This document shows positions 1 to 64,000 of a stretch of DNA of 64,000 nucleotides, one piece after another (positions within the stretch are counted from its first letter, which is position 1; each line of letters opens with the position of its first letter). The notes beneath the pieces are model-generated. The model ran no database searches and had not been told where the DNA came from. It worked only from the letters and a program-made list of their open reading frames with translations. The stretch comes from a virus. The stretch lies in the IMG/VR virus record IMGVR_UViG_3300024348_000005, positions 32,001 to 96,000 of that record; one strand, given 5' to 3'. The position numbers and the translations under genes are program-made.

Positions 1-1
1 T

Positions 2-697
2 TTCGAGGATAACCCTGGAAATATTAAAAGAAAACACTATACAATTTGGACGGAAATCTCACCAAATGAACAACCTAACTATAAGGATGAGGTTCAAAAA
101 AAGGTTAAAGAGATTCAATTAAATTCAAAAGGATTTCTGAAACTATTGAAATTATCTAGCGATAATGTGACCGTTTCCGAAATAAAGAATAAAATTAGAA
201 AGATGAATTCTGAAGGTGAAAAAGTTGACCTATTAGTTATTGACTACGTTGATTGTATTTCATCTGAAAAATCCGCAAATGGTGAAGAATGGAAAGGTGA
301 GGGTTCAATTATGAGAAGTTTAGAATCAATGACAAATGAGTTTGAAATTGCTGTTTGGACTGCAACTCAGGGTAATAGAGAATCAATCTCTTCTGAAGTT
401 GTAAACAGTGATCAAATGGGAGGGTCAATTAAAAAAGCACAAATTGCACACGTTATATTATCAATTGGTAAAACGTTAGAACAAAAGGAAAATAATTTGG
501 CAACACTTACATTACTTAAATCTCGTATCGGTAGAGATGGTGTTGTTTTCCAAAATTGTAAATTCAACAATGAATTCCTATTCATTGATACCGAAACACA
601 AAATACCCTATTGGGTCATGAAGAACAAAAAGTTCAAATAAATGCTAACAGAGCCGCTGAAGCATTTAAAAGAAGACAAGAATTGGCTAAAAAATAA
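2..697 (+). CDS. dnaB: DnaB-like replicative helicase, C-terminal part (5' truncated by window)
   Basis: Frame is open from base 2 (FEDNPGNIKRKH...). Contains Walker B LLVIDYVD, WTATQGNR and LLKSRIG arginine-finger motifs of SF4 helicases. Confidence 0.85.
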   Translation, partial: FEDNPGNIKRKHYTIWTEISPNEQPNYKDEVQKKVKEIQLNSKGFLKLLKLSSDNVTVSEIKNKIRKMNSEGEKVDLLVIDYVDCISSEKSANGEEWKGEGSIMRSLESMTNEFEIAVWTATQGNRESISSEVVNSDQMGGSIKKAQIAHVILSIGKTLEQKENNLATLTLLKSRIGRDGVVFQNCKFNNEFLFIDTETQNTLLGHEEQKVQINANRAAEAFKRRQELAKK

Positions 698-712
698 AAA
701 AATAAAAAAACT

Positions 713-1684
713 ATGACGGAGAAGATTTTACAAGATAACCCCGGACGCTTTGTCCTTTTTCCAATCGAACACCATGACTTATGGAGGTTCTATAAACAAT
801 CAGAAGCGTCTTTTTGGACCGCTGAGGAAATTGATTTAGGTCAAGATATATCAGATTGGGAAAACAAATTAAACGATGATGAACAACATTTTGTTAAACA
901 CGTGTTGGCATTTTTCGCAGCATCTGACGGAATCGTAAACGAAAACTTAGCGATTAACTTCGTTAATGAAGTACAATATACTGAAGCAAAATTCTTTTAT
1001 GGTTTTCAAATCATGATGGAAAATATCCATAGTGAAACGTATTCACTTTTAATTGATACCTTAGTTAAAGATAAAGAAGAACAACATCAGTTATTTAATG
1101 CTATTGACACAATACCGGCAATTAAAAAGAAAGCGGATTGGGCACTTAAATGGATTAACTCAGAATCTTTTGTTGATAGATTATTGGCATTTGCGGCAGT
1201 AGAAGGAATATTCTTTTCAGGTTCTTTTTGTTCAATCTTTTGGTTAAAGAAAAGAGGTTTATTACCAGGTTTAACATTTTCTAATGAATTGATATCAAGA
1301 GACGAAGGAATGCATTGTGATTTTGCTTGTCATCTTTATAACAATCATATTCAAAATAAAATCTCACCAGAAAGAATTAAAGAAATTATCTGTGGAGCAT
1401 TAGAAATTGAAAAAGAATTTATTCTCGAGGCATTACCCGTTCGTTTAATTGGTATGAATTCAGAATTAATGTCACAATATCTTGAATTCGTAACAGATAG
1501 ATTATTGGTTGCGTTAGGAGTATCTAAAGTATATAATTCTGAGAACCCATTCGATTTTATGCAAAACATTGCATTACAAGGTAAAACTAATTTCTTTGAA
1601 AAGAGAGTTGCGGAATATCAAAAGGCGGGAGTTAATAATGTATCAGAAGATTTAGATTCTGCATTTGGAGACGTAGATTTTTAA
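713..1684 (+). CDS. nrdB: Ribonucleotide reductase class Ia beta subunit
   Basis: [27 protein letters not shown] (radical Tyr), EGIFFSGSF and DEGMH diiron motifs. Confidence 0.97.
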
Positions 1685-1699
1685 AATTATAATAAGAAG

Positions 1700-4129
1700 A
1701 TGAAAGTTAAAAAGAGAGATGGTTCCTTAGAGGAAATGAGATATGATAAAATCACACGTAGAATTAGTGTTTTCTGTAGTGATTTGAATTTAGAATATAT
1801 TGACCCAACATATGTTACCTTAAAAGTAACTCAAGGAATTTATGATGGTATATCAACAACAGAGTTAGATGTATTAGCAGCGGAAACCGCCGCGGCAATG
1901 GTTACAACTCACCCTGATTATGCGAAATTATCAGGTCGATTAGCGGTATCTAATTTACATAAGACGACACATAAAAAGTTTTCTCAATGTATTAAAGAAT
2001 TATATTCTTTTGTTGAACCAAAAACCGGTAAAGAATCTTCATTAATTGATGAAGGTGTTTATAAATTTGTAATGGAAAATAGAGAATCTTTAGATGGAGC
2101 AATTCACCAAGAAAGAGATTTGGATTTTGATTACTTTGGATATAAAACATTGGAACGTTCTTACCTTTTAAAGATTGGAAATAGAGTGGTTGAAAGACCT
2201 CAATACATGTATATGAGAGTTGCCGTTGGTATTTGTAAAGGTAATTTAGATATGGCGTTAAGAATTTATGACGACTTATCTCAACACTTCTACACTCATG
2301 CAACTCCAACATTATTTAATGCGGGTACACGTAAATCTCAAATGTCATCTTGTTTCTTGATTGGTAACAAGGGTGACGATATTGACGGTTTATTTGATAC
2401 AATTAAAGATGTTGCGAAAATTTCTAAATGGGCAGGAGGAATTGGACTTCATGTTCATGATGTTCGAGCGAAAGGTTCTTACATTAAAGGGACTGGTGGA
2501 CAATCAGATGGTTTACTACCAATGATGAAAACCTATAACGAAGTTGCTCGTTGGATTAACCAAGGAGGAAAACGTAAAGGGTCTTTTGCGGTTTATCTTG
2601 AACCTTGGCATTCCGATATTTTTGAATTTATTGACTTAAGAAAGAATCATGGTAAAGAGGAAATGAGAGCGAGAGATTTATTCTTAGCTATGTGGACACC
2701 TGACTTATTTATGAAACGAGTTGAGGAGGATGGTGATTGGTCATTATTTTCACCTGACGAGGCACCAGGATTATCTGACGTTTATGATGACCCAATTAAT
2801 CCCACACAAGAGTTTACGGAGTTATATGAAAAATATGAAAAGGAAGGTAGGGCAAGAAAAGTTGTCAAAGCGAGAAAATTAATGGATGCAATCCTTACCG
2901 CACAAATTGAAACAGGAACTCCTTATATGTTATATAAGGATCCCGCTAACTACAAATCAAATCAAAAGAATTTAGGTACAATCAAATCTTCAAATTTATG
3001 TACTGAAATTATTGAGTATAGTTCACCGACAGAACAAGCGGTTTGTAATTTAGCATCAATAGCATTACCGAAGTATATTATTAATGGTGAGTTTAATCAC
3101 GATTTATTATATGAGAACACATATCAAGTTGTAAAGAATTTAAATAATGTAATTGACTTAAACTACTATCCAACTGAAGAAACTAAACGTTCAAACTTTA
3201 AACATCGACCAGTAGGACTTGGTATTCAAGGATTGGCTGATGTATTCTGTATATTAGGTTTACCATTTGAAAGTGAAGATGCAGATAAATTACAAATAGA
3301 TATTTTTGAAACAATATACTTTGCTGCGATGACATCTTCTAAAGATTTATCTAAAGAATTTGGTCCATATGAATCTATTGTAGGTTCACCAATTGAAAAT
3401 GGTGTATTCCAATTCGAAATGTGGGGTAAAAAAGATAAAGATTTATCTGGTCGTTGGGATTGGAAATCATTAAGAAAAGAAGTAAAATCTTTTGGTGTTA
3501 GAAACTCACTATTAGTTGCACCAATGCCAACCGCATCTACCGCACAGATTTTAGGTAACAATGAAGCGTTTGAACCATTTACAACTAACCTTTATTCAAG
3601 AAGAACATTAAGTGGTGAATTTGTTATGATTAACAAACACCTAGTTAAAGATTTATTGAAATTAGGTTTATGGAATGATACCATAAAGAATAAATTAATA
3701 ATGGAAAATGGTTCAGTTCAAAACATACCTGAAATTCCAACCGAGATGAAAGAGGTTTATAAAACAGTTTGGGAAATGTCTCAAAAACGTGTTTTACAAA
3801 TGGCAGCGAATAGGAGTATATTTATTGACCAATCACAATCATTAAATTTATTTATTGATAATGCAACTAAACCTAAATTATTAGCAGCACATTTATTCGG
3901 ATGGAAATTAGGTTTGAAAACGGGAATGTATTATTTAAGAACGAGAGCGGCGGTTGATGCACTTAAAGGATTAGGTGTTGATACCTCAACCTCTAAACCT
4001 ATTGAAATACCACAAAAAATGGCGACACCAACCAATAACCAAATCATTAGTGAAAATACACCTGAATTGGTAATGATGGGTGAAAAACCCACAGATTCCC
4101 CATTTGATTGTGAGGGTTGTGGGTCATAA
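1700..4129 (+). CDS. nrdA: Ribonucleotide reductase class Ia alpha subunit
   Basis: N-terminal ATP cone (VKKRDG), TPTLFNAG, SSCFL, SNLCTEI, APMPTASTAQ and C-terminal CEGCGS. No intein or intron seen. Confidence 0.97.
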   Translation: MKVKKRDGSLEEMRYDKITRRISVFCSDLNLEYIDPTYVTLKVTQGIYDGISTTELDVLAAETAAAMVTTHPDYAKLSGRLAVSNLHKTTHKKFSQCIKELYSFVEPKTGKESSLIDEGVYKFVMENRESLDGAIHQERDLDFDYFGYKTLERSYLLKIGNRVVERPQYMYMRVAVGICKGNLDMALRIYDDLSQHFYTHATPTLFNAGTRKSQMSSCFLIGNKGDDIDGLFDTIKDVAKISKWAGGIGLHVHDVRAKGSYIKGTGGQSDGLLPMMKTYNEVARWINQGGKRKGSFAVYLEPWHSDIFEFIDLRKNHGKEEMRARDLFLAMWTPDLFMKRVEEDGDWSLFSPDEAPGLSDVYDDPINPTQEFTELYEKYEKEGRARKVVKARKLMDAILTAQIETGTPYMLYKDPANYKSNQKNLGTIKSSNLCTEIIEYSSPTEQAVCNLASIALPKYIINGEFNHDLLYENTYQVVKNLNNVIDLNYYPTEETKRSNFKHRPVGLGIQGLADVFCILGLPFESEDADKLQIDIFETIYFAAMTSSKDLSKEFGPYESIVGSPIENGVFQFEMWGKKDKDLSGRWDWKSLRKEVKSFGVRNSLLVAPMPTASTAQILGNNEAFEPFTTNLYSRRTLSGEFVMINKHLVKDLLKLGLWNDTIKNKLIMENGSVQNIPEIPTEMKEVYKTVWEMSQKRVLQMAANRSIFIDQSQSLNLFIDNATKPKLLAAHLFGWKLGLKTGMYYLRTRAAVDALKGLGVDTSTSKPIEIPQKMATPTNNQIISENTPELVMMGEKPTDSPFDCEGCGS

Positions 4130-4148
4130 AAATAATTATAGAGTATCT

Positions 4149-4173
4149 AAACCCATCTTCGGATGGGTTTTTT
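4149..4173 (+). terminator. Intrinsic terminator after nrdA
   Basis: AAACCCATC-TTCG-GATGGGTTT hairpin (cUUCGg loop) followed by a T tract. Confidence 0.85.
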
Positions 4174-4199
4174 ATTTATTACCATTTTAGTATTGTTTA

Positions 4200-4207
4200 T
4201 ATTTATA
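4200..4207 (+). promoter_or_regulatory. TATTTATA motif, putative late promoter (representative copy)
   Basis: TATTTAT(A/T/G) precedes genes at 4200, 6538, 14870, 21085, 21714, 23107, 25289, 33289, 40094, 44905, 47500, 51136, 53032, 55110 and 60994. Confidence 0.65.
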
Positions 4208-4210
4208 GAT

Positions 4211-4663
4211 ATGGCGATAAAATACGGAATAGATTTTCCATTCAGAGATAGTCAAATTGGGGATTTCGTTAAAATGACGGAAACACCCGAAAGAGAAGTT
4301 AGAGCAAATCTAATTCACCTTCTTTTAACTAAGAAGGGTAGTAGATACTTTTTACCAGATTTTGGTACAAGAATTTATGAATATATTTTCGACCAAAATG
4401 ACATGGTTACATTTAATTTAATCGAAGAAGAAATAAGAGACGGTGTAAAAAAGTATATTCCAAATTTAGACATTAATTCAATTAATATCATGTCGGCAGA
4501 AAATGACCCCGATGAAACAACATCATTTAGTCAAGAAGAAGATGAAAGATTATTTAGGGTTTCAGAACAGGCAAATAAACCATATACTGCTAAAGTAAAA
4601 ATCGATTATACGGTTAATAATGGAGCATTTTCATCCTCTGACTTTATTATAATAAACATTTAA
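4211..4663 (+). CDS. Baseplate wedge gp25/GPW-like protein
   Basis: GIDFPF...NLIHLLLTKKGSRYFLPDFGTRIYEYIFD motif. Start moved from 4163, which lies in the terminator, to ATG 4211. Confidence 0.85.
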   Translation: MAIKYGIDFPFRDSQIGDFVKMTETPEREVRANLIHLLLTKKGSRYFLPDFGTRIYEYIFDQNDMVTFNLIEEEIRDGVKKYIPNLDINSINIMSAENDPDETTSFSQEEDERLFRVSEQANKPYTAKVKIDYTVNNGAFSSSDFIIINI

Positions 4664-4664
4664 A

Positions 4665-6497
4665 ATGGCGAAAAAAATATCATACGCAACTAGAGATTTT
4701 GCGGGACTAAGACAAGAATTAGTTAATTTAACAAACGATTATTATCCCGATTTGGTAAAAAACACCAATGACGCATCAATATTTTCTGTGTTGTTAGATT
4801 TAAATGCTGCGGTTGCGGATAACTTACATTTTCATATTGACAGAGTTTTTCAGGAAACGATTTTAGATTTTGCACAACAAAGACAATCTTTATTTCATAT
4901 TGCTAAAACATATGGTATTAGAATACCAGGTGTAAGACCATCGGTGGCACTATGTGATTTTTCAGTTAATGTTCCGGTTCGTGGTGATAAAGAAGATGAA
5001 AGATATTTGGGAATTTTAAAAGGTGGAGCTCAAGTGTCAGGCGGAGGTCAGATATTTGAAACAATAGAAGATATAGATTTTTCTAATCCATTTAACAGTA
5101 AAGGAGAACCAAATAGATTAAAGATTCCAAATTTTGATAGTAACAATAGTTTAATATCATATACAATTACAAAAAGAGAGGCGGTAGTAAACGGAGTAAC
5201 AAGAATTTACAGAAGAGTAATCAATCAAGTTGACCAAAAACCATTTTTAAAACTTTTTTTACCAGAACAAAATGTTTTAGGTGTTGTTTCTATAATACAT
5301 AAAGATGGTACCACATTTGGAGCTAATCCAACATCAACAGAATTTACAACGTCAACCAATAAATGGTACGAAGTAAAATCGTTAATGCAAGATAAAGTGT
5401 TTATACCAAACACCACAAGTGTTTCAGATAAAAACAATTTCAAGGCAGGAGATTATGTACCAGTATCAAATAAGTTTTTAACCGAATATACTCCTGAAGG
5501 TTATTTTTCATTAACCTTTGGTTCAGGAACGGTTGACCCATTAGATAACTTGGATAACTACATTACTAGCAACATGAAAGTAAACATTGCTAGTTTTTTA
5601 AATAACATGTCGTTAGGTACAGTACCTAAAGTAAACTCAACAATATTCGTGAAATATCGAATTGGTGGGGGTAAAGATTCCAATTTAGGAGTTAATGTTA
5701 TAACAAGTGTGGATAGTGTCGAATTTAACATACAAGGTCCAAATTCAACTATTAACACACAGGTTGAGGATTCATTATCTGTGACAAATATCACACCAGC
5801 AATTGGTGGGGCGGACCAACCAACAATAGAAGAAATAAGAAATATGGTTGCTTATAATTTTGCAGCACAAAACAGAGCTGTAACGTTAAATGACTATAAA
5901 TCTTTAATAGAAACAATGCCATCTACATTCGGAGCACCGGCAAAGGTAAATGTGATGGAAGAAGATAATAAGGTAAGAATCAAATTATTATCATATGACG
6001 AAAATGGTAGTTTAACTGACACTGTATCCAATACATTAAAAAATAATATTTTAAATTATCTTTCTGAGTTTAGAATGATTAACGATTATTTGGATATTGT
6101 GAGTGGTGAGGTTATTGATATGGGTTTAGAAGTTGATTTAGTTATAGATAAAAATACATCACAAACAGACGTTATTAAGACGGCAATCGAAAATATTGTA
6201 GATTTCTTTGCAATTGAAAAACGTAAAATGGGAGATCCACTATTTGTTGGAGATTTGTCAAAATCCATTGGTAATGTGTCGGGAGTTGTGAACGTTGTAG
6301 ATTTAAGAGTTTTTGGAAAAATTGGTGGAGAATACTCATCATCCGAGGTTTCACAAAGTTACAAAGACAACGCAACGAAAGAAATACAACAAAGCGACAA
6401 CACTATATTCATGAAGTCAAATCAAATATTCCAAATTAGATTCCCTAATAAGGACATTAAGATAAGAATTAAAACCTTAGGAACGACTACATTTTAA
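4665..6497 (+). CDS. Baseplate wedge subunit (T4 gp6 / baseplate J-like)
   Basis: YATRDFAGLRQEL N-terminus, FGSG, YRIGGG and GGAD...AQNRAVTLNDY motifs; follows gp25. Confidence 0.85.
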   Translation: MAKKISYATRDFAGLRQELVNLTNDYYPDLVKNTNDASIFSVLLDLNAAVADNLHFHIDRVFQETILDFAQQRQSLFHIAKTYGIRIPGVRPSVALCDFSVNVPVRGDKEDERYLGILKGGAQVSGGGQIFETIEDIDFSNPFNSKGEPNRLKIPNFDSNNSLISYTITKREAVVNGVTRIYRRVINQVDQKPFLKLFLPEQNVLGVVSIIHKDGTTFGANPTSTEFTTSTNKWYEVKSLMQDKVFIPNTTSVSDKNNFKAGDYVPVSNKFLTEYTPEGYFSLTFGSGTVDPLDNLDNYITSNMKVNIASFLNNMSLGTVPKVNSTIFVKYRIGGGKDSNLGVNVITSVDSVEFNIQGPNSTINTQVEDSLSVTNITPAIGGADQPTIEEIRNMVAYNFAAQNRAVTLNDYKSLIETMPSTFGAPAKVNVMEEDNKVRIKLLSYDENGSLTDTVSNTLKNNILNYLSEFRMINDYLDIVSGEVIDMGLEVDLVIDKNTSQTDVIKTAIENIVDFFAIEKRKMGDPLFVGDLSKSIGNVSGVVNVVDLRVFGKIGGEYSSSEVSQSYKDNATKEIQQSDNTIFMKSNQIFQIRFPNKDIKIRIKTLGTTTF

Positions 6498-6551
6498 TTA
6501 GTTTTTTGTTTATAATAATAGAAAATCCACCTCTTTCTATTTATTATAAGA

Positions 6552-9500
6552 ATGCTACAAAAACACAGAATATACACAGATATTGGTAAAGACCAAAACA
6601 TCACAGTCGAATTAAAACAAGACTATGATTTATTGGAAATCTTATCTTTAAAGTTTACACAGAAAGACACGTATACTTCACTTTGTTCAGATTACGGTGT
6701 TGTGTGTGGTAGAATCATTGTTAATAATGGTTTTGGGGTACCAAACGCAAGAGTTTCTATATTTGTCCCATTATCGGACGAAGATTCGACAGACCCCGTA
6801 ATTTCGGCTTTATATCCATATAAAGACCCATCAGAAAGAAACGAAGAAACAAATTACAGATATAATTTATTACCGGCAAGAAAACAACACGGAGGACACG
6901 AACCAACTGGAACATTTCCCGACCAATTAGAAGTTCTCAATAGAGAAGAGGTATTGGAAGTTTATGAGAAATATTATAAGTACACGGTTAAGACTAATGA
7001 ATCTGGTGACTTTATGATATGGGGAGTTCCGTTAGGATTACAAAAACTTCATGTTGATTTGGATTTATCGGACATGGGTTGTTTTTCACTAAGACCCGAC
7101 GATTTCATTAGACAAGGAGTTGGATTAGACCAATTTAAAACATCATACGCATTTAAAGCATCTGAAGATATTGATTCATTACCCCAAATCGTTTCATTTG
7201 ATAAGACGGTTGAGGTTGTTCCATTTTGGGGTAATGTTGACTTATGTCAAATAGGAATTACAAGAACGGATTTTGATTTATCAGATAAGGGAGTAAAAAT
7301 TGAACCAAAGGCAATTTTATTAGGGTCAGTATTTTCCGACCAAGGAAACAACACGGTTAATAAAAATTGTACACCAAGAGGTGGTATGGGTAATAAGTGT
7401 GGTCTTATTACCGAACCGGCAACAGTAGAAATATTAAGATTTACAAACAAGAAAGATAGTAACAATCGACCAATATTGGAACTAATGGAAACTAGTGAAG
7501 ATGTTGATGATAGTGGTTCATTTATGATTTCGGTTCCTATGAACATGGAGTTTGTTTACACAAATGAATTCGGTGAGAACGAAATTACAAACGACCCAAA
7601 TAAGGGTATTCCAACATCTGCATGTTATAGATTTAGAGTATCCACAAAAAATGAGTCATTAGGTAGAGTAAGAACAATCGGTTCTTATTTAATACCAAAT
7701 ATTAGGGAATATGCAACTACCGATTCGGAAATTGATAAGTCATATACTTGGTCAACAAATTGGAATGATTATCCATTGGGAGCGTTAAATGATAATATTC
7801 TTTTTAATAACGTCAACGGATCATATTATCCACAAGATTATTTTTATAGATTTAATTATAATAAAATTTATAGTGTATCGTCATTTCTTGGTTCACACAG
7901 TAATGGGAATTTAGGAATCACACAAATTGCACCAAAGGAGGAAGACGATTGTCAAAATAATTCACTAACCCCACCAATTAATCACGCGGTACAAACAATT
8001 ACTTTTGCCATTTTATTGGCAATAATATTAAACACGTTTGAAAGATTAATTTATTATGCGTTTATCGCTGCGGTACAGGTTTTAATATTACCGTTTCAAA
8101 CGTTTTATAATTTTAGAATTTATGTAAAACATATTATCGATTGGAGACCGTTTGATTTTTTTGATAAGTTAGTTATCGAACCATTACAAAGATTTGGTAC
8201 GGTTAGATTAGGTATTGCTATATATCCCGAATGTGAAACATGTGATAACTTGGATTATTCAAATGATTTACCAAATACAAGTACCAATCCAGCCGATTTA
8301 TATAATGAAATTGCTACAGGAAGTGCAATTCCGGATAGTTTTATGACAACATATGGTTGTTCAAGTTATACAGATGGAGACGGGGATACAACTAGACTTT
8401 ATTTTAATATACCATCAACCGCATGTTCAGGAACAACAGTTACACCATCCATTATAAGCGGTTATACTTTATCTCAAATATTAACCGATTACACGGGTAG
8501 ATTTATTGTTAAATTTAATAATTCAGGAGAACATACCACATTAAATTTATTTACTGAATCAATAAATGGTATTGATACGTATTATTATGATGATACACAA
8601 ACAGTTAGTTATAGTGGAGGAAATCCACCAACAGGACCACAGGGTTACAAAATATATGATTCACAATCAAGTTTAACTGGAGGTTCAAATACATCAGGAT
8701 TAAGTAGTGAATTAGAAGGTGGATGTCAACAATATGTTACCGTTTATAAAGAATCTATTGTCTATGGAACATATTGTGTTGGTAATGCATCCACACCATA
8801 TAGTGGATTAACATCCACAAACATAACAGCAGGTACTGTTTGTGGTTCTGGTAAAATTGCTGTTGGTCAAGTTATTAGAAATGTTAATAGTAATCCTTGT
8901 GGTACATGTGGTACACACAGTGGTTATTCTGAATTTAGATATGGTTTATTTACAATTATACCGGCCGCAGCAACTCTTAATTGGGGAGATAATTTTGATG
9001 CAATAACTGAATATGCTAGAAGAAAACTTGTTGCTAAAGTATTTTGTGGTGGTATTGCAAATTATAAATTTATTGACAACTGGTTAACAGGTTCATTGTA
9101 TATGTTTCCATTTAAAGCAAAGGTTAGATGGGACGACGAGGCAACATTAGATTTAAATGTTAGAAGAACAAAATATTGTCCTGATTTAGTTTATTTTAAA
9201 GCGGGAACTGTAGAAAATCCAGACAAAAGATTTTACTATAGATCAACATATTTTAATGGTAGTACATTTAGTAGAAGTGATAGAGAAGGATTGGGTCATC
9301 CAACCACCATTGTTGATTTAGGACCAAGAGATGAGTTTATAAAAGAAATATGTACTGACCCATCATTAGACCCAAATTGTTCAGTTGTTAGAGATATTGG
9401 ACCAACATCTTATCAAAATTTTAAAGAGATGTTAGGTTTATACATTAATTATAAATTAGATTATTTGGCAACAGATGGTAGTACAAGTGGTAATTACAAT

Positions 9501-10337
9501 TCGTTTTTTGAAAACAACGGATATAGTGGTTTTGGTACTGTAATGAATGGTGATATCCTTCAACTAATATCAATAAATAATGAAGTTGGTATTGAAGAAT
9601 TCGATTTACAAAATAGAAATTATGCCGCATATAATCCACAAGTGTTAGATGTTGAATCTTATCCAGGATTATTAAATGGTGGACCACTACCGATAAATTT
9701 AGTACTAGACGATGGTGAGGGATATCGAGTTAGAGCTTGTTTAAATGAGCCCGGAAGATTAACAGAATCATCACAAGAAGTTCCATTTTATTTATGGGAA
9801 AAGGGCGGTGACGGAACAAATGGATTCGGTGCTGGAGTTAGTCAACATTGGGATTATGGTAATATTGAAGTACAACCATTACAAGGAATGACTAAAAATT
9901 ACAAGTATACAGGTGATTCCACACACAAATATTTGTTATTACCGATGACAAAACAATATAGTGGTGATACGTTTACATATACTGGTGTAACATATAATGA
10001 TGTGTATGCGGATATTGAAACAACAGGTACAACACATACAACTTATAATAATCAAGAAGAAGGATTCACGGTACTTGAAATTGCTACAGGTACATTAGAT
10101 AATCCATTGACAGGAACACTATGGATTAGAACTGGAGAAACGAGTAATTGGGCATCAAAGGCATGGACAAACGACCTCGACTTTATGGTAAAACCAACAT
10201 CAACAAATTATAACGGAACAAAACAAATACTATCAACACCATTCTTATTTTATTTTGGATTAAGACCCGGTAAGACTGCGATAGATAAACTAATAGAAAA
10301 ATACGGACCAAAGGGTGCGTTCCCATCTGCTGAATAA
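6552..10337 (+). CDS. Large baseplate-region structural protein with an internal hydrophobic segment
   Basis: 1261 aa; N-terminal prealbumin-like beta domain (GRIIVNNGFGVPNARVSIF...TNESGDFMIWGVP); Cys-rich centre; located in the baseplate cluster. Confidence 0.5.
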   Translation: MLQKHRIYTDIGKDQNITVELKQDYDLLEILSLKFTQKDTYTSLCSDYGVVCGRIIVNNGFGVPNARVSIFVPLSDEDSTDPVISALYPYKDPSERNEETNYRYNLLPARKQHGGHEPTGTFPDQLEVLNREEVLEVYEKYYKYTVKTNESGDFMIWGVPLGLQKLHVDLDLSDMGCFSLRPDDFIRQGVGLDQFKTSYAFKASEDIDSLPQIVSFDKTVEVVPFWGNVDLCQIGITRTDFDLSDKGVKIEPKAILLGSVFSDQGNNTVNKNCTPRGGMGNKCGLITEPATVEILRFTNKKDSNNRPILELMETSEDVDDSGSFMISVPMNMEFVYTNEFGENEITNDPNKGIPTSACYRFRVSTKNESLGRVRTIGSYLIPNIREYATTDSEIDKSYTWSTNWNDYPLGALNDNILFNNVNGSYYPQDYFYRFNYNKIYSVSSFLGSHSNGNLGITQIAPKEEDDCQNNSLTPPINHAVQTITFAILLAIILNTFERLIYYAFIAAVQVLILPFQTFYNFRIYVKHIIDWRPFDFFDKLVIEPLQRFGTVRLGIAIYPECETCDNLDYSNDLPNTSTNPADLYNEIATGSAIPDSFMTTYGCSSYTDGDGDTTRLYFNIPSTACSGTTVTPSIISGYTLSQILTDYTGRFIVKFNNSGEHTTLNLFTESINGIDTYYYDDTQTVSYSGGNPPTGPQGYKIYDSQSSLTGGSNTSGLSSELEGGCQQYVTVYKESIVYGTYCVGNASTPYSGLTSTNITAGTVCGSGKIAVGQVIRNVNSNPCGTCGTHSGYSEFRYGLFTIIPAAATLNWGDNFDAITEYARRKLVAKVFCGGIANYKFIDNWLTGSLYMFPFKAKVRWDDEATLDLNVRRTKYCPDLVYFKAGTVENPDKRFYYRSTYFNGSTFSRSDREGLGHPTTIVDLGPRDEFIKEICTDPSLDPNCSVVRDIGPTSYQNFKEMLGLYINYKLDYLATDGSTSGNYNSFFENNGYSGFGTVMNGDILQLISINNEVGIEEFDLQNRNYAAYNPQVLDVESYPGLLNGGPLPINLVLDDGEGYRVRACLNEPGRLTESSQEVPFYLWEKGGDGTNGFGAGVSQHWDYGNIEVQPLQGMTKNYKYTGDSTHKYLLLPMTKQYSGDTFTYTGVTYNDVYADIETTGTTHTTYNNQEEGFTVLEIATGTLDNPLTGTLWIRTGETSNWASKAWTNDLDFMVKPTSTNYNGTKQILSTPFLFYFGLRPGKTAIDKLIEKYGPKGAFPSAE

Positions 10338-12106
10338 TGGAAAAGAAAAAAATAATATTACCAACCAAGAGATTCTTCAAGGCAGAAGAGGAAGACTTAG
10401 ATTTAAGATTAAATTTAGATTCTTCTGAAAATTTAATGCGTCTTGGTGACAGAGATGTTGTTTTAGATATTGCACAATTATTTAGTGATGAAAGAAACGA
10501 TAGTAAGAATTATAAAATATATGGTAAATTAAAAATGATTTTCAGAAATATGTATTCTGGAAGTACAACATACGAACCATTACAAAAAAATCTTTATTTA
10601 AGTGGTGATGGAAGTGATAATAATTTCGATGGATTTTTACCTTATAATGAATTAGCGTTTTTAAGAAACGATGTTTTAAGAGAAATATACGTACCGTTAA
10701 GTGGAACATCACCAACTTTTGGTGTAACAACAATTTTAACAGGAACAACTAATACAGGTCATACGGTTACCACATCGATTACGGCACCATATAAAAATTG
10801 GAACATATATCTAAGTTATGTACAAAGTCACAATAGTTTGTTCCCAATGAAATATAGTTTATCAGGATCAACTGCGGGTGAAACAATAAGTTTTACATCG
10901 GGTGATGGTATTCCATTTAGATTATCATATTCAGGTGGTTCTTATTATGAATTAACTTCACCTGTTGAACATGGAATGAAATCTGGGGAGTTTGTTGTAT
11001 TATCAGGAACAACATTAACAGGAAACGTTAGTGGTAGAACATTTACAATTGATAGTGTTGGTAATGAGGTTCACAATTCAGAAAAATATGTAATTAATTT
11101 ATTAAAGAGTCAAATTTTAACAGGAACAACAATACCATTATTAACTGTTGGTAAAAGATGTTTAAATAGAAATGATATTACAGGTACAACATCACAATAT
11201 TATGTTCATCAACATAAAACATTAACAGATTCTACGAATTATATTTTAGATAAAATTGGTTTTGAAACCCCAATATGGGAAGACGAAAGAAAACTATTAA
11301 TTGAAAATTCAAATGGTGATAATGACGTATTAGTTGAAAGAAATAGAATGGAATCTTTAATATATGATTTTAAAGAACCATTAATATTAACAGGAATAAC
11401 AAATAATTTAGGATACACACCAACAGATGTTTATTTAACTGTTATATATAGAAACTCAAACGGATTTTTTAATTACCCACCAAAAGTTGGATGGAAATTT
11501 AATTTTCACAATACTTGGATTGATAAACATTTTAGTGGTACGACATCAAATGAAACTAAAATAACTACAACGTCTTTTACTAAATCAGGTTTTACATTTT
11601 ATAGTGGAAATTCAATCACAATAGGTACTACCGGATTAACGGGTGCATATGTTGAATATAATAAAACCGAATTAAAGGAAAGAATTATAAGTGAAGCATA
11701 TCATAAGATATCAAATCCAATAGCAACATTTGACCACAATCAAGATGGTAATGTTGATGGATTTTCAGGAGCAACCGCCGAAAATCTATTTGGTTTATAT
11801 TATCAACCATATCATAAGGTAAAATTAAAAGAATTGTCTCCATATGTTGAAACATCAAAAACAAACGACATTATAAACTTACCTGAAAATACAATGTATT
11901 TTGAAAAGGAAGGGTTATGGAAATGGAGAGATTTATATGACCATGGATATATTGACCCCGATGGTTATGGTGTTAATCATCCATTTATAAACAATATTCA
12001 TTATGTAAAAAATGATATTAATTTCTATTTAAGAAATGAGAGATTATACCAAAATAAAACTGACGGATTGACAAACTTCAACGATAAAACAATAACCGAC
12101 TGTTAA
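10337..12106 (+). CDS. Putative structural protein
   Basis: 589 aa, TAATG-coupled to both neighbours, rich in [ST]GxT. Confidence 0.5.
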   Translation: MEKKKIILPTKRFFKAEEEDLDLRLNLDSSENLMRLGDRDVVLDIAQLFSDERNDSKNYKIYGKLKMIFRNMYSGSTTYEPLQKNLYLSGDGSDNNFDGFLPYNELAFLRNDVLREIYVPLSGTSPTFGVTTILTGTTNTGHTVTTSITAPYKNWNIYLSYVQSHNSLFPMKYSLSGSTAGETISFTSGDGIPFRLSYSGGSYYELTSPVEHGMKSGEFVVLSGTTLTGNVSGRTFTIDSVGNEVHNSEKYVINLLKSQILTGTTIPLLTVGKRCLNRNDITGTTSQYYVHQHKTLTDSTNYILDKIGFETPIWEDERKLLIENSNGDNDVLVERNRMESLIYDFKEPLILTGITNNLGYTPTDVYLTVIYRNSNGFFNYPPKVGWKFNFHNTWIDKHFSGTTSNETKITTTSFTKSGFTFYSGNSITIGTTGLTGAYVEYNKTELKERIISEAYHKISNPIATFDHNQDGNVDGFSGATAENLFGLYYQPYHKVKLKELSPYVETSKTNDIINLPENTMYFEKEGLWKWRDLYDHGYIDPDGYGVNHPFINNIHYVKNDINFYLRNERLYQNKTDGLTNFNDKTITDC

Positions 12107-13665
12107 TGAAAATTTTATCTAATACAAATGATTTAACAATATCCATGAACATGGAACAAGATTTTAAAACAGATCTTGGTTGGGAAGAAGGTGCTCTTCA
12201 AATGGAAGAACAAATTCTAAGTGAAATCATTAATCCAATTGAAAATTATGAGACCGTTAGATATATTCACAAACCTTATGATGTAACAAAAAGTGGTACA
12301 ACATTTCAACAAACCGACATATGGTTTAGTTTTTATTTTTTAAATGGGTCAACATATGTTAACGATTATGAACCAACGGGTCTTTCTAATAAAGAAAATG
12401 CTTTAATGTTAAAACAAACCGTTAAAAGTTTTTTTAGATTAGAATTTTTTAAAACGCCAAATAGTGTAAAACCAGATAGAACAAATAGAAAATTAGTTTT
12501 TGCTAAAAATTTATCGTTACCATTGGGAGAAAAATATTTCCACACCACACTCAACGATTACATATTCTTACCTGTTTTTATGGGATCAAACTATAGAAAT
12601 AAAGAAAACATGTATTTGTTTTGGTTTCAGGATGAGAGTCCATTTAGTGGAACAACAATAACAGGAAACACATTTTGGATGACCGCAAAGTTTTATAATG
12701 CGGAAGATGGTAGTATAAGTGATTTTGTTAATAAACCAAATTTTACAGATGTGGTTTCTGATGGTAGAATTGGTAAGAGTGGAAACCCAATTAAGTTTTA
12801 TGAAAAAAATAGTATATCGGGTTATACTGAATATGAAGATTTATATTATAAAGTAACAATTGATAAAAGTGATTATTCATATATGGTTGAAAGGGATGTT
12901 CAGAATGACATAACCCTTACCCCAACACCAACACCTGCAACCCCTACCCCCACACCAACAACCGGAGGTGGAGGAGCAACAAACACCCCAACACCAACAG
13001 CAACCCCTACACCGACACCAACAGCAACCCCTACACCGACACCAACAGCAACCCCTACACCGACACCAACAGAAATAACTTTAATATTTACCGCAACTGT
13101 TGATAATACACAATACGGTGAGCAACCACCAAATAATATTGTAACGGTTACAGTAGAATCAAGTAGTAGTGCGGTAGGAACATATCTTTGGTGGGGTAAA
13201 AAATCTGGAACCGCCACAACAGCAGAGTTTACTAACCTTAATACCGCAATGTTAATTACCGCATCTACGGGACATACCTTTGAATTAGTAATAGATGACG
13301 ATGAAACTACTGAAACAGATCAAACATTTTCTGTTGCCATCTTTACAGGGTCATCAACCAACGCTGGTGGAGAAGTTGCATATACATCCACATTTACAAT
13401 ACTTGATGATTCTATAGCCCCACAATATAGATATGCAATATTAGAAAGAATAAAAGATTATAATGGAGGCCCTTGTGATTTGGCTGGCAATAATTTAACA
13501 AATTATTATTGGGATCAAGTAAATGACGGTATCCTTGATGGTAGTGACCAGTTATGGAGTGGTGCGGGATATTGTTATAGAGTTGTTTCATTTACCAACG
13601 ACACTAACGAATTAGGTAATACTCAAATTAGCGATGCGTCAAAAAATAACTGTCCATCATGTTAA
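12106..13665 (+). CDS. Putative structural protein with PT linker and appended Calx-beta-like and Cys-rich domains
   Basis: Core of about 265 aa, PT repeat, then DDDETTETDQTFSVAI...FTILDDS (Calx-beta-like) and a Cys-rich tail. Confidence 0.5.
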   Translation: MKILSNTNDLTISMNMEQDFKTDLGWEEGALQMEEQILSEIINPIENYETVRYIHKPYDVTKSGTTFQQTDIWFSFYFLNGSTYVNDYEPTGLSNKENALMLKQTVKSFFRLEFFKTPNSVKPDRTNRKLVFAKNLSLPLGEKYFHTTLNDYIFLPVFMGSNYRNKENMYLFWFQDESPFSGTTITGNTFWMTAKFYNAEDGSISDFVNKPNFTDVVSDGRIGKSGNPIKFYEKNSISGYTEYEDLYYKVTIDKSDYSYMVERDVQNDITLTPTPTPATPTPTPTTGGGGATNTPTPTATPTPTPTATPTPTPTATPTPTPTEITLIFTATVDNTQYGEQPPNNIVTVTVESSSSAVGTYLWWGKKSGTATTAEFTNLNTAMLITASTGHTFELVIDDDETTETDQTFSVAIFTGSSTNAGGEVAYTSTFTILDDSIAPQYRYAILERIKDYNGGPCDLAGNNLTNYYWDQVNDGILDGSDQLWSGAGYCYRVVSFTNDTNELGNTQISDASKNNCPSC

Positions 13666-13681
13666 TCTCAATAATAGTTAA

Positions 13682-14863
13682 ATGAAAAAGAATAGATACG
13701 AAATATTAAGAAAAAACATTGTTAGTGGATCTTTAGTGTCAACAACAAGTCAAAATTGGTATGACAGCAATGGTGATTTAACACCGTGGTCAGGTAGTAT
13801 TTACATCGGACCAAACATCGGAGATGGTATATATAATTTCACGGGTAGTGTTGATAATAAATATTCAAGTAACGTTACCCAAGGTCATTACAAATGGAAC
13901 GGAACTACTTGGATTTCAACACCACTGAGTGGATTATCTGAAAGTTATAATCTACCGGTATTTTTAGAAAGTACGGTAGATGAGATGGGCGTTATGGTTG
14001 GATTTGACGGTGCAATTGAACAAATGGAACAACTTGTTAATTTCTCATATACTCAAACAGGTTCCACAATACAAGTTTATAGTACGGTTAATCCCGATAA
14101 ACTTAGAAAAATTGTTGAACAAACATATACAATTAATTGGGGTGATGGATTAATTTCAGGACTAACAGTTAATGGTGGTGTTGTTGGACAATCTTTGCCA
14201 TCACTTTCACACATATACGCAGCACCTTCAGGATACACTATAACAATAACATTAGATGCACCGTGGACTAAACAAAAATTAAGTAAAAAGATTACAGTTC
14301 CAAGAAATACCACAATAACAAACTCATTAGGTTCTTTTACAGGAACAACGGTACCAGCATATTCAAACCTAACAGGACAAACTCAAAATTACCTAAATGA
14401 CCTTGATATTACAAACAACACGGGTTATACTACAACAGGTTTCACATATATGGCGGTTGGTGGTAGTAGGTTAGATGAATTAAAAAAATACGGTTCAACG
14501 GGATATACCCAAACTTTAACAAGCGGTTCTTCTCCCGACTTAGTTAAATTTACGGGTTACACATTTACATACACCGGTAATACAACTGGTACCACCACAT
14601 TACAATATAGAGACTATGAGGATGGTTATACCATGATAACAGGGTCAACAACAGGATTTACAAAAGAAGAAGTATTCAATAAGATTTTAACAAGAAACGA
14701 ACATTTTTTAGGATTTATTGATGAACCAACAATTTATTCTGATTTATTTGTTGAAAGGGGTAAACAAGGTGTTATGGAAATTAACCTCAGATTGGGTGAA
14801 ATTGATAACGTTGGTGAATTGGATATCTATGGAAATGGATATTTTAACGTAAGAAAACAATAA
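13682..14863 (+). CDS. Putative structural protein with PKD-like domain
   Basis: YTINWGDG...SHIY...YTITIT PKD signature; [ST]GxT-rich. Confidence 0.5.
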   Translation: MKKNRYEILRKNIVSGSLVSTTSQNWYDSNGDLTPWSGSIYIGPNIGDGIYNFTGSVDNKYSSNVTQGHYKWNGTTWISTPLSGLSESYNLPVFLESTVDEMGVMVGFDGAIEQMEQLVNFSYTQTGSTIQVYSTVNPDKLRKIVEQTYTINWGDGLISGLTVNGGVVGQSLPSLSHIYAAPSGYTITITLDAPWTKQKLSKKITVPRNTTITNSLGSFTGTTVPAYSNLTGQTQNYLNDLDITNNTGYTTTGFTYMAVGGSRLDELKKYGSTGYTQTLTSGSSPDLVKFTGYTFTYTGNTTGTTTLQYRDYEDGYTMITGSTTGFTKEEVFNKILTRNEHFLGFIDEPTIYSDLFVERGKQGVMEINLRLGEIDNVGELDIYGNGYFNVRKQ

Positions 14864-14888
14864 AAATTATATTTATTATTAAAAGTAT

Positions 14889-15806
14889 ATGGCAGTAGGT
14901 AGTTACGGAATAATTAGACCCGCAGATGTGTCACCAGATGATGTAGAAATATTTTATCACTACGTTTCAGGAAGAACGTCAACCGCACCGGTTTCTCTAA
15001 AAACTTTAAACAGTTCTAGTGTTTTGACACCAGTTTATCATGGTAATGATACTACAGATGATACAAACGCCCCAAATTTGGAAGTTTTAGGAGGATTATA
15101 TAATTTAAAATTAGAATCTGCGGATTTCACGGACTTAGGAATATATACACTTCATGTAAGACCAAAACAAATAAGAACTACAATTACAGATTGTGGTGTG
15201 TTGGCGTCATTACCTTCAGTAAGAGGTTTAGTTATAGATTTAAGTAATGTTCCTTCTGGTGACAGAAGTAAATTTACCCCTCAAGGATTAATTGGATATA
15301 GAATAGAATATATAAACACTGAGAACAAAAAAGTAACAAACTTCTATAGATTAGTTACTTCATCGTTTTATTGTACACCTGTGGTTTCTAATTTATCTAG
15401 TACAACACAAAAGGCGATTAGATATCAATATAGTGATGCTGCAACGAATATGTTGTTTTTAACAGTAACACCATCGTCCGCACCATCAAGTAAACCAAAC
15501 ACAATTCCATTTATCGGTACACCGGGTCAAAAAATTATTTTTACCAATACATTTTTTAACCCAACAACGATTGAGGTTGAAATGGTTGAACATGACGCAT
15601 CAACATTGGCACATGCATTATATGGTAATCAAAGTAAGGCGGTTACACCGGGTATTTACACAATTTACGATAACAATAACAATATCTATAAACAATACAA
15701 CTTATACGAAATCAAAGACGACGTTAACGAAACATTATACGAAGTTAGAGAGAAGAGAACAGATATTGATGAAACTTTAAATTTTGATACAATTACCGAA
15801 TTATAA
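14889..15806 (+). CDS. Conserved-type hypothetical structural protein
   Basis: 305 aa ORF with upstream TATTTATT, coupled to the next gene. Confidence 0.45.
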
Positions 15807-18800
15807 TGGCAAAATATAAAGTTCCAAGTCAGGCGGCTAATGGATCACAAACTTTTAGTGACAACTTAATCGGAGTTCAAATCACCGATGGTACTAGCCA
15901 ATTGACCAATACGAACTTTGCTCTTGATAAAACAATACCTGAAAGGGACGCTAAAAATTTTAAAACAAATCCGTTTTCGGATTTTTTAACTTTAGACGAT
16001 TTAAAAATTGAAGAGTCCGCTCCAATCACACAATCTAAATTAGAAAAAAATCAATCAGTTAAATTTAGAGATTCAAAAAAAGATTCAGGAAAATCATTAT
16101 ATGGTTCATTAAAAAGTAGAATTGGAGTCGCGGTTACAAAAATTATTAAGTTTTTTCCTGCCTCGGTTATGGTTGATATCGACTCACCAAAGAGTCAAAG
16201 TGGTCTAACTGCGTATAACATAACATATAATCAAAATACAAAAAGAACTAGATTAGATATTGAATTAGGAATGTTTTACAATCCATTCGATATTCTTTTT
16301 ACAAAACCAAATACAAACACAGTTGTTACTGTTGATAACCCAATTAGAAATTTCTATTCATCATATAAAAAATATGTAATTGAATTAAGTGGTGTTACAT
16401 ATAATATTGTTAGTTATGTTGAACCTAATACAAAAAATAAAATAACTCTAACGGTTTTAGGTAATCCATTCAATGGACAAACAACAACCACTAAAAATAT
16501 TTTAATTAGACCAAACGATGGTGTAAAGGAAGAATTTTTTATAGGACTTGATGATTTAGAATCATCATTATTAAATAGAGAAACACTACCAATTTACCAA
16601 TCAACATTTAAAGTACCAAGAGATATTAAGAATGGTTCGGTAACGAGTTTGTTAGATGTAAAATACAATTGGCCAATATCAAAAGACAATTACAATTTAC
16701 AAATTGTAGGTATTGGATATGATGAATATATTAATAATTTAATTGATGTTGCAGATGAAATTGATGAATATAAGTCTAACTTATTAGTTAGATTTTTATC
16801 TTCACCACAATTATTTGAATTTGATAGTGATGACAAAAAAGCGGAGTCTGTATTTCAATTATATGGACAAAGTTTTGACAAGGTAAAAAAATATATAGAC
16901 AATATTGCTTACATGAGAAATGTAAGTTATGATGGAGTTAATAACCTACCCGACATATTATTAAAAAATTTATCTAACACTTTAGGTTTAAGTACAATTA
17001 ATCTTTTTGATGAAAAGGATTTAAATGAACTTTTATATACAAGAACAGATACACAATATTCAGGATTAACGGTAGGAACCACTATCGTTGACGCAGAAAA
17101 TGAATTTTACAGAAGATTATTAGTTAATCTTTCATACATATACAAATCAAAAGGTACAAGGTCTTCAATTGAATTCTTTTTGAAATTCTTAGGAGCACCC
17201 GAACCTTTAATTAAGATTGATGAGTACGTCTATAATATAGTTTCATTACCAAAGTCATTTAACATTGATAGTGAAATTAGAAGTGTGATTATGGGTGATA
17301 AAACTGATTTAATAATTTCAGGATTCACACCGTCAACATATTCATACTCAACAGGTACAACATTAGCATCAACAACATACACTAGAGAGGAATACCCTGT
17401 TACAACTGACGGTTTACCAAGAGGATACAGTAGTGTTACTAATAATAATTTCTTTCAACAAGGTTCTGGTTGGTACGACATGACGTTAGACCATAGGTCT
17501 TCAACAACGTTAGATATTGAAAACTCAACAACAACAGGTAGAACAAAAACAATAAAAACAAAAAACAAACCATACACATATGGTGAAGAATATTTTGATA
17601 TTTTTAGATCATTACCGGGTTTAGATACGGGATTTGAAATCGTAAGTAAAGTTGACAACAATCAAAAACAAATTGTCAACAACAATTCAACTTTAATTCT
17701 TAATAGAAAAAATATTAGTGTTTATCTTTCATCCGCTAATGTGATGGATTTTGACATATATCGTAAATCTAGAGATTTGGAATTGTCATTTGGTTCTAAC
17801 ACATTGTTACCACAAACAGGTTATACGTTTGCTGAGTATGTTGATAGAATGTTACATGACCAAATTAGAAATTCACATGTAATAAAGTACAAAAAGAATT
17901 ACATCACCTTAGAGGATATACACCAAGATTATATTACTAATAGTAATTTTACTCCATATAATTTTCCAAGTGTAAATGAATTTGTAAATAAAATAGGACC
18001 ATATTGGACGCAGGTTTTAGACCAAGTAATCCCATCAACTACTTTATGGACAGGTGGTAACCTAATTCAAAATGGTATTTTTGGTAGACCAAAATATTCT
18101 TATAGATTTGGATGTAAACCAAAAGAAATTATTGAGAATGTTTATCCGAAACCAATTACATCGGGATATCAACCATTTCAAGATGAAATTGAACAATTTG
18201 ACGAATATTATGAATTTTCAACAGAAATAGATGAAACGGGTGAATCATCACATGATGGATATATAAGATTTTTTCCAACGTTTGAATTAGATGGTGTTTT
18301 GTTTAGTGGTAGTTCAAATAACTCAAGTACATATGTTTTAATATCAGGTAGCACACCAACAGCGACAAGTGCAAGGTTATATACAGGTAATGGAAATGAA
18401 ATTATTACAAATAATCCAAGTTTATACTCAAATGACTTTAATCAAATAAAACAATTATGGAAAAATGCAATAACAGGAACAACCGAATATATTAATACAT
18501 GTACCGATTGTTTATATTCTAGTTATACAACGGATTTATTTGGTAGAAACAATGAATATGCTGACGAAATTAGTTATTCAGGAATTTCAGGTTCAACACA
18601 GTATTTTAATGATTTTGGATATAGTCAAGGGTATGTTCCACTTCTAAAAAGTATTCGTAAAAAATTATTAACAGTTTCTTTTTTTACCGATAATAATGGT
18701 GAAGAAAAAATGAAAGTGACTTCGTTTTCGTATGGTCCAAATGATGGTACAATATGTAAAAGTTTTGTATTTGGTTTAGATGGTTTTGGTGATAATGATG

Positions 18801-21019
18801 CGTTTGATTGTAGATTTAGTGGTGGTACCGCGGTATATATTCCTGGACCAACTCCTACACCAACTGCAACTCCTACTCCTACCCCAACACCAACACCTAC
18901 TGCGACACCAACGGCAACACCAACACCAACCCCAACCCCTACACCGACTCCTACCGCAACACCAACGGCAACACCAACACCTACCGCAACACCAACGGTA
19001 ACTCCTACCCCTACACCTACTCCAGAATGTAACTTCGATGTTGAAGTAATTGTTGTAACGAATACACCAACACCAACTCCTACACCAACGCCAAATTGTA
19101 ACTTTGATGTAGAGGTAATTGTAGTAACTAACACCCCTACACCGACTCCTACTCCAACGCCAGATTGTAACTTCGATGTGGAGGTAGTTATTGTTACCAA
19201 CACACCAACACCAACCCCAACCCCTACACCAGATTGTAACTTCGATGTGGAAGTCGTTGTAGTAACGAACACCCCTACACCTACACCAACCCCTACACCA
19301 GATTGTAACTTCGATGTTGAAGTAATTGTTGTAACGAATACACCAACACCAACCGCAACACCTACGGAGACGCCAACTCCGACACCAACCGCAACACCAG
19401 ATTGTAACTTCGATGTTGAGGTAATTGTGGTTACAAATACCCCTACACCAACACCAACCCCAACTGAAACTCCTTTGGATTGTAATTTCGATGTTGAAGT
19501 AATTGTTGTAACAAATACCCCGACACCTACTCCAACCGCAACACCTACGGAAACACCAACACCAACCCCAACAGTAACACCTACACCAACTGCAACTCCT
19601 ACACCGACTCCTACACCAACTGCAACCCCAACTGCAACCCCTACTCCTACACCAGATTGTAACTTCGATGTTGAGGTAATTGTGGTTACAAATACACCAA
19701 CTCCAACTCCAACACCAACTGCAACTCCTTTGGATTGTAACTTCGATGTTAAGGTAATTGTGGTTACAAATACGCCAACTCCTACACCGACTCCGACGCC
19801 TGAAACACCTACTCCAACCCCTACCGCAACACCTACACCTACGCCAACACCTGAGACCCCAACTCCTACACCTACACCAACCGCAACTCCAACTGCAACA
19901 CCAACTGCAACACCTACCCCTACACCAACCGCAACTCCAACTGCAACACCAACTGCAACACCTACCCCTACTCCGGAATGTAATTTTAATGTTGAGGTAA
20001 TTATTGTTACAAATACTCCTACCCCAACTCCTACACCTACACCAACCGCAACACCAACTGCAACTCCTACACCTACACCAACCGCAACACCAACTGCTAC
20101 ACCGACACCTACACCAACTGCGACCCCAACTCCTACACCAACACCGGCAACACCGACACCTACACCGACTCCTACACCAACTGCAACCCCTACACCAACA
20201 CCAACAGTGGACGCTAATTTCTATTTCTTAGCAGAAAGATATGAGTGTTTAGAAAATGGTAGTTGTAGTTACGTTGAGGATGTGATTGTAATGAACCCTA
20301 TAGATTTATCAATTCACCCATCGTCGCCTCGTTACAGGTTAGACCCTACAACAGGATATATTTTAAGAATAATAACAGAGGTGTCGCCACAAATTGCATT
20401 AATTACAAATATGTCAGGAGGAGGTAGTGCAATCTGTAGTGCTTATTGTGATCAACCAACCCCAACTCCTACCCCAACACCTACACCTGCTACTCCTACC
20501 CCAACTCCTACACCTGCAACGCCTACCCCAACACCAACACCATTACCTGGTTCAGGGTATTATAATGGCGGATATGGTTGTCAATTCTATACTTATGACC
20601 CTGGATTCCCAACTTGTGATCCAAATGCCACTCCAACACCAACACCAACATTAACTCCGATATCACAATGTACACAATTAAATTGGTCATTTAGTGAAAT
20701 GAACGGAGCACAGGGTGTATTTGAGTTATATGTAAACTCAATACTTGTAGAAAGTAGAGCGTCAACTTCAAATGGAAGTTACACGGTTTGTCTTAATGAT
20801 ACAATAGAAGTTGAGGTGTTCTGTAATGCATGTGAAGATTCACCAAATGTACATTCAAACGCGTATTCAACATCTGATAAATTTGTATTAACAGACGCCG
20901 CGTGTACTCAGAATGGTACTGCATCTATGATAACAGGAACTTATACTGTGGTATCGGGTGATATTGGAACACCGTTTAGTGTAAATACATTCGCCGAATG
21001 TGAATATGGATGTTTATAA
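15806..21019 (+). CDS. Large baseplate (gp7 / P2 gpI-like) protein with PT-linked peptide array
   Basis: [14 protein letters not shown] motif of tail-I/gp7-like proteins; C-terminal PT repeats with ten [11 protein letters not shown]-type units. Confidence 0.55.
18848..20205 (+). repeat. Coding Pro-Thr repeat tract with ten [12 protein letters not shown] units
   Basis: In-frame repeats with synonymous variation; minimal period 69 bp. Confidence 0.95.
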
Positions 21020-21108
21020 AATACATTATCAATAAAAAATATAGAAAACTCTTTTTCCATAAAAAATAAAACAAAATAAACAGATATTTATAATAAAAAA
21101 AAGAAAAC

Positions 21109-21639
21109 ATGCAAGTAACATTTTATCTAACTCAGGCGTCAGCAAATACCGCCGCTGGACCTTTTAACATATCAGGAACAACATCGGGAGGTGCTGCGAA
21201 TACTGTAGAAATACAGGCGGGAGTGTCAAAGTCAACATTACTAGCGGGTTATACCGAAGAAATTGCCAATAACATAACAGGAGGTACCGTTACAAGTACA
21301 GGTGCAACATGTAACACAACTGATACATGGAGTATTAATGAATTGTATGTTACACCAACCCCAACCCCATCACCTGTACCATATGCTGAATATACCGGTT
21401 CTGGTTATGGAAGTAATGTTGGATCCGCATGTAACGATGCATCAACGGCCAATGGTGGTCTTGGTAGAACATTATATTCAGATTGTGAATCTTCCGAATT
21501 TGGTGTTAATTGTTATGTTTATTCAGACGATTTCGGTAATGCATTAACTGGATACAATAATGTATTCATGCACGCATCAAATTGGGATATTAGTTCGGTG
21601 ACAGGAAGGATAACCGCACTATCGTCAGAGCAATGTTAA
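21109..21639 (+). CDS. Small two-module virion decoration-type protein with PT linker
   Basis: N module, TPTPTPSP linker and Cys-bracketed C module; own TATTTATA motif and terminator. Confidence 0.5.
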   Translation: MQVTFYLTQASANTAAGPFNISGTTSGGAANTVEIQAGVSKSTLLAGYTEEIANNITGGTVTSTGATCNTTDTWSINELYVTPTPTPSPVPYAEYTGSGYGSNVGSACNDASTANGGLGRTLYSDCESSEFGVNCYVYSDDFGNALTGYNNVFMHASNWDISSVTGRITALSSEQC

Positions 21640-21665
21640 TTGGTGATTTAAAACTATACAATTTT

Positions 21666-21693
21666 AAAACCCCTTTATTATAAGGGGTTTTTT
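21666..21693 (+). terminator. Intrinsic terminator
   Basis: AAAACCCCTT-TATTAT-AAGGGGTTTT plus T tract. Confidence 0.8.
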
Positions 21694-21725
21694 ATTTAAT
21701 TTATATCTAACAGTATTTATAGTAT

Positions 21726-23093
21726 ATGTCATTTTCAGTTAGAATAAGTGGAGTTACAATTGGGTTGTCGATATTAAACGTCAACATACAAGCCTGTTCC
21801 GATATAAACGGTTCAGTTGGATGTACAACCGTTGTAACAAACGTTCCGAGAGCGGGATTTCCGATGTTTGTTGATGTACCCGATAATACATATTCAGTAA
21901 AATTAGTTGCGTCGAATATTAATGATGGGGAAGATAGTAATGGAAATCTTTGTTCACCATCACCATTGGTAATTGCATTAAATAACAGACCAACACCGAC
22001 ACCTACAGCAACACCAACACCTACACCAACACCTACACCAACAGCAACACCAACACCAACAGCAACACCTACACCAACAGCAACACCAACAGCAACACCA
22101 ACAGCAACAGCAACCCCTACACCAACCCCAACACCAACGGCAACTCCTACACCAACACCTACGCCAACACCTACACCAACAGCAACGCCAACACCAACAG
22201 CAACTGAAACACCATATTATTTACAATTAAGTCGTTGTGATTCTGCACCAAACACAGTTACTGGTTGGACACTGAATACTTATACACAATCACAAATAAT
22301 GGTTGGTAATATATTCTTATCAGCCGGTGGTTACTATTATCAAGTTATTAACTATCAAACAGCACAACCAAACCCAGCGGGAATTATAGATGGTACTAAA
22401 GCGGGAGCACAATATCAAACATGTTCCGACACGCCTGGAGCCTATGTGGAACCACCAGATAATCCTGGTGTTAGTTTATTAATACATACTGGTCAAACAT
22501 TCAATAATAGTAGTACACCTTGTGCTATGTACGAGTCATCAATTGCAACAAATAGTGGTACAGTATACTTAAGTGGGCATACAATACCAGCAAATGGTGA
22601 CTACGCGTACACAACTGCGGTTTGTAATGAAACATATGCCGGAGATTCAAACTATTATGCTTCTCTTGCGAATAGTAGTAGATATGCGTTTACAATTGGA
22701 AGTGGTGGATATATTAATAACGTTGTTCAATGTGGTGTAATACCAACCGCAACGCCAACGCCAACCCCTAGTCCAACACCTACATCGGTAGTGTTATATG
22801 GAATATTTAGATCTACAGGATTATCGACTTTTAATGGTCATTGTAATAACAACTATGTAACCAATGCTCAATTCTATGGTCAAACAACATCACCTAATAG
22901 TTTATATGGAACCATTGTGTATGCAGATACAGAATATACACCATTTGACGGTGGTAGTTTATGGTATGCTTTAGGTAATGATAGTCAATCTAATACAAAT
23001 GATTTACCATACTATTCAATACAAATCATTAGTACTGGTGAGGTAACTAGTGTACAATATTTAACAAGTTGTTCTAGTGGTTCTCAAGCATAA
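21726..23093 (+). CDS. Multi-module PT-linked, Cys-rich virion decoration-type protein
   Basis: N module, long PT/AT linker and three Cys-bracketed modules. Confidence 0.5.
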
Positions 23094-23118
23094 AATAAAA
23101 AAAAGATATTTATAACAT

Positions 23119-25266
23119 ATGAGTTTTTTAAACAATAACAATTCAGAATTCTTATCCGCAAGGATAACCCAAAAGGGTAGAAATGCCATTGCTAAAGGTA
23201 GTTTCAATATAGAATATTTTCAAATTGGTGATTCTGAATTTGATTATAACACAGTGTTCTCAACACTAACAGGTCAAACGACACATCAAAAAGTAATGTC
23301 ACCTTTTGACAAAGAAAGTGGTATAAAGTATCCTATTAAATTAGACTCATCAACAAATACGACAACATATGGTGTACCTGTTTTAAATCCAAACAACGAA
23401 CCAACACCAATAAGAAATGACATGGGACCGGCTGGGTTTGTCACAAATTATAGTGGAGGAACCCCAAGTGTTGAATGTAAAACACAATCAATATCCTATA
23501 CAAAATTAAGTGGATCAACAGGTTTAGATGTATTAACTGGTAGTACCTTTCAAAATTGTGAATATATCACTTTAGTGTTTGATACATTTGGAACAAATAA
23601 TGTTATTACAGGTAAAACAAATAGTTTAGTTTACAAAGTTCTTAGTATTAGTGGTAACACATTAAACTTAGACAGAAACATAATTAACCTTTCAACATTA
23701 AGTGGTAACGTTCAAGTTGTCTGTAATAATTGTGAACAAGAATACCCAATTGAATTGGACATATATGATGTGAGTGGTTACATGTTAGAACCAATTAATC
23801 AAACACAACAATTAAATTCGTGGACAATGAATACCGTTTGGACACAAAAACCAATCGGTGCAGATTATAACGGTACAGATGAAACATTAGCGGGATATGA
23901 CGGTAATCAATATGTTTCAACAAAAGAATTATTAGGATATACCTCAACAGGACAAACGTTCGTTCCTTTTAATGGTTTATCAACAAGTGGAATTACAATT
24001 ACAGGGACAACATACAAAAATTCATTTGATGAATTAATAGAAGTGACACCATCAGAACAAAGATGTATAGCAATAATTCATTATTCTGAGTTGGGTGATT
24101 TAAGATACGATACAGAAAGATTTTATAAGTACGATGATTATATAAGTCACAAAACAGGAACCACAAGTTCTGATATATCAATTGTAGAAGATTATGATAG
24201 AGAAAATGATTTAAGAGATTTAAGTGATAGTGAATATTTTGAAATTTATATTCCTTTCATTTATTATCATAGAAATACGGGTACAACAATGGGTGCAAGA
24301 TTCTTTATGGATACCACAGACTATTATGTAAAATCAACAAAGAACGCCAAACATCAATTACTATTTAGATTTTTAGTTGACGAACAAAACAACAAAGTAG
24401 GTAAGGTATTTGTAAAAAATAAAATCGTTGTTTTTGATGACCAAGAATTAGTTGCAATATTAGATTACAGGTCTAACAGAAAATATACATTACCCGCACC
24501 AAAAATATCGACAGTTCCAAGTGATACTGTAACCGCAAACTCATTATTAACATCAACAGGACAAACCGCCTACGTTACTTATGTTTTTGCCAATACAAGT
24601 GGAACAACGATGAATGCTTTACCTTGTAATTATTATTCTAAAATTACAGGAACAACAACACCTTCACAGGTTACAATGAAATTTAGTGGAAACACTTCCT
24701 TTAATACTTTAAAAACTTCATTTTCAGGTGTTACTGACGGATTTGTTGCGGATAAATTTTATGCCTTAGTTCAAGTTTCAACAGGAACAACAACTAATAG
24801 TTCAGATTGGAAGGCAATTGATTTAACAACAAGTGCAATTAAAACAAATGGTTTTATAGATCCGTCGAAAATTACAGGAACAACATTCACATTATATTAT
24901 TCAGGTTACACGGCAGCATCTATCTTCGATTTGGAAGATCATATGTCGGGAGTTAGTTCTAATTATTTAGGAACCTCAGGAGCAACTGACTATAACGTAA
25001 CAACACCACAATTTGGTGACGAACAACCATTCCCCGGTAGTATTAGATTTGTAAGGGCGACGGATGTTGAACAACTTAACTTTTTAGTTAATCTACCCTC
25101 AAGTACATTTACCACATCACAAAACCCATCTTACACAAGTGGATATCCGGTGATTACAGAAATTGCTTTATTAGATTCCAATAAAGAACCTTTGGTTGTT
25201 GGAAAACCATCATATCCAGTTAAAAGAATTGGAGCTCAAGTATTTGCTATCAAATTAGACTTCTAA
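23119..25266 (+). CDS. Tail/baseplate structural protein (tail-fibre attachment-like termini)
   Basis: ARITQKGRNAIAKG..FQIGDSE N-terminus and ITEIALLDSNKEPLVVGK..IKLDF C-terminus resemble tail-collar/fibre anchor proteins. Confidence 0.55.
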   Translation: MSFLNNNNSEFLSARITQKGRNAIAKGSFNIEYFQIGDSEFDYNTVFSTLTGQTTHQKVMSPFDKESGIKYPIKLDSSTNTTTYGVPVLNPNNEPTPIRNDMGPAGFVTNYSGGTPSVECKTQSISYTKLSGSTGLDVLTGSTFQNCEYITLVFDTFGTNNVITGKTNSLVYKVLSISGNTLNLDRNIINLSTLSGNVQVVCNNCEQEYPIELDIYDVSGYMLEPINQTQQLNSWTMNTVWTQKPIGADYNGTDETLAGYDGNQYVSTKELLGYTSTGQTFVPFNGLSTSGITITGTTYKNSFDELIEVTPSEQRCIAIIHYSELGDLRYDTERFYKYDDYISHKTGTTSSDISIVEDYDRENDLRDLSDSEYFEIYIPFIYYHRNTGTTMGARFFMDTTDYYVKSTKNAKHQLLFRFLVDEQNNKVGKVFVKNKIVVFDDQELVAILDYRSNRKYTLPAPKISTVPSDTVTANSLLTSTGQTAYVTYVFANTSGTTMNALPCNYYSKITGTTTPSQVTMKFSGNTSFNTLKTSFSGVTDGFVADKFYALVQVSTGTTTNSSDWKAIDLTTSAIKTNGFIDPSKITGTTFTLYYSGYTAASIFDLEDHMSGVSSNYLGTSGATDYNVTTPQFGDEQPFPGSIRFVRATDVEQLNFLVNLPSSTFTTSQNPSYTSGYPVITEIALLDSNKEPLVVGKPSYPVKRIGAQVFAIKLDF

Positions 25267-25305
25267 GACTTTACATTACTAGAAATATTATTTATATATT
25301 ATTAT

Positions 25306-25923
25306 ATGAGTATAGATGTAAATTTTAAAAACAAACCAAAAATTCTAGGTCTTGACATTAGTACCAAGACAATAGGTTTTGCATTATTTGACATGAGTGG
25401 TTCTAAATTATTAGAGTTGACTCATTTCTCACCAAAAATTAAACCTCAACCTGAAGATAAGATTGAGGAGTTAATAAAAAAGGCAGACGCTTTCAAAAAA
25501 CATTTAGAGGGTTATAAAGATATGGGTATTGTTAAAGTGGTAATTGAAGAACCACTTTTACAATCAAACAACATTTACACCATTGGAACTTTACTAAGAT
25601 ATAACACATTAATTCTTAAAAATTGTTATGATGTATTGGGGGTCTTACCAACATTTATATCAACTTACAACTCAAGAAAATTCGCATTCCCCGATTTAGT
25701 GGGTCCAAATGACAAGGGACGTAATGTTTTATTTGGTGGTTATCCAAAAGACATAGATAAAAAACACGTAATATGGGAACATGTTAACAGTGTGTGTCCT
25801 GATATTGAATGGTTATATGGTAAAACCGGTAACCTTAGAAAAGAAAATTATGACATGGCAGATGCCGCGTGTTGTGTGATTGGATATGTTAATATGAATA
25901 AATTAGAAAAATCCGGCAACTAA
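25306..25923 (+). CDS. ruvC: RuvC-like Holliday junction resolvase
   Basis: ILGLDISTKTIGFA, VVIEEP and DMADA RNase H-fold acidic residues. Confidence 0.8.
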   Translation: MSIDVNFKNKPKILGLDISTKTIGFALFDMSGSKLLELTHFSPKIKPQPEDKIEELIKKADAFKKHLEGYKDMGIVKVVIEEPLLQSNNIYTIGTLLRYNTLILKNCYDVLGVLPTFISTYNSRKFAFPDLVGPNDKGRNVLFGGYPKDIDKKHVIWEHVNSVCPDIEWLYGKTGNLRKENYDMADAACCVIGYVNMNKLEKSGN

Positions 25924-25926
25924 CAT

Positions 25927-25955
25927 TTTACATTAACGATTAGTTAGTGTATACT
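25927..25955 (+). promoter_or_regulatory. Sigma70-like promoter TTTACA-N17-TATACT
   Basis: Near-consensus -35/-10 with 17 bp spacer directly upstream of a structured GC-rich segment. Confidence 0.6.
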
Positions 25956-25959
25956 TATA

Positions 25960-26036
25960 GTACAGGACGGGACTTGTAGAAATACAAGTTGAGTTGGTAC
26001 GGGAGTCGAGGTGGTGTTCGGCTCCCATTTTTTTTT
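25960..26036 (+). ncRNA. Putative small structured RNA
   Basis: GAAA-tetraloop hairpin (ACTTGTA/TACAAGT) followed by a 10-bp hairpin (26001-26026) and T9 terminator; GC-rich island in AT-rich intergenic DNA. Confidence 0.5.
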
Positions 26037-26065
26037 ATAACATTTTTTTCGTATTATTCATTAAT

Positions 26066-27007
26066 ATGGACACTCAAGAAATAGATTACACACCGGTTTT
26101 TGAAATTTTAGAAGATATTTTTGGGGATTATAAAAACCACAATGACTACCGATGTCAGGTTTCATTCGATTGTCCAGTATGTTCATACGACATTAAAAAT
26201 TTAGAAAGGGGAGACGGGAAGGGGAATTTAGAAGTCAATTACAGATACGGTGTTTATAAATGTTGGGTGTGCGCTGAGACACATGAGACACACGGTTCAA
26301 TATTCAAGTTAATAAAAAAATACGGAACACCAAAACAACTTAAGAAATACGAATTACTTAGACCGGACGATACCGAAGATTCAACAAAGAGAGTTTACAA
26401 ACAAGTAAGATTACCAAAAGAATTTATCCCATTTAAAGATGCTAGTATGGGGTTAAAATTAACTCCACAATATAAACAAGCACTTGCATATATAAAGAAA
26501 AGAAATATAACTGACCTAATGTTACAAATATATAACATTGGTTTTTGTTATAATGGATTATATGAAAACAGAATAATTATCCCTTCATATGATGAAGAAA
26601 AAAGATTAAATTATTTTGTTGCTCGCTCTTACCTATCTAAAACAAAATTAAAGTATAAAAACCCTGAAGCTCAAAAAGAAATTATCATATTCAATGAAAA
26701 CCTTATTAATTGGGATGAAACGATTTATATTGTTGAAGGGGCTTTCGATAGTATATTCATACCAAATGCAATACCTATGTTGGGTAAGTTTATGAGTGAC
26801 CATTTATTCAAAAAACTTTATGAAAATGCAAAGAAAATTGTAATAGTATTAGACCCCGATGCGTGGGATGATGCTGAACGATTATATCACAGGGTTAATT
26901 GTGGTAAATTAATGGGTAAAGTTTGGATTGTTAAATTAGAAGGTGACAAAGATATTGCCGATTTGAAGGGGGATTTAAGTGAATATAAAATAAAACAAAT
27001 AGATTAA
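26066..27007 (+). CDS. dnaG: DNA primase (Zn finger + TOPRIM)
   Basis: CPVC...CWVC zinc finger, RIIIP, IVEGAFD, LDPDA and KDIAD. Start set at ATG 26066 after the terminator. Confidence 0.85.
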   Translation: MDTQEIDYTPVFEILEDIFGDYKNHNDYRCQVSFDCPVCSYDIKNLERGDGKGNLEVNYRYGVYKCWVCAETHETHGSIFKLIKKYGTPKQLKKYELLRPDDTEDSTKRVYKQVRLPKEFIPFKDASMGLKLTPQYKQALAYIKKRNITDLMLQIYNIGFCYNGLYENRIIIPSYDEEKRLNYFVARSYLSKTKLKYKNPEAQKEIIIFNENLINWDETIYIVEGAFDSIFIPNAIPMLGKFMSDHLFKKLYENAKKIVIVLDPDAWDDAERLYHRVNCGKLMGKVWIVKLEGDKDIADLKGDLSEYKIKQID

Positions 27008-27008
27008 T

Positions 27009-27869
27009 ATGAATTTAAACGACATCTCATTAGAGATTAATGAGTTATTAGAAGAGAGAAGAAAACAATTAGAGTTAACCTTTATTGAAGACGAACACAT
27101 ATATTACATGAAAGATTTGGATGGACAAGTCAAAAGAAATTTTCCGTCTGTTTCTAAAATTATAAAAAAATTCCACAAACCATTTGATGCCGAGGGTATG
27201 GCATTAAAGATGTCCAAAGGTGATCCTGAAGGTCAATCACAATTACTTGCGGAGTGGAAACAAGCCGGTGATTTATCCACTAATATGGGTAGTAGGGTTC
27301 ACTTTGAATTGGAATCTGATACTATCAGTCGTTTTGGTAACTATAAAGAAGTAAGACAACCTATATTTGAAATTAACGAAGAACAACAACGTAAGAGTGA
27401 TAACATGATTATTGCAGGAAAACAATTCCTTGATTTAATGTTAGAACGAGGTGGTGTTTTATTGGATACAGAAATTGTATTAGGTGACCCTGAAGAACAA
27501 TATACAGGACAACCAGATAAAGTATGGTTGATGCAAAACAAAGAGAAGGACGGATTTGGTTTTGTTATTACAGATTGGAAAACAAATCAACCAAAAAACT
27601 TTGAGGTACATCATTATACAGGTAGATTATATCCACCATTTAACAACTATCACGATAACGCTTTAGGTCATTATTTTTTACAACTTCCACTATACGGTAG
27701 ATTATTACGTAAGATGTTAGAAGGTACAAAATATAGTGACACTAAATTATTAGGTAACGTTGTAGTTTTATTAAAAGACGATGCAACATTTGTGGAATAT
27801 AAAGTCCCAACACAAATTAATAACGCAATCCTTTCGATGGACCTATCAAATTATATTAAAAGATGGTAA
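27009..27869 (+). CDS. PD-(D/E)XK exonuclease
   Basis: PSVSKII, GSRVH, TE, GQPD, DWKT and QLPLY motifs. Confidence 0.75.
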   Translation: MNLNDISLEINELLEERRKQLELTFIEDEHIYYMKDLDGQVKRNFPSVSKIIKKFHKPFDAEGMALKMSKGDPEGQSQLLAEWKQAGDLSTNMGSRVHFELESDTISRFGNYKEVRQPIFEINEEQQRKSDNMIIAGKQFLDLMLERGGVLLDTEIVLGDPEEQYTGQPDKVWLMQNKEKDGFGFVITDWKTNQPKNFEVHHYTGRLYPPFNNYHDNALGHYFLQLPLYGRLLRKMLEGTKYSDTKLLGNVVVLLKDDATFVEYKVPTQINNAILSMDLSNYIKRW

Positions 27870-28687
27870 AAAAAATTATACATATTGCGGACTTACACAT
27901 TCGTACAATTCAAATGCACGATTTGTATAAAGAACAATTCGAAATATTATTAAATGAATTAAGTATAAAATTTTTAGAATGGGCGGATGAAAATATATCA
28001 CATAACGAAATTAGAATTGTTATTGCGGGTGATATCGCACATCAAAAAATTAATATCTCAAATGAACAATTATTATTAACGAGTTGGTTTTTAAAAGAGT
28101 TAACTCGTTTTGGTAAGGTTGTAATCATACCGGGTAATCACGATTTCTTGGAGAATAATACACAACGTATGGATAGTATAACACCAGTCGTTCAATTATT
28201 AGACAATCAACACATCACATACCTAAAAGATAGTGGTGATTATGTTGATACCGATGGTAGCGTTCAATGGGTTGTTTATTCATTATATCAACACAACGTA
28301 AGACCTGAATTTACAAAACAAGAAGGTTTATTAACGGTTGGACTGTTCCATGGACCGATTATGGGGTTATCGACAGACTTAGGTTTTGAGTTTGAAGATG
28401 CGTATGACCAATTAAACTTTGTTGATTTGGATTTATTGTTATGTGGTGACATTCATAAGAGACAACAATTCACATTACCTAGTGGTGGTAAAGCAATTAT
28501 GGTTGGTAGTCTTATTCAGCAAAACTTTGGTGAAACGGTTAAACATCATGGTTACGGAGTTTATGACGTAGAGACAGATGAATATACATTTCACGATTTA
28601 CCAAATGAACAATCGTTTCTTCATTTTACAATAAACGATATTAAAGACATAGAAAATGGAGAAGAAGTTCACGTTAACATTGGATAA
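27863..28687 (+). CDS. sbcD: SbcD/Mre11-like metallophosphoesterase (gp47-like)
   Basis: HIADLH, AGDIAH, PGNHD, FHG and GDIH motifs. Confidence 0.85.
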   Translation: MVKKIIHIADLHIRTIQMHDLYKEQFEILLNELSIKFLEWADENISHNEIRIVIAGDIAHQKINISNEQLLLTSWFLKELTRFGKVVIIPGNHDFLENNTQRMDSITPVVQLLDNQHITYLKDSGDYVDTDGSVQWVVYSLYQHNVRPEFTKQEGLLTVGLFHGPIMGLSTDLGFEFEDAYDQLNFVDLDLLLCGDIHKRQQFTLPSGGKAIMVGSLIQQNFGETVKHHGYGVYDVETDEYTFHDLPNEQSFLHFTINDIKDIENGEEVHVNIG

Positions 28688-29150
28688 TGAATTTTCACAG
28701 TATTGTCAGTTAAATAACATAGACAATATAGAAAAACTTGCTAGTGAAACATTTAATAGAGGATTTGCTATATTAAAATATGGTGAAACACCTAACTCTA
28801 ACGTTACAGAAAAAATCGTGGAGGTAATAAAAGAAGTTATTATTGAAAAAATAATAGAGGTTCCAGTTGAAGTTATAAGGGAAATAATAAAAGAGGTACC
28901 CGTTGAGGTTATTAAAGAAGTTAAGGTAAAGGGTAAGAACACAACTAAAGAGATAATCAAAGAAGTGCCGGTTACAACTATTGTTTCTGATGTTAAGAAA
29001 GAAACCGAACTTAAAACTCAGATTGATGATTTGAAAAAAAAGAACGAAGAATTACAATTAGAGTTGGATAAACTAAACAATGCTTTAGGTAAATTAAATA
29101 AGGGAACCTATATGAAAAATAGTAACCTATCAAATTTATATGATGAATAA
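28656..29150 (+). CDS. Hypothetical protein with (V/I)EVIKE/VPV repeats and coiled coil
   Basis: EKIVEVIKEVIIEKIIEVPVEVIREIIKEVPVEVIKEV. Confidence 0.55.
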   Translation: MEKKFTLTLDNEFSQYCQLNNIDNIEKLASETFNRGFAILKYGETPNSNVTEKIVEVIKEVIIEKIIEVPVEVIREIIKEVPVEVIKEVKVKGKNTTKEIIKEVPVTTIVSDVKKETELKTQIDDLKKKNEELQLELDKLNNALGKLNKGTYMKNSNLSNLYDE

Positions 29151-29197
29151 TTTCATTTTCAAAAATTTATTTGTTATATTATATAAAATATAAAAAC

Positions 29198-29509
29198 ATG
29201 GGAATATTATTATTATGGGCAATCACAGCCTACGGAATGACAAGTATACTCGTTTGGGGAGCAATTTTTGAAAACCAACGTATATGGATAAAAGCACGTT
29301 CAAAATTTTTTGGTGATTTAATTGGTTGTACTTTATGTACTAGTACATGGGTTGGATTTTTTATGTCACTAATTTTAGGTAGTATTACTAATAGATTTTT
29401 TGATACCTTTTGGTTTATCAATTTATTTTTTGATGGTATGTTTACCGCGGGATCAGTTTGGGCAATTAATGCCATAATCGAGTTTTTTGAAGAAAATAGA
29501 ATTAAATAA
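29198..29509 (+). CDS. Small membrane protein, DUF1360-like
   Basis: Three hydrophobic helices and LIGCTLCTSTWVG motif. Start at ATG 29198 after a promoter-like tract. Confidence 0.55.
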   Translation: MGILLLWAITAYGMTSILVWGAIFENQRIWIKARSKFFGDLIGCTLCTSTWVGFFMSLILGSITNRFFDTFWFINLFFDGMFTAGSVWAINAIIEFFEENRIK

Positions 29510-29510
29510 T

Positions 29511-30167
29511 ATGGCACAAAAAAGAAAATTTAGATACATTAGAATTAATGGTAAGGTAATCCAAGACCCATTTGATGATGAGGATATGAGACAACTTTTC
29601 ATATCATTTGCGGAAAAAGTATTAGGGATGAAATTCATTAGTGGAACCCAATTTGGTATTGATTTAGTAAGTGTTGATGACCCAACATATGGTGCTGAGG
29701 GTGAAAATGGTTCATTTCAGGGAGATAGATGGGTAGGTAATCAACAAGATATTTTTAATCTTGGGTTTTCAGGACTTAATATACAGAATTGGAAATGGTT
29801 TTATTGGGGAATGGGTGAATTTTCTGAAAGAAATTATGGTAAATATTTGATATCACATTTAGGTCATGAAAATAATATTTATTTTAGAGTCAATGCACAA
29901 TTTGACCAAATTTGTATGGTAGATGCAAGTGTAATTAAAGATTATAATAAAATCAAATTTGCTTTTAATAGGAAAGTTAGTAATAGTGATGAACCGGAAG
30001 ATTGGATTGTGATACCAAAAGAGTTTGTACGTACATTTAATAAACAACCTAATGGTGAATGGTTAGAAAATGGGCCATATTGTGGACCAACACAAAAAGA
30101 ATTAGCGGACATGGAAAGAGAATTTACCCAACAAAGAGTAAGAGAAGTTATGTTTGCAAATAATTAA
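29511..30167 (+). CDS. Hypothetical protein, possible PD-(D/E)XK-fold endonuclease
   Basis: FGIDLV...GAEGE acidic spacing; lies within the sbcD-sbcC interval. Confidence 0.4.
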   Translation: MAQKRKFRYIRINGKVIQDPFDDEDMRQLFISFAEKVLGMKFISGTQFGIDLVSVDDPTYGAEGENGSFQGDRWVGNQQDIFNLGFSGLNIQNWKWFYWGMGEFSERNYGKYLISHLGHENNIYFRVNAQFDQICMVDASVIKDYNKIKFAFNRKVSNSDEPEDWIVIPKEFVRTFNKQPNGEWLENGPYCGPTQKELADMEREFTQQRVREVMFANN

Positions 30168-30174
30168 ACAATTA

Positions 30175-32517
30175 ATGAGTTATAACAATCCATTTATAAA
30201 AGTAACTTGGCAGGATGTTCCCGAAAATTTTACCGCGGAGAAAATCAGGAGAGTCAAAACATATTTCGAACAAAAGTACAATAGTAAAAATGTAAAAATT
30301 GTTACTAAAACTTTAACCAACGTTCAAAATACAAGACTTGAATCTTTAGAGGTAACGGATAACATACTTGACAATCAGTATCAAAAGATTTTAATGAAAG
30401 ATTTCATTAAGGACAATGCTATTGATGTTAAATGGGAACTTGTTGAAAGATTAGATAATAGGGTAAATGGAGAAATTGACAAATTAAATCAAAACAAGGT
30501 ACGATATAATCGTTGGTTTGTTAAGAAAGTTGAGTTCTCCAATTTCTTATCTTTTGGTGAAAACAACATAATTGATTTTACCACATTAGATGGTATTACG
30601 GTTATCGAGTCAACACCAAAAAACTTTGGGGGAAAGTCAACATCATCTGTTGATCTTCTAATGTTTTTATTTTTCAACACAACTACTAAGACTAAAACAA
30701 ATGGTGAAATCTTTAATAGATTCACAGAGAACAACGAAGTAAGTGTTCGTGGGGAAATTACAATTGATGGTGATGATTACGTCATAGAACGTAAAACATT
30801 ACGTAAAATGAGTAAGTCCGGTGAGTATACCGTTACCAACAAACTTGAATTCTATAAACGTAAAGAAGATGGTACAATTGAAAATCTTTCTGGTGAACAA
30901 AGAAGAGAGACAGAGGCATTCATTGCGTCAGCAATTGGTACCGAAGAGGATTTCCTATCAACAATTTTAACCACCGGTAATAATCTTGAAGAGTTAATTG
31001 AATCTAAACCAACTGCAAGAGGACAAATCCTTACTAAATTTTTAGGGTTAGAAAGTCTTAAACAAAAAGAAGAATTTGCCAAGGAGATTTATAATGATTG
31101 GAGTAAGAAATTAGTATCCAACACATATAACATCACCCAATTAGAAACTGATAATACAAATTTCAATGAAAGTATTGTTAATTCTGAAAATGAAATTGTT
31201 AGGTTAGGTGAGTCGTTAGAAAAATTTAAAAAAGATTTAAAAAAATTAGAGGAAAGAAGAGACGATGCATTATCCTCAAGAAATAATGATGTTGATAGGG
31301 AGTTAATTAACACTAATCCAGTTTTACTTGAAAGAGAAATCAATGAACTTAAAAAATTAAAAGCGGCAAGTCAAACAAACGCAAATTTAATTTCAGTAAC
31401 GGAACCATCACAATATTACCATGAGGACCAACACAAAGAATTGAGAGGTGAGATGGCGAATCTTCAAGGAATTGATGTTGTATGTAAACACGAAAAAAGT
31501 GACAGAGAAAAACTAATAAAGAAATTTGAAGAAGGAACTGTTTGTCCAACTTGTAATAGAGCATTAGATGAGGTCGACCACACAGATGAAATCAATAAGA
31601 TTAAAAAAGAAATTGAAGACATTATCAAGTCAATTGAAGAAAATAAAATTGAATTTGATTTATTAAAAGTACAATCCGAATCGTTTGACACCTTAAAGAT
31701 AGAGTTTGAAACATATGAAAGAAACAAACTTCGTAAAGAAAGATATGAATTAGAAGTTGAACAAAAACAACTTGAGATTGACACAAAACAATTAAGATTA
31801 GATAACTACGAGAATAACAAAAAGAAATTAGAAGACAATCAAAAAATTGATTCCGAGGTTATTGCACTTAGAACTAAAATTGAAACGGCAAACGGAGACA
31901 TCAGACAAACAAATAGTAGTATCGAAAAACACACCAATAACATTTCTAATTTAAAAGATAAGATAGGAACTAATGAGGAGTTAATTAAAAAAATTAAATC
32001 TGAAGAAGAGTTATCCGTGGTATTCAAAATTTATTTAACCATTTACGGTAAGAACGGAATATCAAAAGTGATTATGAAAAATATGATTCCATTATTGAAT
32101 CACGAATTATATCGATTACTTACTGATAGTTGTCATTTCATATTAGAGTTAAACGTCAACGATAAAAATGAGGTTGAGTTCATCATGATAGATACGGAGA
32201 CTCGAGTGGTAAAACCCCTTAACGCCGGTTCAGGTTATGAAAGAACAATTTCATCATTGGCACTTCGTAGTGTATTAACTAAGATATCTTCATTACCAAA
32301 ACCGAACATTGTGGTTATGGACGAGGTGTTTGGAAAAATTGCCGACGAGAACCTCGAAATGGTAGGGGAATTCTTCAAGAAAATCAAAAATTATTTTGAA
32401 CATATTATAGTTATTTCTCATAACCCACTGATACGTAATTGGTCAGATAATTTGATTATGATTAAGAAGGAGGAAAATATCTCATCCATCGATTTTATTA
32501 CCACAAAAATTTCTTAG
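30175..32517 (+). CDS. sbcC: SbcC/Rad50-like ATPase (gp46-like) with N-terminal extension
   Basis: NFLSFG, Walker A NFGGKST, coiled coils, CPTC zinc hook, SGYE signature, MDEVFG and ISHN. Confidence 0.88.
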   Translation: MSYNNPFIKVTWQDVPENFTAEKIRRVKTYFEQKYNSKNVKIVTKTLTNVQNTRLESLEVTDNILDNQYQKILMKDFIKDNAIDVKWELVERLDNRVNGEIDKLNQNKVRYNRWFVKKVEFSNFLSFGENNIIDFTTLDGITVIESTPKNFGGKSTSSVDLLMFLFFNTTTKTKTNGEIFNRFTENNEVSVRGEITIDGDDYVIERKTLRKMSKSGEYTVTNKLEFYKRKEDGTIENLSGEQRRETEAFIASAIGTEEDFLSTILTTGNNLEELIESKPTARGQILTKFLGLESLKQKEEFAKEIYNDWSKKLVSNTYNITQLETDNTNFNESIVNSENEIVRLGESLEKFKKDLKKLEERRDDALSSRNNDVDRELINTNPVLLEREINELKKLKAASQTNANLISVTEPSQYYHEDQHKELRGEMANLQGIDVVCKHEKSDREKLIKKFEEGTVCPTCNRALDEVDHTDEINKIKKEIEDIIKSIEENKIEFDLLKVQSESFDTLKIEFETYERNKLRKERYELEVEQKQLEIDTKQLRLDNYENNKKKLEDNQKIDSEVIALRTKIETANGDIRQTNSSIEKHTNNISNLKDKIGTNEELIKKIKSEEELSVVFKIYLTIYGKNGISKVIMKNMIPLLNHELYRLLTDSCHFILELNVNDKNEVEFIMIDTETRVVKPLNAGSGYERTISSLALRSVLTKISSLPKPNIVVMDEVFGKIADENLEMVGEFFKKIKNYFEHIIVISHNPLIRNWSDNLIMIKKEENISSIDFITTKIS

Positions 32518-32563
32518 TTTCAAAATTATCAGATATATTTGTCTAACATAAATAAACTTACAT

Positions 32564-33268
32564 ATGACACCTAAAGATTTAAAAGATTTCGAATCATACT
32601 CAAAGAGTATGGGTATTAGTTCAATGACCTTGGATTACTATAAACAAAGACAAAACCATTTTGAAGGGGTTAAAAGTAGTTTGACTCCGTATATCTTAGA
32701 AGAGAGGACTATGAATGTCACGGTTATGGACGTTTTCTCAAGATTAATGATGGAGAGAATCCTTTGGGTTGCGGGAGAGGTCAATGACAATATGTCTACG
32801 ATTGTTCAGGCACAATTAAAGTTTTTAGAAAGTATCGATAATAATGTAATCACTATGCATATCGATAGTCCTGGTGGGTCAGTTAAATCAGGACTTTCAA
32901 TGGTAAATGTTATGAAAGTGGTTAAACCTAAGATTAAGACCGTTAATACGGGAATGGCCGCGTCAATGGGTTCTGTCCTATTGGGTGCCGGTTCAAAGGG
33001 TATGAGAGCCGCGTTAGAGGACTCTGAAACCATGTTACACCAATCTTCTGGTGGAGCAGTTGGTAACATCCAAGATGCTGAAATTACCATGAAACAATGG
33101 AGAAAAGTAAATGAAAGACTATTCTTCCTATTGGGTAAATTCTGTAATAAACCTTCAGAACAAGTCATGGCAGATGCATCAAGGGACTTGTGGTTATCTG
33201 CGGATGAGGCCAAGGATTATGGTATTATTGATGAGGTCATTTATATGGACCTATCAGAATACGAATAG
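32564..33268 (+). CDS. clpP: ClpP protease proteolytic subunit
   Basis: LTPYILEER, MDVFSRLMMERI, IDSPGGSV and catalytic triad ASMG / MLHQ / RDLW. Confidence 0.92.
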   Translation: MTPKDLKDFESYSKSMGISSMTLDYYKQRQNHFEGVKSSLTPYILEERTMNVTVMDVFSRLMMERILWVAGEVNDNMSTIVQAQLKFLESIDNNVITMHIDSPGGSVKSGLSMVNVMKVVKPKIKTVNTGMAASMGSVLLGAGSKGMRAALEDSETMLHQSSGGAVGNIQDAEITMKQWRKVNERLFFLLGKFCNKPSEQVMADASRDLWLSADEAKDYGIIDEVIYMDLSEYE

Positions 33269-33310
33269 TCTAAAATAGGTTTTCTTCATATTTATAATAA
33301 AACATATAAT

Positions 33311-33646
33311 ATGAAGATTGATAAAACAAATATCCTATTAGTTTTGATTGTTTGTTTAGCTGCTTATTCCATATTTCAAAATCAAGGTATAAAAACCGAA
33401 GTTAAGGAATATAATGCTAAAATTGAATCCCTACAAAAGGAGATAGATTCGGTTTATACTGCAAATAAAGAAATAGACAATCAAATCGAAAAAGTTGATA
33501 ATCACATTGTTAATGTTGATAGAGATATCGACAACGTAACAAAAAACATAACTATTATTAAAAACAACACAGATGAAAAAGTTAATTCTATTACCACTAT
33601 TGGTAATGTTGAGCTTGAGCAGTTATTCGCAAACAGATACAACTAA
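33311..33646 (+). CDS. Membrane-anchored coiled-coil protein (inner-spanin-like)
   Basis: N-terminal TM helix plus heptad repeats; overlaps the next gene by 74 bp. Confidence 0.45.
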   Translation: MKIDKTNILLVLIVCLAAYSIFQNQGIKTEVKEYNAKIESLQKEIDSVYTANKEIDNQIEKVDNHIVNVDRDIDNVTKNITIIKNNTDEKVNSITTIGNVELEQLFANRYN

Positions 33647-33998
33647 AGTTATAGTATTGGATACTACTAAAGTTATCCTACCAACAAAAGTTGCTAGATT
33701 GGCTTTTCAAGATTTACTTCGTTATGACGGAGCAAAATTGGAAATTGTTGAATTAAATAATGTTATCGTTTTAAAGGATCAACAAATTAATTTATTTAAA
33801 CAAAAAGACACACTAAAGGATTTAAAAATTTCTAATTTAGAGGTGATTATCAATAAGAAAGATGAACAATTTGGATTAGAAAGACAAAAATCCGAAAGTC
33901 TATTAAAAGAATTAAGAGGACAAAGAAGAAAAACTTTTTTATATAAGATTGGTTCTTTTGCGGGAATAATTGTGACATCCTTATATCTTCTTAAGTAA
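33573..33998 (+). CDS. Exported coiled-coil protein with C-terminal hydrophobic anchor
   Basis: Signal peptide MKKLILLPLLVMLSLSSYS/Q, coiled coil and hydrophobic C-terminus. Confidence 0.5.
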   Translation: MKKLILLPLLVMLSLSSYSQTDTTKVIVLDTTKVILPTKVARLAFQDLLRYDGAKLEIVELNNVIVLKDQQINLFKQKDTLKDLKISNLEVIINKKDEQFGLERQKSESLLKELRGQRRKTFLYKIGSFAGIIVTSLYLLK

Positions 33999-34634
33999 AT
34001 GAAAAAACATTTAAATGTAAAGAACTTAACGATTGTTACTTTAATAATTTTATTGTTATTATCTTTTTTAAATCCGGGAGGACATTTACCTAATAGGACA
34101 ACCATAAAGGTTGATTCAATACCATATGCAGTTCATGATACCATTTCAATTGATAGTTTAGTAGAGGTGGAGGTAGAGATTGAAGTTCCTGTAGAGGTTG
34201 AAAAAAGGGTTGAGATTCAAGTATTAACTCCTGTCGACACTAGTGAAATATTGAAAGTCTATTTCGCTAAAATCCAATACAAAGAAGTTTTAACCTTACC
34301 AGATAATTTGGGCACCGTTACCATTATGGATACCATCTCAAAAAATAGTATCGTTAATAGAAAATTCATTAGTGATATAAAACAAATGATTGTTAAAGAT
34401 ACCATATATACCAAAGAACCTAAAAAGGGACAATTATTTTTTGGTCTTAACGGAGGATTCAATAAAATTAATGTAGTATCACATATTGGAACTGGTTTAA
34501 TGTATAAAACTAAAGAGGATAAAATATTTCATGTCGGGTTAGGTGTTGCTAATAGAGTGTTTGATGGAACAAATGGTGAATTTACACCATATGTTGATGG
34601 TGGAGTTTATTGGAAAATTAGATTAAAGAAATAA
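33999..34634 (+). CDS. Membrane-anchored protein with C-terminal amphipathic beta strands
   Basis: N-terminal TM helix, VEVE/DT repeats and Gly/aromatic strands ending GGVYWKIRLKK. Confidence 0.45.
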   Translation: MKKHLNVKNLTIVTLIILLLLSFLNPGGHLPNRTTIKVDSIPYAVHDTISIDSLVEVEVEIEVPVEVEKRVEIQVLTPVDTSEILKVYFAKIQYKEVLTLPDNLGTVTIMDTISKNSIVNRKFISDIKQMIVKDTIYTKEPKKGQLFFGLNGGFNKINVVSHIGTGLMYKTKEDKIFHVGLGVANRVFDGTNGEFTPYVDGGVYWKIRLKK

Positions 34635-34641
34635 TTAATAC

Positions 34642-35082
34642 GTGATGAAAACGTTTATCTTATTTATTTTTGGGGTCTTTGAAGACCAAGAAGATATTGA
34701 ATATTTTTGCTTGGATATATTTGGTTCATCAGACAAAATATCAAAAGTTAGATACGTAATTGAAAAGTCACAAAATATAATCATTATATTTGATTCAGAC
34801 TCCGATTATAAATCACTATCAGAAGAGGTATATAATTTATCGTTTAATGACAGTGTCAAGTTCTATTTTTTAGTAGAAAGAGACTCATTGGTAAGTGCTC
34901 ACGTCCCACAAGCGGTTAAGGATTTTATTTTCAAACCACAAACTACCGATATGTTCATGAAAATTGAATATGAGAAATCCAGTCCCTCTATGGATTTGGA
35001 TGAGTTATTAGAAAAAATTGAGAAAATGGGTGTGGATAGTTTAACCCCCGAAGAAAAAAACTTTCTTGATAATTTTGAATAG
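34642..35082 (+). CDS. Hypothetical protein with DUF6576-like C-terminus
   Basis: LDELLEKIEKMGVDSLTPEEKNFL motif. Confidence 0.5.
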   Translation: MMKTFILFIFGVFEDQEDIEYFCLDIFGSSDKISKVRYVIEKSQNIIIIFDSDSDYKSLSEEVYNLSFNDSVKFYFLVERDSLVSAHVPQAVKDFIFKPQTTDMFMKIEYEKSSPSMDLDELLEKIEKMGVDSLTPEEKNFLDNFE

Positions 35083-35135
35083 TAATTTTTTTTCTTTATC
35101 TTATATATAAACTCAATACACTTAAACCCGACCCT

Positions 35136-35945
35136 ATGAAAAAATCCATTATCACCAACACCGAGGAAATCCAACAGTACATCAAAGACATTCGTAAGAT
35201 ACCCGTCGTTTCACATGAAAGACAGGAAGAAATTTTTATATTATTAAATAACAAGAATATTGATAAGAAATTAAAAAAAGAACTGTTTGATGAGTTGGTG
35301 GTTGGTAATTTACGATTTGTAATATCGGTTGCAAAAATGTATCAAGGTCAGGGATTAGATATAATGGATTTAATATCGGAAGGTAATATTGGTTTAATGA
35401 AAGCGGCGGAAAGATTTGACCCAACAAGTGGGTTAAAGTTTATTTCATATGCTGTTTGGTGGGTAAAACAATCCATGATGGCATCAATGAATGAAAATGC
35501 AAGAACCATTCGTATTCCATCTAATTTAGTACAAGAGTCACAAAAACAAAAAAAGAGGGAAGTACACGACGAAGACAACTATTATATTAATAATTCGGAC
35601 GAACCTACAAGTTCTAATTTACCATATTGTGTTGGTTTATACAAAGAAATAAACGAAGAGGGTGATCAATTAATCGATTTAATACCAAACAAAGAGGCAC
35701 AAAGTCCGGATGAAATTTTAAATACTCCCGAGGAAATAAAGAAAAAGGTAAACATGATGTTAAGTGTTTTAGATGAAAGGGAGAAAGTTATCATTGAAAA
35801 ATACTACGGTTTAACGGGTATTGAATGTAATTTAGATGATTTAGGTGAAGAGTTTGGATGTACAAAAGAACGTATTAGACAGTTACGTGATAAGGCCATT
35901 AAGAAGCTTAGAAATGAGAGTTTTGGTCTATTAAACTATTTATAA
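35136..35945 (+). CDS. rpoD: Sigma-70 family factor, Bacteroidota SigA/RpoD-like
   Basis: NLRFVISVAKMY, DLISEGNIGLMKAAERFD, FISYAVWW and region 4 TKERIRQ; lacks region 1.1. Confidence 0.88.
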   Translation: MKKSIITNTEEIQQYIKDIRKIPVVSHERQEEIFILLNNKNIDKKLKKELFDELVVGNLRFVISVAKMYQGQGLDIMDLISEGNIGLMKAAERFDPTSGLKFISYAVWWVKQSMMASMNENARTIRIPSNLVQESQKQKKREVHDEDNYYINNSDEPTSSNLPYCVGLYKEINEEGDQLIDLIPNKEAQSPDEILNTPEEIKKKVNMMLSVLDEREKVIIEKYYGLTGIECNLDDLGEEFGCTKERIRQLRDKAIKKLRNESFGLLNYL

Positions 35946-35957
35946 AAATATAACATT

Positions 35958-36251
35958 ATGAAAAAGTTAATTGAATTAATAAAAACATATAAACTACAGA
36001 TACTGATTTTTTTAACAATCATATTCTTTTTTCGCTCTTGTAGTAATTCAAGTAAAGTGAGTAAATTAGAAAAAATTCAAAAACAAAATGTATCTATGAT
36101 TGATAGTCTTAAAATCACACATAAAAACGAAAAAATAGCAATTCACGGTTTTTATGATAATTGGATTACACAAAAAGATAGAGGACCACAGTTAATGGAA
36201 CTACATTTTATTGTTAAAGAAAACTTAAAAAAAGAACAAGAATCTAAATGA
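35958..36251 (+). CDS. Small membrane or lipoprotein-like protein
   Basis: Hydrophobic helix ending FFRSCSNSS. Confidence 0.5.
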   Translation: MKKLIELIKTYKLQILIFLTIIFFFRSCSNSSKVSKLEKIQKQNVSMIDSLKITHKNEKIAIHGFYDNWITQKDRGPQLMELHFIVKENLKKEQESK

Positions 36252-37621
36252 AACATTGGTTAAATCAAAATTTTAAAGCATTAATCATTGCGGCATTTTT
36301 GATTCCAATCATTACTGTTGCTATTGTTTCTATTTCACACGTAACAAAATGGTATGGCATATCAAATCCAGTAAGTTGGGCAGTTTATTTATCAATTGGA
36401 ATTGAAATTGCCGCATTATCAGCGTTGGCTGCCATTTCGGCAAACATGGGTAAAAAAGTTTATTTTCCATTTGCCGTTGTAACGTTAATACAGTTTATAG
36501 GTAATATATTTTTTGCATACACATATATTGATATCAACGGACAGTCTTTTAGAGATTGGGTTGATTTAGTGGCACCATTAACAGAATTAATGGGAGTAGA
36601 CCCAACTGACTTAGTGGGTAATAAAAGATTCTTAGCATTTTTTGCTGGTGGTATGTTACCAATCATTTCATTATCCTTTCTTCATATGTTAGTAAAATTT
36701 ACAGAAGAAGATAGACTAAAAGAAAACCAAACACCAATTAAAGAATTAGAATCTAATCCCGAAGATTTAAAAGATTTTGTTGATGAAACCACAAGAATAC
36801 GTTTAAGTGAATCAGATTTAAAAATATTAGAGGAGGCTCTATTAAACCCACCAGAACCAAATGAGAATTTAGTAATAGCTGCGGAAAAATATAAGGAAGA
36901 TTCTGAACTTAAAGAAAAAAATGACAAAAGATTACAGGAAATACTTGAGGAATTAGAGGAAAAGGAAAGAATTGAAAAAGAAAAACAAGACATTTTAGAT
37001 AATACCATAGATTTATTTAATACTGAAAATGAAAAAGTAATAACCGATTTCGTTGATAACGTAATTAATAATAATAGTGAACTTAAGAATGGTAAGTGGA
37101 TTGATGAAGAATATAAAAGACGAGGAGAGTTATTAGCTGAGATTATTAAGAACGACGAAGAGTTGGGTTTATATAACGAACCATTTGATAATCCAATGAT
37201 TAAAGAAGATTTGGATGATGAAGTATCTGATTGGGATGTAACATTGATGGACGGTTTAGAAGATGAAGAACCTTTCTTTACTGAAGAAGAAACTGAGAAT
37301 ATTTTCCAAGAAGAACCAACAGAAGAAGAAATTAAGGAAAATTTTTCCACTATAGAACCTGAAACTGAGAATATTTTCCAAGATAACAACGAGATACCTT
37401 TTAGTAATGAATTTTTAACAGAGGCAATACAAGAGTTTAATCAAGAATCAATTCAAGAAGAAATTAACGAATCGATTCCTGAAACTATAACATTACCATT
37501 CGAACCCATTCCATTACCGATTGAACTAATTGTTGAGGAGATAATACCCGACACGGAAAATATAATTGAGCAACCAACATTAGGTCAAACAGAAGATTTG
37601 ACGGACGAAAAAAAAAACTAG
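36248..37621 (+). CDS. Four-helix membrane protein with long acidic tail; possible -1 frameshift extension to 37887
   Basis: N-terminal TM helices (SISHV, IGIE) and Glu-rich tail; ends GAA AAA AAA AAC TAG. Confidence 0.6.
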   Translation: MKHWLNQNFKALIIAAFLIPIITVAIVSISHVTKWYGISNPVSWAVYLSIGIEIAALSALAAISANMGKKVYFPFAVVTLIQFIGNIFFAYTYIDINGQSFRDWVDLVAPLTELMGVDPTDLVGNKRFLAFFAGGMLPIISLSFLHMLVKFTEEDRLKENQTPIKELESNPEDLKDFVDETTRIRLSESDLKILEEALLNPPEPNENLVIAAEKYKEDSELKEKNDKRLQEILEELEEKERIEKEKQDILDNTIDLFNTENEKVITDFVDNVINNNSELKNGKWIDEEYKRRGELLAEIIKNDEELGLYNEPFDNPMIKEDLDDEVSDWDVTLMDGLEDEEPFFTEEETENIFQEEPTEEEIKENFSTIEPETENIFQDNNEIPFSNEFLTEAIQEFNQESIQEEINESIPETITLPFEPIPLPIELIVEEIIPDTENIIEQPTLGQTEDLTDEKKN

Positions 37622-37855
37622 TAGAAGATTTAGAACTCCCTCAGGACACATCAAACTTACAAGACTATAAAGAACCACAAATAATTAAGATTAATTTTGG
37701 TGAAAATGTTGACTTATATTGGGAAAGCGATGATAGTAACCCAAATCAAATTATCTATGATTTAGAAAATAATAAAACAATAATTCCTCAATCTGAGGAA
37801 GACGTGGTAATGGACCAAACTCCAATCCCTAATGGTCCAAAAATAATATCAAGAA

Positions 37856-38470
37856 ATGTTAGTTCACGACGTAGAAATATTAGATAATCTAAACATTGTA
37901 AAACGAAAATCTAAAAAAACACAAATTATTCTTTACGACACGCAAAGAAGGATTGACGATTTTATTAATAAGATAAGGTATCGTAAAAATGGTGGATATG
38001 AAGATGTCCCCCATTTTGTTGTTTCTAAATTAGGGGTGGTCTATAGGTTATTCGACTCAAACCATAGTTCTAAAACATTTTACAACCCACAAATAGACAA
38101 GAAACAGATTAAAATTGCAATTGAGAACTTAGGGTGGTTAAACAAAAATACCATCACTGGTGTCCTTAATAATTGGATTGGCGACCCATACAGGTCCGAG
38201 CCACACATTCGTAATTGGAGAAACCATTACTTTTGGGACAAATACGAAGATTCCCAAATGGAAACGTTATCTCAGTTATGTGAAGATTTATGTGAAAAAC
38301 ATGGAATTTTTAAACAAGTGGTCCCATCTCAGGGATATTTGGAGAATGTATCTAATTTTAAAGGAATTGTATGTAAATCCAACTTCTCTAATATTTATAC
38401 AGATATAAACCCTTCGTTTAATTTTAGAATATTTTTCAACAATGCAAAACAAACAGATGTCAGGATATGA
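37856..38470 (+). CDS. Amidase_2 (T7 lysozyme/PGRP-fold) protein with degenerate Zn site
   Basis: QIILYDT, PHFVVSKLG, IAIEN, QMETLSQLCEDL and TDINP align with the N-acetylmuramoyl-L-alanine amidase layout. Confidence 0.65.
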   Translation: MLVHDVEILDNLNIVKRKSKKTQIILYDTQRRIDDFINKIRYRKNGGYEDVPHFVVSKLGVVYRLFDSNHSSKTFYNPQIDKKQIKIAIENLGWLNKNTITGVLNNWIGDPYRSEPHIRNWRNHYFWDKYEDSQMETLSQLCEDLCEKHGIFKQVVPSQGYLENVSNFKGIVCKSNFSNIYTDINPSFNFRIFFNNAKQTDVRI

Positions 38471-38960
38471 CGATACTAAAAAAATGTTAAATACATTAAG
38501 GAAACTTAATGAAAATAGAGCATTTTCAAACAATATCCTTAGAGAAGAAATAGAAACTCAACAACCACAAAATCAAGAACCACAAGAAAAGGATTTTACC
38601 GTTATTAATGACGTTGAAGTTAAATTACTTTCTAGTGATCCTGCCGATATGAATTTATTGGATGATCAAAAAACAGCAATTTCAACTTTAATTGATAATT
38701 TCAGACAACAAGTTGACCAAATTGCTGAGTTTAAACCGGGTATGTCAATTAATTCAGACCAAGTTAGATTGGATGGTACTTTAACAAATGAAGATATTAG
38801 TTTTGTTTTCATTGCAGGTAAAGAATCTGGGGTTTATATTAATGCCGACATGTTAAAATTAGAACAAAACACCGCAACTGCATTGGAAAAATTGGTAAAA
38901 TTCCAAAGCACCTTCGAAACAAGTATGGAACCATTACTAACACAAAGAGATAATAACTAA
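38442..38960 (+). CDS. Hypothetical acidic protein (head-internal type)
   Basis: KMLNTLRKLNE and ILREE motifs; start may be the second Met (38457). Confidence 0.45.
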   Translation: MQNKQMSGYDDTKKMLNTLRKLNENRAFSNNILREEIETQQPQNQEPQEKDFTVINDVEVKLLSSDPADMNLLDDQKTAISTLIDNFRQQVDQIAEFKPGMSINSDQVRLDGTLTNEDISFVFIAGKESGVYINADMLKLEQNTATALEKLVKFQSTFETSMEPLLTQRDNN

Positions 38961-38962
38961 TA

Positions 38963-39202
38963 ATGGCACTTACATCACAAGATAAAAAAGAAATTGAGAA
39001 TATAACCAAGAAGGAGATTAGGGACTTCATGAATTCAAGTAATGCAACTAAAATTGTTGTTAAAATGATTCAAGATGAGTTAGGTACTAAAAAGATTGAC
39101 GATAAGATAGTTGATTTATCAACCAAGGTGGTTGTTGAATTATTCAAAACATTATGGCAGAGAAAATCATTTTGGGAAACAGCTTTAAAATCTGTTAAAT
39201 AA
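38963..39202 (+). CDS. Hypothetical protein
   Basis: 79 aa, tightly coupled within the operon. Confidence 0.55.
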   Translation: MALTSQDKKEIENITKKEIRDFMNSSNATKIVVKMIQDELGTKKIDDKIVDLSTKVVVELFKTLWQRKSFWETALKSVK

Positions 39203-40104
39203 TGGAAAAACGTAATAGACCAGATTTAGAAAATGAGATGGATGAACTACAAAGAGTGGTTCAGGACTTAAGTCGTGATGAGGATATAAATGTATCTGTC
39301 GATGATTTAGTTAACTCATTTAAAAAATCTAAAGAGGTTACGTTAACAGATGAGATATGGGGTAATTTAGAAAATACCGAGTCAAACGAGATAGAAAAGG
39401 GTGATATGGATTCGGTTATGAATATTGCTAAGACGTATAAGAAAACTAACCCTAAAAAATTAAGTCAATCAATTAAATCGGGTGATTATAAAAGACCCTT
39501 AATTTTAAAGTTTGGAGATAGATACCATTTAGTTGCTGGAAATACAAGATTATGTACTGCAGCTGCAATGGGGGTGAATCCAAAAGTGTTTATTGGGTCG
39601 ATTGATGGTATTAATAAAACCGAAACTAAAGAATCTACGGACGCAGGATCTTCAGGTTCGTTTTCAGGACCCGCATTTGGTGAAAATATTACCAAGAGAG
39701 AAATTTATAAAATACATAACGCTAAATTACACGAAGAAGTTGAAATGGGTGAAGCAACTGACGCATCATCTTCAGGTAGTTACGATGTCCCCTTATTTGG
39801 TAAAACACCTAAAGGAAATAGAAATCCATTAAAGATTGATGGTCCAAATAGTATATACAAGGGACGAGCGGTTAAAGATAAGAAGTTTCCAAAATACGGT
39901 GGTCCAAACGGAATCTACGTTAAGGTTAAGGAAAAATGTAAAAAGTTCCCATATTGTAACCAAGGTAACACCGGAGCACTTGAATTCATTAAAGAAGATA
40001 ATGAAATTAACGAAGCAATAAACGAAATATCAAAAAAATACGGAATACCACGTAACGAAGTGGAAAAAATTGTATTAAATGATATAAACCAGATATTTAT
40101 TTAA
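39202..40104 (+). CDS. ParB/Srx-like domain fused to E(S/A)TDAxSSGS-repeat protein
   Basis: RPLILKFGDRYHLVAGNTRL ParB motif and two E(S/A)TDA(G/S)SSGS...FG repeats. Confidence 0.55.
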   Translation: MEKRNRPDLENEMDELQRVVQDLSRDEDINVSVDDLVNSFKKSKEVTLTDEIWGNLENTESNEIEKGDMDSVMNIAKTYKKTNPKKLSQSIKSGDYKRPLILKFGDRYHLVAGNTRLCTAAAMGVNPKVFIGSIDGINKTETKESTDAGSSGSFSGPAFGENITKREIYKIHNAKLHEEVEMGEATDASSSGSYDVPLFGKTPKGNRNPLKIDGPNSIYKGRAVKDKKFPKYGGPNGIYVKVKEKCKKFPYCNQGNTGALEFIKEDNEINEAINEISKKYGIPRNEVEKIVLNDINQIFI

Positions 40105-40105
40105 C

Positions 40106-41488
40106 ATGAAAGTATCAGAACTAAAAAATTTAATAGAAAGTATAATCTCAAAAGAGGTTAGAAATAAGATAATCAACGAATCTAAGGAAGTATATCACAT
40201 TAAATGTGAGGGAGTACCTTTAGGTACCTTTGATACCGAAGAAGAGGCTAACGAGGCTTTACCTTCATATAAAGAGAAACACGATGGTGAACTTATAGTT
40301 GAGAAGGGTCAATACGATTCTCATGAATCAATGATTGATAAATTAGATGAGATGAACGACGAATTAGAAGAAACAGACAATATGGAAAATCAAAAACCAA
40401 TCGACAAAAAATTAGGTGGAGATTCTGAAATGAAAGAAAACATTCAAGGTCAACCAGGAATGTACGATAATTACGATGAAACTATGGATGAAGTAAAAAA
40501 TAAAGTACATAAATGGAGGATCAACGGTAAAATTAGTGAAGAAGAACATTATGAAATGATGTTTAGAATTGACAGTGAAGATTTAGACTGGCCAAATAGT
40601 ATAGGGGTAGATGAAACTACACAAATCCTTATAGGATTAGCAAAAGAATGTGCACCTCATTTACTTAAAAAGAAGAAAAAACAAGATATGGAAAATCAAG
40701 AACCAATCGACGAGAAATTAGTTGGTAAACAAAAAAATATTGATAAAAACGATAATGGTAAAATTGATGCCGAAGACTTCAAAATCTTAAATAAAGAAGA
40801 AGAGTGTGAAGAATGTGGAGATTCTGAAATGAAAGAAGGTACATGTGAGAAATGTGGTAAAGAATTATGTGAATGTGGTTCTAAGATGTACGAATCTAAA
40901 AAGAAAACAATTCGTTTAAAAGAATCTGAATTAATTAAATTAATTAATAAAATGGTTACTGAATCAATTCCTGGTTTAGATTCTGTTAAAAGTGCACACA
41001 ATGGAGATAAAGAAACTAAACAACATTTATCTGATGTTGAAAATAAAATGAAAGATTTGGCTGAATTTGATGGTAATGATAACCCTGAATTTCCAAAGTC
41101 TATTGGTAAGGGTGAAAAGGTTGCAAGAAAAAATAGTGAAGAAGAAAATGAATTTGTTGAAGATACAAGAGGTGGAACACCTTTAAACTTAGATTACGAT
41201 AGTGAACCATCAAAACAATTTAAAGACAGACTTAAAAAGGCTTTAGAGGGTGACGCAACTACCGGCAATTCACAAGAATATGCTAATGTTATTAAAAGTG
41301 ATTTAGGTAAAAATTTAGCGAAACAAGCTGAAAGAAAAGAGAAAAAAGAAGACAAACAACCAATGTATAATAAAGACGCTCAACCAACAAAGAGTGTTAA
41401 TGAGTCTACGTTTAAAATGTCAGAAGTTCTTGAAGAGGAAATTAAGAAAATGAAAGATATAGTTAATTACAATAAAAAAACTCAGTAA
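40106..41488 (+). CDS. Acidic head-internal/scaffold-type protein with EF-hand-like loop and Cys knuckles
   Basis: IDKNDNGKIDAEDF, CEECG, CEKCGKELCECG and many xxE(S/E) sites. Confidence 0.5.
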   Translation: MKVSELKNLIESIISKEVRNKIINESKEVYHIKCEGVPLGTFDTEEEANEALPSYKEKHDGELIVEKGQYDSHESMIDKLDEMNDELEETDNMENQKPIDKKLGGDSEMKENIQGQPGMYDNYDETMDEVKNKVHKWRINGKISEEEHYEMMFRIDSEDLDWPNSIGVDETTQILIGLAKECAPHLLKKKKKQDMENQEPIDEKLVGKQKNIDKNDNGKIDAEDFKILNKEEECEECGDSEMKEGTCEKCGKELCECGSKMYESKKKTIRLKESELIKLINKMVTESIPGLDSVKSAHNGDKETKQHLSDVENKMKDLAEFDGNDNPEFPKSIGKGEKVARKNSEEENEFVEDTRGGTPLNLDYDSEPSKQFKDRLKKALEGDATTGNSQEYANVIKSDLGKNLAKQAERKEKKEDKQPMYNKDAQPTKSVNESTFKMSEVLEEEIKKMKDIVNYNKKTQ

Positions 41489-41535
41489 TTCTTCTTTTTC
41501 AATTCTTTTATCCTTATATTATAAACAGAAGGATT

Positions 41536-41991
41536 ATGGAAAAAAGAGAAAGTTATTTACAACTTATACATTCTGATAGTTATAAACACCAAATAGATAT
41601 TTGGTACAAAGCACACAATATAAGTCGTGAGAAGACAGAACTCTTCTACGACTTTCTCATTTCACTACATGAGTTAATTGAAAAAACATTTTTGGGTGAA
41701 GATGTTATAAAAACCGAACAAATACAGAGAAGTCATTTCACTTGGTGCTGGGACAAAACAATTAAAAATTTTAACAAAGAAAAAATCTTTTTCAAAGAAA
41801 GGGGGAACCATTACGAATACTTTTGGAACTTCTTCTTGGAGGCATATTATTACATGCAATTAGATGGTAATCAAGTTAAAATATATGAATATTTTTATAA
41901 GTTATTCGATTTTGAACACAAGAAATCAAGATCTGAATTAGATATAGTAACCGAAATATATAAATTATTAGATCTAAACTTTAAAAAGTAG
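41536..41991 (+). CDS. Hypothetical protein
   Basis: 151 aa aromatic-rich ORF preceded by a promoter-like tract. Confidence 0.55.
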   Translation: MEKRESYLQLIHSDSYKHQIDIWYKAHNISREKTELFYDFLISLHELIEKTFLGEDVIKTEQIQRSHFTWCWDKTIKNFNKEKIFFKERGNHYEYFWNFFLEAYYYMQLDGNQVKIYEYFYKLFDFEHKKSRSELDIVTEIYKLLDLNFKK

Positions 41992-42029
41992 ATTTTTTTC
42001 CGTATATTCATATTAAAAACCGAAATAAT

Positions 42030-42218
42030 ATGGAAACCTTAAAAAGAATCAAGGACCTTGTTGAAAAGATGTCGGTGGATACCCAAAAAGTATTTGATAA
42101 GGGTAATCGAAGCGCATCAATTAGAGCAAGGAAGTACGCGCAAGAAATAAAACTTCTTATCGGTGTTTACAGAAAAGAGGTATTAGACGAAATGAAAAAA
42201 CATGATGCAGGAAATTAA
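42030..42218 (+). CDS. Histone H1-like (Hc1-family) small basic protein
   Basis: KGNRSASIRARK matches the KGNKAAGTRARK motif of Bacteroidota Hc1-like proteins. Confidence 0.7.
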   Translation: METLKRIKDLVEKMSVDTQKVFDKGNRSASIRARKYAQEIKLLIGVYRKEVLDEMKKHDAGN

Positions 42219-42381
42219 ATTATTTTTATTTGTATTGAGTGTTGTTTATTCAATACGAATTATTGTTGAGTTTATTTTAAAACTAACACAGGAAAATCCT
42301 GAACCAATGAAATTGTCTAAAGTCGAACAAGCGATACAGGTGTTTGCTTTATCGTACATAATAACTTATATATTAATTTAA
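42202..42381 (+). CDS. Small two-TM membrane protein (59 aa, not in ORF track)
   Basis: MMQEIKLFLFVLSVVYSIRIIVEFILKLTQENPEPMKLSKVEQAIQVFALSYIITYILI; fills the gap exactly. Confidence 0.6.
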   Translation: MMQEIKLFLFVLSVVYSIRIIVEFILKLTQENPEPMKLSKVEQAIQVFALSYIITYILI

Positions 42382-42386
42382 AAAAC

Positions 42387-42842
42387 GTGTTCGAAAGTAT
42401 AAAATCAATAAGACCCCATTTCCATTCTTTAAGAGAAATTGAAGGTAACGTAAGTTTAGATATTAAACTACCATTAACGTGGAGATATGAAGATATCATA
42501 AAACCTTACCGTTCATTGAAAATGAAGGTCCAAGATAAAAATGAGAAATTTACTTTATTATCTTTAATAGCAAATGGAACACAAGAAGGGTACGATGTTG
42601 TATTTGCATGTGCATTAGAGATATTAACCTTTAATAAAGAAGAGGAAGAAAAACAAAATTTATTCCAACAAAAGGTAAGAGAACTCCAAGAACTATTTAA
42701 AAAAGAATCGTTAGATACATTAAAAGATATTAATCTACTTAGCAATTATGGACAAGAAGTTACAACAGGGGATGGAGTGGTTGAACAAGGAGATGGAGAA
42801 GGACAAGACGGAGACGTTGAGCCACAAGAATCGGATGATTGA
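42387..42842 (+). CDS. Hypothetical protein
   Basis: 151 aa with GTG start, coiled coil and acidic tail. Confidence 0.55.
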   Translation: MFESIKSIRPHFHSLREIEGNVSLDIKLPLTWRYEDIIKPYRSLKMKVQDKNEKFTLLSLIANGTQEGYDVVFACALEILTFNKEEEEKQNLFQQKVRELQELFKKESLDTLKDINLLSNYGQEVTTGDGVVEQGDGEGQDGDVEPQESDD

Positions 42843-42951
42843 GGAAATAAAAAATTTGGATAAAACAGAATTGTTTAAACCAAAACCAAAAAAGAAAATA
42901 TCTATAATTGATAAGATATTAAAGATATTAGGATATGGAAAAAAAAGGTGA
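42748..42951 (+). CDS. Hypothetical small basic protein
   Basis: 67 aa, overlaps both neighbours. Confidence 0.45.
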   Translation: MDKKLQQGMEWLNKEMEKDKTETLSHKNRMIEEIKNLDKTELFKPKPKKKISIIDKILKILGYGKKR

Positions 42952-43168
42952 GTTATTAAATCAATTAGCTATTATTTCCGATTTATTGGAAAAAATAAAT
43001 ACTGAAACAATTTCAAGGACGGTTGTCTTGGAATTGAATAAAGAAGAATTTCAAAAATCTTTCGAGTTAATACAAAAAAAATATGGAAGAAGAATGGACA
43101 AACCAGAAGGTTCATTTTCCATTTCAATAGGTGGAGTTGATATTATTTTTAATATGAATAATGTCTAA
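42935..43168 (+). CDS. Hypothetical protein
   Basis: 77 aa, converges on the minus-strand gene. Confidence 0.5.
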   Translation: MEKKGELLNQLAIISDLLEKINTETISRTVVLELNKEEFQKSFELIQKKYGRRMDKPEGSFSISIGGVDIIFNMNNV

Positions 43169-43787
43169 ATAATTCCCTTCGATTAAATCCCTTACTTTCA
43201 AGTAAATCATATAACATTGTCCTTTGATGAGTTGTTATATCCTTAACGAATAAAAAATTCGTTTTTTTCTTTTTTAACAAATCGTTTTTTAGAATATCAA
43301 AAAGTCTTTGAGAGTCATTAAGATTTTTATTACCAAACATTTTCACATCGTTTTCAATTTGAACAAATAAGTTTTTATTTAATGTGAATATCTGTGCCAA
43401 TTCGGAAATTGGTGTAATTTGATTTACTATTTCATGATAACGTATTCTTTTCTTAGTTTGAAAATCATAAATTAATTCCTCTTCCCAATACGGAACTATT
43501 TCTTTTATACGAAATTTACCCTCCTCAATAAGTGCCGGTTCATTCCTACCTAAACTGTCTTTAACCCAAGTTGTGGTGGCCCAACGATTGTTTGGAAATA
43601 CCAACGCCAATTCAAAAGTAAGTTCTTTATTTCTTTTACCACCCTGCATTTTAACAAACGGTGGAGTACGTTCGGTTTTAAATTCCCTCCAATAATCGTA
43701 TACGGTGGTTCTTTTCATACACCTGTACAATATTCTAACCCTTTTCTTATTACAGAAAAGAACTATAAAATATTTTCCATTTTTCAT
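43149..43787 (-). CDS. Hypothetical basic protein
   Basis: 212 aa; the only long ORF covering this interval. Confidence 0.6.
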   Translation of the reverse strand: MKNGKYFIVLFCNKKRVRILYRCMKRTTVYDYWREFKTERTPPFVKMQGGKRNKELTFELALVFPNNRWATTTWVKDSLGRNEPALIEEGKFRIKEIVPYWEEELIYDFQTKKRIRYHEIVNQITPISELAQIFTLNKNLFVQIENDVKMFGNKNLNDSQRLFDILKNDLLKKKKTNFLFVKDITTHQRTMLYDLLESKGFNRRELFRHYSY

Positions 43788-43936
43788 ATTAGTTTAATTA
43801 TTAAGGTGTATAACCCATAAACCGCTAATACTGACCATCCAACAACAAACAAAATTGTCCCCTTACTTATAAAGTCCGCAGATTTCATTAGTTCATCTTT
43901 AGTCTTATTCTTGTTTTTACATTGTGAACATCCCAT
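43784..43936 (-). CDS. Small CxxC membrane protein (50 aa, not in ORF track)
   Basis: MGCSQCKNKNKTKDELMKSADFISKGTILFVVGWSVLAVYGLYTLIIKLI; ATGA-coupled to the 212 aa gene. Confidence 0.6.
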   Translation of the reverse strand: MGCSQCKNKNKTKDELMKSADFISKGTILFVVGWSVLAVYGLYTLIIKLI

Positions 43937-44008
43937 AATCAAATATATACTATTTATTTCTTTTTTTGAATTTTTTTATCTATATTTTTTAAAGATAAAA
44001 CATAGATA

Positions 44009-44899
44009 ATGATTTCATATATTGGAGGTAAGGCAAGAATTGGTAAGTGGATAGTACCACAAATCCCTAACGACATTGAAACGTACGTGGAGGGATTTTC
44101 AGGTATGTTCTGGGTCTTTTTTAATATGGACCTTAGTAAGTTCCCCAATTTAAAAACAGTGGTCTATAATGACTTTAATAGGCTAAACGCCAATCTTATG
44201 AAGTGGTCAAAACAATACGATGTATTGTGGGAAGAATTAGCAAAATACCCATGTCAACAGTTAGGTGTGGTGGATACACCACCAGAGTATGGTGAAATGT
44301 TTAGAACGTATCAAAAAGAAGTGTTTAATTCTGAATTGGTTATTACTGACGAAAACAGTTTGGACATTGCCGGTAAATATGTTTATGTTTTGTGTCAAGT
44401 GTTCTCCGGTTCTAAACCAGAAACGGCAAGTTATACGGATTATAAAGGTGTGTACCGTTGTAAGGTTCTTATCTTTATGGATAAACTAAAAAATCCAAAG
44501 TACCGTGAACATTTTGATAAAATAACATTTGTAGAGAATATGGATTTTGAGGATGTTGTTAAAAAATATGATTCACCAACGACATATTTTTATATGGACC
44601 CACCGTATTGGAAAACCGAAAATTATTATTCAAATCACGACTTTGACGTGAATGACCACATAAGATTAGCGAAATGTATTAAAAATATTCAAGGTAAATT
44701 TGGATTATCGTATTATGATTTTCCTAAATTATCTGAATGGTTTCCAAAAAATGAAATAGGTGTAGGTAAAAATAACCAATTAACTATGTTTCAAGAAACA
44801 AGTTACAAATGGAATCAAAAAGATTTCGCTAAGGCGGCAGCAGCTAAGAAAGATGGAACTCAAAATATGGGAACTGAACTTCTAATTATAAATTATTAG
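44009..44899 (+). CDS. D12-class N6-adenine DNA methyltransferase (Dam-like)
   Basis: YIGGK, YVEGFSGM, YNDFN, YMDPPY and ELLIINY motifs. Confidence 0.85.
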   Translation: MISYIGGKARIGKWIVPQIPNDIETYVEGFSGMFWVFFNMDLSKFPNLKTVVYNDFNRLNANLMKWSKQYDVLWEELAKYPCQQLGVVDTPPEYGEMFRTYQKEVFNSELVITDENSLDIAGKYVYVLCQVFSGSKPETASYTDYKGVYRCKVLIFMDKLKNPKYREHFDKITFVENMDFEDVVKKYDSPTTYFYMDPPYWKTENYYSNHDFDVNDHIRLAKCIKNIQGKFGLSYYDFPKLSEWFPKNEIGVGKNNQLTMFQETSYKWNQKDFAKAAAAKKDGTQNMGTELLIINY

Positions 44900-44922
44900 A
44901 ATTATATTTATAAAAAAAGAAT

Positions 44923-45447
44923 ATGGAAACAACTTGGTACGTGGTAAAAGTATTACCCGGTAAAGAAAGATCATTAAGTGAGGATTTTAACAAACAAATT
45001 ACATTAGGTAAGATTAATAATATTAAAAGATTCGTTTGCCCAACTGAAAAAGAATTTGTTGTAACAAAGAAGAAAAAAGTATTAAGAGAAAAGGTAATTT
45101 ATAGTGGTTACTTGTATTTTGAAACACCAAAAAAATTAGAAGAGGACGATTTAAAAATTATTTCGTTATTTCCAAATATTATGGGTATGATGGGGGATAG
45201 GATGCCAACCATGTTAAGAGAAAATGACATAAAAAGAATTATAAAAGATGAGGTTTTAGAAAATCATATTGAATCTAAAAGATTAAAATTTATAAACGGA
45301 GAAAGAATTGTTGTATCAGAAGGACCTTTTTCATCTTTCGAGGGAATCATATCAGAGATAAAAGGAGAAAAAGTTGATATAGAGGTAAAGATATTTGGTA
45401 GGAATACCACAGTTTCATTAACTTTGGAACAAATTGAGAAATTATAA
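44923..45447 (+). CDS. nusG: Transcription elongation/antitermination factor NusG-like
   Basis: WYVVKVLPGKE NGN domain, YSGYLY, and KOW GPFSSFEG...KIFGRNT. Confidence 0.88.
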   Translation: METTWYVVKVLPGKERSLSEDFNKQITLGKINNIKRFVCPTEKEFVVTKKKKVLREKVIYSGYLYFETPKKLEEDDLKIISLFPNIMGMMGDRMPTMLRENDIKRIIKDEVLENHIESKRLKFINGERIVVSEGPFSSFEGIISEIKGEKVDIEVKIFGRNTTVSLTLEQIEKL

Positions 45448-45758
45448 TGGATAAACTTTCCCCTGAAGTTTTAATATACATTCAGTCCGTAAAAAACTAT
45501 TTTCAAAAAAACGATGAAGCTAGAGAATACTTCATTGCAAATTCAGACGAAGAACAATTCTTCAAACATTTATCAGAAATTTCACAAAAAAATTTTGATA
45601 AGAATGGTGAGGTAATGTTAGATAAAACACAATTTGAATTATTACGAGTAACAGTACAAGCAATAGCTGTGGTAACAATACCCATAGAAAATTTACCAAG
45701 TGTAGAAGATTACATTTTTATTGACATGAGAGGGTATGCAAAAATTTGTCTTAACTAA
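45447..45758 (+). CDS. Hypothetical protein
   Basis: 103 aa, TAATG-coupled to nusG. Confidence 0.55.
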   Translation: MDKLSPEVLIYIQSVKNYFQKNDEAREYFIANSDEEQFFKHLSEISQKNFDKNGEVMLDKTQFELLRVTVQAIAVVTIPIENLPSVEDYIFIDMRGYAKICLN

Positions 45759-45795
45759 CTTTATTATTAAAACAATTTAATTTATAATATAAAAT

Positions 45796-46866
45796 ATGTC
45801 ATCATTATTACCAAAAGATTACCCATTATACGATACCGTTTATGGAAGTGAAATACCAATAGAGCAATACTTTGTAATCTTATTTGATAAACTACCTTCC
45901 AAATTTGTCAATAATATATTTTATGATCCTAAAATTGTGGAGTATCTATTAACGAATGAGGGTTTTAAAGAAGAGGTAGATATTTTTTCATCAAACAGAA
46001 GATATGATTTATCGGCACAATCCTTATTTGTCAATTGTGATAAAAAAATAATGATTAGGGTTTATGGTAATACAAGTAAAGATAAAGATCCCTTAGTACA
46101 ATTGGACATCGCTTATGATATCACTAGTGGTAAGTTAGTTGAACAATTGGAATTAAATAATATAAAAATATTTGAGAGAATAAAGAAAAAATCGAATATC
46201 CAACTTGTTAAGAGTGAAATGGGACATATGGATACTGAAGAATTTGATTTATTTGTTTCACCTATGGAGTTAGAGTTGAATTATGGTTCTGAGTTTTTAA
46301 AGGTTCATGATGTAATTGTTAAAAAATTAAATGAAAATAATGGAAAGGGTATCATATTATTGCATGGAGACCCTGGTACAGGTAAGACATCTTATATCAA
46401 ACATTTAACCACTTTGATTAAAGATAAAGACATTTTATTTATTCCACCATCAATGGCGGAGATGTTATCTGAACCAACAATCATACCCTTCTTAATGGAC
46501 CATAAAAATTCTATTTTAATCATTGAGGATGCAGAACGTGTAATATCAGATAGAGAGGGTAATGGTTCACCCGCTGGTGTTTCTAACATTCTTAACCTAA
46601 CAGATGGTATCTTAGGTGATTGTTTAAGTATTCAAATAGTTGCAACATTTAATATGAAGAGAGAGAAAATTGACCAAGCATTACTTCGTAAGGGTCGTTT
46701 AATCGCAGAACATAAATTTAGTAAATTAAATGCTGATGATACGAATATATTATTAAAACATTTGAAAAAAGACCACCAAGTTTCTGAAGGAATGACATTA
46801 GCTGATATTTATAACATAGACGTCGAACTATTCAAAGCGACTAATAAAAGTAAAATTGGATTTTAA
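45796..46866 (+). CDS. AAA+ ATPase
   Basis: GDPGTGKT, LIIEDAE, LNLTDG and IDQALLRKGRL; upstream TTTATT-N17-TATAAT. Confidence 0.85.
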   Translation: MSSLLPKDYPLYDTVYGSEIPIEQYFVILFDKLPSKFVNNIFYDPKIVEYLLTNEGFKEEVDIFSSNRRYDLSAQSLFVNCDKKIMIRVYGNTSKDKDPLVQLDIAYDITSGKLVEQLELNNIKIFERIKKKSNIQLVKSEMGHMDTEEFDLFVSPMELELNYGSEFLKVHDVIVKKLNENNGKGIILLHGDPGTGKTSYIKHLTTLIKDKDILFIPPSMAEMLSEPTIIPFLMDHKNSILIIEDAERVISDREGNGSPAGVSNILNLTDGILGDCLSIQIVATFNMKREKIDQALLRKGRLIAEHKFSKLNADDTNILLKHLKKDHQVSEGMTLADIYNIDVELFKATNKSKIGF

Positions 46867-46869
46867 AAT

Positions 46870-47175
46870 ATGGAAAACGTAACAGCACAACGAGTGGATG
46901 AACTTCGATCAGAAGGTAAAAAATTATTGGTGGATTATTGGGCAAAATGGTGTGGACCTTGTAAGGCACTAATCCCAAGATTGGAATTGTTAGAGGCACA
47001 ATATCCCGATGTGACCTTTGTAAAGGTCGACGTCGATGAAAATATGGACGCCTCATTAGATTTGGGTATTAGAACTGTACCAACAATTATGATTTATAAT
47101 GGTGAAGAATTAGTTAGTCGATCTTTAGGTGCTAATAATGATATTGTTTATACGAATATTTTAGATAAATTATAA
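46870..47175 (+). CDS. trxA: Thioredoxin
   Basis: WAKWCGPCK, KVDVD and TVPT motifs. Confidence 0.92.
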   Translation: MENVTAQRVDELRSEGKKLLVDYWAKWCGPCKALIPRLELLEAQYPDVTFVKVDVDENMDASLDLGIRTVPTIMIYNGEELVSRSLGANNDIVYTNILDKL

Positions 47176-47441
47176 TGCCAAGTATTGTTATTTTTAGTTT
47201 GGATGGTTGTTTTCATTGTAAAAACCTAAAAAACAGTTTAAACAAATTAAACATTCCATTTATTGATGTTGAAATTGGTCAAAATCAAAAATTATGGGAT
47301 AAAGTGGTTGAACAAACAGGACACAATGTCCTACCTACGGTCTTTATTAAGCAAGAAAATACCGAAGATGGACCCGTTTATATTCCGGGTAGAGACTACC
47401 AAACGGAAGATGAAATAGTTGAAATACTAAAAAATTTATAA
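47175..47441 (+). CDS. Glutaredoxin-like protein
   Basis: GCFHC and VLPTVFI motifs. Confidence 0.8.
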   Translation: MPSIVIFSLDGCFHCKNLKNSLNKLNIPFIDVEIGQNQKLWDKVVEQTGHNVLPTVFIKQENTEDGPVYIPGRDYQTEDEIVEILKNL

Positions 47442-47448
47442 GTAAAAT

Positions 47449-47476
47449 AAAAAAGGGATAAAAAAATCCCTTTTTT
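47449..47476 (+). terminator. Intrinsic (possibly bidirectional) terminator
   Basis: AAAAAAGGGAT-A-rich loop-ATCCCTTTTTT. Confidence 0.75.
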
Positions 47477-47526
47477 CATGCCCATAAGTAGAATAAAAGT
47501 ATTTATGTAAAAGACTTTACTTTTAC

Positions 47527-50229
47527 ATGGCTTTACAAAAGATAAATTGGACCCAGATTGATACTGAGGTCGTTCCTTCAGGTACCACAATTAATTTAGG
47601 TGCAATATCAGGACCACTTCGTGCGGTCTACGCGGAAAATCTTTACATATCAGGTCAATCAATAGGTGATTTTGTTGCTGGTGCGGGAACAAATGAATTA
47701 AATCAATTTAGTGCATCGGTTAAAGAAGCACTTGAATTCACAGGTTCTAACTTAACAGTTAAAGGAAATCTATTAGTAAAGGGTACAACAACCGCAATCA
47801 ATTCAACAACAGTTGCTATTGGTGATAATGTTATAGAATTAAATGGTACTTCAGCGGTAAACGGTGGATTACTAATTAAAGACCCAACAAACCCAAATAC
47901 AATTTCAGGGTCGTTACTTTGGGACACAACTTTAGATTATTGGAAAGCGGGTCAATTAGGTAGTGAAGAAAAAATAATATTATTAAGTGAACTTAATAGC
48001 GCGACTTCATCTTTATCCGCATCAATTAATACCCTATCGGGGTCATTATCTTCGTCAATATCAAATATATCTTCGTCATTTTCGGCATCAATTGCCAATT
48101 TACAAGACACTAATATTTGGCAACCAACAGGATCATTCTACGGAACCTCTCAAAATATTAAAATTACAGGTAGTGGTGCACTTCTTAACTCACCAGATGG
48201 TGCGGTTACTGGAAAATATGCATTACAGGTTTCACAATCAATACACGCAGCAAATATTAATGTAGGTATACCAACATCTAACGATTGGAAAACAAGTTTA
48301 GAGGGTTCATATTTTAATAATTTCGATAAAAATACAGACGTATCTGAAATATTAAGATTTGTTGCGGGATTATTATCATCTTCCGCTCCTGATGCGTCAC
48401 CAAACACAAAGGGATATAGTAGTTACACAAAAAATAACGTTAACACCACAACAGGTACGGTAACGGTTGGTAGTATTCCACAAAATTCAACGAACACAAC
48501 AATCACTTACTTACAAGGTAAAGGATTTGCAACAACAGGAACTACAATTTTTAGTGGTATATCACCGATTTATACACAAACAAATTATGGACATACATTC
48601 ACAAGTGTATCATCAGGAACAACAATTGTATCGTCTTCGGTTGATTCACAATTATTTGGATTAGGTACATTAAGTAGTGGTACACCAACCTCACTTAAAG
48701 TTTCAGGTTCATTTACTTTTAAGTTTAAAGATAATAGTTCAAAAACAGACACCTCAACATCAGGTTCACAATCTTTAATTACACAAACGGGTGCAGGAAC
48801 AACAAGCGGAGTATCGTTAGCAAGAATTAATACCGCAAATAATGCGGTAATACCTCCAGCATATCAGGATGGTAAATTTGCAACAGTATTTTCACCATCA
48901 TTATATGGTGCAAGTAGTGATGTTAGTTCAAGTGGATGGTACCACATATCAAGTTCAATTAGTATTGCAAGTGGATCAAGTCCATTTACCACACCAATTG
49001 ATAGTTTTACCGAAGTATTCTACGCACCATTAACAACAATATCAACAAATATTTCTGCACAAACACCTACATTTAGTGGTGTAAGTGTTAATGGAATAAC
49101 TGCGGTGTCTCGTTCATTGAGTGGAGCACCTTATTTAAGTTCGGCAACATACACTATATCAGGTTCAATATTAGGATTGTTTAATCCTTTATATTACGCT
49201 GGTACAGGAATTGCAACAATTACAGATTCGGATTCTTTAGTAACTGAGTCGGGTGGAATATTAACAGTATCGACCGCCGGAGGAACAATACAAACAGCAA
49301 ATGCCGTTTACGATTCAACAGGTGTGACCGTTAGAAGTACGGGAACAGTTCCATATGAAACTGACATTGTAAAAGTTTATACAACATCATCGTTTGCACC
49401 AGGTACATCTGACGAAAATATAAATCAAATAGGTTTAGGTACAACATCATTCTCATTACAAATAAACGGATTAAATAAAGCGGGAACTACAACAACAAAC
49501 ACATCAACAGTTTCATATCATACCGCAGGTAATTTTGGACAACCAAGTGATAGTGGTAGTTTAGCATATTATGGTAGAGTACAAGGAACAGATACGTCAA
49601 CATCGCTAGTTGAATCTTTTACAGGTGAAAACAATCGTTTAGTAGTTGATGATAATATTTTATCATTTACAGGTACTTCTTGGACAACATCATTTGGTTT
49701 ATATAATTTAGGTAATACGGATTTACAAGTTAAACCGGGATTTTTAGTTAAACCTGGTGGAACGTATGGATATTGGTTAACCAATCCAAGTTCTGCAAGT
49801 GATTACAAATACTACATTCGTAAAATTAGTAGTGGTGCTTCATCAAACAAAGTGTCAATGACATTAAATGTCGGACAAGCACTTGTAAATTGGACATCAT
49901 CGACTTCAAATTCAGTTGCGGTAGCACTTCTTTTTGAATCCGCTAAAAGTGGAATTTATACACCATCAAGGTTCTTTGACCCTTCGGATACATTAAGTAA
50001 TGTAATAAATTCTTCAATATCGGCAAATACGGATGGTACAAATCCATTTGGAAGTGCAATTGCTTTGTATGGAAATACTGGTGGTTCTCTATCAAGTACA
50101 ACATATACAATTCCTTTAAGACCAGCAGATGGATTTACAGTAAATGCAACATATGATGAAGTTTATGTGATTGTAAGATATAAAGGGGACCCAACACCAA
50201 TAACGACGATAACAACAACATTTAGTTAA
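47527..50229 (+). CDS. Ser/Thr-rich tail fibre/spike-associated structural protein
   Basis: GNLLVKGTTTAINSTTVAIGDNVIELN fibre motif; beta-rich 900 aa. Confidence 0.6.
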   Translation: MALQKINWTQIDTEVVPSGTTINLGAISGPLRAVYAENLYISGQSIGDFVAGAGTNELNQFSASVKEALEFTGSNLTVKGNLLVKGTTTAINSTTVAIGDNVIELNGTSAVNGGLLIKDPTNPNTISGSLLWDTTLDYWKAGQLGSEEKIILLSELNSATSSLSASINTLSGSLSSSISNISSSFSASIANLQDTNIWQPTGSFYGTSQNIKITGSGALLNSPDGAVTGKYALQVSQSIHAANINVGIPTSNDWKTSLEGSYFNNFDKNTDVSEILRFVAGLLSSSAPDASPNTKGYSSYTKNNVNTTTGTVTVGSIPQNSTNTTITYLQGKGFATTGTTIFSGISPIYTQTNYGHTFTSVSSGTTIVSSSVDSQLFGLGTLSSGTPTSLKVSGSFTFKFKDNSSKTDTSTSGSQSLITQTGAGTTSGVSLARINTANNAVIPPAYQDGKFATVFSPSLYGASSDVSSSGWYHISSSISIASGSSPFTTPIDSFTEVFYAPLTTISTNISAQTPTFSGVSVNGITAVSRSLSGAPYLSSATYTISGSILGLFNPLYYAGTGIATITDSDSLVTESGGILTVSTAGGTIQTANAVYDSTGVTVRSTGTVPYETDIVKVYTTSSFAPGTSDENINQIGLGTTSFSLQINGLNKAGTTTTNTSTVSYHTAGNFGQPSDSGSLAYYGRVQGTDTSTSLVESFTGENNRLVVDDNILSFTGTSWTTSFGLYNLGNTDLQVKPGFLVKPGGTYGYWLTNPSSASDYKYYIRKISSGASSNKVSMTLNVGQALVNWTSSTSNSVAVALLFESAKSGIYTPSRFFDPSDTLSNVINSSISANTDGTNPFGSAIALYGNTGGSLSSTTYTIPLRPADGFTVNATYDEVYVIVRYKGDPTPITTITTTFS

Positions 50230-50243
50230 TAATTATATAGTAG

Positions 50244-51122
50244 ATGGCAGCAATAGATAGTACTAAAAAATCAGGTAGGTTCCTTCAAAGTAGAAGGTAT
50301 ACACACGATACATTTACCGATGCTCAAGAAGCGTTTACATCGGTATTAGACATCAATGCTAGTGAAATTTACATCGATCAAGATTTAATACCTAATAGTG
50401 GGTTACCATACAATAGTGTTGGTCAAGACGGTTCAATATATTCTAGTAATGGTCAACAAGTAATGAAATATTACTATAGACAAACAATGACTAAGTCTGA
50501 CACAAACAACGAAGTTTGGTTTTTCTTAGTACCAACAGGTTCAACATCGGGAGTTGGGGCAAGTTTAATTGTTGTAAGTCAACAAACAAATTTTATTTCA
50601 CCAAAATATTCAATATCGTCTTTAGCTAACTCAAATACCGAAGATGCAACTCCCGGTTATGGTGTTAAAGTTTTAATAAACGGGGTTCAACAATCAGTTA
50701 ATAACTACGCGTTTGATTATAAAACAGGTGTTTTGCAATTTGCATCAACAGCAGTTGCCCCAACAAGTGGACAAGTTGTAACAATATCCGCTTACCAATA
50801 TGTTGGTAGAACATTATCTTCACAAGTCGGTGGAAGCGGTTCTACGGTTTATGATATTTTTAAACCCACTGGTTCATTTTTTGCAACGACAAACGATTTA
50901 CAAGTCACGGGTTCAATGACAATAAAGGGAGATTTAAGAGTTGAGGGTACAACAACGTTAGTTCAAACTTTAGATCAAAATGCACAATCATTAATCATAT
51001 CGGGAGCGGCAAGTATTGTAAGAAATCAATTTGTTTCTGCATCACTATCAATTCAAAATTTAGGAACGTTTGCGGATAGGTCGATGAATTCAGAAATTGA
51101 TTGTGGAGATGGTTATTTTTAA
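50244..51122 (+). CDS. Tail-fibre-associated protein
   Basis: FDYKTGVLQF, YQYVG, GDLRVEGTTT and C-terminal IDCGDGYF. Confidence 0.55.
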   Translation: MAAIDSTKKSGRFLQSRRYTHDTFTDAQEAFTSVLDINASEIYIDQDLIPNSGLPYNSVGQDGSIYSSNGQQVMKYYYRQTMTKSDTNNEVWFFLVPTGSTSGVGASLIVVSQQTNFISPKYSISSLANSNTEDATPGYGVKVLINGVQQSVNNYAFDYKTGVLQFASTAVAPTSGQVVTISAYQYVGRTLSSQVGGSGSTVYDIFKPTGSFFATTNDLQVTGSMTIKGDLRVEGTTTLVQTLDQNAQSLIISGAASIVRNQFVSASLSIQNLGTFADRSMNSEIDCGDGYF

Positions 51123-51168
51123 TTCAAAAATAAAGTATTTATATAAATAAAAAGAACAACAAACGCAA

Positions 51169-52950
51169 ATGGCACAAATAATTAAACATAGAAGGGGTTC
51201 GATTGACACGTTAGTATCTGCAACAGCGAAAAAGGGTGAATTAATCATAGCAACAGGATCTGTTGGTAACATGAGTGGTCCTTGGGTATTTGTCGGTGAA
51301 ACCGAAGGTAGTGCCGGAGCATTTAGAGGATTATCAAAAATATATCAAGGTGCTGCGGTACCAAATTTAACGGTGGGTACATGGGGTTCAACACTTAACG
51401 GTACACCATATTATTCATCTAACGATAAGACATTATATATTTTAAGTAATGCTGGTAATACGGATATTGATTTAACGGGTAACATTGAGGGTAACACTAT
51501 TAGTGGATTGACAATTAATAAACTAACTGGTGATTTAAGATTGGCGGGTGATTTGTATATGACAGGTAATACCTATCAGACAGGTTCACATTACTTAACA
51601 GGAGATGTTATTTTATCGGGTAGTATTAATATTGGTGATAACGTAACCGGAGATACCATTAATTTTAATGGTGAAGTTAATTCAAACATCTTACCAACAA
51701 CAGGTGCGACATTTAATTTAGGTTCTTCAGGAAAGACGTGGAATAATATATTCGCCGAAAATGCATATTTAACTAATTTAGAAATTGACAACATAACTTT
51801 AAATAGTTTATCACTTCCAGGTAATTTAACTGTAAGTGGTACAACAACATTATCTGGTTCTGTTTATGTTGAAGATTTAATTGAAAAAAGATTAGTTGTT
51901 GCTGGTGCCGGTGGTTTATTAACAAACTACAGTGGACTAACATTTAATAATGGTAATTTAAATGTTTCAGGAGCACTTGAAGTAACAAACATTCAAGGTA
52001 CAGGTTCACTTTATTTACGACCTGACAAAGCCGACGGAAGATACTTTGAAATTTATAACACCGCAGCAAGTGATGTACACATTAAATCTAGTAATGGATT
52101 AAGTTTCTTTGGTGATGACACGAATTACTTAAAAATTGACGACTCAGCACAAACAGTAACAATTGATAGTACAAACGGAATATTTTTAGATAGTAATACA
52201 AAGGTTAATGGAACATTAATAGTTACTGGTACCACATCATTACAAAATACTTTAACTGTAACAGGTACTACAATAATTCATGGAAATGAAACAGTAAACG
52301 GTATTTTAACTGTAACGGGAAACACTCAATTAGGTGGTAACTTATATGTTTCAGGAACATTAGAAGTTTTAGGATCATCAACAGAGGTACATATACAATC
52401 AAATACGGTTGAAATTAATGACAATATTATTTTATTAAATGCATATTCACCATTTGAAAGATATGCGGGTATAGCATTATATGATTCAGGTTCAACAGGA
52501 GAATCGGGTTCATTCTTGTGGGATTCATTGAACAACTATTTCTTAATGAACAATAACAGTGTAAGTAGTAAAGTTATTGGTACAACAACAAACACATTAG
52601 GTAACGAAAATAGTTTAACCTCAACATATTTTCCAATTGCAACTGGTGACAATACAATAGGAAATAGTTTGTTAAGATATTCAGGAACAACACTTTCATT
52701 TAATACTAACAAGTTTACTGTTGATTCATCAAGTGGTAATGTTTATGTAGATGGTAATGTTAGAGTTAATGGTGCTGGTGGTTCAAATTATACAGGTTAT
52801 ACATCTGAAATTGTATTTAAAAACAGTGATGATGATTTAGGATTTGTTAGTAGTACTGACACACAAACAGTTACAACACAGTTATTGGGATATCAATCTT
52901 CTGATGGTACTTTAGTTTTCTCATCATTAATTGATGGTGGTTCATACTAA
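51169..52950 (+). CDS. Tail fibre protein (Mtd-N-like start, IDGG end)
   Basis: MAQIIKHRRG...GELIIA start, beta-helix-type repeats and C-terminal IDGGSY. Confidence 0.6.
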   Translation: MAQIIKHRRGSIDTLVSATAKKGELIIATGSVGNMSGPWVFVGETEGSAGAFRGLSKIYQGAAVPNLTVGTWGSTLNGTPYYSSNDKTLYILSNAGNTDIDLTGNIEGNTISGLTINKLTGDLRLAGDLYMTGNTYQTGSHYLTGDVILSGSINIGDNVTGDTINFNGEVNSNILPTTGATFNLGSSGKTWNNIFAENAYLTNLEIDNITLNSLSLPGNLTVSGTTTLSGSVYVEDLIEKRLVVAGAGGLLTNYSGLTFNNGNLNVSGALEVTNIQGTGSLYLRPDKADGRYFEIYNTAASDVHIKSSNGLSFFGDDTNYLKIDDSAQTVTIDSTNGIFLDSNTKVNGTLIVTGTTSLQNTLTVTGTTIIHGNETVNGILTVTGNTQLGGNLYVSGTLEVLGSSTEVHIQSNTVEINDNIILLNAYSPFERYAGIALYDSGSTGESGSFLWDSLNNYFLMNNNSVSSKVIGTTTNTLGNENSLTSTYFPIATGDNTIGNSLLRYSGTTLSFNTNKFTVDSSSGNVYVDGNVRVNGAGGSNYTGYTSEIVFKNSDDDLGFVSSTDTQTVTTQLLGYQSSDGTLVFSSLIDGGSY

Positions 52951-52969
52951 TTAATTAAAATTAAAATAT

Positions 52970-52997
52970 AAAGGGAACTCAAAAGGTTCCCTTTTTT
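52970..52997 (+). terminator. Intrinsic terminator
   Basis: AAAGGGAAC-TCAAAAG-GTTCCCTTTTTT. Confidence 0.8.
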
Positions 52998-53041
52998 ATT
53001 AAATTCTATTTATTTAAACTATTTTTTTGTGTATTTATAGA

Positions 53042-53106
53042 AAGACTTATATAAGTCTTATTAACCGTGGTATATACCACAATTGAATGAGGGAACCATA
53101 CATATG
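53042..53106 (+). promoter_or_regulatory. Tandem TATATA-centred palindromes in leader
   Basis: AAGACTTATATAAGTCTT (53042-53059), GTGGTATATACCAC (53067-53080) and CATACATATG overlapping the ATG. Confidence 0.6.
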
Positions 53107-55080
53107 GCACAAATAGTCAAACTGCGTAGGAGCGCTGTATCCGGTCAAAAACCAACAAACAGTAATTTACAGCTAGGTGAATTAGCGTTGAATACCGCCG
53201 ATGGTAAGGTATACATGGCAGTGTCAGGTTCGGGAGGACCCTCAATTCAAGAATTATTAGTAACAAACACGGTTAATACAGGTTCAATTTATCTTACAAA
53301 TAATGTAACCGCATCTTTTTTCACAGGTTCATTTATTGGTAATGGTACGGGTTTATATAACGTACCGGCAAGTGGTGTAACTGGATTAAGTCTTTACCAA
53401 ATCGTAAGTGGTTCGGTATCTGCCTCAATATCACCTGATTTAGGATTTCAAATTAATACTAATACTGCAATAACAGGTACATTATCTGTTAGTGGTAATT
53501 TATTTGCAACATCATCACACGCAATTAGTGCATCATATGCCGCGAATGCCATTATTGTTTCTGGACAAACAAAAACTTTAACGGTAAATCCGGCAGCAAC
53601 AACATGGTCATTCCAACATAATTTAGGTTACAAATATCCAGCAATTAATGTTTTTGATGTTAATGATAATGTAGTTGTACCAAAAGAAATAACTGTAGTT
53701 GACAATAATAATTTAGTTGTATATTTCGATACACCACAAATAGGTACTGTAATTGCAACGATTGGTGGTAACGGTTCTTCCGGAACAAGCGGAACATCAG
53801 GTACGAGTGGTTCTTCAGGAACTGCAGGTACGTCAGGTACGTCAGGAACAAGTGGAAGTTCAGGATCATCAGGTTCTAGTGGTAGTTCAGGTACAACCGG
53901 TTCTTCAGGAACCTCAGGTTCATCGGGAAGTAGTGGTAGTACTACCGTAGGTGCTTATAATTCTTTAACAGTATCAAGTCCAAGCACAACATGGTCATTT
54001 CAACATGATTTAGGTGCTCAATATCCTGTATTTCAAATTTATGATACAAATGGTTTTGTAATAATTCCACAACAAATACAAGCCATTGATTTATATAATT
54101 CAACAATAACATTTTCATCACCACAATCAGGTATTGTTGTTGCAACTCTTGGTGAAGGTGGTGGTGGGTCTTCAGGTACTTCAGGCACTAGTGGAACCTC
54201 AGGTTCAAGCGGTAGTAGTGGAACTTCAGGTACGTCAGGAACAAGTGGAAGTAGTGGTACAAGTGGTTCTGCCGGAACTAGTGGTACTTCAGGTAGTTCA
54301 GGGTCAAGTGGAACGTCAGGAACAAGTGGTACATCAGGTTCTAGTGGTTCTTCAGGAACATCTGGTACAAGTGGTAGTGATGGTTCATCGGGTACTAGTG
54401 GTAGTAGTGGAACCTCAGGTTCAAGTGGTAGTAGTGGAACGGCCGGTACATCAGGTTCTTCAGGTTCTAGCGGTAGTAGTGGTACTAGTGGAACATCAGG
54501 GTCTAGTGGTACTAGTGGAACATCAGGGTCTAGTGGTTCGTCAGGAACAAGTGGTAGTAGTGGAACGTCCGGCACATCGGGTTCTTCAGGAACTGCGGGT
54601 ACATCAGGTACATCAGTAACAGTTGGAGGTACGACTAATACGATTGTTAAGTTTGATTCACCAACAACAATTGCTGATTCAAATATAGATGACAACGGTA
54701 GTTTAATTACACTAAACACAAATACAACAATTTCAGGGTCATTATCTGTAACGGGAAGTGTTGGTATAACCAACGGTAGAATATATAATCAATATTCAAA
54801 TGTTGTTTCAGGTACAACAAGTGTTTTTGCAATTCAAACAGGTTCATTTACCTCCGCATTTTTCAATTATACATTATATGATCAAGCAAACGCTAGAGCG
54901 GGTATTATTGTGAGTGCTTGGAATGGTAACATTATAAACTATAATGAAACAACAACTACCGACATTGGAGACACAACGGATGCAACATTTGACATAACAT
55001 TATCAAATGAAGGTCACATCGAATTAAAGGTTATTTCAACCGCTAACTGGTCTTTTAAAACAATGACAACATTTTTATAA
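53104..55080 (+). CDS. Tail fibre protein with Gly-Ser/Thr-Ser triplet tracts
   Basis: MAQIVKLRRSAVSGQKP...GELALNTADGKVY start, WSFQHNLG modules and GSS/GTS tracts. Start set at ATG 53104. Confidence 0.65.
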   Translation: MAQIVKLRRSAVSGQKPTNSNLQLGELALNTADGKVYMAVSGSGGPSIQELLVTNTVNTGSIYLTNNVTASFFTGSFIGNGTGLYNVPASGVTGLSLYQIVSGSVSASISPDLGFQINTNTAITGTLSVSGNLFATSSHAISASYAANAIIVSGQTKTLTVNPAATTWSFQHNLGYKYPAINVFDVNDNVVVPKEITVVDNNNLVVYFDTPQIGTVIATIGGNGSSGTSGTSGTSGSSGTAGTSGTSGTSGSSGSSGSSGSSGTTGSSGTSGSSGSSGSTTVGAYNSLTVSSPSTTWSFQHDLGAQYPVFQIYDTNGFVIIPQQIQAIDLYNSTITFSSPQSGIVVATLGEGGGGSSGTSGTSGTSGSSGSSGTSGTSGTSGSSGTSGSAGTSGTSGSSGSSGTSGTSGTSGSSGSSGTSGTSGSDGSSGTSGSSGTSGSSGSSGTAGTSGSSGSSGSSGTSGTSGSSGTSGTSGSSGSSGTSGSSGTSGTSGSSGTAGTSGTSVTVGGTTNTIVKFDSPTTIADSNIDDNGSLITLNTNTTISGSLSVTGSVGITNGRIYNQYSNVVSGTTSVFAIQTGSFTSAFFNYTLYDQANARAGIIVSAWNGNIINYNETTTTDIGDTTDATFDITLSNEGHIELKVISTANWSFKTMTTFL

Positions 55081-55152
55081 AAAATAAATGAAATTAAGTA
55101 AATAACAAATATTTATAAAGGACTTAGTGTAATATAAAAACAAAAGTAAAAA

Positions 55153-58100
55153 ATGGCAAATCAATTCATAGTTAAAAACGGTCTCATTGTAGACCAAGGT
55201 GGCGCGATAATAACGGGTTCATCCAATATTTCGGGCTCATTAGCAATAACAGGTTCACTCAACCTTTCAGGTAGTCAAACAATTACCGGAAATTTAGAGG
55301 TTGGAGGTAATTTGATCGCCAATCAATACATTGTTTCTTCTTCAGTTAGTTATATAACAGAATCTTTTGCCTCAGGTTCACATAAATTTGGTGACAGTTT
55401 AGACGATAATCATGATTTTACTGGTAGTCTAAACATCACAGGTTCATTAAATATTAATGGTACTTCATATACTGCTGCAACATCAGGTACTTCAGGTACT
55501 TCAGGTAGTTCAGGAACAAGTGGTACATCGGGTTCTTCAGGGTCAAGTGGAAGTAGCGGTTCATCAGGAACAGCTGGTTCTTCAGGAACAAGTGGTACCT
55601 CAGGTTCTTCAGGAACTGCCGGTACGTCAGGTACATCAGGTTCTTCAGGTACATCAGGTTCTTCAGGTACTGCAGGAACAAGTGGTTCATCAGGTTCTTC
55701 AGGAACTAGTGGTTCATCTGGTTCTTCAGGTTCAAGTGGTACATCAGGTTCAAGTGGTACTGCGGGTACTTCAGGAAGTTCAGGTACATCAGGTTCTGCA
55801 GGTACGTCAGGTACTTCTGGTTCAAGTGGTACTGCAGGAACAAGTGGTTCATCAGGTTCTAGTGGGTCAAGTGGTTCTTCAGGAACTTCAGGTTCTAGTG
55901 GATCAAGTGGAACATCAGGTTCTAGTGGTTCATCGGGAAGTTCCGGAACTTCAGGTTCAAGTGGTTCTTCGGGTAGTGATGGTTCTTCAGGAACATCAGG
56001 TACTTCAGGTACTGCGGGAACTTCAGGAACTTCAGGTTCTAGTGGTTCTTCAGGTAGTTCGGGTACATCAGGTTCTAGTGGTTCTTCAGGAACAAGTGGT
56101 TCATCGGGAACATCAGGTTCTAGTGGTTCTTCAGGTTCAAGTGGGTCTAGTGGTAGTTCTGGAACATCGGGTTCTAGCGGTTCTGCTGGTACATCAGGTT
56201 CTTCAGGTACTTCAGGTTCTAGTGGTTCTTCAGGTTCTTCAGGTTCTTCAGGAACTGCGGGAACATCAGGAACATCAGGTTCTTCAGGTTCTTCAGGTTC
56301 TTCAGGAACAGCAGGTACTGCGGGTACGTCAGGTACATCGGGTTCATCGGGAACATCAGGTTCATCAGGTTCTAGTGGAAGTAGTGGAACTGCGGGTACT
56401 TCAGGTACTTCGGGTACATCAGGTTCTTCAGGTTCATCAGGAAGTAGTGGTACTGCAGGTACTGCGGGTACATCAGGAACATCAGGTTCGTCTGGTACAT
56501 CAGAGGTTTATAAAACAACATCAACTTCAACCTTTACATTAGGTCAAGCTGGATCATTAACGGTCCTATCAGGATTAAGTTACTCAGCGGGACAATCAAT
56601 TATAATCGCTTACGACGTTAACAATTATCAAGAGTCTGACGTTGTAAGTTATAGTGGAACAACATTAACATTCACAGCACCAGATTCAAATGGTACTGTG
56701 GGTAGCGGTATATATTCAGATTGGACAATTAACTTGGATGGTGCAACAGGTGCCGATGGTAGTTCAGGAACCTCAGGTTCTTCAGGTTCTTCAGGTTCAA
56801 GCGGTTCATCAGGTTCAAGTGGTTCATCAGGTACAGCAGGAACTTCAGGAACATCAGGTTCAAGTGGTTCTTCAGGAAGTAGCGGAACGGCTGGTACATC
56901 TGGTACATCAGGAAGTTCAGGTTCAAGTGGTTCATCAGGTTCATCAGGTTCAAGTGGAACATCTGGATCAAGTGGAACATCAGGTTCTTCAGGTTCTTCA
57001 GGTTCTTCAGGAACATCAGGAACAAGTGGAAGTTCAGGTTCATCAGGTTCATCAGGAACGGCCGGTACAAGTGGTAGTTCAGGAAGTTCAGGAACTGCAG
57101 GAACATCCGGTTCTTCAGGAACATCAGGTTCAAGTGGATCATCGGGAACTGCTGGTACATCAGGTACAAGTGGAACTTCAGGAAGTAGTGGTTCAAGTGG
57201 TTCGTCAGGAACTGCGGGTACATCTGGTTCTTCAGGTAGTTCAGGTTCATCAGGTACAGGTGGTACATCAGGGTCTTCAGGAACATCAGGAACATCAGGT
57301 TCTAGCGGTTCAAGTGGTTCTTCAGGAACAGCAGGAACAAGTGGTACCTCAGGTAGTTCAGGAACTGCAGGTTCTTCAGGAACAGCAGGTACAAGTGGAA
57401 CATCGGGGTCTTCTGGTTCATCAGGTTCTTCAGGTGATAGTATATTCGCTTTAACAGGTTCAGTTTGGGAGACGAATTTTAGTGTTAAATTTAATCAACC
57501 AGTAACTTCTTCTGTATTCACAGGTTCATTTATAGGTGATGGTGCGGGTTTATATAATATTCCAGCGTCAGGTGTTACAGGATTAGAATTAAATAAAATA
57601 GTAAACGGTGCGGTAAGTGCATCTGTTTTATCTGATGGAACATTCAGAGTAAACGGAGATACCTATATTAATGGTACATTAACCGCAAAAGAAATACATA
57701 CGAGTATTGTTACATCTTCAGTACTTTACGAAAGTGGTAGTACTAAATTTGGAGACACACTTGATGATACTCATTCATTTACTGGTTCTGTTAACATTAC
57801 AGGTTCAATTTCATTAAATGGTCAAGCAATTGGTACAGGTAAATTAGATGAAACAGCATTCAATACGTATGTTTCAGGTTCAAGTTCACAATTTGCCGGT
57901 ACATCGTCATTTGCTGTTTCTTCATCATATGCTGTTTACGCTGAAAATGCGGTTATTGTTTCAGGTCAAACTAAAACATTAACAGTAGGTTCTAATACAA
58001 CAACATGGTCATTTAATCATAGTTTAGGATACAAATATCCTGCAATTAACGTTTTTGACACTAACGACAAAGTTATTGTTCCAACAGAGATTGAGGTTAT

Positions 58101-60924
58101 TGATAGTAATAATTTAAAAGTATATTTTAACGTACCACAAAGTGGTACAGTAATTGCAACTGTTGGTGGTAACGGTTCTTCAGGAACATCAGGAACCGCA
58201 GGTACAAGTGGTAGTTCAGGAACAGCAGGAACAAGTGGAACATCAGGTTCTTCAGGTAGTTCAGGTTCTTCAGGTTCTTCAGGTAGTTCAGGAACATCAG
58301 GTTCAGCAGGTACTTCAGGTTCTAGTGGTTCTTCAGGAACCGCCGGTACATCAGGTAGTGACGGTTCTTCAGGAACATCGGGTAGTTCAGGTTCTAGTGG
58401 TTCTTCGGGAACTGCGGGTTCATCAGGAACTTCAGGTAGTTCAGGTTCATCAGGTAGTTCAGGAACAAGTGGAACGTCAGGTTCTAGTGGTTCAAGTGGT
58501 TCATCAGGAACAAGTGGAACTTCAGGAACTTCGGGTTCATCAGGAAGTTCAGGTACAAGTGGAACATCAGGTTCGTCAGGAACAAGTGGAAGTTCGGGTT
58601 CATCAGGTTCTAGTGGTTCTTCAGGAACTGCAGGTACGTCAGGTACTTCAGGAACAAGTGGAAGCTCAGGTTCTTCAGGTTCTAGTGGAACATCAGGTTC
58701 ATCAGGTTCTTCGGGAAGTTCAGGAAGTTCGGGTTCATCAGGAACATCAGGAACATCAGGTTCATCAGGAAGTTCAGGGTCAAGTGGAACTGCTGGTACT
58801 TCGGGTACTTCAGGTTCATCGGGGTCATCAGGAAGTAGCGGAACTGCTGGTACATCGGGTACATCAGGTACTTCAGAGGTTTATAAAACAACATCAACTT
58901 CAACCTTTACATTAGGTAATTCAGGTTCGTTAACAGTACCAAGTGGATTAAGTTATTCAGTTGGACAGTCAATTATAGTTGCGTACGATATAAATAATTA
59001 TCAAGAGTCGGTTGTCGTTAGTTATAGCGGGACAACATTAACATTTAGTGCACCTAACATTAATGGTACTTTTGGTAGTGGTATATATTCAGATTGGAAT
59101 ATTAACTTAGATGGTACAACAGGTGCTGACGGTTCTTCAGGTACTTCAGGTACTTCAGGTACTTCAGGTTCTAGTGGTTCATCAGGTTCGTCAGGAACAG
59201 CGGGTACTTCAGGTTCAAGTGGTTCAAGTGGTTCATCAGGAACATCGGGTTCAGCGGGTACTTCAGGTAGTTCAGGGTCAAGTGGAACATCTGGTTCAAG
59301 TGGTTCTTCAGGTACTTCAGGTAGTTCGGGTTCTTCAGGAACAGCCGGTACAAGTGGAACATCAGGTTCTAGTGGTTCAAGTGGAAGTTCTGGTACATCA
59401 GGCACTTCAGGAACATCAGGTTCAGCGGGTACTTCAGGTAGTTCAGGGTCAAGTGGAACATCAGGTTCTTCAGGAACATCGGGTTCTTCAGGTTCAAGTG
59501 GTTCTTCAGGCACCGCAGGCACTTCGGGTACCTCGGGAAGTTCAGGTTCATCAGGAAGTTCAGGTAGTAATGGATCATCAGGAACAAGTGGAACATCGGG
59601 TTCTTCAGGAACATCGGGAAGTAGTGGTAGTACTACGGTAGGTGCATACAATTCATTAACCGTATCAACACCAAGTACAACATGGTCATTCCAACACGAT
59701 TTGGGAGCACAATATCCTGTTGTTCAAATTTACGATTCAAACGGATTTGCAATTATACCTACAACAATTAGAGCAATTGACTTATATAATATTGAAGTAA
59801 CATTCTCAACACCACAAGCCGGTTTAATTGCGGTGACACTTGGTGAAGGTGGTGGTGGTTCATCAGGAACAAGTGGTAGCTCAGGTTCTTCAGGTTCTTC
59901 AGGAACCGCAGGTACAAGTGGTAGTTCAGGAACTGCAGGTTCATCTGGTTCTTCAGGAACTGCAGGTTCAAGTGGTACATCAGGAACAAGTGGAACATCT
60001 GGTTCTAGTGGTTCAAGTGGAACATCGGGTACATCAGGTAGCTCAGGTTCTTCAGGAACAAGTGGAAGTTCAGGTACATCAGGTTCATCAGGAAGTTCAG
60101 GTACTTCAGGTTCGGCTGGAACATCAGGAACAAGTGGTACAAGTGGTTCTAGTGGGTCAAGTGGTTCATCGGGAACAAGCGGTAGTTCAGGTTCTTCAGG
60201 AACTTCAGGTTCAAGTGGGTCATCTGGTTCTTCAGGAACATCAGGTACTTCAGGAAGTTCAGGTAGTTCAGGTTCATCAGGAACCGCGGGAACAAGTGGT
60301 TCAAGTGGAACATCAGGAACTTCAGGTTCGTCAGGTTCTAGTGGGTCATCTGGTACTTCAGGTACGAGTGGAACATCAGGTTCTTCAGGAACGTCAGGTT
60401 CTAACGGTTCAAGTGGTACGAGTGGTTCAAGTGGTTCTTCAGGAACAGCAGGTACTTCAGGTTCCGCGGGTACATCAGGTACATCAGGTTTAATAACATT
60501 AGCGGGAACAACTGATAATGGTATTATAACACTCAATGGTAGTTCACCAAATGGTACCGTTGAATCTAATTTAACATTTAATGGTTCAACATTAGATTTG
60601 ACGGGTGACATCTTAATGAATTCTAAAGTTGGTTTTAAATCAGAAAGAATTACAGGTGTAACAGGAACATCAACAGTGTTTATATTAACAGGATTTGATG
60701 GTATGGTTATGGATTACTTGGCAAAAAATGGTTCTAACATGAGAGCGGGTACGGTTGTGGGTATTTGGGATGGTTCAAATTCTAATTTATCTGAAACGAC
60801 AACAACTGACTTAGGTAACACAACTGCAATCACATTTAGTGTATCAAATGCGGGAACAATAAGTGTAAACGCGTCATCAGGAACATGGACAATTACTGCA
60901 ACAGTAAGAGCGTTAAGTAGTTAA
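55153..60924 (+). CDS. Giant collagen-like (G-S/T-S) tail fibre protein
   Basis: 1923 aa; five Gly-X-Y tracts (about 1200 aa) separated by globular modules; C-terminal domain paralogous to that of the 53104 gene. Confidence 0.65.
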   Translation: MANQFIVKNGLIVDQGGAIITGSSNISGSLAITGSLNLSGSQTITGNLEVGGNLIANQYIVSSSVSYITESFASGSHKFGDSLDDNHDFTGSLNITGSLNINGTSYTAATSGTSGTSGSSGTSGTSGSSGSSGSSGSSGTAGSSGTSGTSGSSGTAGTSGTSGSSGTSGSSGTAGTSGSSGSSGTSGSSGSSGSSGTSGSSGTAGTSGSSGTSGSAGTSGTSGSSGTAGTSGSSGSSGSSGSSGTSGSSGSSGTSGSSGSSGSSGTSGSSGSSGSDGSSGTSGTSGTAGTSGTSGSSGSSGSSGTSGSSGSSGTSGSSGTSGSSGSSGSSGSSGSSGTSGSSGSAGTSGSSGTSGSSGSSGSSGSSGTAGTSGTSGSSGSSGSSGTAGTAGTSGTSGSSGTSGSSGSSGSSGTAGTSGTSGTSGSSGSSGSSGTAGTAGTSGTSGSSGTSEVYKTTSTSTFTLGQAGSLTVLSGLSYSAGQSIIIAYDVNNYQESDVVSYSGTTLTFTAPDSNGTVGSGIYSDWTINLDGATGADGSSGTSGSSGSSGSSGSSGSSGSSGTAGTSGTSGSSGSSGSSGTAGTSGTSGSSGSSGSSGSSGSSGTSGSSGTSGSSGSSGSSGTSGTSGSSGSSGSSGTAGTSGSSGSSGTAGTSGSSGTSGSSGSSGTAGTSGTSGTSGSSGSSGSSGTAGTSGSSGSSGSSGTGGTSGSSGTSGTSGSSGSSGSSGTAGTSGTSGSSGTAGSSGTAGTSGTSGSSGSSGSSGDSIFALTGSVWETNFSVKFNQPVTSSVFTGSFIGDGAGLYNIPASGVTGLELNKIVNGAVSASVLSDGTFRVNGDTYINGTLTAKEIHTSIVTSSVLYESGSTKFGDTLDDTHSFTGSVNITGSISLNGQAIGTGKLDETAFNTYVSGSSSQFAGTSSFAVSSSYAVYAENAVIVSGQTKTLTVGSNTTTWSFNHSLGYKYPAINVFDTNDKVIVPTEIEVIDSNNLKVYFNVPQSGTVIATVGGNGSSGTSGTAGTSGSSGTAGTSGTSGSSGSSGSSGSSGSSGTSGSAGTSGSSGSSGTAGTSGSDGSSGTSGSSGSSGSSGTAGSSGTSGSSGSSGSSGTSGTSGSSGSSGSSGTSGTSGTSGSSGSSGTSGTSGSSGTSGSSGSSGSSGSSGTAGTSGTSGTSGSSGSSGSSGTSGSSGSSGSSGSSGSSGTSGTSGSSGSSGSSGTAGTSGTSGSSGSSGSSGTAGTSGTSGTSEVYKTTSTSTFTLGNSGSLTVPSGLSYSVGQSIIVAYDINNYQESVVVSYSGTTLTFSAPNINGTFGSGIYSDWNINLDGTTGADGSSGTSGTSGTSGSSGSSGSSGTAGTSGSSGSSGSSGTSGSAGTSGSSGSSGTSGSSGSSGTSGSSGSSGTAGTSGTSGSSGSSGSSGTSGTSGTSGSAGTSGSSGSSGTSGSSGTSGSSGSSGSSGTAGTSGTSGSSGSSGSSGSNGSSGTSGTSGSSGTSGSSGSTTVGAYNSLTVSTPSTTWSFQHDLGAQYPVVQIYDSNGFAIIPTTIRAIDLYNIEVTFSTPQAGLIAVTLGEGGGGSSGTSGSSGSSGSSGTAGTSGSSGTAGSSGSSGTAGSSGTSGTSGTSGSSGSSGTSGTSGSSGSSGTSGSSGTSGSSGSSGTSGSAGTSGTSGTSGSSGSSGSSGTSGSSGSSGTSGSSGSSGSSGTSGTSGSSGSSGSSGTAGTSGSSGTSGTSGSSGSSGSSGTSGTSGTSGSSGTSGSNGSSGTSGSSGSSGTAGTSGSAGTSGTSGLITLAGTTDNGIITLNGSSPNGTVESNLTFNGSTLDLTGDILMNSKVGFKSERITGVTGTSTVFILTGFDGMVMDYLAKNGSNMRAGTVVGIWDGSNSNLSETTTTDLGNTTAITFSVSNAGTISVNASSGTWTITATVRALSS

Positions 60925-60944
60925 GATTTAAATAAAAAATAGAT

Positions 60945-60972
60945 AAAAAGGGGGAATTTATCCCCCTTTTTT
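60945..60972 (+). terminator. Intrinsic terminator
   Basis: AAAAAGGGGGA-ATTTA-TCCCCCTTTTTT. Confidence 0.85.
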
Positions 60973-61036
60973 ATTTTATAACAAACCGTTTAATATTTAT
61001 ATAGTAACACATTAGTGGAAATGAAACTAATCAATT

Positions 61037-64000
61037 ATGGCAAACGAATTTAGAGTCAAAAATGGCCTCGTTGTATCGGGGTCTGCAGAAATACAAAACG
61101 ATTTAATCGTTCAAGGTACAATAACAGCAAAAGAAATACATACAAGTTTAGTTACTTCGTCTGTTATTTTTGAATCAGGTTCGACCAAATTTGGTAACAC
61201 TAATGATGATACTCATCAATTTACGGGTAGTTTAAATATATCAGGTTCATTAATTCTTAATGATACCAATTTTTCAGCATTTACTTCAGGAACAAGTGGA
61301 ACTTCAGGAACGTCAGGTAGTAGTGGAACCGCGGGAACTTCAGGTTCTTCAGGTTCAAGTGGTTCTTCAGGTTCTAGTGGTAGTTCAGGAACATCCGGTA
61401 CGTCCGGAACCTCAGGTTCTTCAGGAAGTTCAGGTACTTCAGGTTCAAGTGGTTCCTCAGGTTTAGCGGGAAGTAGTGGAACATCGGGAACATCAGGTTC
61501 TAATGGTTCTTCAGGAACGGCTGGTACTTCAGGTACTTCGGGTTCTTCAGGAACTGGCGGAACGTCAGGTTCTTCAGGTTCTAGTGGTTCATCAGGAACT
61601 TCGGGTTCATCAGGAAGTTCAGGTAGTTCAGGTACGAGCGGAACATCGGGGTCTAGTGGGTCTTCAGGAACATCAGGTTCTTCAGGTTCAAGTGGTTCTT
61701 CAGGTTTAAGTGGATCTTCAGGTTCAAGTGGTTCTTCAGGAACAGCAGGAACTTCAGGTTCATCAGGAACAAGTGGAACCGCAGGCACTTCGGGTACCTC
61801 GGGAAGTTCAGGTAGTAGTGGTAGTAGTGGTAGTAACGGCACATCGGGTAGTTCGGGAAGTTCAGGTTCAAGTGGAACATCAGGTTCCTCAGGTAGTTCA
61901 GGTTCTTCAGGAACTGCGGGTACAAGTGGGTCTTCAGGTACATCAGGTTCTTCGGGTTCAAGCGGAACATCTGGTTCTAGTGGTTCTTCAGGAACTGCAG
62001 GAACATCAGGTTCAAGTGGTAGTTCAGGTGTATCAGGTACAAGTGGAAGTTCGGGTAGTACCGGCACGTCAGGTACATCAGGTACTTCAGGTTCAAGCGG
62101 TTCTTCGGGTTCTTCAGGAAGTTCAGGTATTAGTGGTACTAATGGAACGTCAGGAACAAGTGGTAGTAGTGGTTCAAGTGGAACATCAGGTTCTAGTGGT
62201 TCAAGTGGAAGTTCTGGCACATCAGGTACAAGTGGAAGTTCTGGTACATCGGGGTCTTCAGGTTCAAGCGGTACATCTGGTAGTTCAGGTTCTTCAGGTA
62301 CCGCAGGAACAAGTGGTTCAAACGGAACGTCAGGAACGTCCGGTTCGAGTGGAAGTTCTGGTGTGTCGGGTAGTTCAGGTGTATCAGGTTCATCAGGAAC
62401 ATCAGGTACTAGTGGTTCATCAGGTTCAAGTGGTTCATCAGGAAGTTCGGGTACATCAGGTTCTTCTGGTAGTAGTGGAACAAATGGACTTACGGGTACA
62501 TCAGGAACATCAGGTTCATCTGGTTCAACAACAGTTGGGGCATATGAATCTATGACTGTTACATCGGGAAGTACCACATGGAACTTTCAACACAATTTAG
62601 GAGCAAAATATCCTGTTTTTCAAGTATTTGACCAAAATGATAAAGTCATAATACCGACTGAAATACGTGTTATAGATTTATACAATGCTGAAATTTTATT
62701 TTCACAACCTCAAACAGGAACAGTTAGTGTTACGTTAGGTAAAAGTGGAGGAGGATCATCGGGTACTTCAGGTAGTTCAGGTAGTTCAGGAACAAGTGGT
62801 ACTTCGGGTTTAAGTGGTTCAAGCGGAAGTTCTGGATTATCAGGTACTAACGGTTCATCAGGTTCTAGTGGTACTGCAGGTTCTTCAGGAACAAGTGGAG
62901 CGTCGGGTTCATCTGGTTCAGGTGGTACTTCAGGTTCATCAGGAACAAGTGGTAGAGATGGTATTGGAGGTACAACACAAACATTTGCATCATCCACAAC
63001 ATGGTCTGTAGCTCATAATTTAGGTACTGATTTTCCGGTGGTAACTGTTTGGGATGATAATAAAAATGTTGTCATTCCAAATCAAATAAAATCAATTAAT
63101 TCAAACAATCTTGATGTTTATTTTGGTAATCCAATTTCAGGTAGTATTAATGTAGTTTATGGTGGACACGTTGTTAGTGGTGCTATTGATACATCGGCAG
63201 TTGGACACATTGTACCATCACTTGATAATACATATGATTTAGGATCACCATCAAAACAATTTAGAGACTTATACTTATCAAGTGCTTCGTTATATATTGA
63301 TGGACAAAAAGTTTTAAGTTCAACAAATCAAGAATTACAGATTACAACCGATACGGGTCAATCAATTAAGATTTTAGAAGATGGTAGTGATAATATAATT
63401 TTACAAACTGTTGATGGTGATGTTGAATTAAAATCTTCGGGTGGAGGTGATATATTATTAGACCCTACCGCAGGTTTAATTTCGGTTAAAGGAACATTAC
63501 AAGTACAAGATGGTAGTAAAATTACAAGTTCAGGAGCAACTAAAGTTGTTTTTGGAAATGATATTGAGGTAACAGGTTCAATTAGAACAAATGGTACATT
63601 GATTATAAATGGTGTTTCATTCTCAGCAATGACATCAGGAACCTCAGGAACAAGTGGTACTAGTGGTTCATCAGGTACTAGTGGGTCTTCAGGTTCTAAT
63701 GGATCAAGTGGTTCATCAGGAACAGCTGGTAGTTCGGGGTCTAGTGGAACATCAGGTTCTGGTGGTTCATCAGGAACTGCCGGTACAAGTGGAACGTCAG
63801 GTTCAAGTGGAACATCAGGTAGTTCGGGGTCTAATGGTTCAAGTGGTTCATCGGGAGATTCAATATTTGCACAAACAGGGTCTATATGGTCAGCAACTAA
63901 AGATGTTGAAATTACCGGCTCATTAAAAGTTAAAGGTGCAATTACAGCCGACGAACTTTATATGACATATGTCACATCATCCGTTATGTATTCATCAGGG
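61037..64000 (+). CDS. Giant G-S/T-S tail fibre protein, 3' truncated by window (absent from ORF track)
   Basis: ATG 61037 MANEFRVKNGLVVSGS...; same frame at the window end (...YMTYVTSSVMYSSG); paralogous to 55153. Confidence 0.8.
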   Translation, partial: MANEFRVKNGLVVSGSAEIQNDLIVQGTITAKEIHTSLVTSSVIFESGSTKFGNTNDDTHQFTGSLNISGSLILNDTNFSAFTSGTSGTSGTSGSSGTAGTSGSSGSSGSSGSSGSSGTSGTSGTSGSSGSSGTSGSSGSSGLAGSSGTSGTSGSNGSSGTAGTSGTSGSSGTGGTSGSSGSSGSSGTSGSSGSSGSSGTSGTSGSSGSSGTSGSSGSSGSSGLSGSSGSSGSSGTAGTSGSSGTSGTAGTSGTSGSSGSSGSSGSNGTSGSSGSSGSSGTSGSSGSSGSSGTAGTSGSSGTSGSSGSSGTSGSSGSSGTAGTSGSSGSSGVSGTSGSSGSTGTSGTSGTSGSSGSSGSSGSSGISGTNGTSGTSGSSGSSGTSGSSGSSGSSGTSGTSGSSGTSGSSGSSGTSGSSGSSGTAGTSGSNGTSGTSGSSGSSGVSGSSGVSGSSGTSGTSGSSGSSGSSGSSGTSGSSGSSGTNGLTGTSGTSGSSGSTTVGAYESMTVTSGSTTWNFQHNLGAKYPVFQVFDQNDKVIIPTEIRVIDLYNAEILFSQPQTGTVSVTLGKSGGGSSGTSGSSGSSGTSGTSGLSGSSGSSGLSGTNGSSGSSGTAGSSGTSGASGSSGSGGTSGSSGTSGRDGIGGTTQTFASSTTWSVAHNLGTDFPVVTVWDDNKNVVIPNQIKSINSNNLDVYFGNPISGSINVVYGGHVVSGAIDTSAVGHIVPSLDNTYDLGSPSKQFRDLYLSSASLYIDGQKVLSSTNQELQITTDTGQSIKILEDGSDNIILQTVDGDVELKSSGGGDILLDPTAGLISVKGTLQVQDGSKITSSGATKVVFGNDIEVTGSIRTNGTLIINGVSFSAMTSGTSGTSGTSGSSGTSGSSGSNGSSGSSGTAGSSGSSGTSGSGGSSGTAGTSGTSGSSGTSGSSGSNGSSGSSGDSIFAQTGSIWSATKDVEITGSLKVKGAITADELYMTYVTSSVMYSSG

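Follow-up and report, generated by a model that had tools for sequence, protein, structure and literature searches.

O-glycosylation in Bacteroidota acts outside the cytoplasm, whereas virions assemble inside it. In Bacillus, the exosporium protein BclA carries glycosylated collagen-like Gly-x-Thr repeats, with Thr as the acceptor. Among phages, virion O-glycosylation by phage-encoded glycosyltransferases has been described in mycobacteriophages (Freeman et al. 2023, Cell Host Microbe, as cited in PMC12619734). The ‘Moraphages’ are freshwater jumbo phages of Bacteroidota whose core gene list includes gp6, sheath, tube, primase, dUTPase, PhoH, a sigma factor and four glycosyltransferase groups (PMC12619734). 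That paper does not mention a peptide motif, and our literature searches returned no description of the motif reported here.

We analyzed a window of 64,000 nucleotides (the whole stretch of DNA considered here) from an uncultured freshwater jumbo phage, the probable host phylum of which is Bacteroidota. We found no cultured members of its lineage. An initial annotation had noted that the tetrapeptide [ST]-G-x-T recurs in virion proteins of this window and read it as a selected sequon, for example for a phage-encoded O-glycosyltransferase. Selection at the protein level and restriction to virion proteins both stand in our analysis, while the attached group and the enzyme that would read the motif remain putative. 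We tentatively favor the reading that [ST]-G-x-T is a recognition tag for a phage enzyme, most plausibly one involved in O-glycosylation.

The richest carrier is a conserved 715-aa protein of the baseplate/fibre region (23119..25266, + strand), in which 20 of 26 [ST]G dipeptides belong to an [ST]GxT motif. These motifs hold 38 of its 93 Thr and 21 of its 50 Gly residues. The protein has no Pfam or PHROG match and more than 1000 homologues, all of which are motif-enriched. Two further baseplate-region proteins are similarly dense. The first (13682..14863, + strand; 393 aa, 13/18) has a PKD-like domain at residues ~120-215, as indicated by Foldseek matches to PKD from an AF2 model with a pLDDT of 71. 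The second (10337..12106, + strand; 589 aa, 13/21) has orthologues that are likewise enriched in G002-G004, three divergent complete genomes that we compared alongside G001, the 96%-identical closest genome to the window. In a 1261-aa protein encoded directly 3' of the gp6-like wedge gene (6552..10337, + strand; 7/25), motifs are confined to residues 626-751 and 1137-1194, with none in the first 600 residues.

The remaining carriers include a 519-aa protein with two (TP)n linkers (12106..13665, + strand; 5/11) and a 1737-aa fibre-like protein with seven long (TP/TA)n linkers of 12-64 residues (15806..21019, + strand; 11/25). Two small proteins of 176 and 455 aa (21109..23093, + strand) carry the motif at 3/8 and 4/9 of their [ST]G dipeptides; the larger one, starting at 21726, has a 72-residue PT linker. 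A 593-aa fibre protein (51169..52950, + strand) has 13/28, part of which comes from a repeated vTGxT...G β-solenoid-like unit. PT linkers are abundant in the window and scarce in G002-G004, making them an unreliable companion of the motif.

Other virion proteins in the window lack the excess. With 0/4, the gp6-like inner baseplate wedge protein (4665..6497, + strand) is our internal negative control on the virion side. The fibre-like proteins starting at 47527 and 50244 show no enrichment, with 4/34 and 2/10, respectively. In three fibre proteins (53083..64000, + strand) that contain very long collagen-like (Gly-Ser/Thr-Ser)n tracts, the strict motif is depleted, and every triplet of these tracts fits a relaxed [ST]-G-x-[ST] pattern. 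NrdA (1700-4129) has 0/7, and 31 other ORFs in the window, non-structural or inner, contain a single motif among 46 [ST]G dipeptides. The counts previously given by hand for the 23119 and 13682 proteins and for NrdA are reproduced exactly.

Enrichment survives composition-preserving shuffles (5000 per protein) and is confined to virion proteins. Ten virion proteins contain 90 [ST]GxT motifs, compared to 15.0 ± 3.8 in shuffled sequences, with a shuffle maximum of 33. The z scores are highest for the 23119, 10337, 13682 and 51169 proteins (15.7, 13.1, 10.3 and 7.4, respectively) and are about 4 for the 6552 (4.2), 12106 and 15806 proteins. The initial annotation had listed the motif as frequent in seven carriers beyond the richest two; five of these (6552, 10337, 12106, 15806 and 51169) have z scores of ~4-13.1, while 21109 and 21726 are individually unconvincing (2.8 and 2.0), as is the 14889 protein (range for the three, 1-2.8).

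An artefact of composition, repeats or DNA sequence is refuted by these and related results, and we assign it a negligible probability. The carriers are Thr-rich and the 51169 protein does contain a repeated unit; however, the shuffles preserve composition, and Thr-rich Bacteroidota surface proteins (discussed below) show no such coupling. BLASTP among the 6552-25266 proteins returned no matches between carriers, in agreement with the earlier statement that they are not repeats of one another. Hidden repeats or shared domains are excluded on the same basis, with only weak PHROG 15511 matches connecting 12106, 15806 and 21726. The proposal that tandem duplication does not explain the motif holds between carriers but needs qualification within the 51169 protein. 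We also rejected tandem clustering of motifs into mini-mucin patches, which is not significant (9 close pairs versus 7.6 expected). Codons are mixed at every motif position (AGT and TCA for Ser, GGA and GGT for Gly, all four codons for Thr), which rules out a DNA-level motif and places the signal at the protein level.

The coupling spans all three motif positions and follows a strict grammar. With PT tracts masked, [ST]GxT occurs at 7.1x expectation (z 22.5), compared to 0.5-1.9x for permuted or near-miss patterns: [ST]AxT reaches 0.9x, [ND]GxT 0.94x, [ST]Gx[VI] 1.2x and the reverse TxG[ST] 1.4x. Thr occupies the +3 position after 58% of TG and 47% of SG dipeptides, and after ~10% of any other xG. 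At -1, 64% of sites have a hydrophobic residue and 6% a charged one, which bears out the claim that the motif differs from the Bacteroidota sequon D-(S/T)-(A/I/L/V/M/T). More broadly, flanks alternate between hydrophobic (-3, -1 and +4) and polar (-2 and +5) residues, and charged residues and Pro are depleted. This pattern would place positions 0 and +3 outward.

The flanks also bring in the main rival to a tag that is read. Hydrophobic-[ST]-G-x-T-hydrophobic could be a lineage-specific structural idiom for tight turns, in β-hairpins or at strand ends, that expose a cross-strand Ser/Thr...Thr pair; it would spread through robust folding in fast-evolving outer domains, with nothing attached. 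We consider this possible but somewhat doubtful. The flank alternation, which suits a strand-Gly-x-strand geometry, is as this explanation predicts and counts against a tag, as do the AF2 models of site 126 (13682 protein) and site 178 (23119 protein), which both show strand, two-residue turn and strand. All carriers are β-rich, and within the 23119 family, sites that have lost the motif most often carry Asn or Asp at position 0, a turn-like substitution. On the other hand, substitutions expected of a β-turn or ST-turn, such as Asn/Asp interchange at the capping position ([ND]GxT) or a β-branched residue after the turn ([ST]Gx[VI]), failed to appear: the excess admits neither Asn/Asp for Ser/Thr, nor Ala for Gly, nor Val/Ile for Thr. 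The motif grammar is sharper than would be expected from turn propensities. Modelled contexts also seem to vary. In the confident parts of the two AF2 models, one of them poor (23119 protein, pLDDT 53), sites fall at hairpin tips, strand ends, strand interiors (159, 291 and 320) and loops. A PDB profile search with the 23119 protein returned nothing useful. The carrier folds differ from one another and include a PKD domain, a sheath insert and a fibre solenoid.

Comparison with relatives separates the motif from the folds that carry it. Every IMG/VR relative is motif-positive. In the 13682 family, we identified 428 motifs versus 118 expected. Across 44 homologues of this protein there are 51 distinct sites (a site count that loop misalignment may inflate), with no site occupied in more than 45%. 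Sites thus move between homologues while density persists, as in sequon-like selection that is independent of position. Homologous, syntenic baseplate modules from sister lineages, on a soda-lake brine contig (2/26) and L112 (0/5), lack the motif; we found no complete genome for these lineages, solely contigs of at most 12 kb. Where the window has TGYT, aligned ungapped sites in motif-free homologues have FEYV, VKYE or IHYT, the first two being strand-like and without Gly. N, D or G is also frequent at aligned positions, which a structural idiom would predict. The ordinary residues at these sites nevertheless indicate that the folds do not need the motif. The initial annotation's view that the motif is more than the fixed turn of one repeated fold is borne out by this turnover, by the diversity of folds and by absence from sister-lineage homologues.

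Similar proteins in other lineages also lack an excess, which a structural idiom would not readily explain. T4-like RB32 has 13/163 versus 12.9 expected, and Microcystis phage Mel-JY01, the nearest cultured sheath relative, has 6/100 versus 6.8 expected, ruling out a general property of myovirus tails. Twenty Thr-rich Bacteroidota T9SS surface proteins have 162/1168 versus 165.5 expected, ruling out a general trait of such proteins. Judged from the sequences compared, the motif is specific to this phage lineage.

Within virions of this lineage, the motif is restricted to outer parts and avoids the tube, gp6-like wedge and sheath core. Enrichment in the complete relative G002 is limited to ~8 virion proteins, and the remaining proteome has 81 motifs versus 62.6 expected. 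The tube (0/2), TerL (0/3) and gp6-like wedge (0/4-0/6) have none. The G002 capsid has 3/7, and sites are scattered through outer tail proteins instead of the C-termini of capsid and tube. None of the motifs in three sheaths falls within the conserved C-terminal core; most are in an insert absent from Mel-JY01. A structural idiom leaves unexplained why inner virion and cytoplasmic β-proteins are spared.

Restriction to outer parts, together with lineage specificity and turnover, would equally suit a non-covalent docking or surface-chemistry motif. An exposed hydroxyl pair beside Gly could be read, without chemistry, by a decoration or cement protein or an assembly chaperone, or Thr-rich patches could bind host or environmental glycans. 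Our measurements fit enzymatic and non-enzymatic reading alike. A four-residue motif at 5-20 shifting sites per protein would nonetheless be an unusual docking code, we found no candidate reader and several outer fibres are not enriched, and we regard docking as unlikely. The lack of enrichment in the outer fibre proteins 47527 and 50244 also counts against an enzymatically read tag.

The window itself yielded no glycosyltransferase, consistent with the earlier statement that it holds no candidate enzyme. Candidates do exist in close relatives: G001-G004 share a syntenic late core cluster that encodes a GT-B-like protein, dUTPase, PhoH, a second GT-B-like protein and a GT-A protein, followed by a sigma-like gene. 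GT-A matches PF00535 (31.9 bits versus a cut-off of 23.3), and both GT-B-like matches are weak and fall below Pfam cut-offs. GT-A has no characterized relatives in the PDB or cultured phages, and ESM Atlas yields viral clusters only. The co-occurrence test that had been proposed carries no independent weight: glycosyltransferases are core genes in every motif-bearing genome, and motif and enzymes are confounded by kinship. Sited among nucleotide-metabolism genes, the cluster could act in glycosylation of DNA or of the host surface. The complete G002 genome has no ThyA/hydroxymethylase-type gene, which weakens a role in glycosylation of hydroxymethylated DNA bases.

The link between motif and glycosyltransferases is circumstantial, and recognition of [ST]-G-x-T by a phage or host enzyme for phosphorylation, acylation, methylation or ADP-ribosylation would produce equally sequon-like behavior. 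Host-dependent methylation reported for a mycobacteriophage tail protein (PMC13445384) provides a precedent. The conserved late cluster of three glycosyltransferases and the PT linkers point instead to sugars, and we consider these other modifications improbable.

Under the enzymatic tag reading that we favor, [ST]-G-x-T, in most cases following a hydrophobic residue, would be maintained at strand ends and turns that face the solvent in peripheral baseplate proteins, some fibres and the sheath decoration domain. A phage-encoded enzyme made late in infection would read the tag in the cytoplasm and modify a hydroxyl, either of Thr at +3 or of Ser/Thr at position 0. The most plausible chemistry would be O-glycosylation through the conserved late cluster of glycosyltransferases. 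We infer all three elements of this reading: the action of an enzyme on the motif, its identity as a glycosyltransferase and the residue that it modifies. In its most specific form, a cytoplasmic sequon-directed system in which the late cluster recognizes hydrophobic-[ST]-G-x-T and coats the tail with sugars, perhaps also on the Gly-x-Ser triplets of collagen-like fibres, the proposal is plausible but still more tentative.

Sequon-directed glycosylation of this kind would represent the first defined acceptor sequon for virion modification in a phage. If the motif is a modification site, a sequence rule would predict which parts of uncultured phage particles are decorated, and a short acceptor tag with matching enzymes would be open to testing in E. 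coli. Sugars on the tail would also offer an explanation of how its surface is shielded or tuned in abundant lake phages of Bacteroidota. Should the motif be purely structural, a single tetrapeptide still accounts for ~40% of the Gly and Thr in a conserved 715-aa protein, with gains and losses throughout a virion module.

Several known systems share features with the one proposed here. Like the Bacteroidota sequon D-(S/T)-(A/I/L/V/M/T), the phage motif is short, centered on Ser/Thr and found in association with the same probable host phylum. Unlike that sequon, it has a hydrophobic residue in place of Asp at -1 and always Gly at +1, and the 20 T9SS cargo proteins have no [ST]GxT excess. N-glycan sequons of eukaryotic viruses (N-x-S/T), which lie on exposed surfaces, likewise shift position at maintained density. 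This is an analogy of behavior only; they differ from [ST]GxT in residue, chemistry, enzyme and compartment. BclA shares the Gly-x-Thr unit, and the phage also has (Gly-Ser/Thr-Ser)n fibres that fit the relaxed pattern. The phage motif differs from BclA repeats in being isolated, not tandem, and in occurring within globular β-domains, and we identified no homologous enzyme. As in the mycobacteriophages, a tailed phage lineage has its own glycosyltransferases (G001-G004), which would act here on virion proteins synthesized in the cytoplasm. In the mycobacteriophage work as cited, glycans are on C-terminal extensions of capsid and tail-tube subunits, whereas the predicted sites described here are scattered in folded domains of outer baseplate proteins, fibres and sheath inserts. 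Finally, compared by description only, the Moraphages are compatible with this lineage in habitat, genome size, predicted host phylum and core genes (PMC12619734).

The [ST]GxT motif (Ser/Thr at position 0, Gly at +1 and Thr at +3) occurs 90 times in ten virion proteins, against 15.0 ± 3.8 expected from composition-preserving shuffles. The initial annotation had counted the motif by hand, and our recount agreed with each of those counts. The excess remains 7.1-fold (z 22.5) with (TP)n linkers masked, and the remaining 31 ORFs of those counted in the window contain 46 [ST]G dipeptides and a single motif. In the protein starting at window position 23119, motifs account for 38 of the 93 Thr and 21 of the 50 Gly residues. 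The fixed positions depend strongly on one another: 58% of TG and 47% of SG dipeptides have Thr at +3, compared with about 10% when another residue precedes Gly, and the coupling is lost when Gly is swapped for Ala, Asn or Asp. Near-miss patterns reach 1.4-fold (same-composition permutations), 0.94-fold ([ND]GxT), 1.2-fold ([ST]Gx[VI]) and 1.9-fold ([ST]GxS). BLAST detects no similarity among the carrier proteins, which bears out the earlier statement that they are not repeats of one another. Codons at motif positions are mixed, so it is the protein sequence that is under selection.

The window has a low GC content (about 31-37%) and comes from an uncultured jumbo myovirus. It encodes, in order, NrdB and NrdA; a gp6-like baseplate wedge protein (4665); an unannotated virion gene block (6552-25266); RuvC, primase and SbcCD; a prohead protease, sigma factor and methyltransferase; and fibre genes (47527-64000). 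Individual assignments in the window include a sigma-factor-like protein (phrog_351, 35136-35945), a 457-aa protein with a TacA-like antitoxin domain (PF08681, E 7.8e-6, 36248-37621), an amidase (PF01510, 37856-38470) and a NusG-like protein (PF02357, 44923-45447). More than 1000 homologues of the 23119 protein occur in metagenomes, with none among cultured phages. IMG/VR relatives are contigs of up to 336 kb, for the most part from freshwater. The relative G001 (316 kb) shares 96% identity with the window in the 23119 protein and about 90-93% at the DNA level; three divergent genomes were read whole, namely G002 (335,630 bp, with completeness judged to be 100%), G003 and G004. The NrdA of the window is 82% identical to one encoded on a 248,233-bp contig (CBFHJJ010000001.1) that was assigned to a Flavobacteriaceae MAG. 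This contig probably represents the genome of a related jumbo phage that was binned together with its host, and it offers a weak hint at host identity.

Enrichment in the complete G002 proteome is limited to about eight proteins, namely orthologues of the window block, the tail sheath, a protein of 519 aa and two virion-region proteins of very large size. Elsewhere that proteome contains 81 motifs (62.6 expected), and G003 and G004 show the same pattern. The tail tube, large terminase and gp6-like wedge have zero motifs, and the major capsid protein has the motif at 3 of 7 [ST]G dipeptides. In the three sheaths compared, all motifs fall outside the conserved C-terminal core, most of them in an insert missing from the nearest cultured relative, and their positions vary from sheath to sheath. 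The corresponding domains of the T4 sheath point outward.

Two fibre-like proteins at 47527-51122 (900 and 292 aa) show no enrichment (4/34 and 2/10), whereas the 1402-aa G004 orthologue of the former has 35/58, implying that tagging of a given fibre varies among relatives. Three further fibre proteins at 53083-64000 (665 aa, 1923 aa and >987 aa, the last extending past the window edge) match PHROGs collagen-like minor tail and tail fibre families. They contain very long collagen-like Gly-Ser-Ser, Gly-Thr-Ser or Gly-Thr-Ala triplet tracts, where local GC rises to about 0.43 and long spurious ORFs appear in other frames; the largest is 34% Ser and 25% Gly. Strictly defined, ten (Thr-Pro)n linkers of 12-72 residues, with occasional Ala, lie in the genes at 12106-13665, 15806-21019 and 21726-23093, and a looser six-frame scan of the window finds 18 tracts totalling 406 residues. 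Each of the genomes G002-G004 has far less of such linker sequence (about 60 residues), and the motif-free relatives have none. At G002 93357-106557, several proteins have signal peptides in the Bacteroidota style (MKKLL...AQ), and two of these proteins contain cohesin-like, LCCL and C-type lectin domains; these proteins show no motif enrichment.

All IMG/VR relatives examined (80 + 34) are enriched. No excess was detected in 23 virion proteins of the T4-like phage RB32 (13/163, 12.9 expected), in the virion region of Microcystis phage Mel-JY01 (6/100, 6.8 expected) or in its whole 150 kb (27/371, 23.4 expected); the Mel-JY01 sheath, 33% identical over 66%, has 0/7. Likewise, 20 large T9SS surface proteins that are rich in Thr (7-18%), drawn from two Bacteroidota genomes, show no excess (162/1168, 165.5 expected).

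Across homologues of the 13682 protein as divergent as 28% identity, the motif occurs 428 times (118 expected), and a few of them lack it. One motif-free homologue is on a soda-lake brine contig whose entire syntenic module has 2/26, and a second, on contig L112, has 0/5. The window TGYT site aligns without gaps to FEYV, VKYE, IHYT or LQYE in motif-free homologues. At 18 sites that recur in the family, alignment to the motif-free proteins is ungapped in two thirds of cases, with Gly at position 1 in only 19%. These alignments indicate that the folds do not need the motif. A 26.9% GC contig (L109, Logan SRR490135; L110, soda-lake brine 3300000576) carries a baseplate module syntenic and homologous to window 6552-21019, with low Thr (5-7%) and [ST]G nearly absent, and is a natural comparator lineage without the motif. 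An alignment of 44 homologues of 13682 (mean column identity 24%) contains 51 distinct sites with a maximum occupancy of at most 45%, and the better conserved 23119 family has about 11 nearly fixed and some 20 variable sites, although loop misalignment may inflate these turnover counts.

Motif flanks alternate between hydrophobic (-3, -1 (64%) and +4) and polar (-2 and +5) residues, with fewer charged residues and Pro. This pattern fits a strand, Gly-x, strand arrangement with positions 0 and +3 facing outward. In confident parts of both the 13682 model (pLDDT 71, with a PKD-like domain) and a poor 23119 model, sites occupy hairpin tips (126; 178), strand interiors (159, 291, 320), strand ends and loops. 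The motif might be a structural idiom, which we consider somewhat less likely than glycosylation. The motif excess is genuine: it reflects protein-level selection, obeys a strict grammar, is confined to outer virion parts, is specific to the lineage, shifts between sites and is dispensable for the fold. A lineage-specific reader of the tag fits these properties better than a generic turn preference.

The initial annotation saw no candidate enzyme in the window, and we likewise found no glycosyltransferase among the ORFs tested there. GT2 matches number 4-6 in each of G001-G004. All three complete genomes share two GT2 genes, the better conserved encoding a 259-aa GT-A protein (69% identity). 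Its syntenic cluster, also present in G001, runs GT-B-like (407 aa), dUTPase, PhoH, a 228-aa protein, GT-B-like (351 aa), GT-A and a sigma-like gene, with both GT-B-like assignments under Pfam cut-offs. A tblastn search of 50,697 records of cultured phages gave no match to the GT-A or 351-aa proteins; the 407-aa protein is similar to proteins annotated as glycosyltransferases in phi92-like phages. A ThyA/hydroxymethylase-type gene was not found in complete G002, so the cluster has no obvious core role in glycosylating hydroxymethylated bases. Since the cluster belongs to the core genes of the lineage, its co-occurrence with the motif is not independent evidence. We tentatively favor enzymatic glycosylation of the motif as the function of the tag. 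A reader that instead binds the motif as a non-covalent docking site is unlikely, and a covalent modification other than glycosylation more doubtful still. The lineage may correspond to the freshwater ‘moraphages’, which have predicted Bacteroidota hosts, four core glycosyltransferase groups and abundant free-standing antitoxin genes (PMC12619734); habitat, genome size, predicted host phylum and core gene list are all compatible with this assignment.
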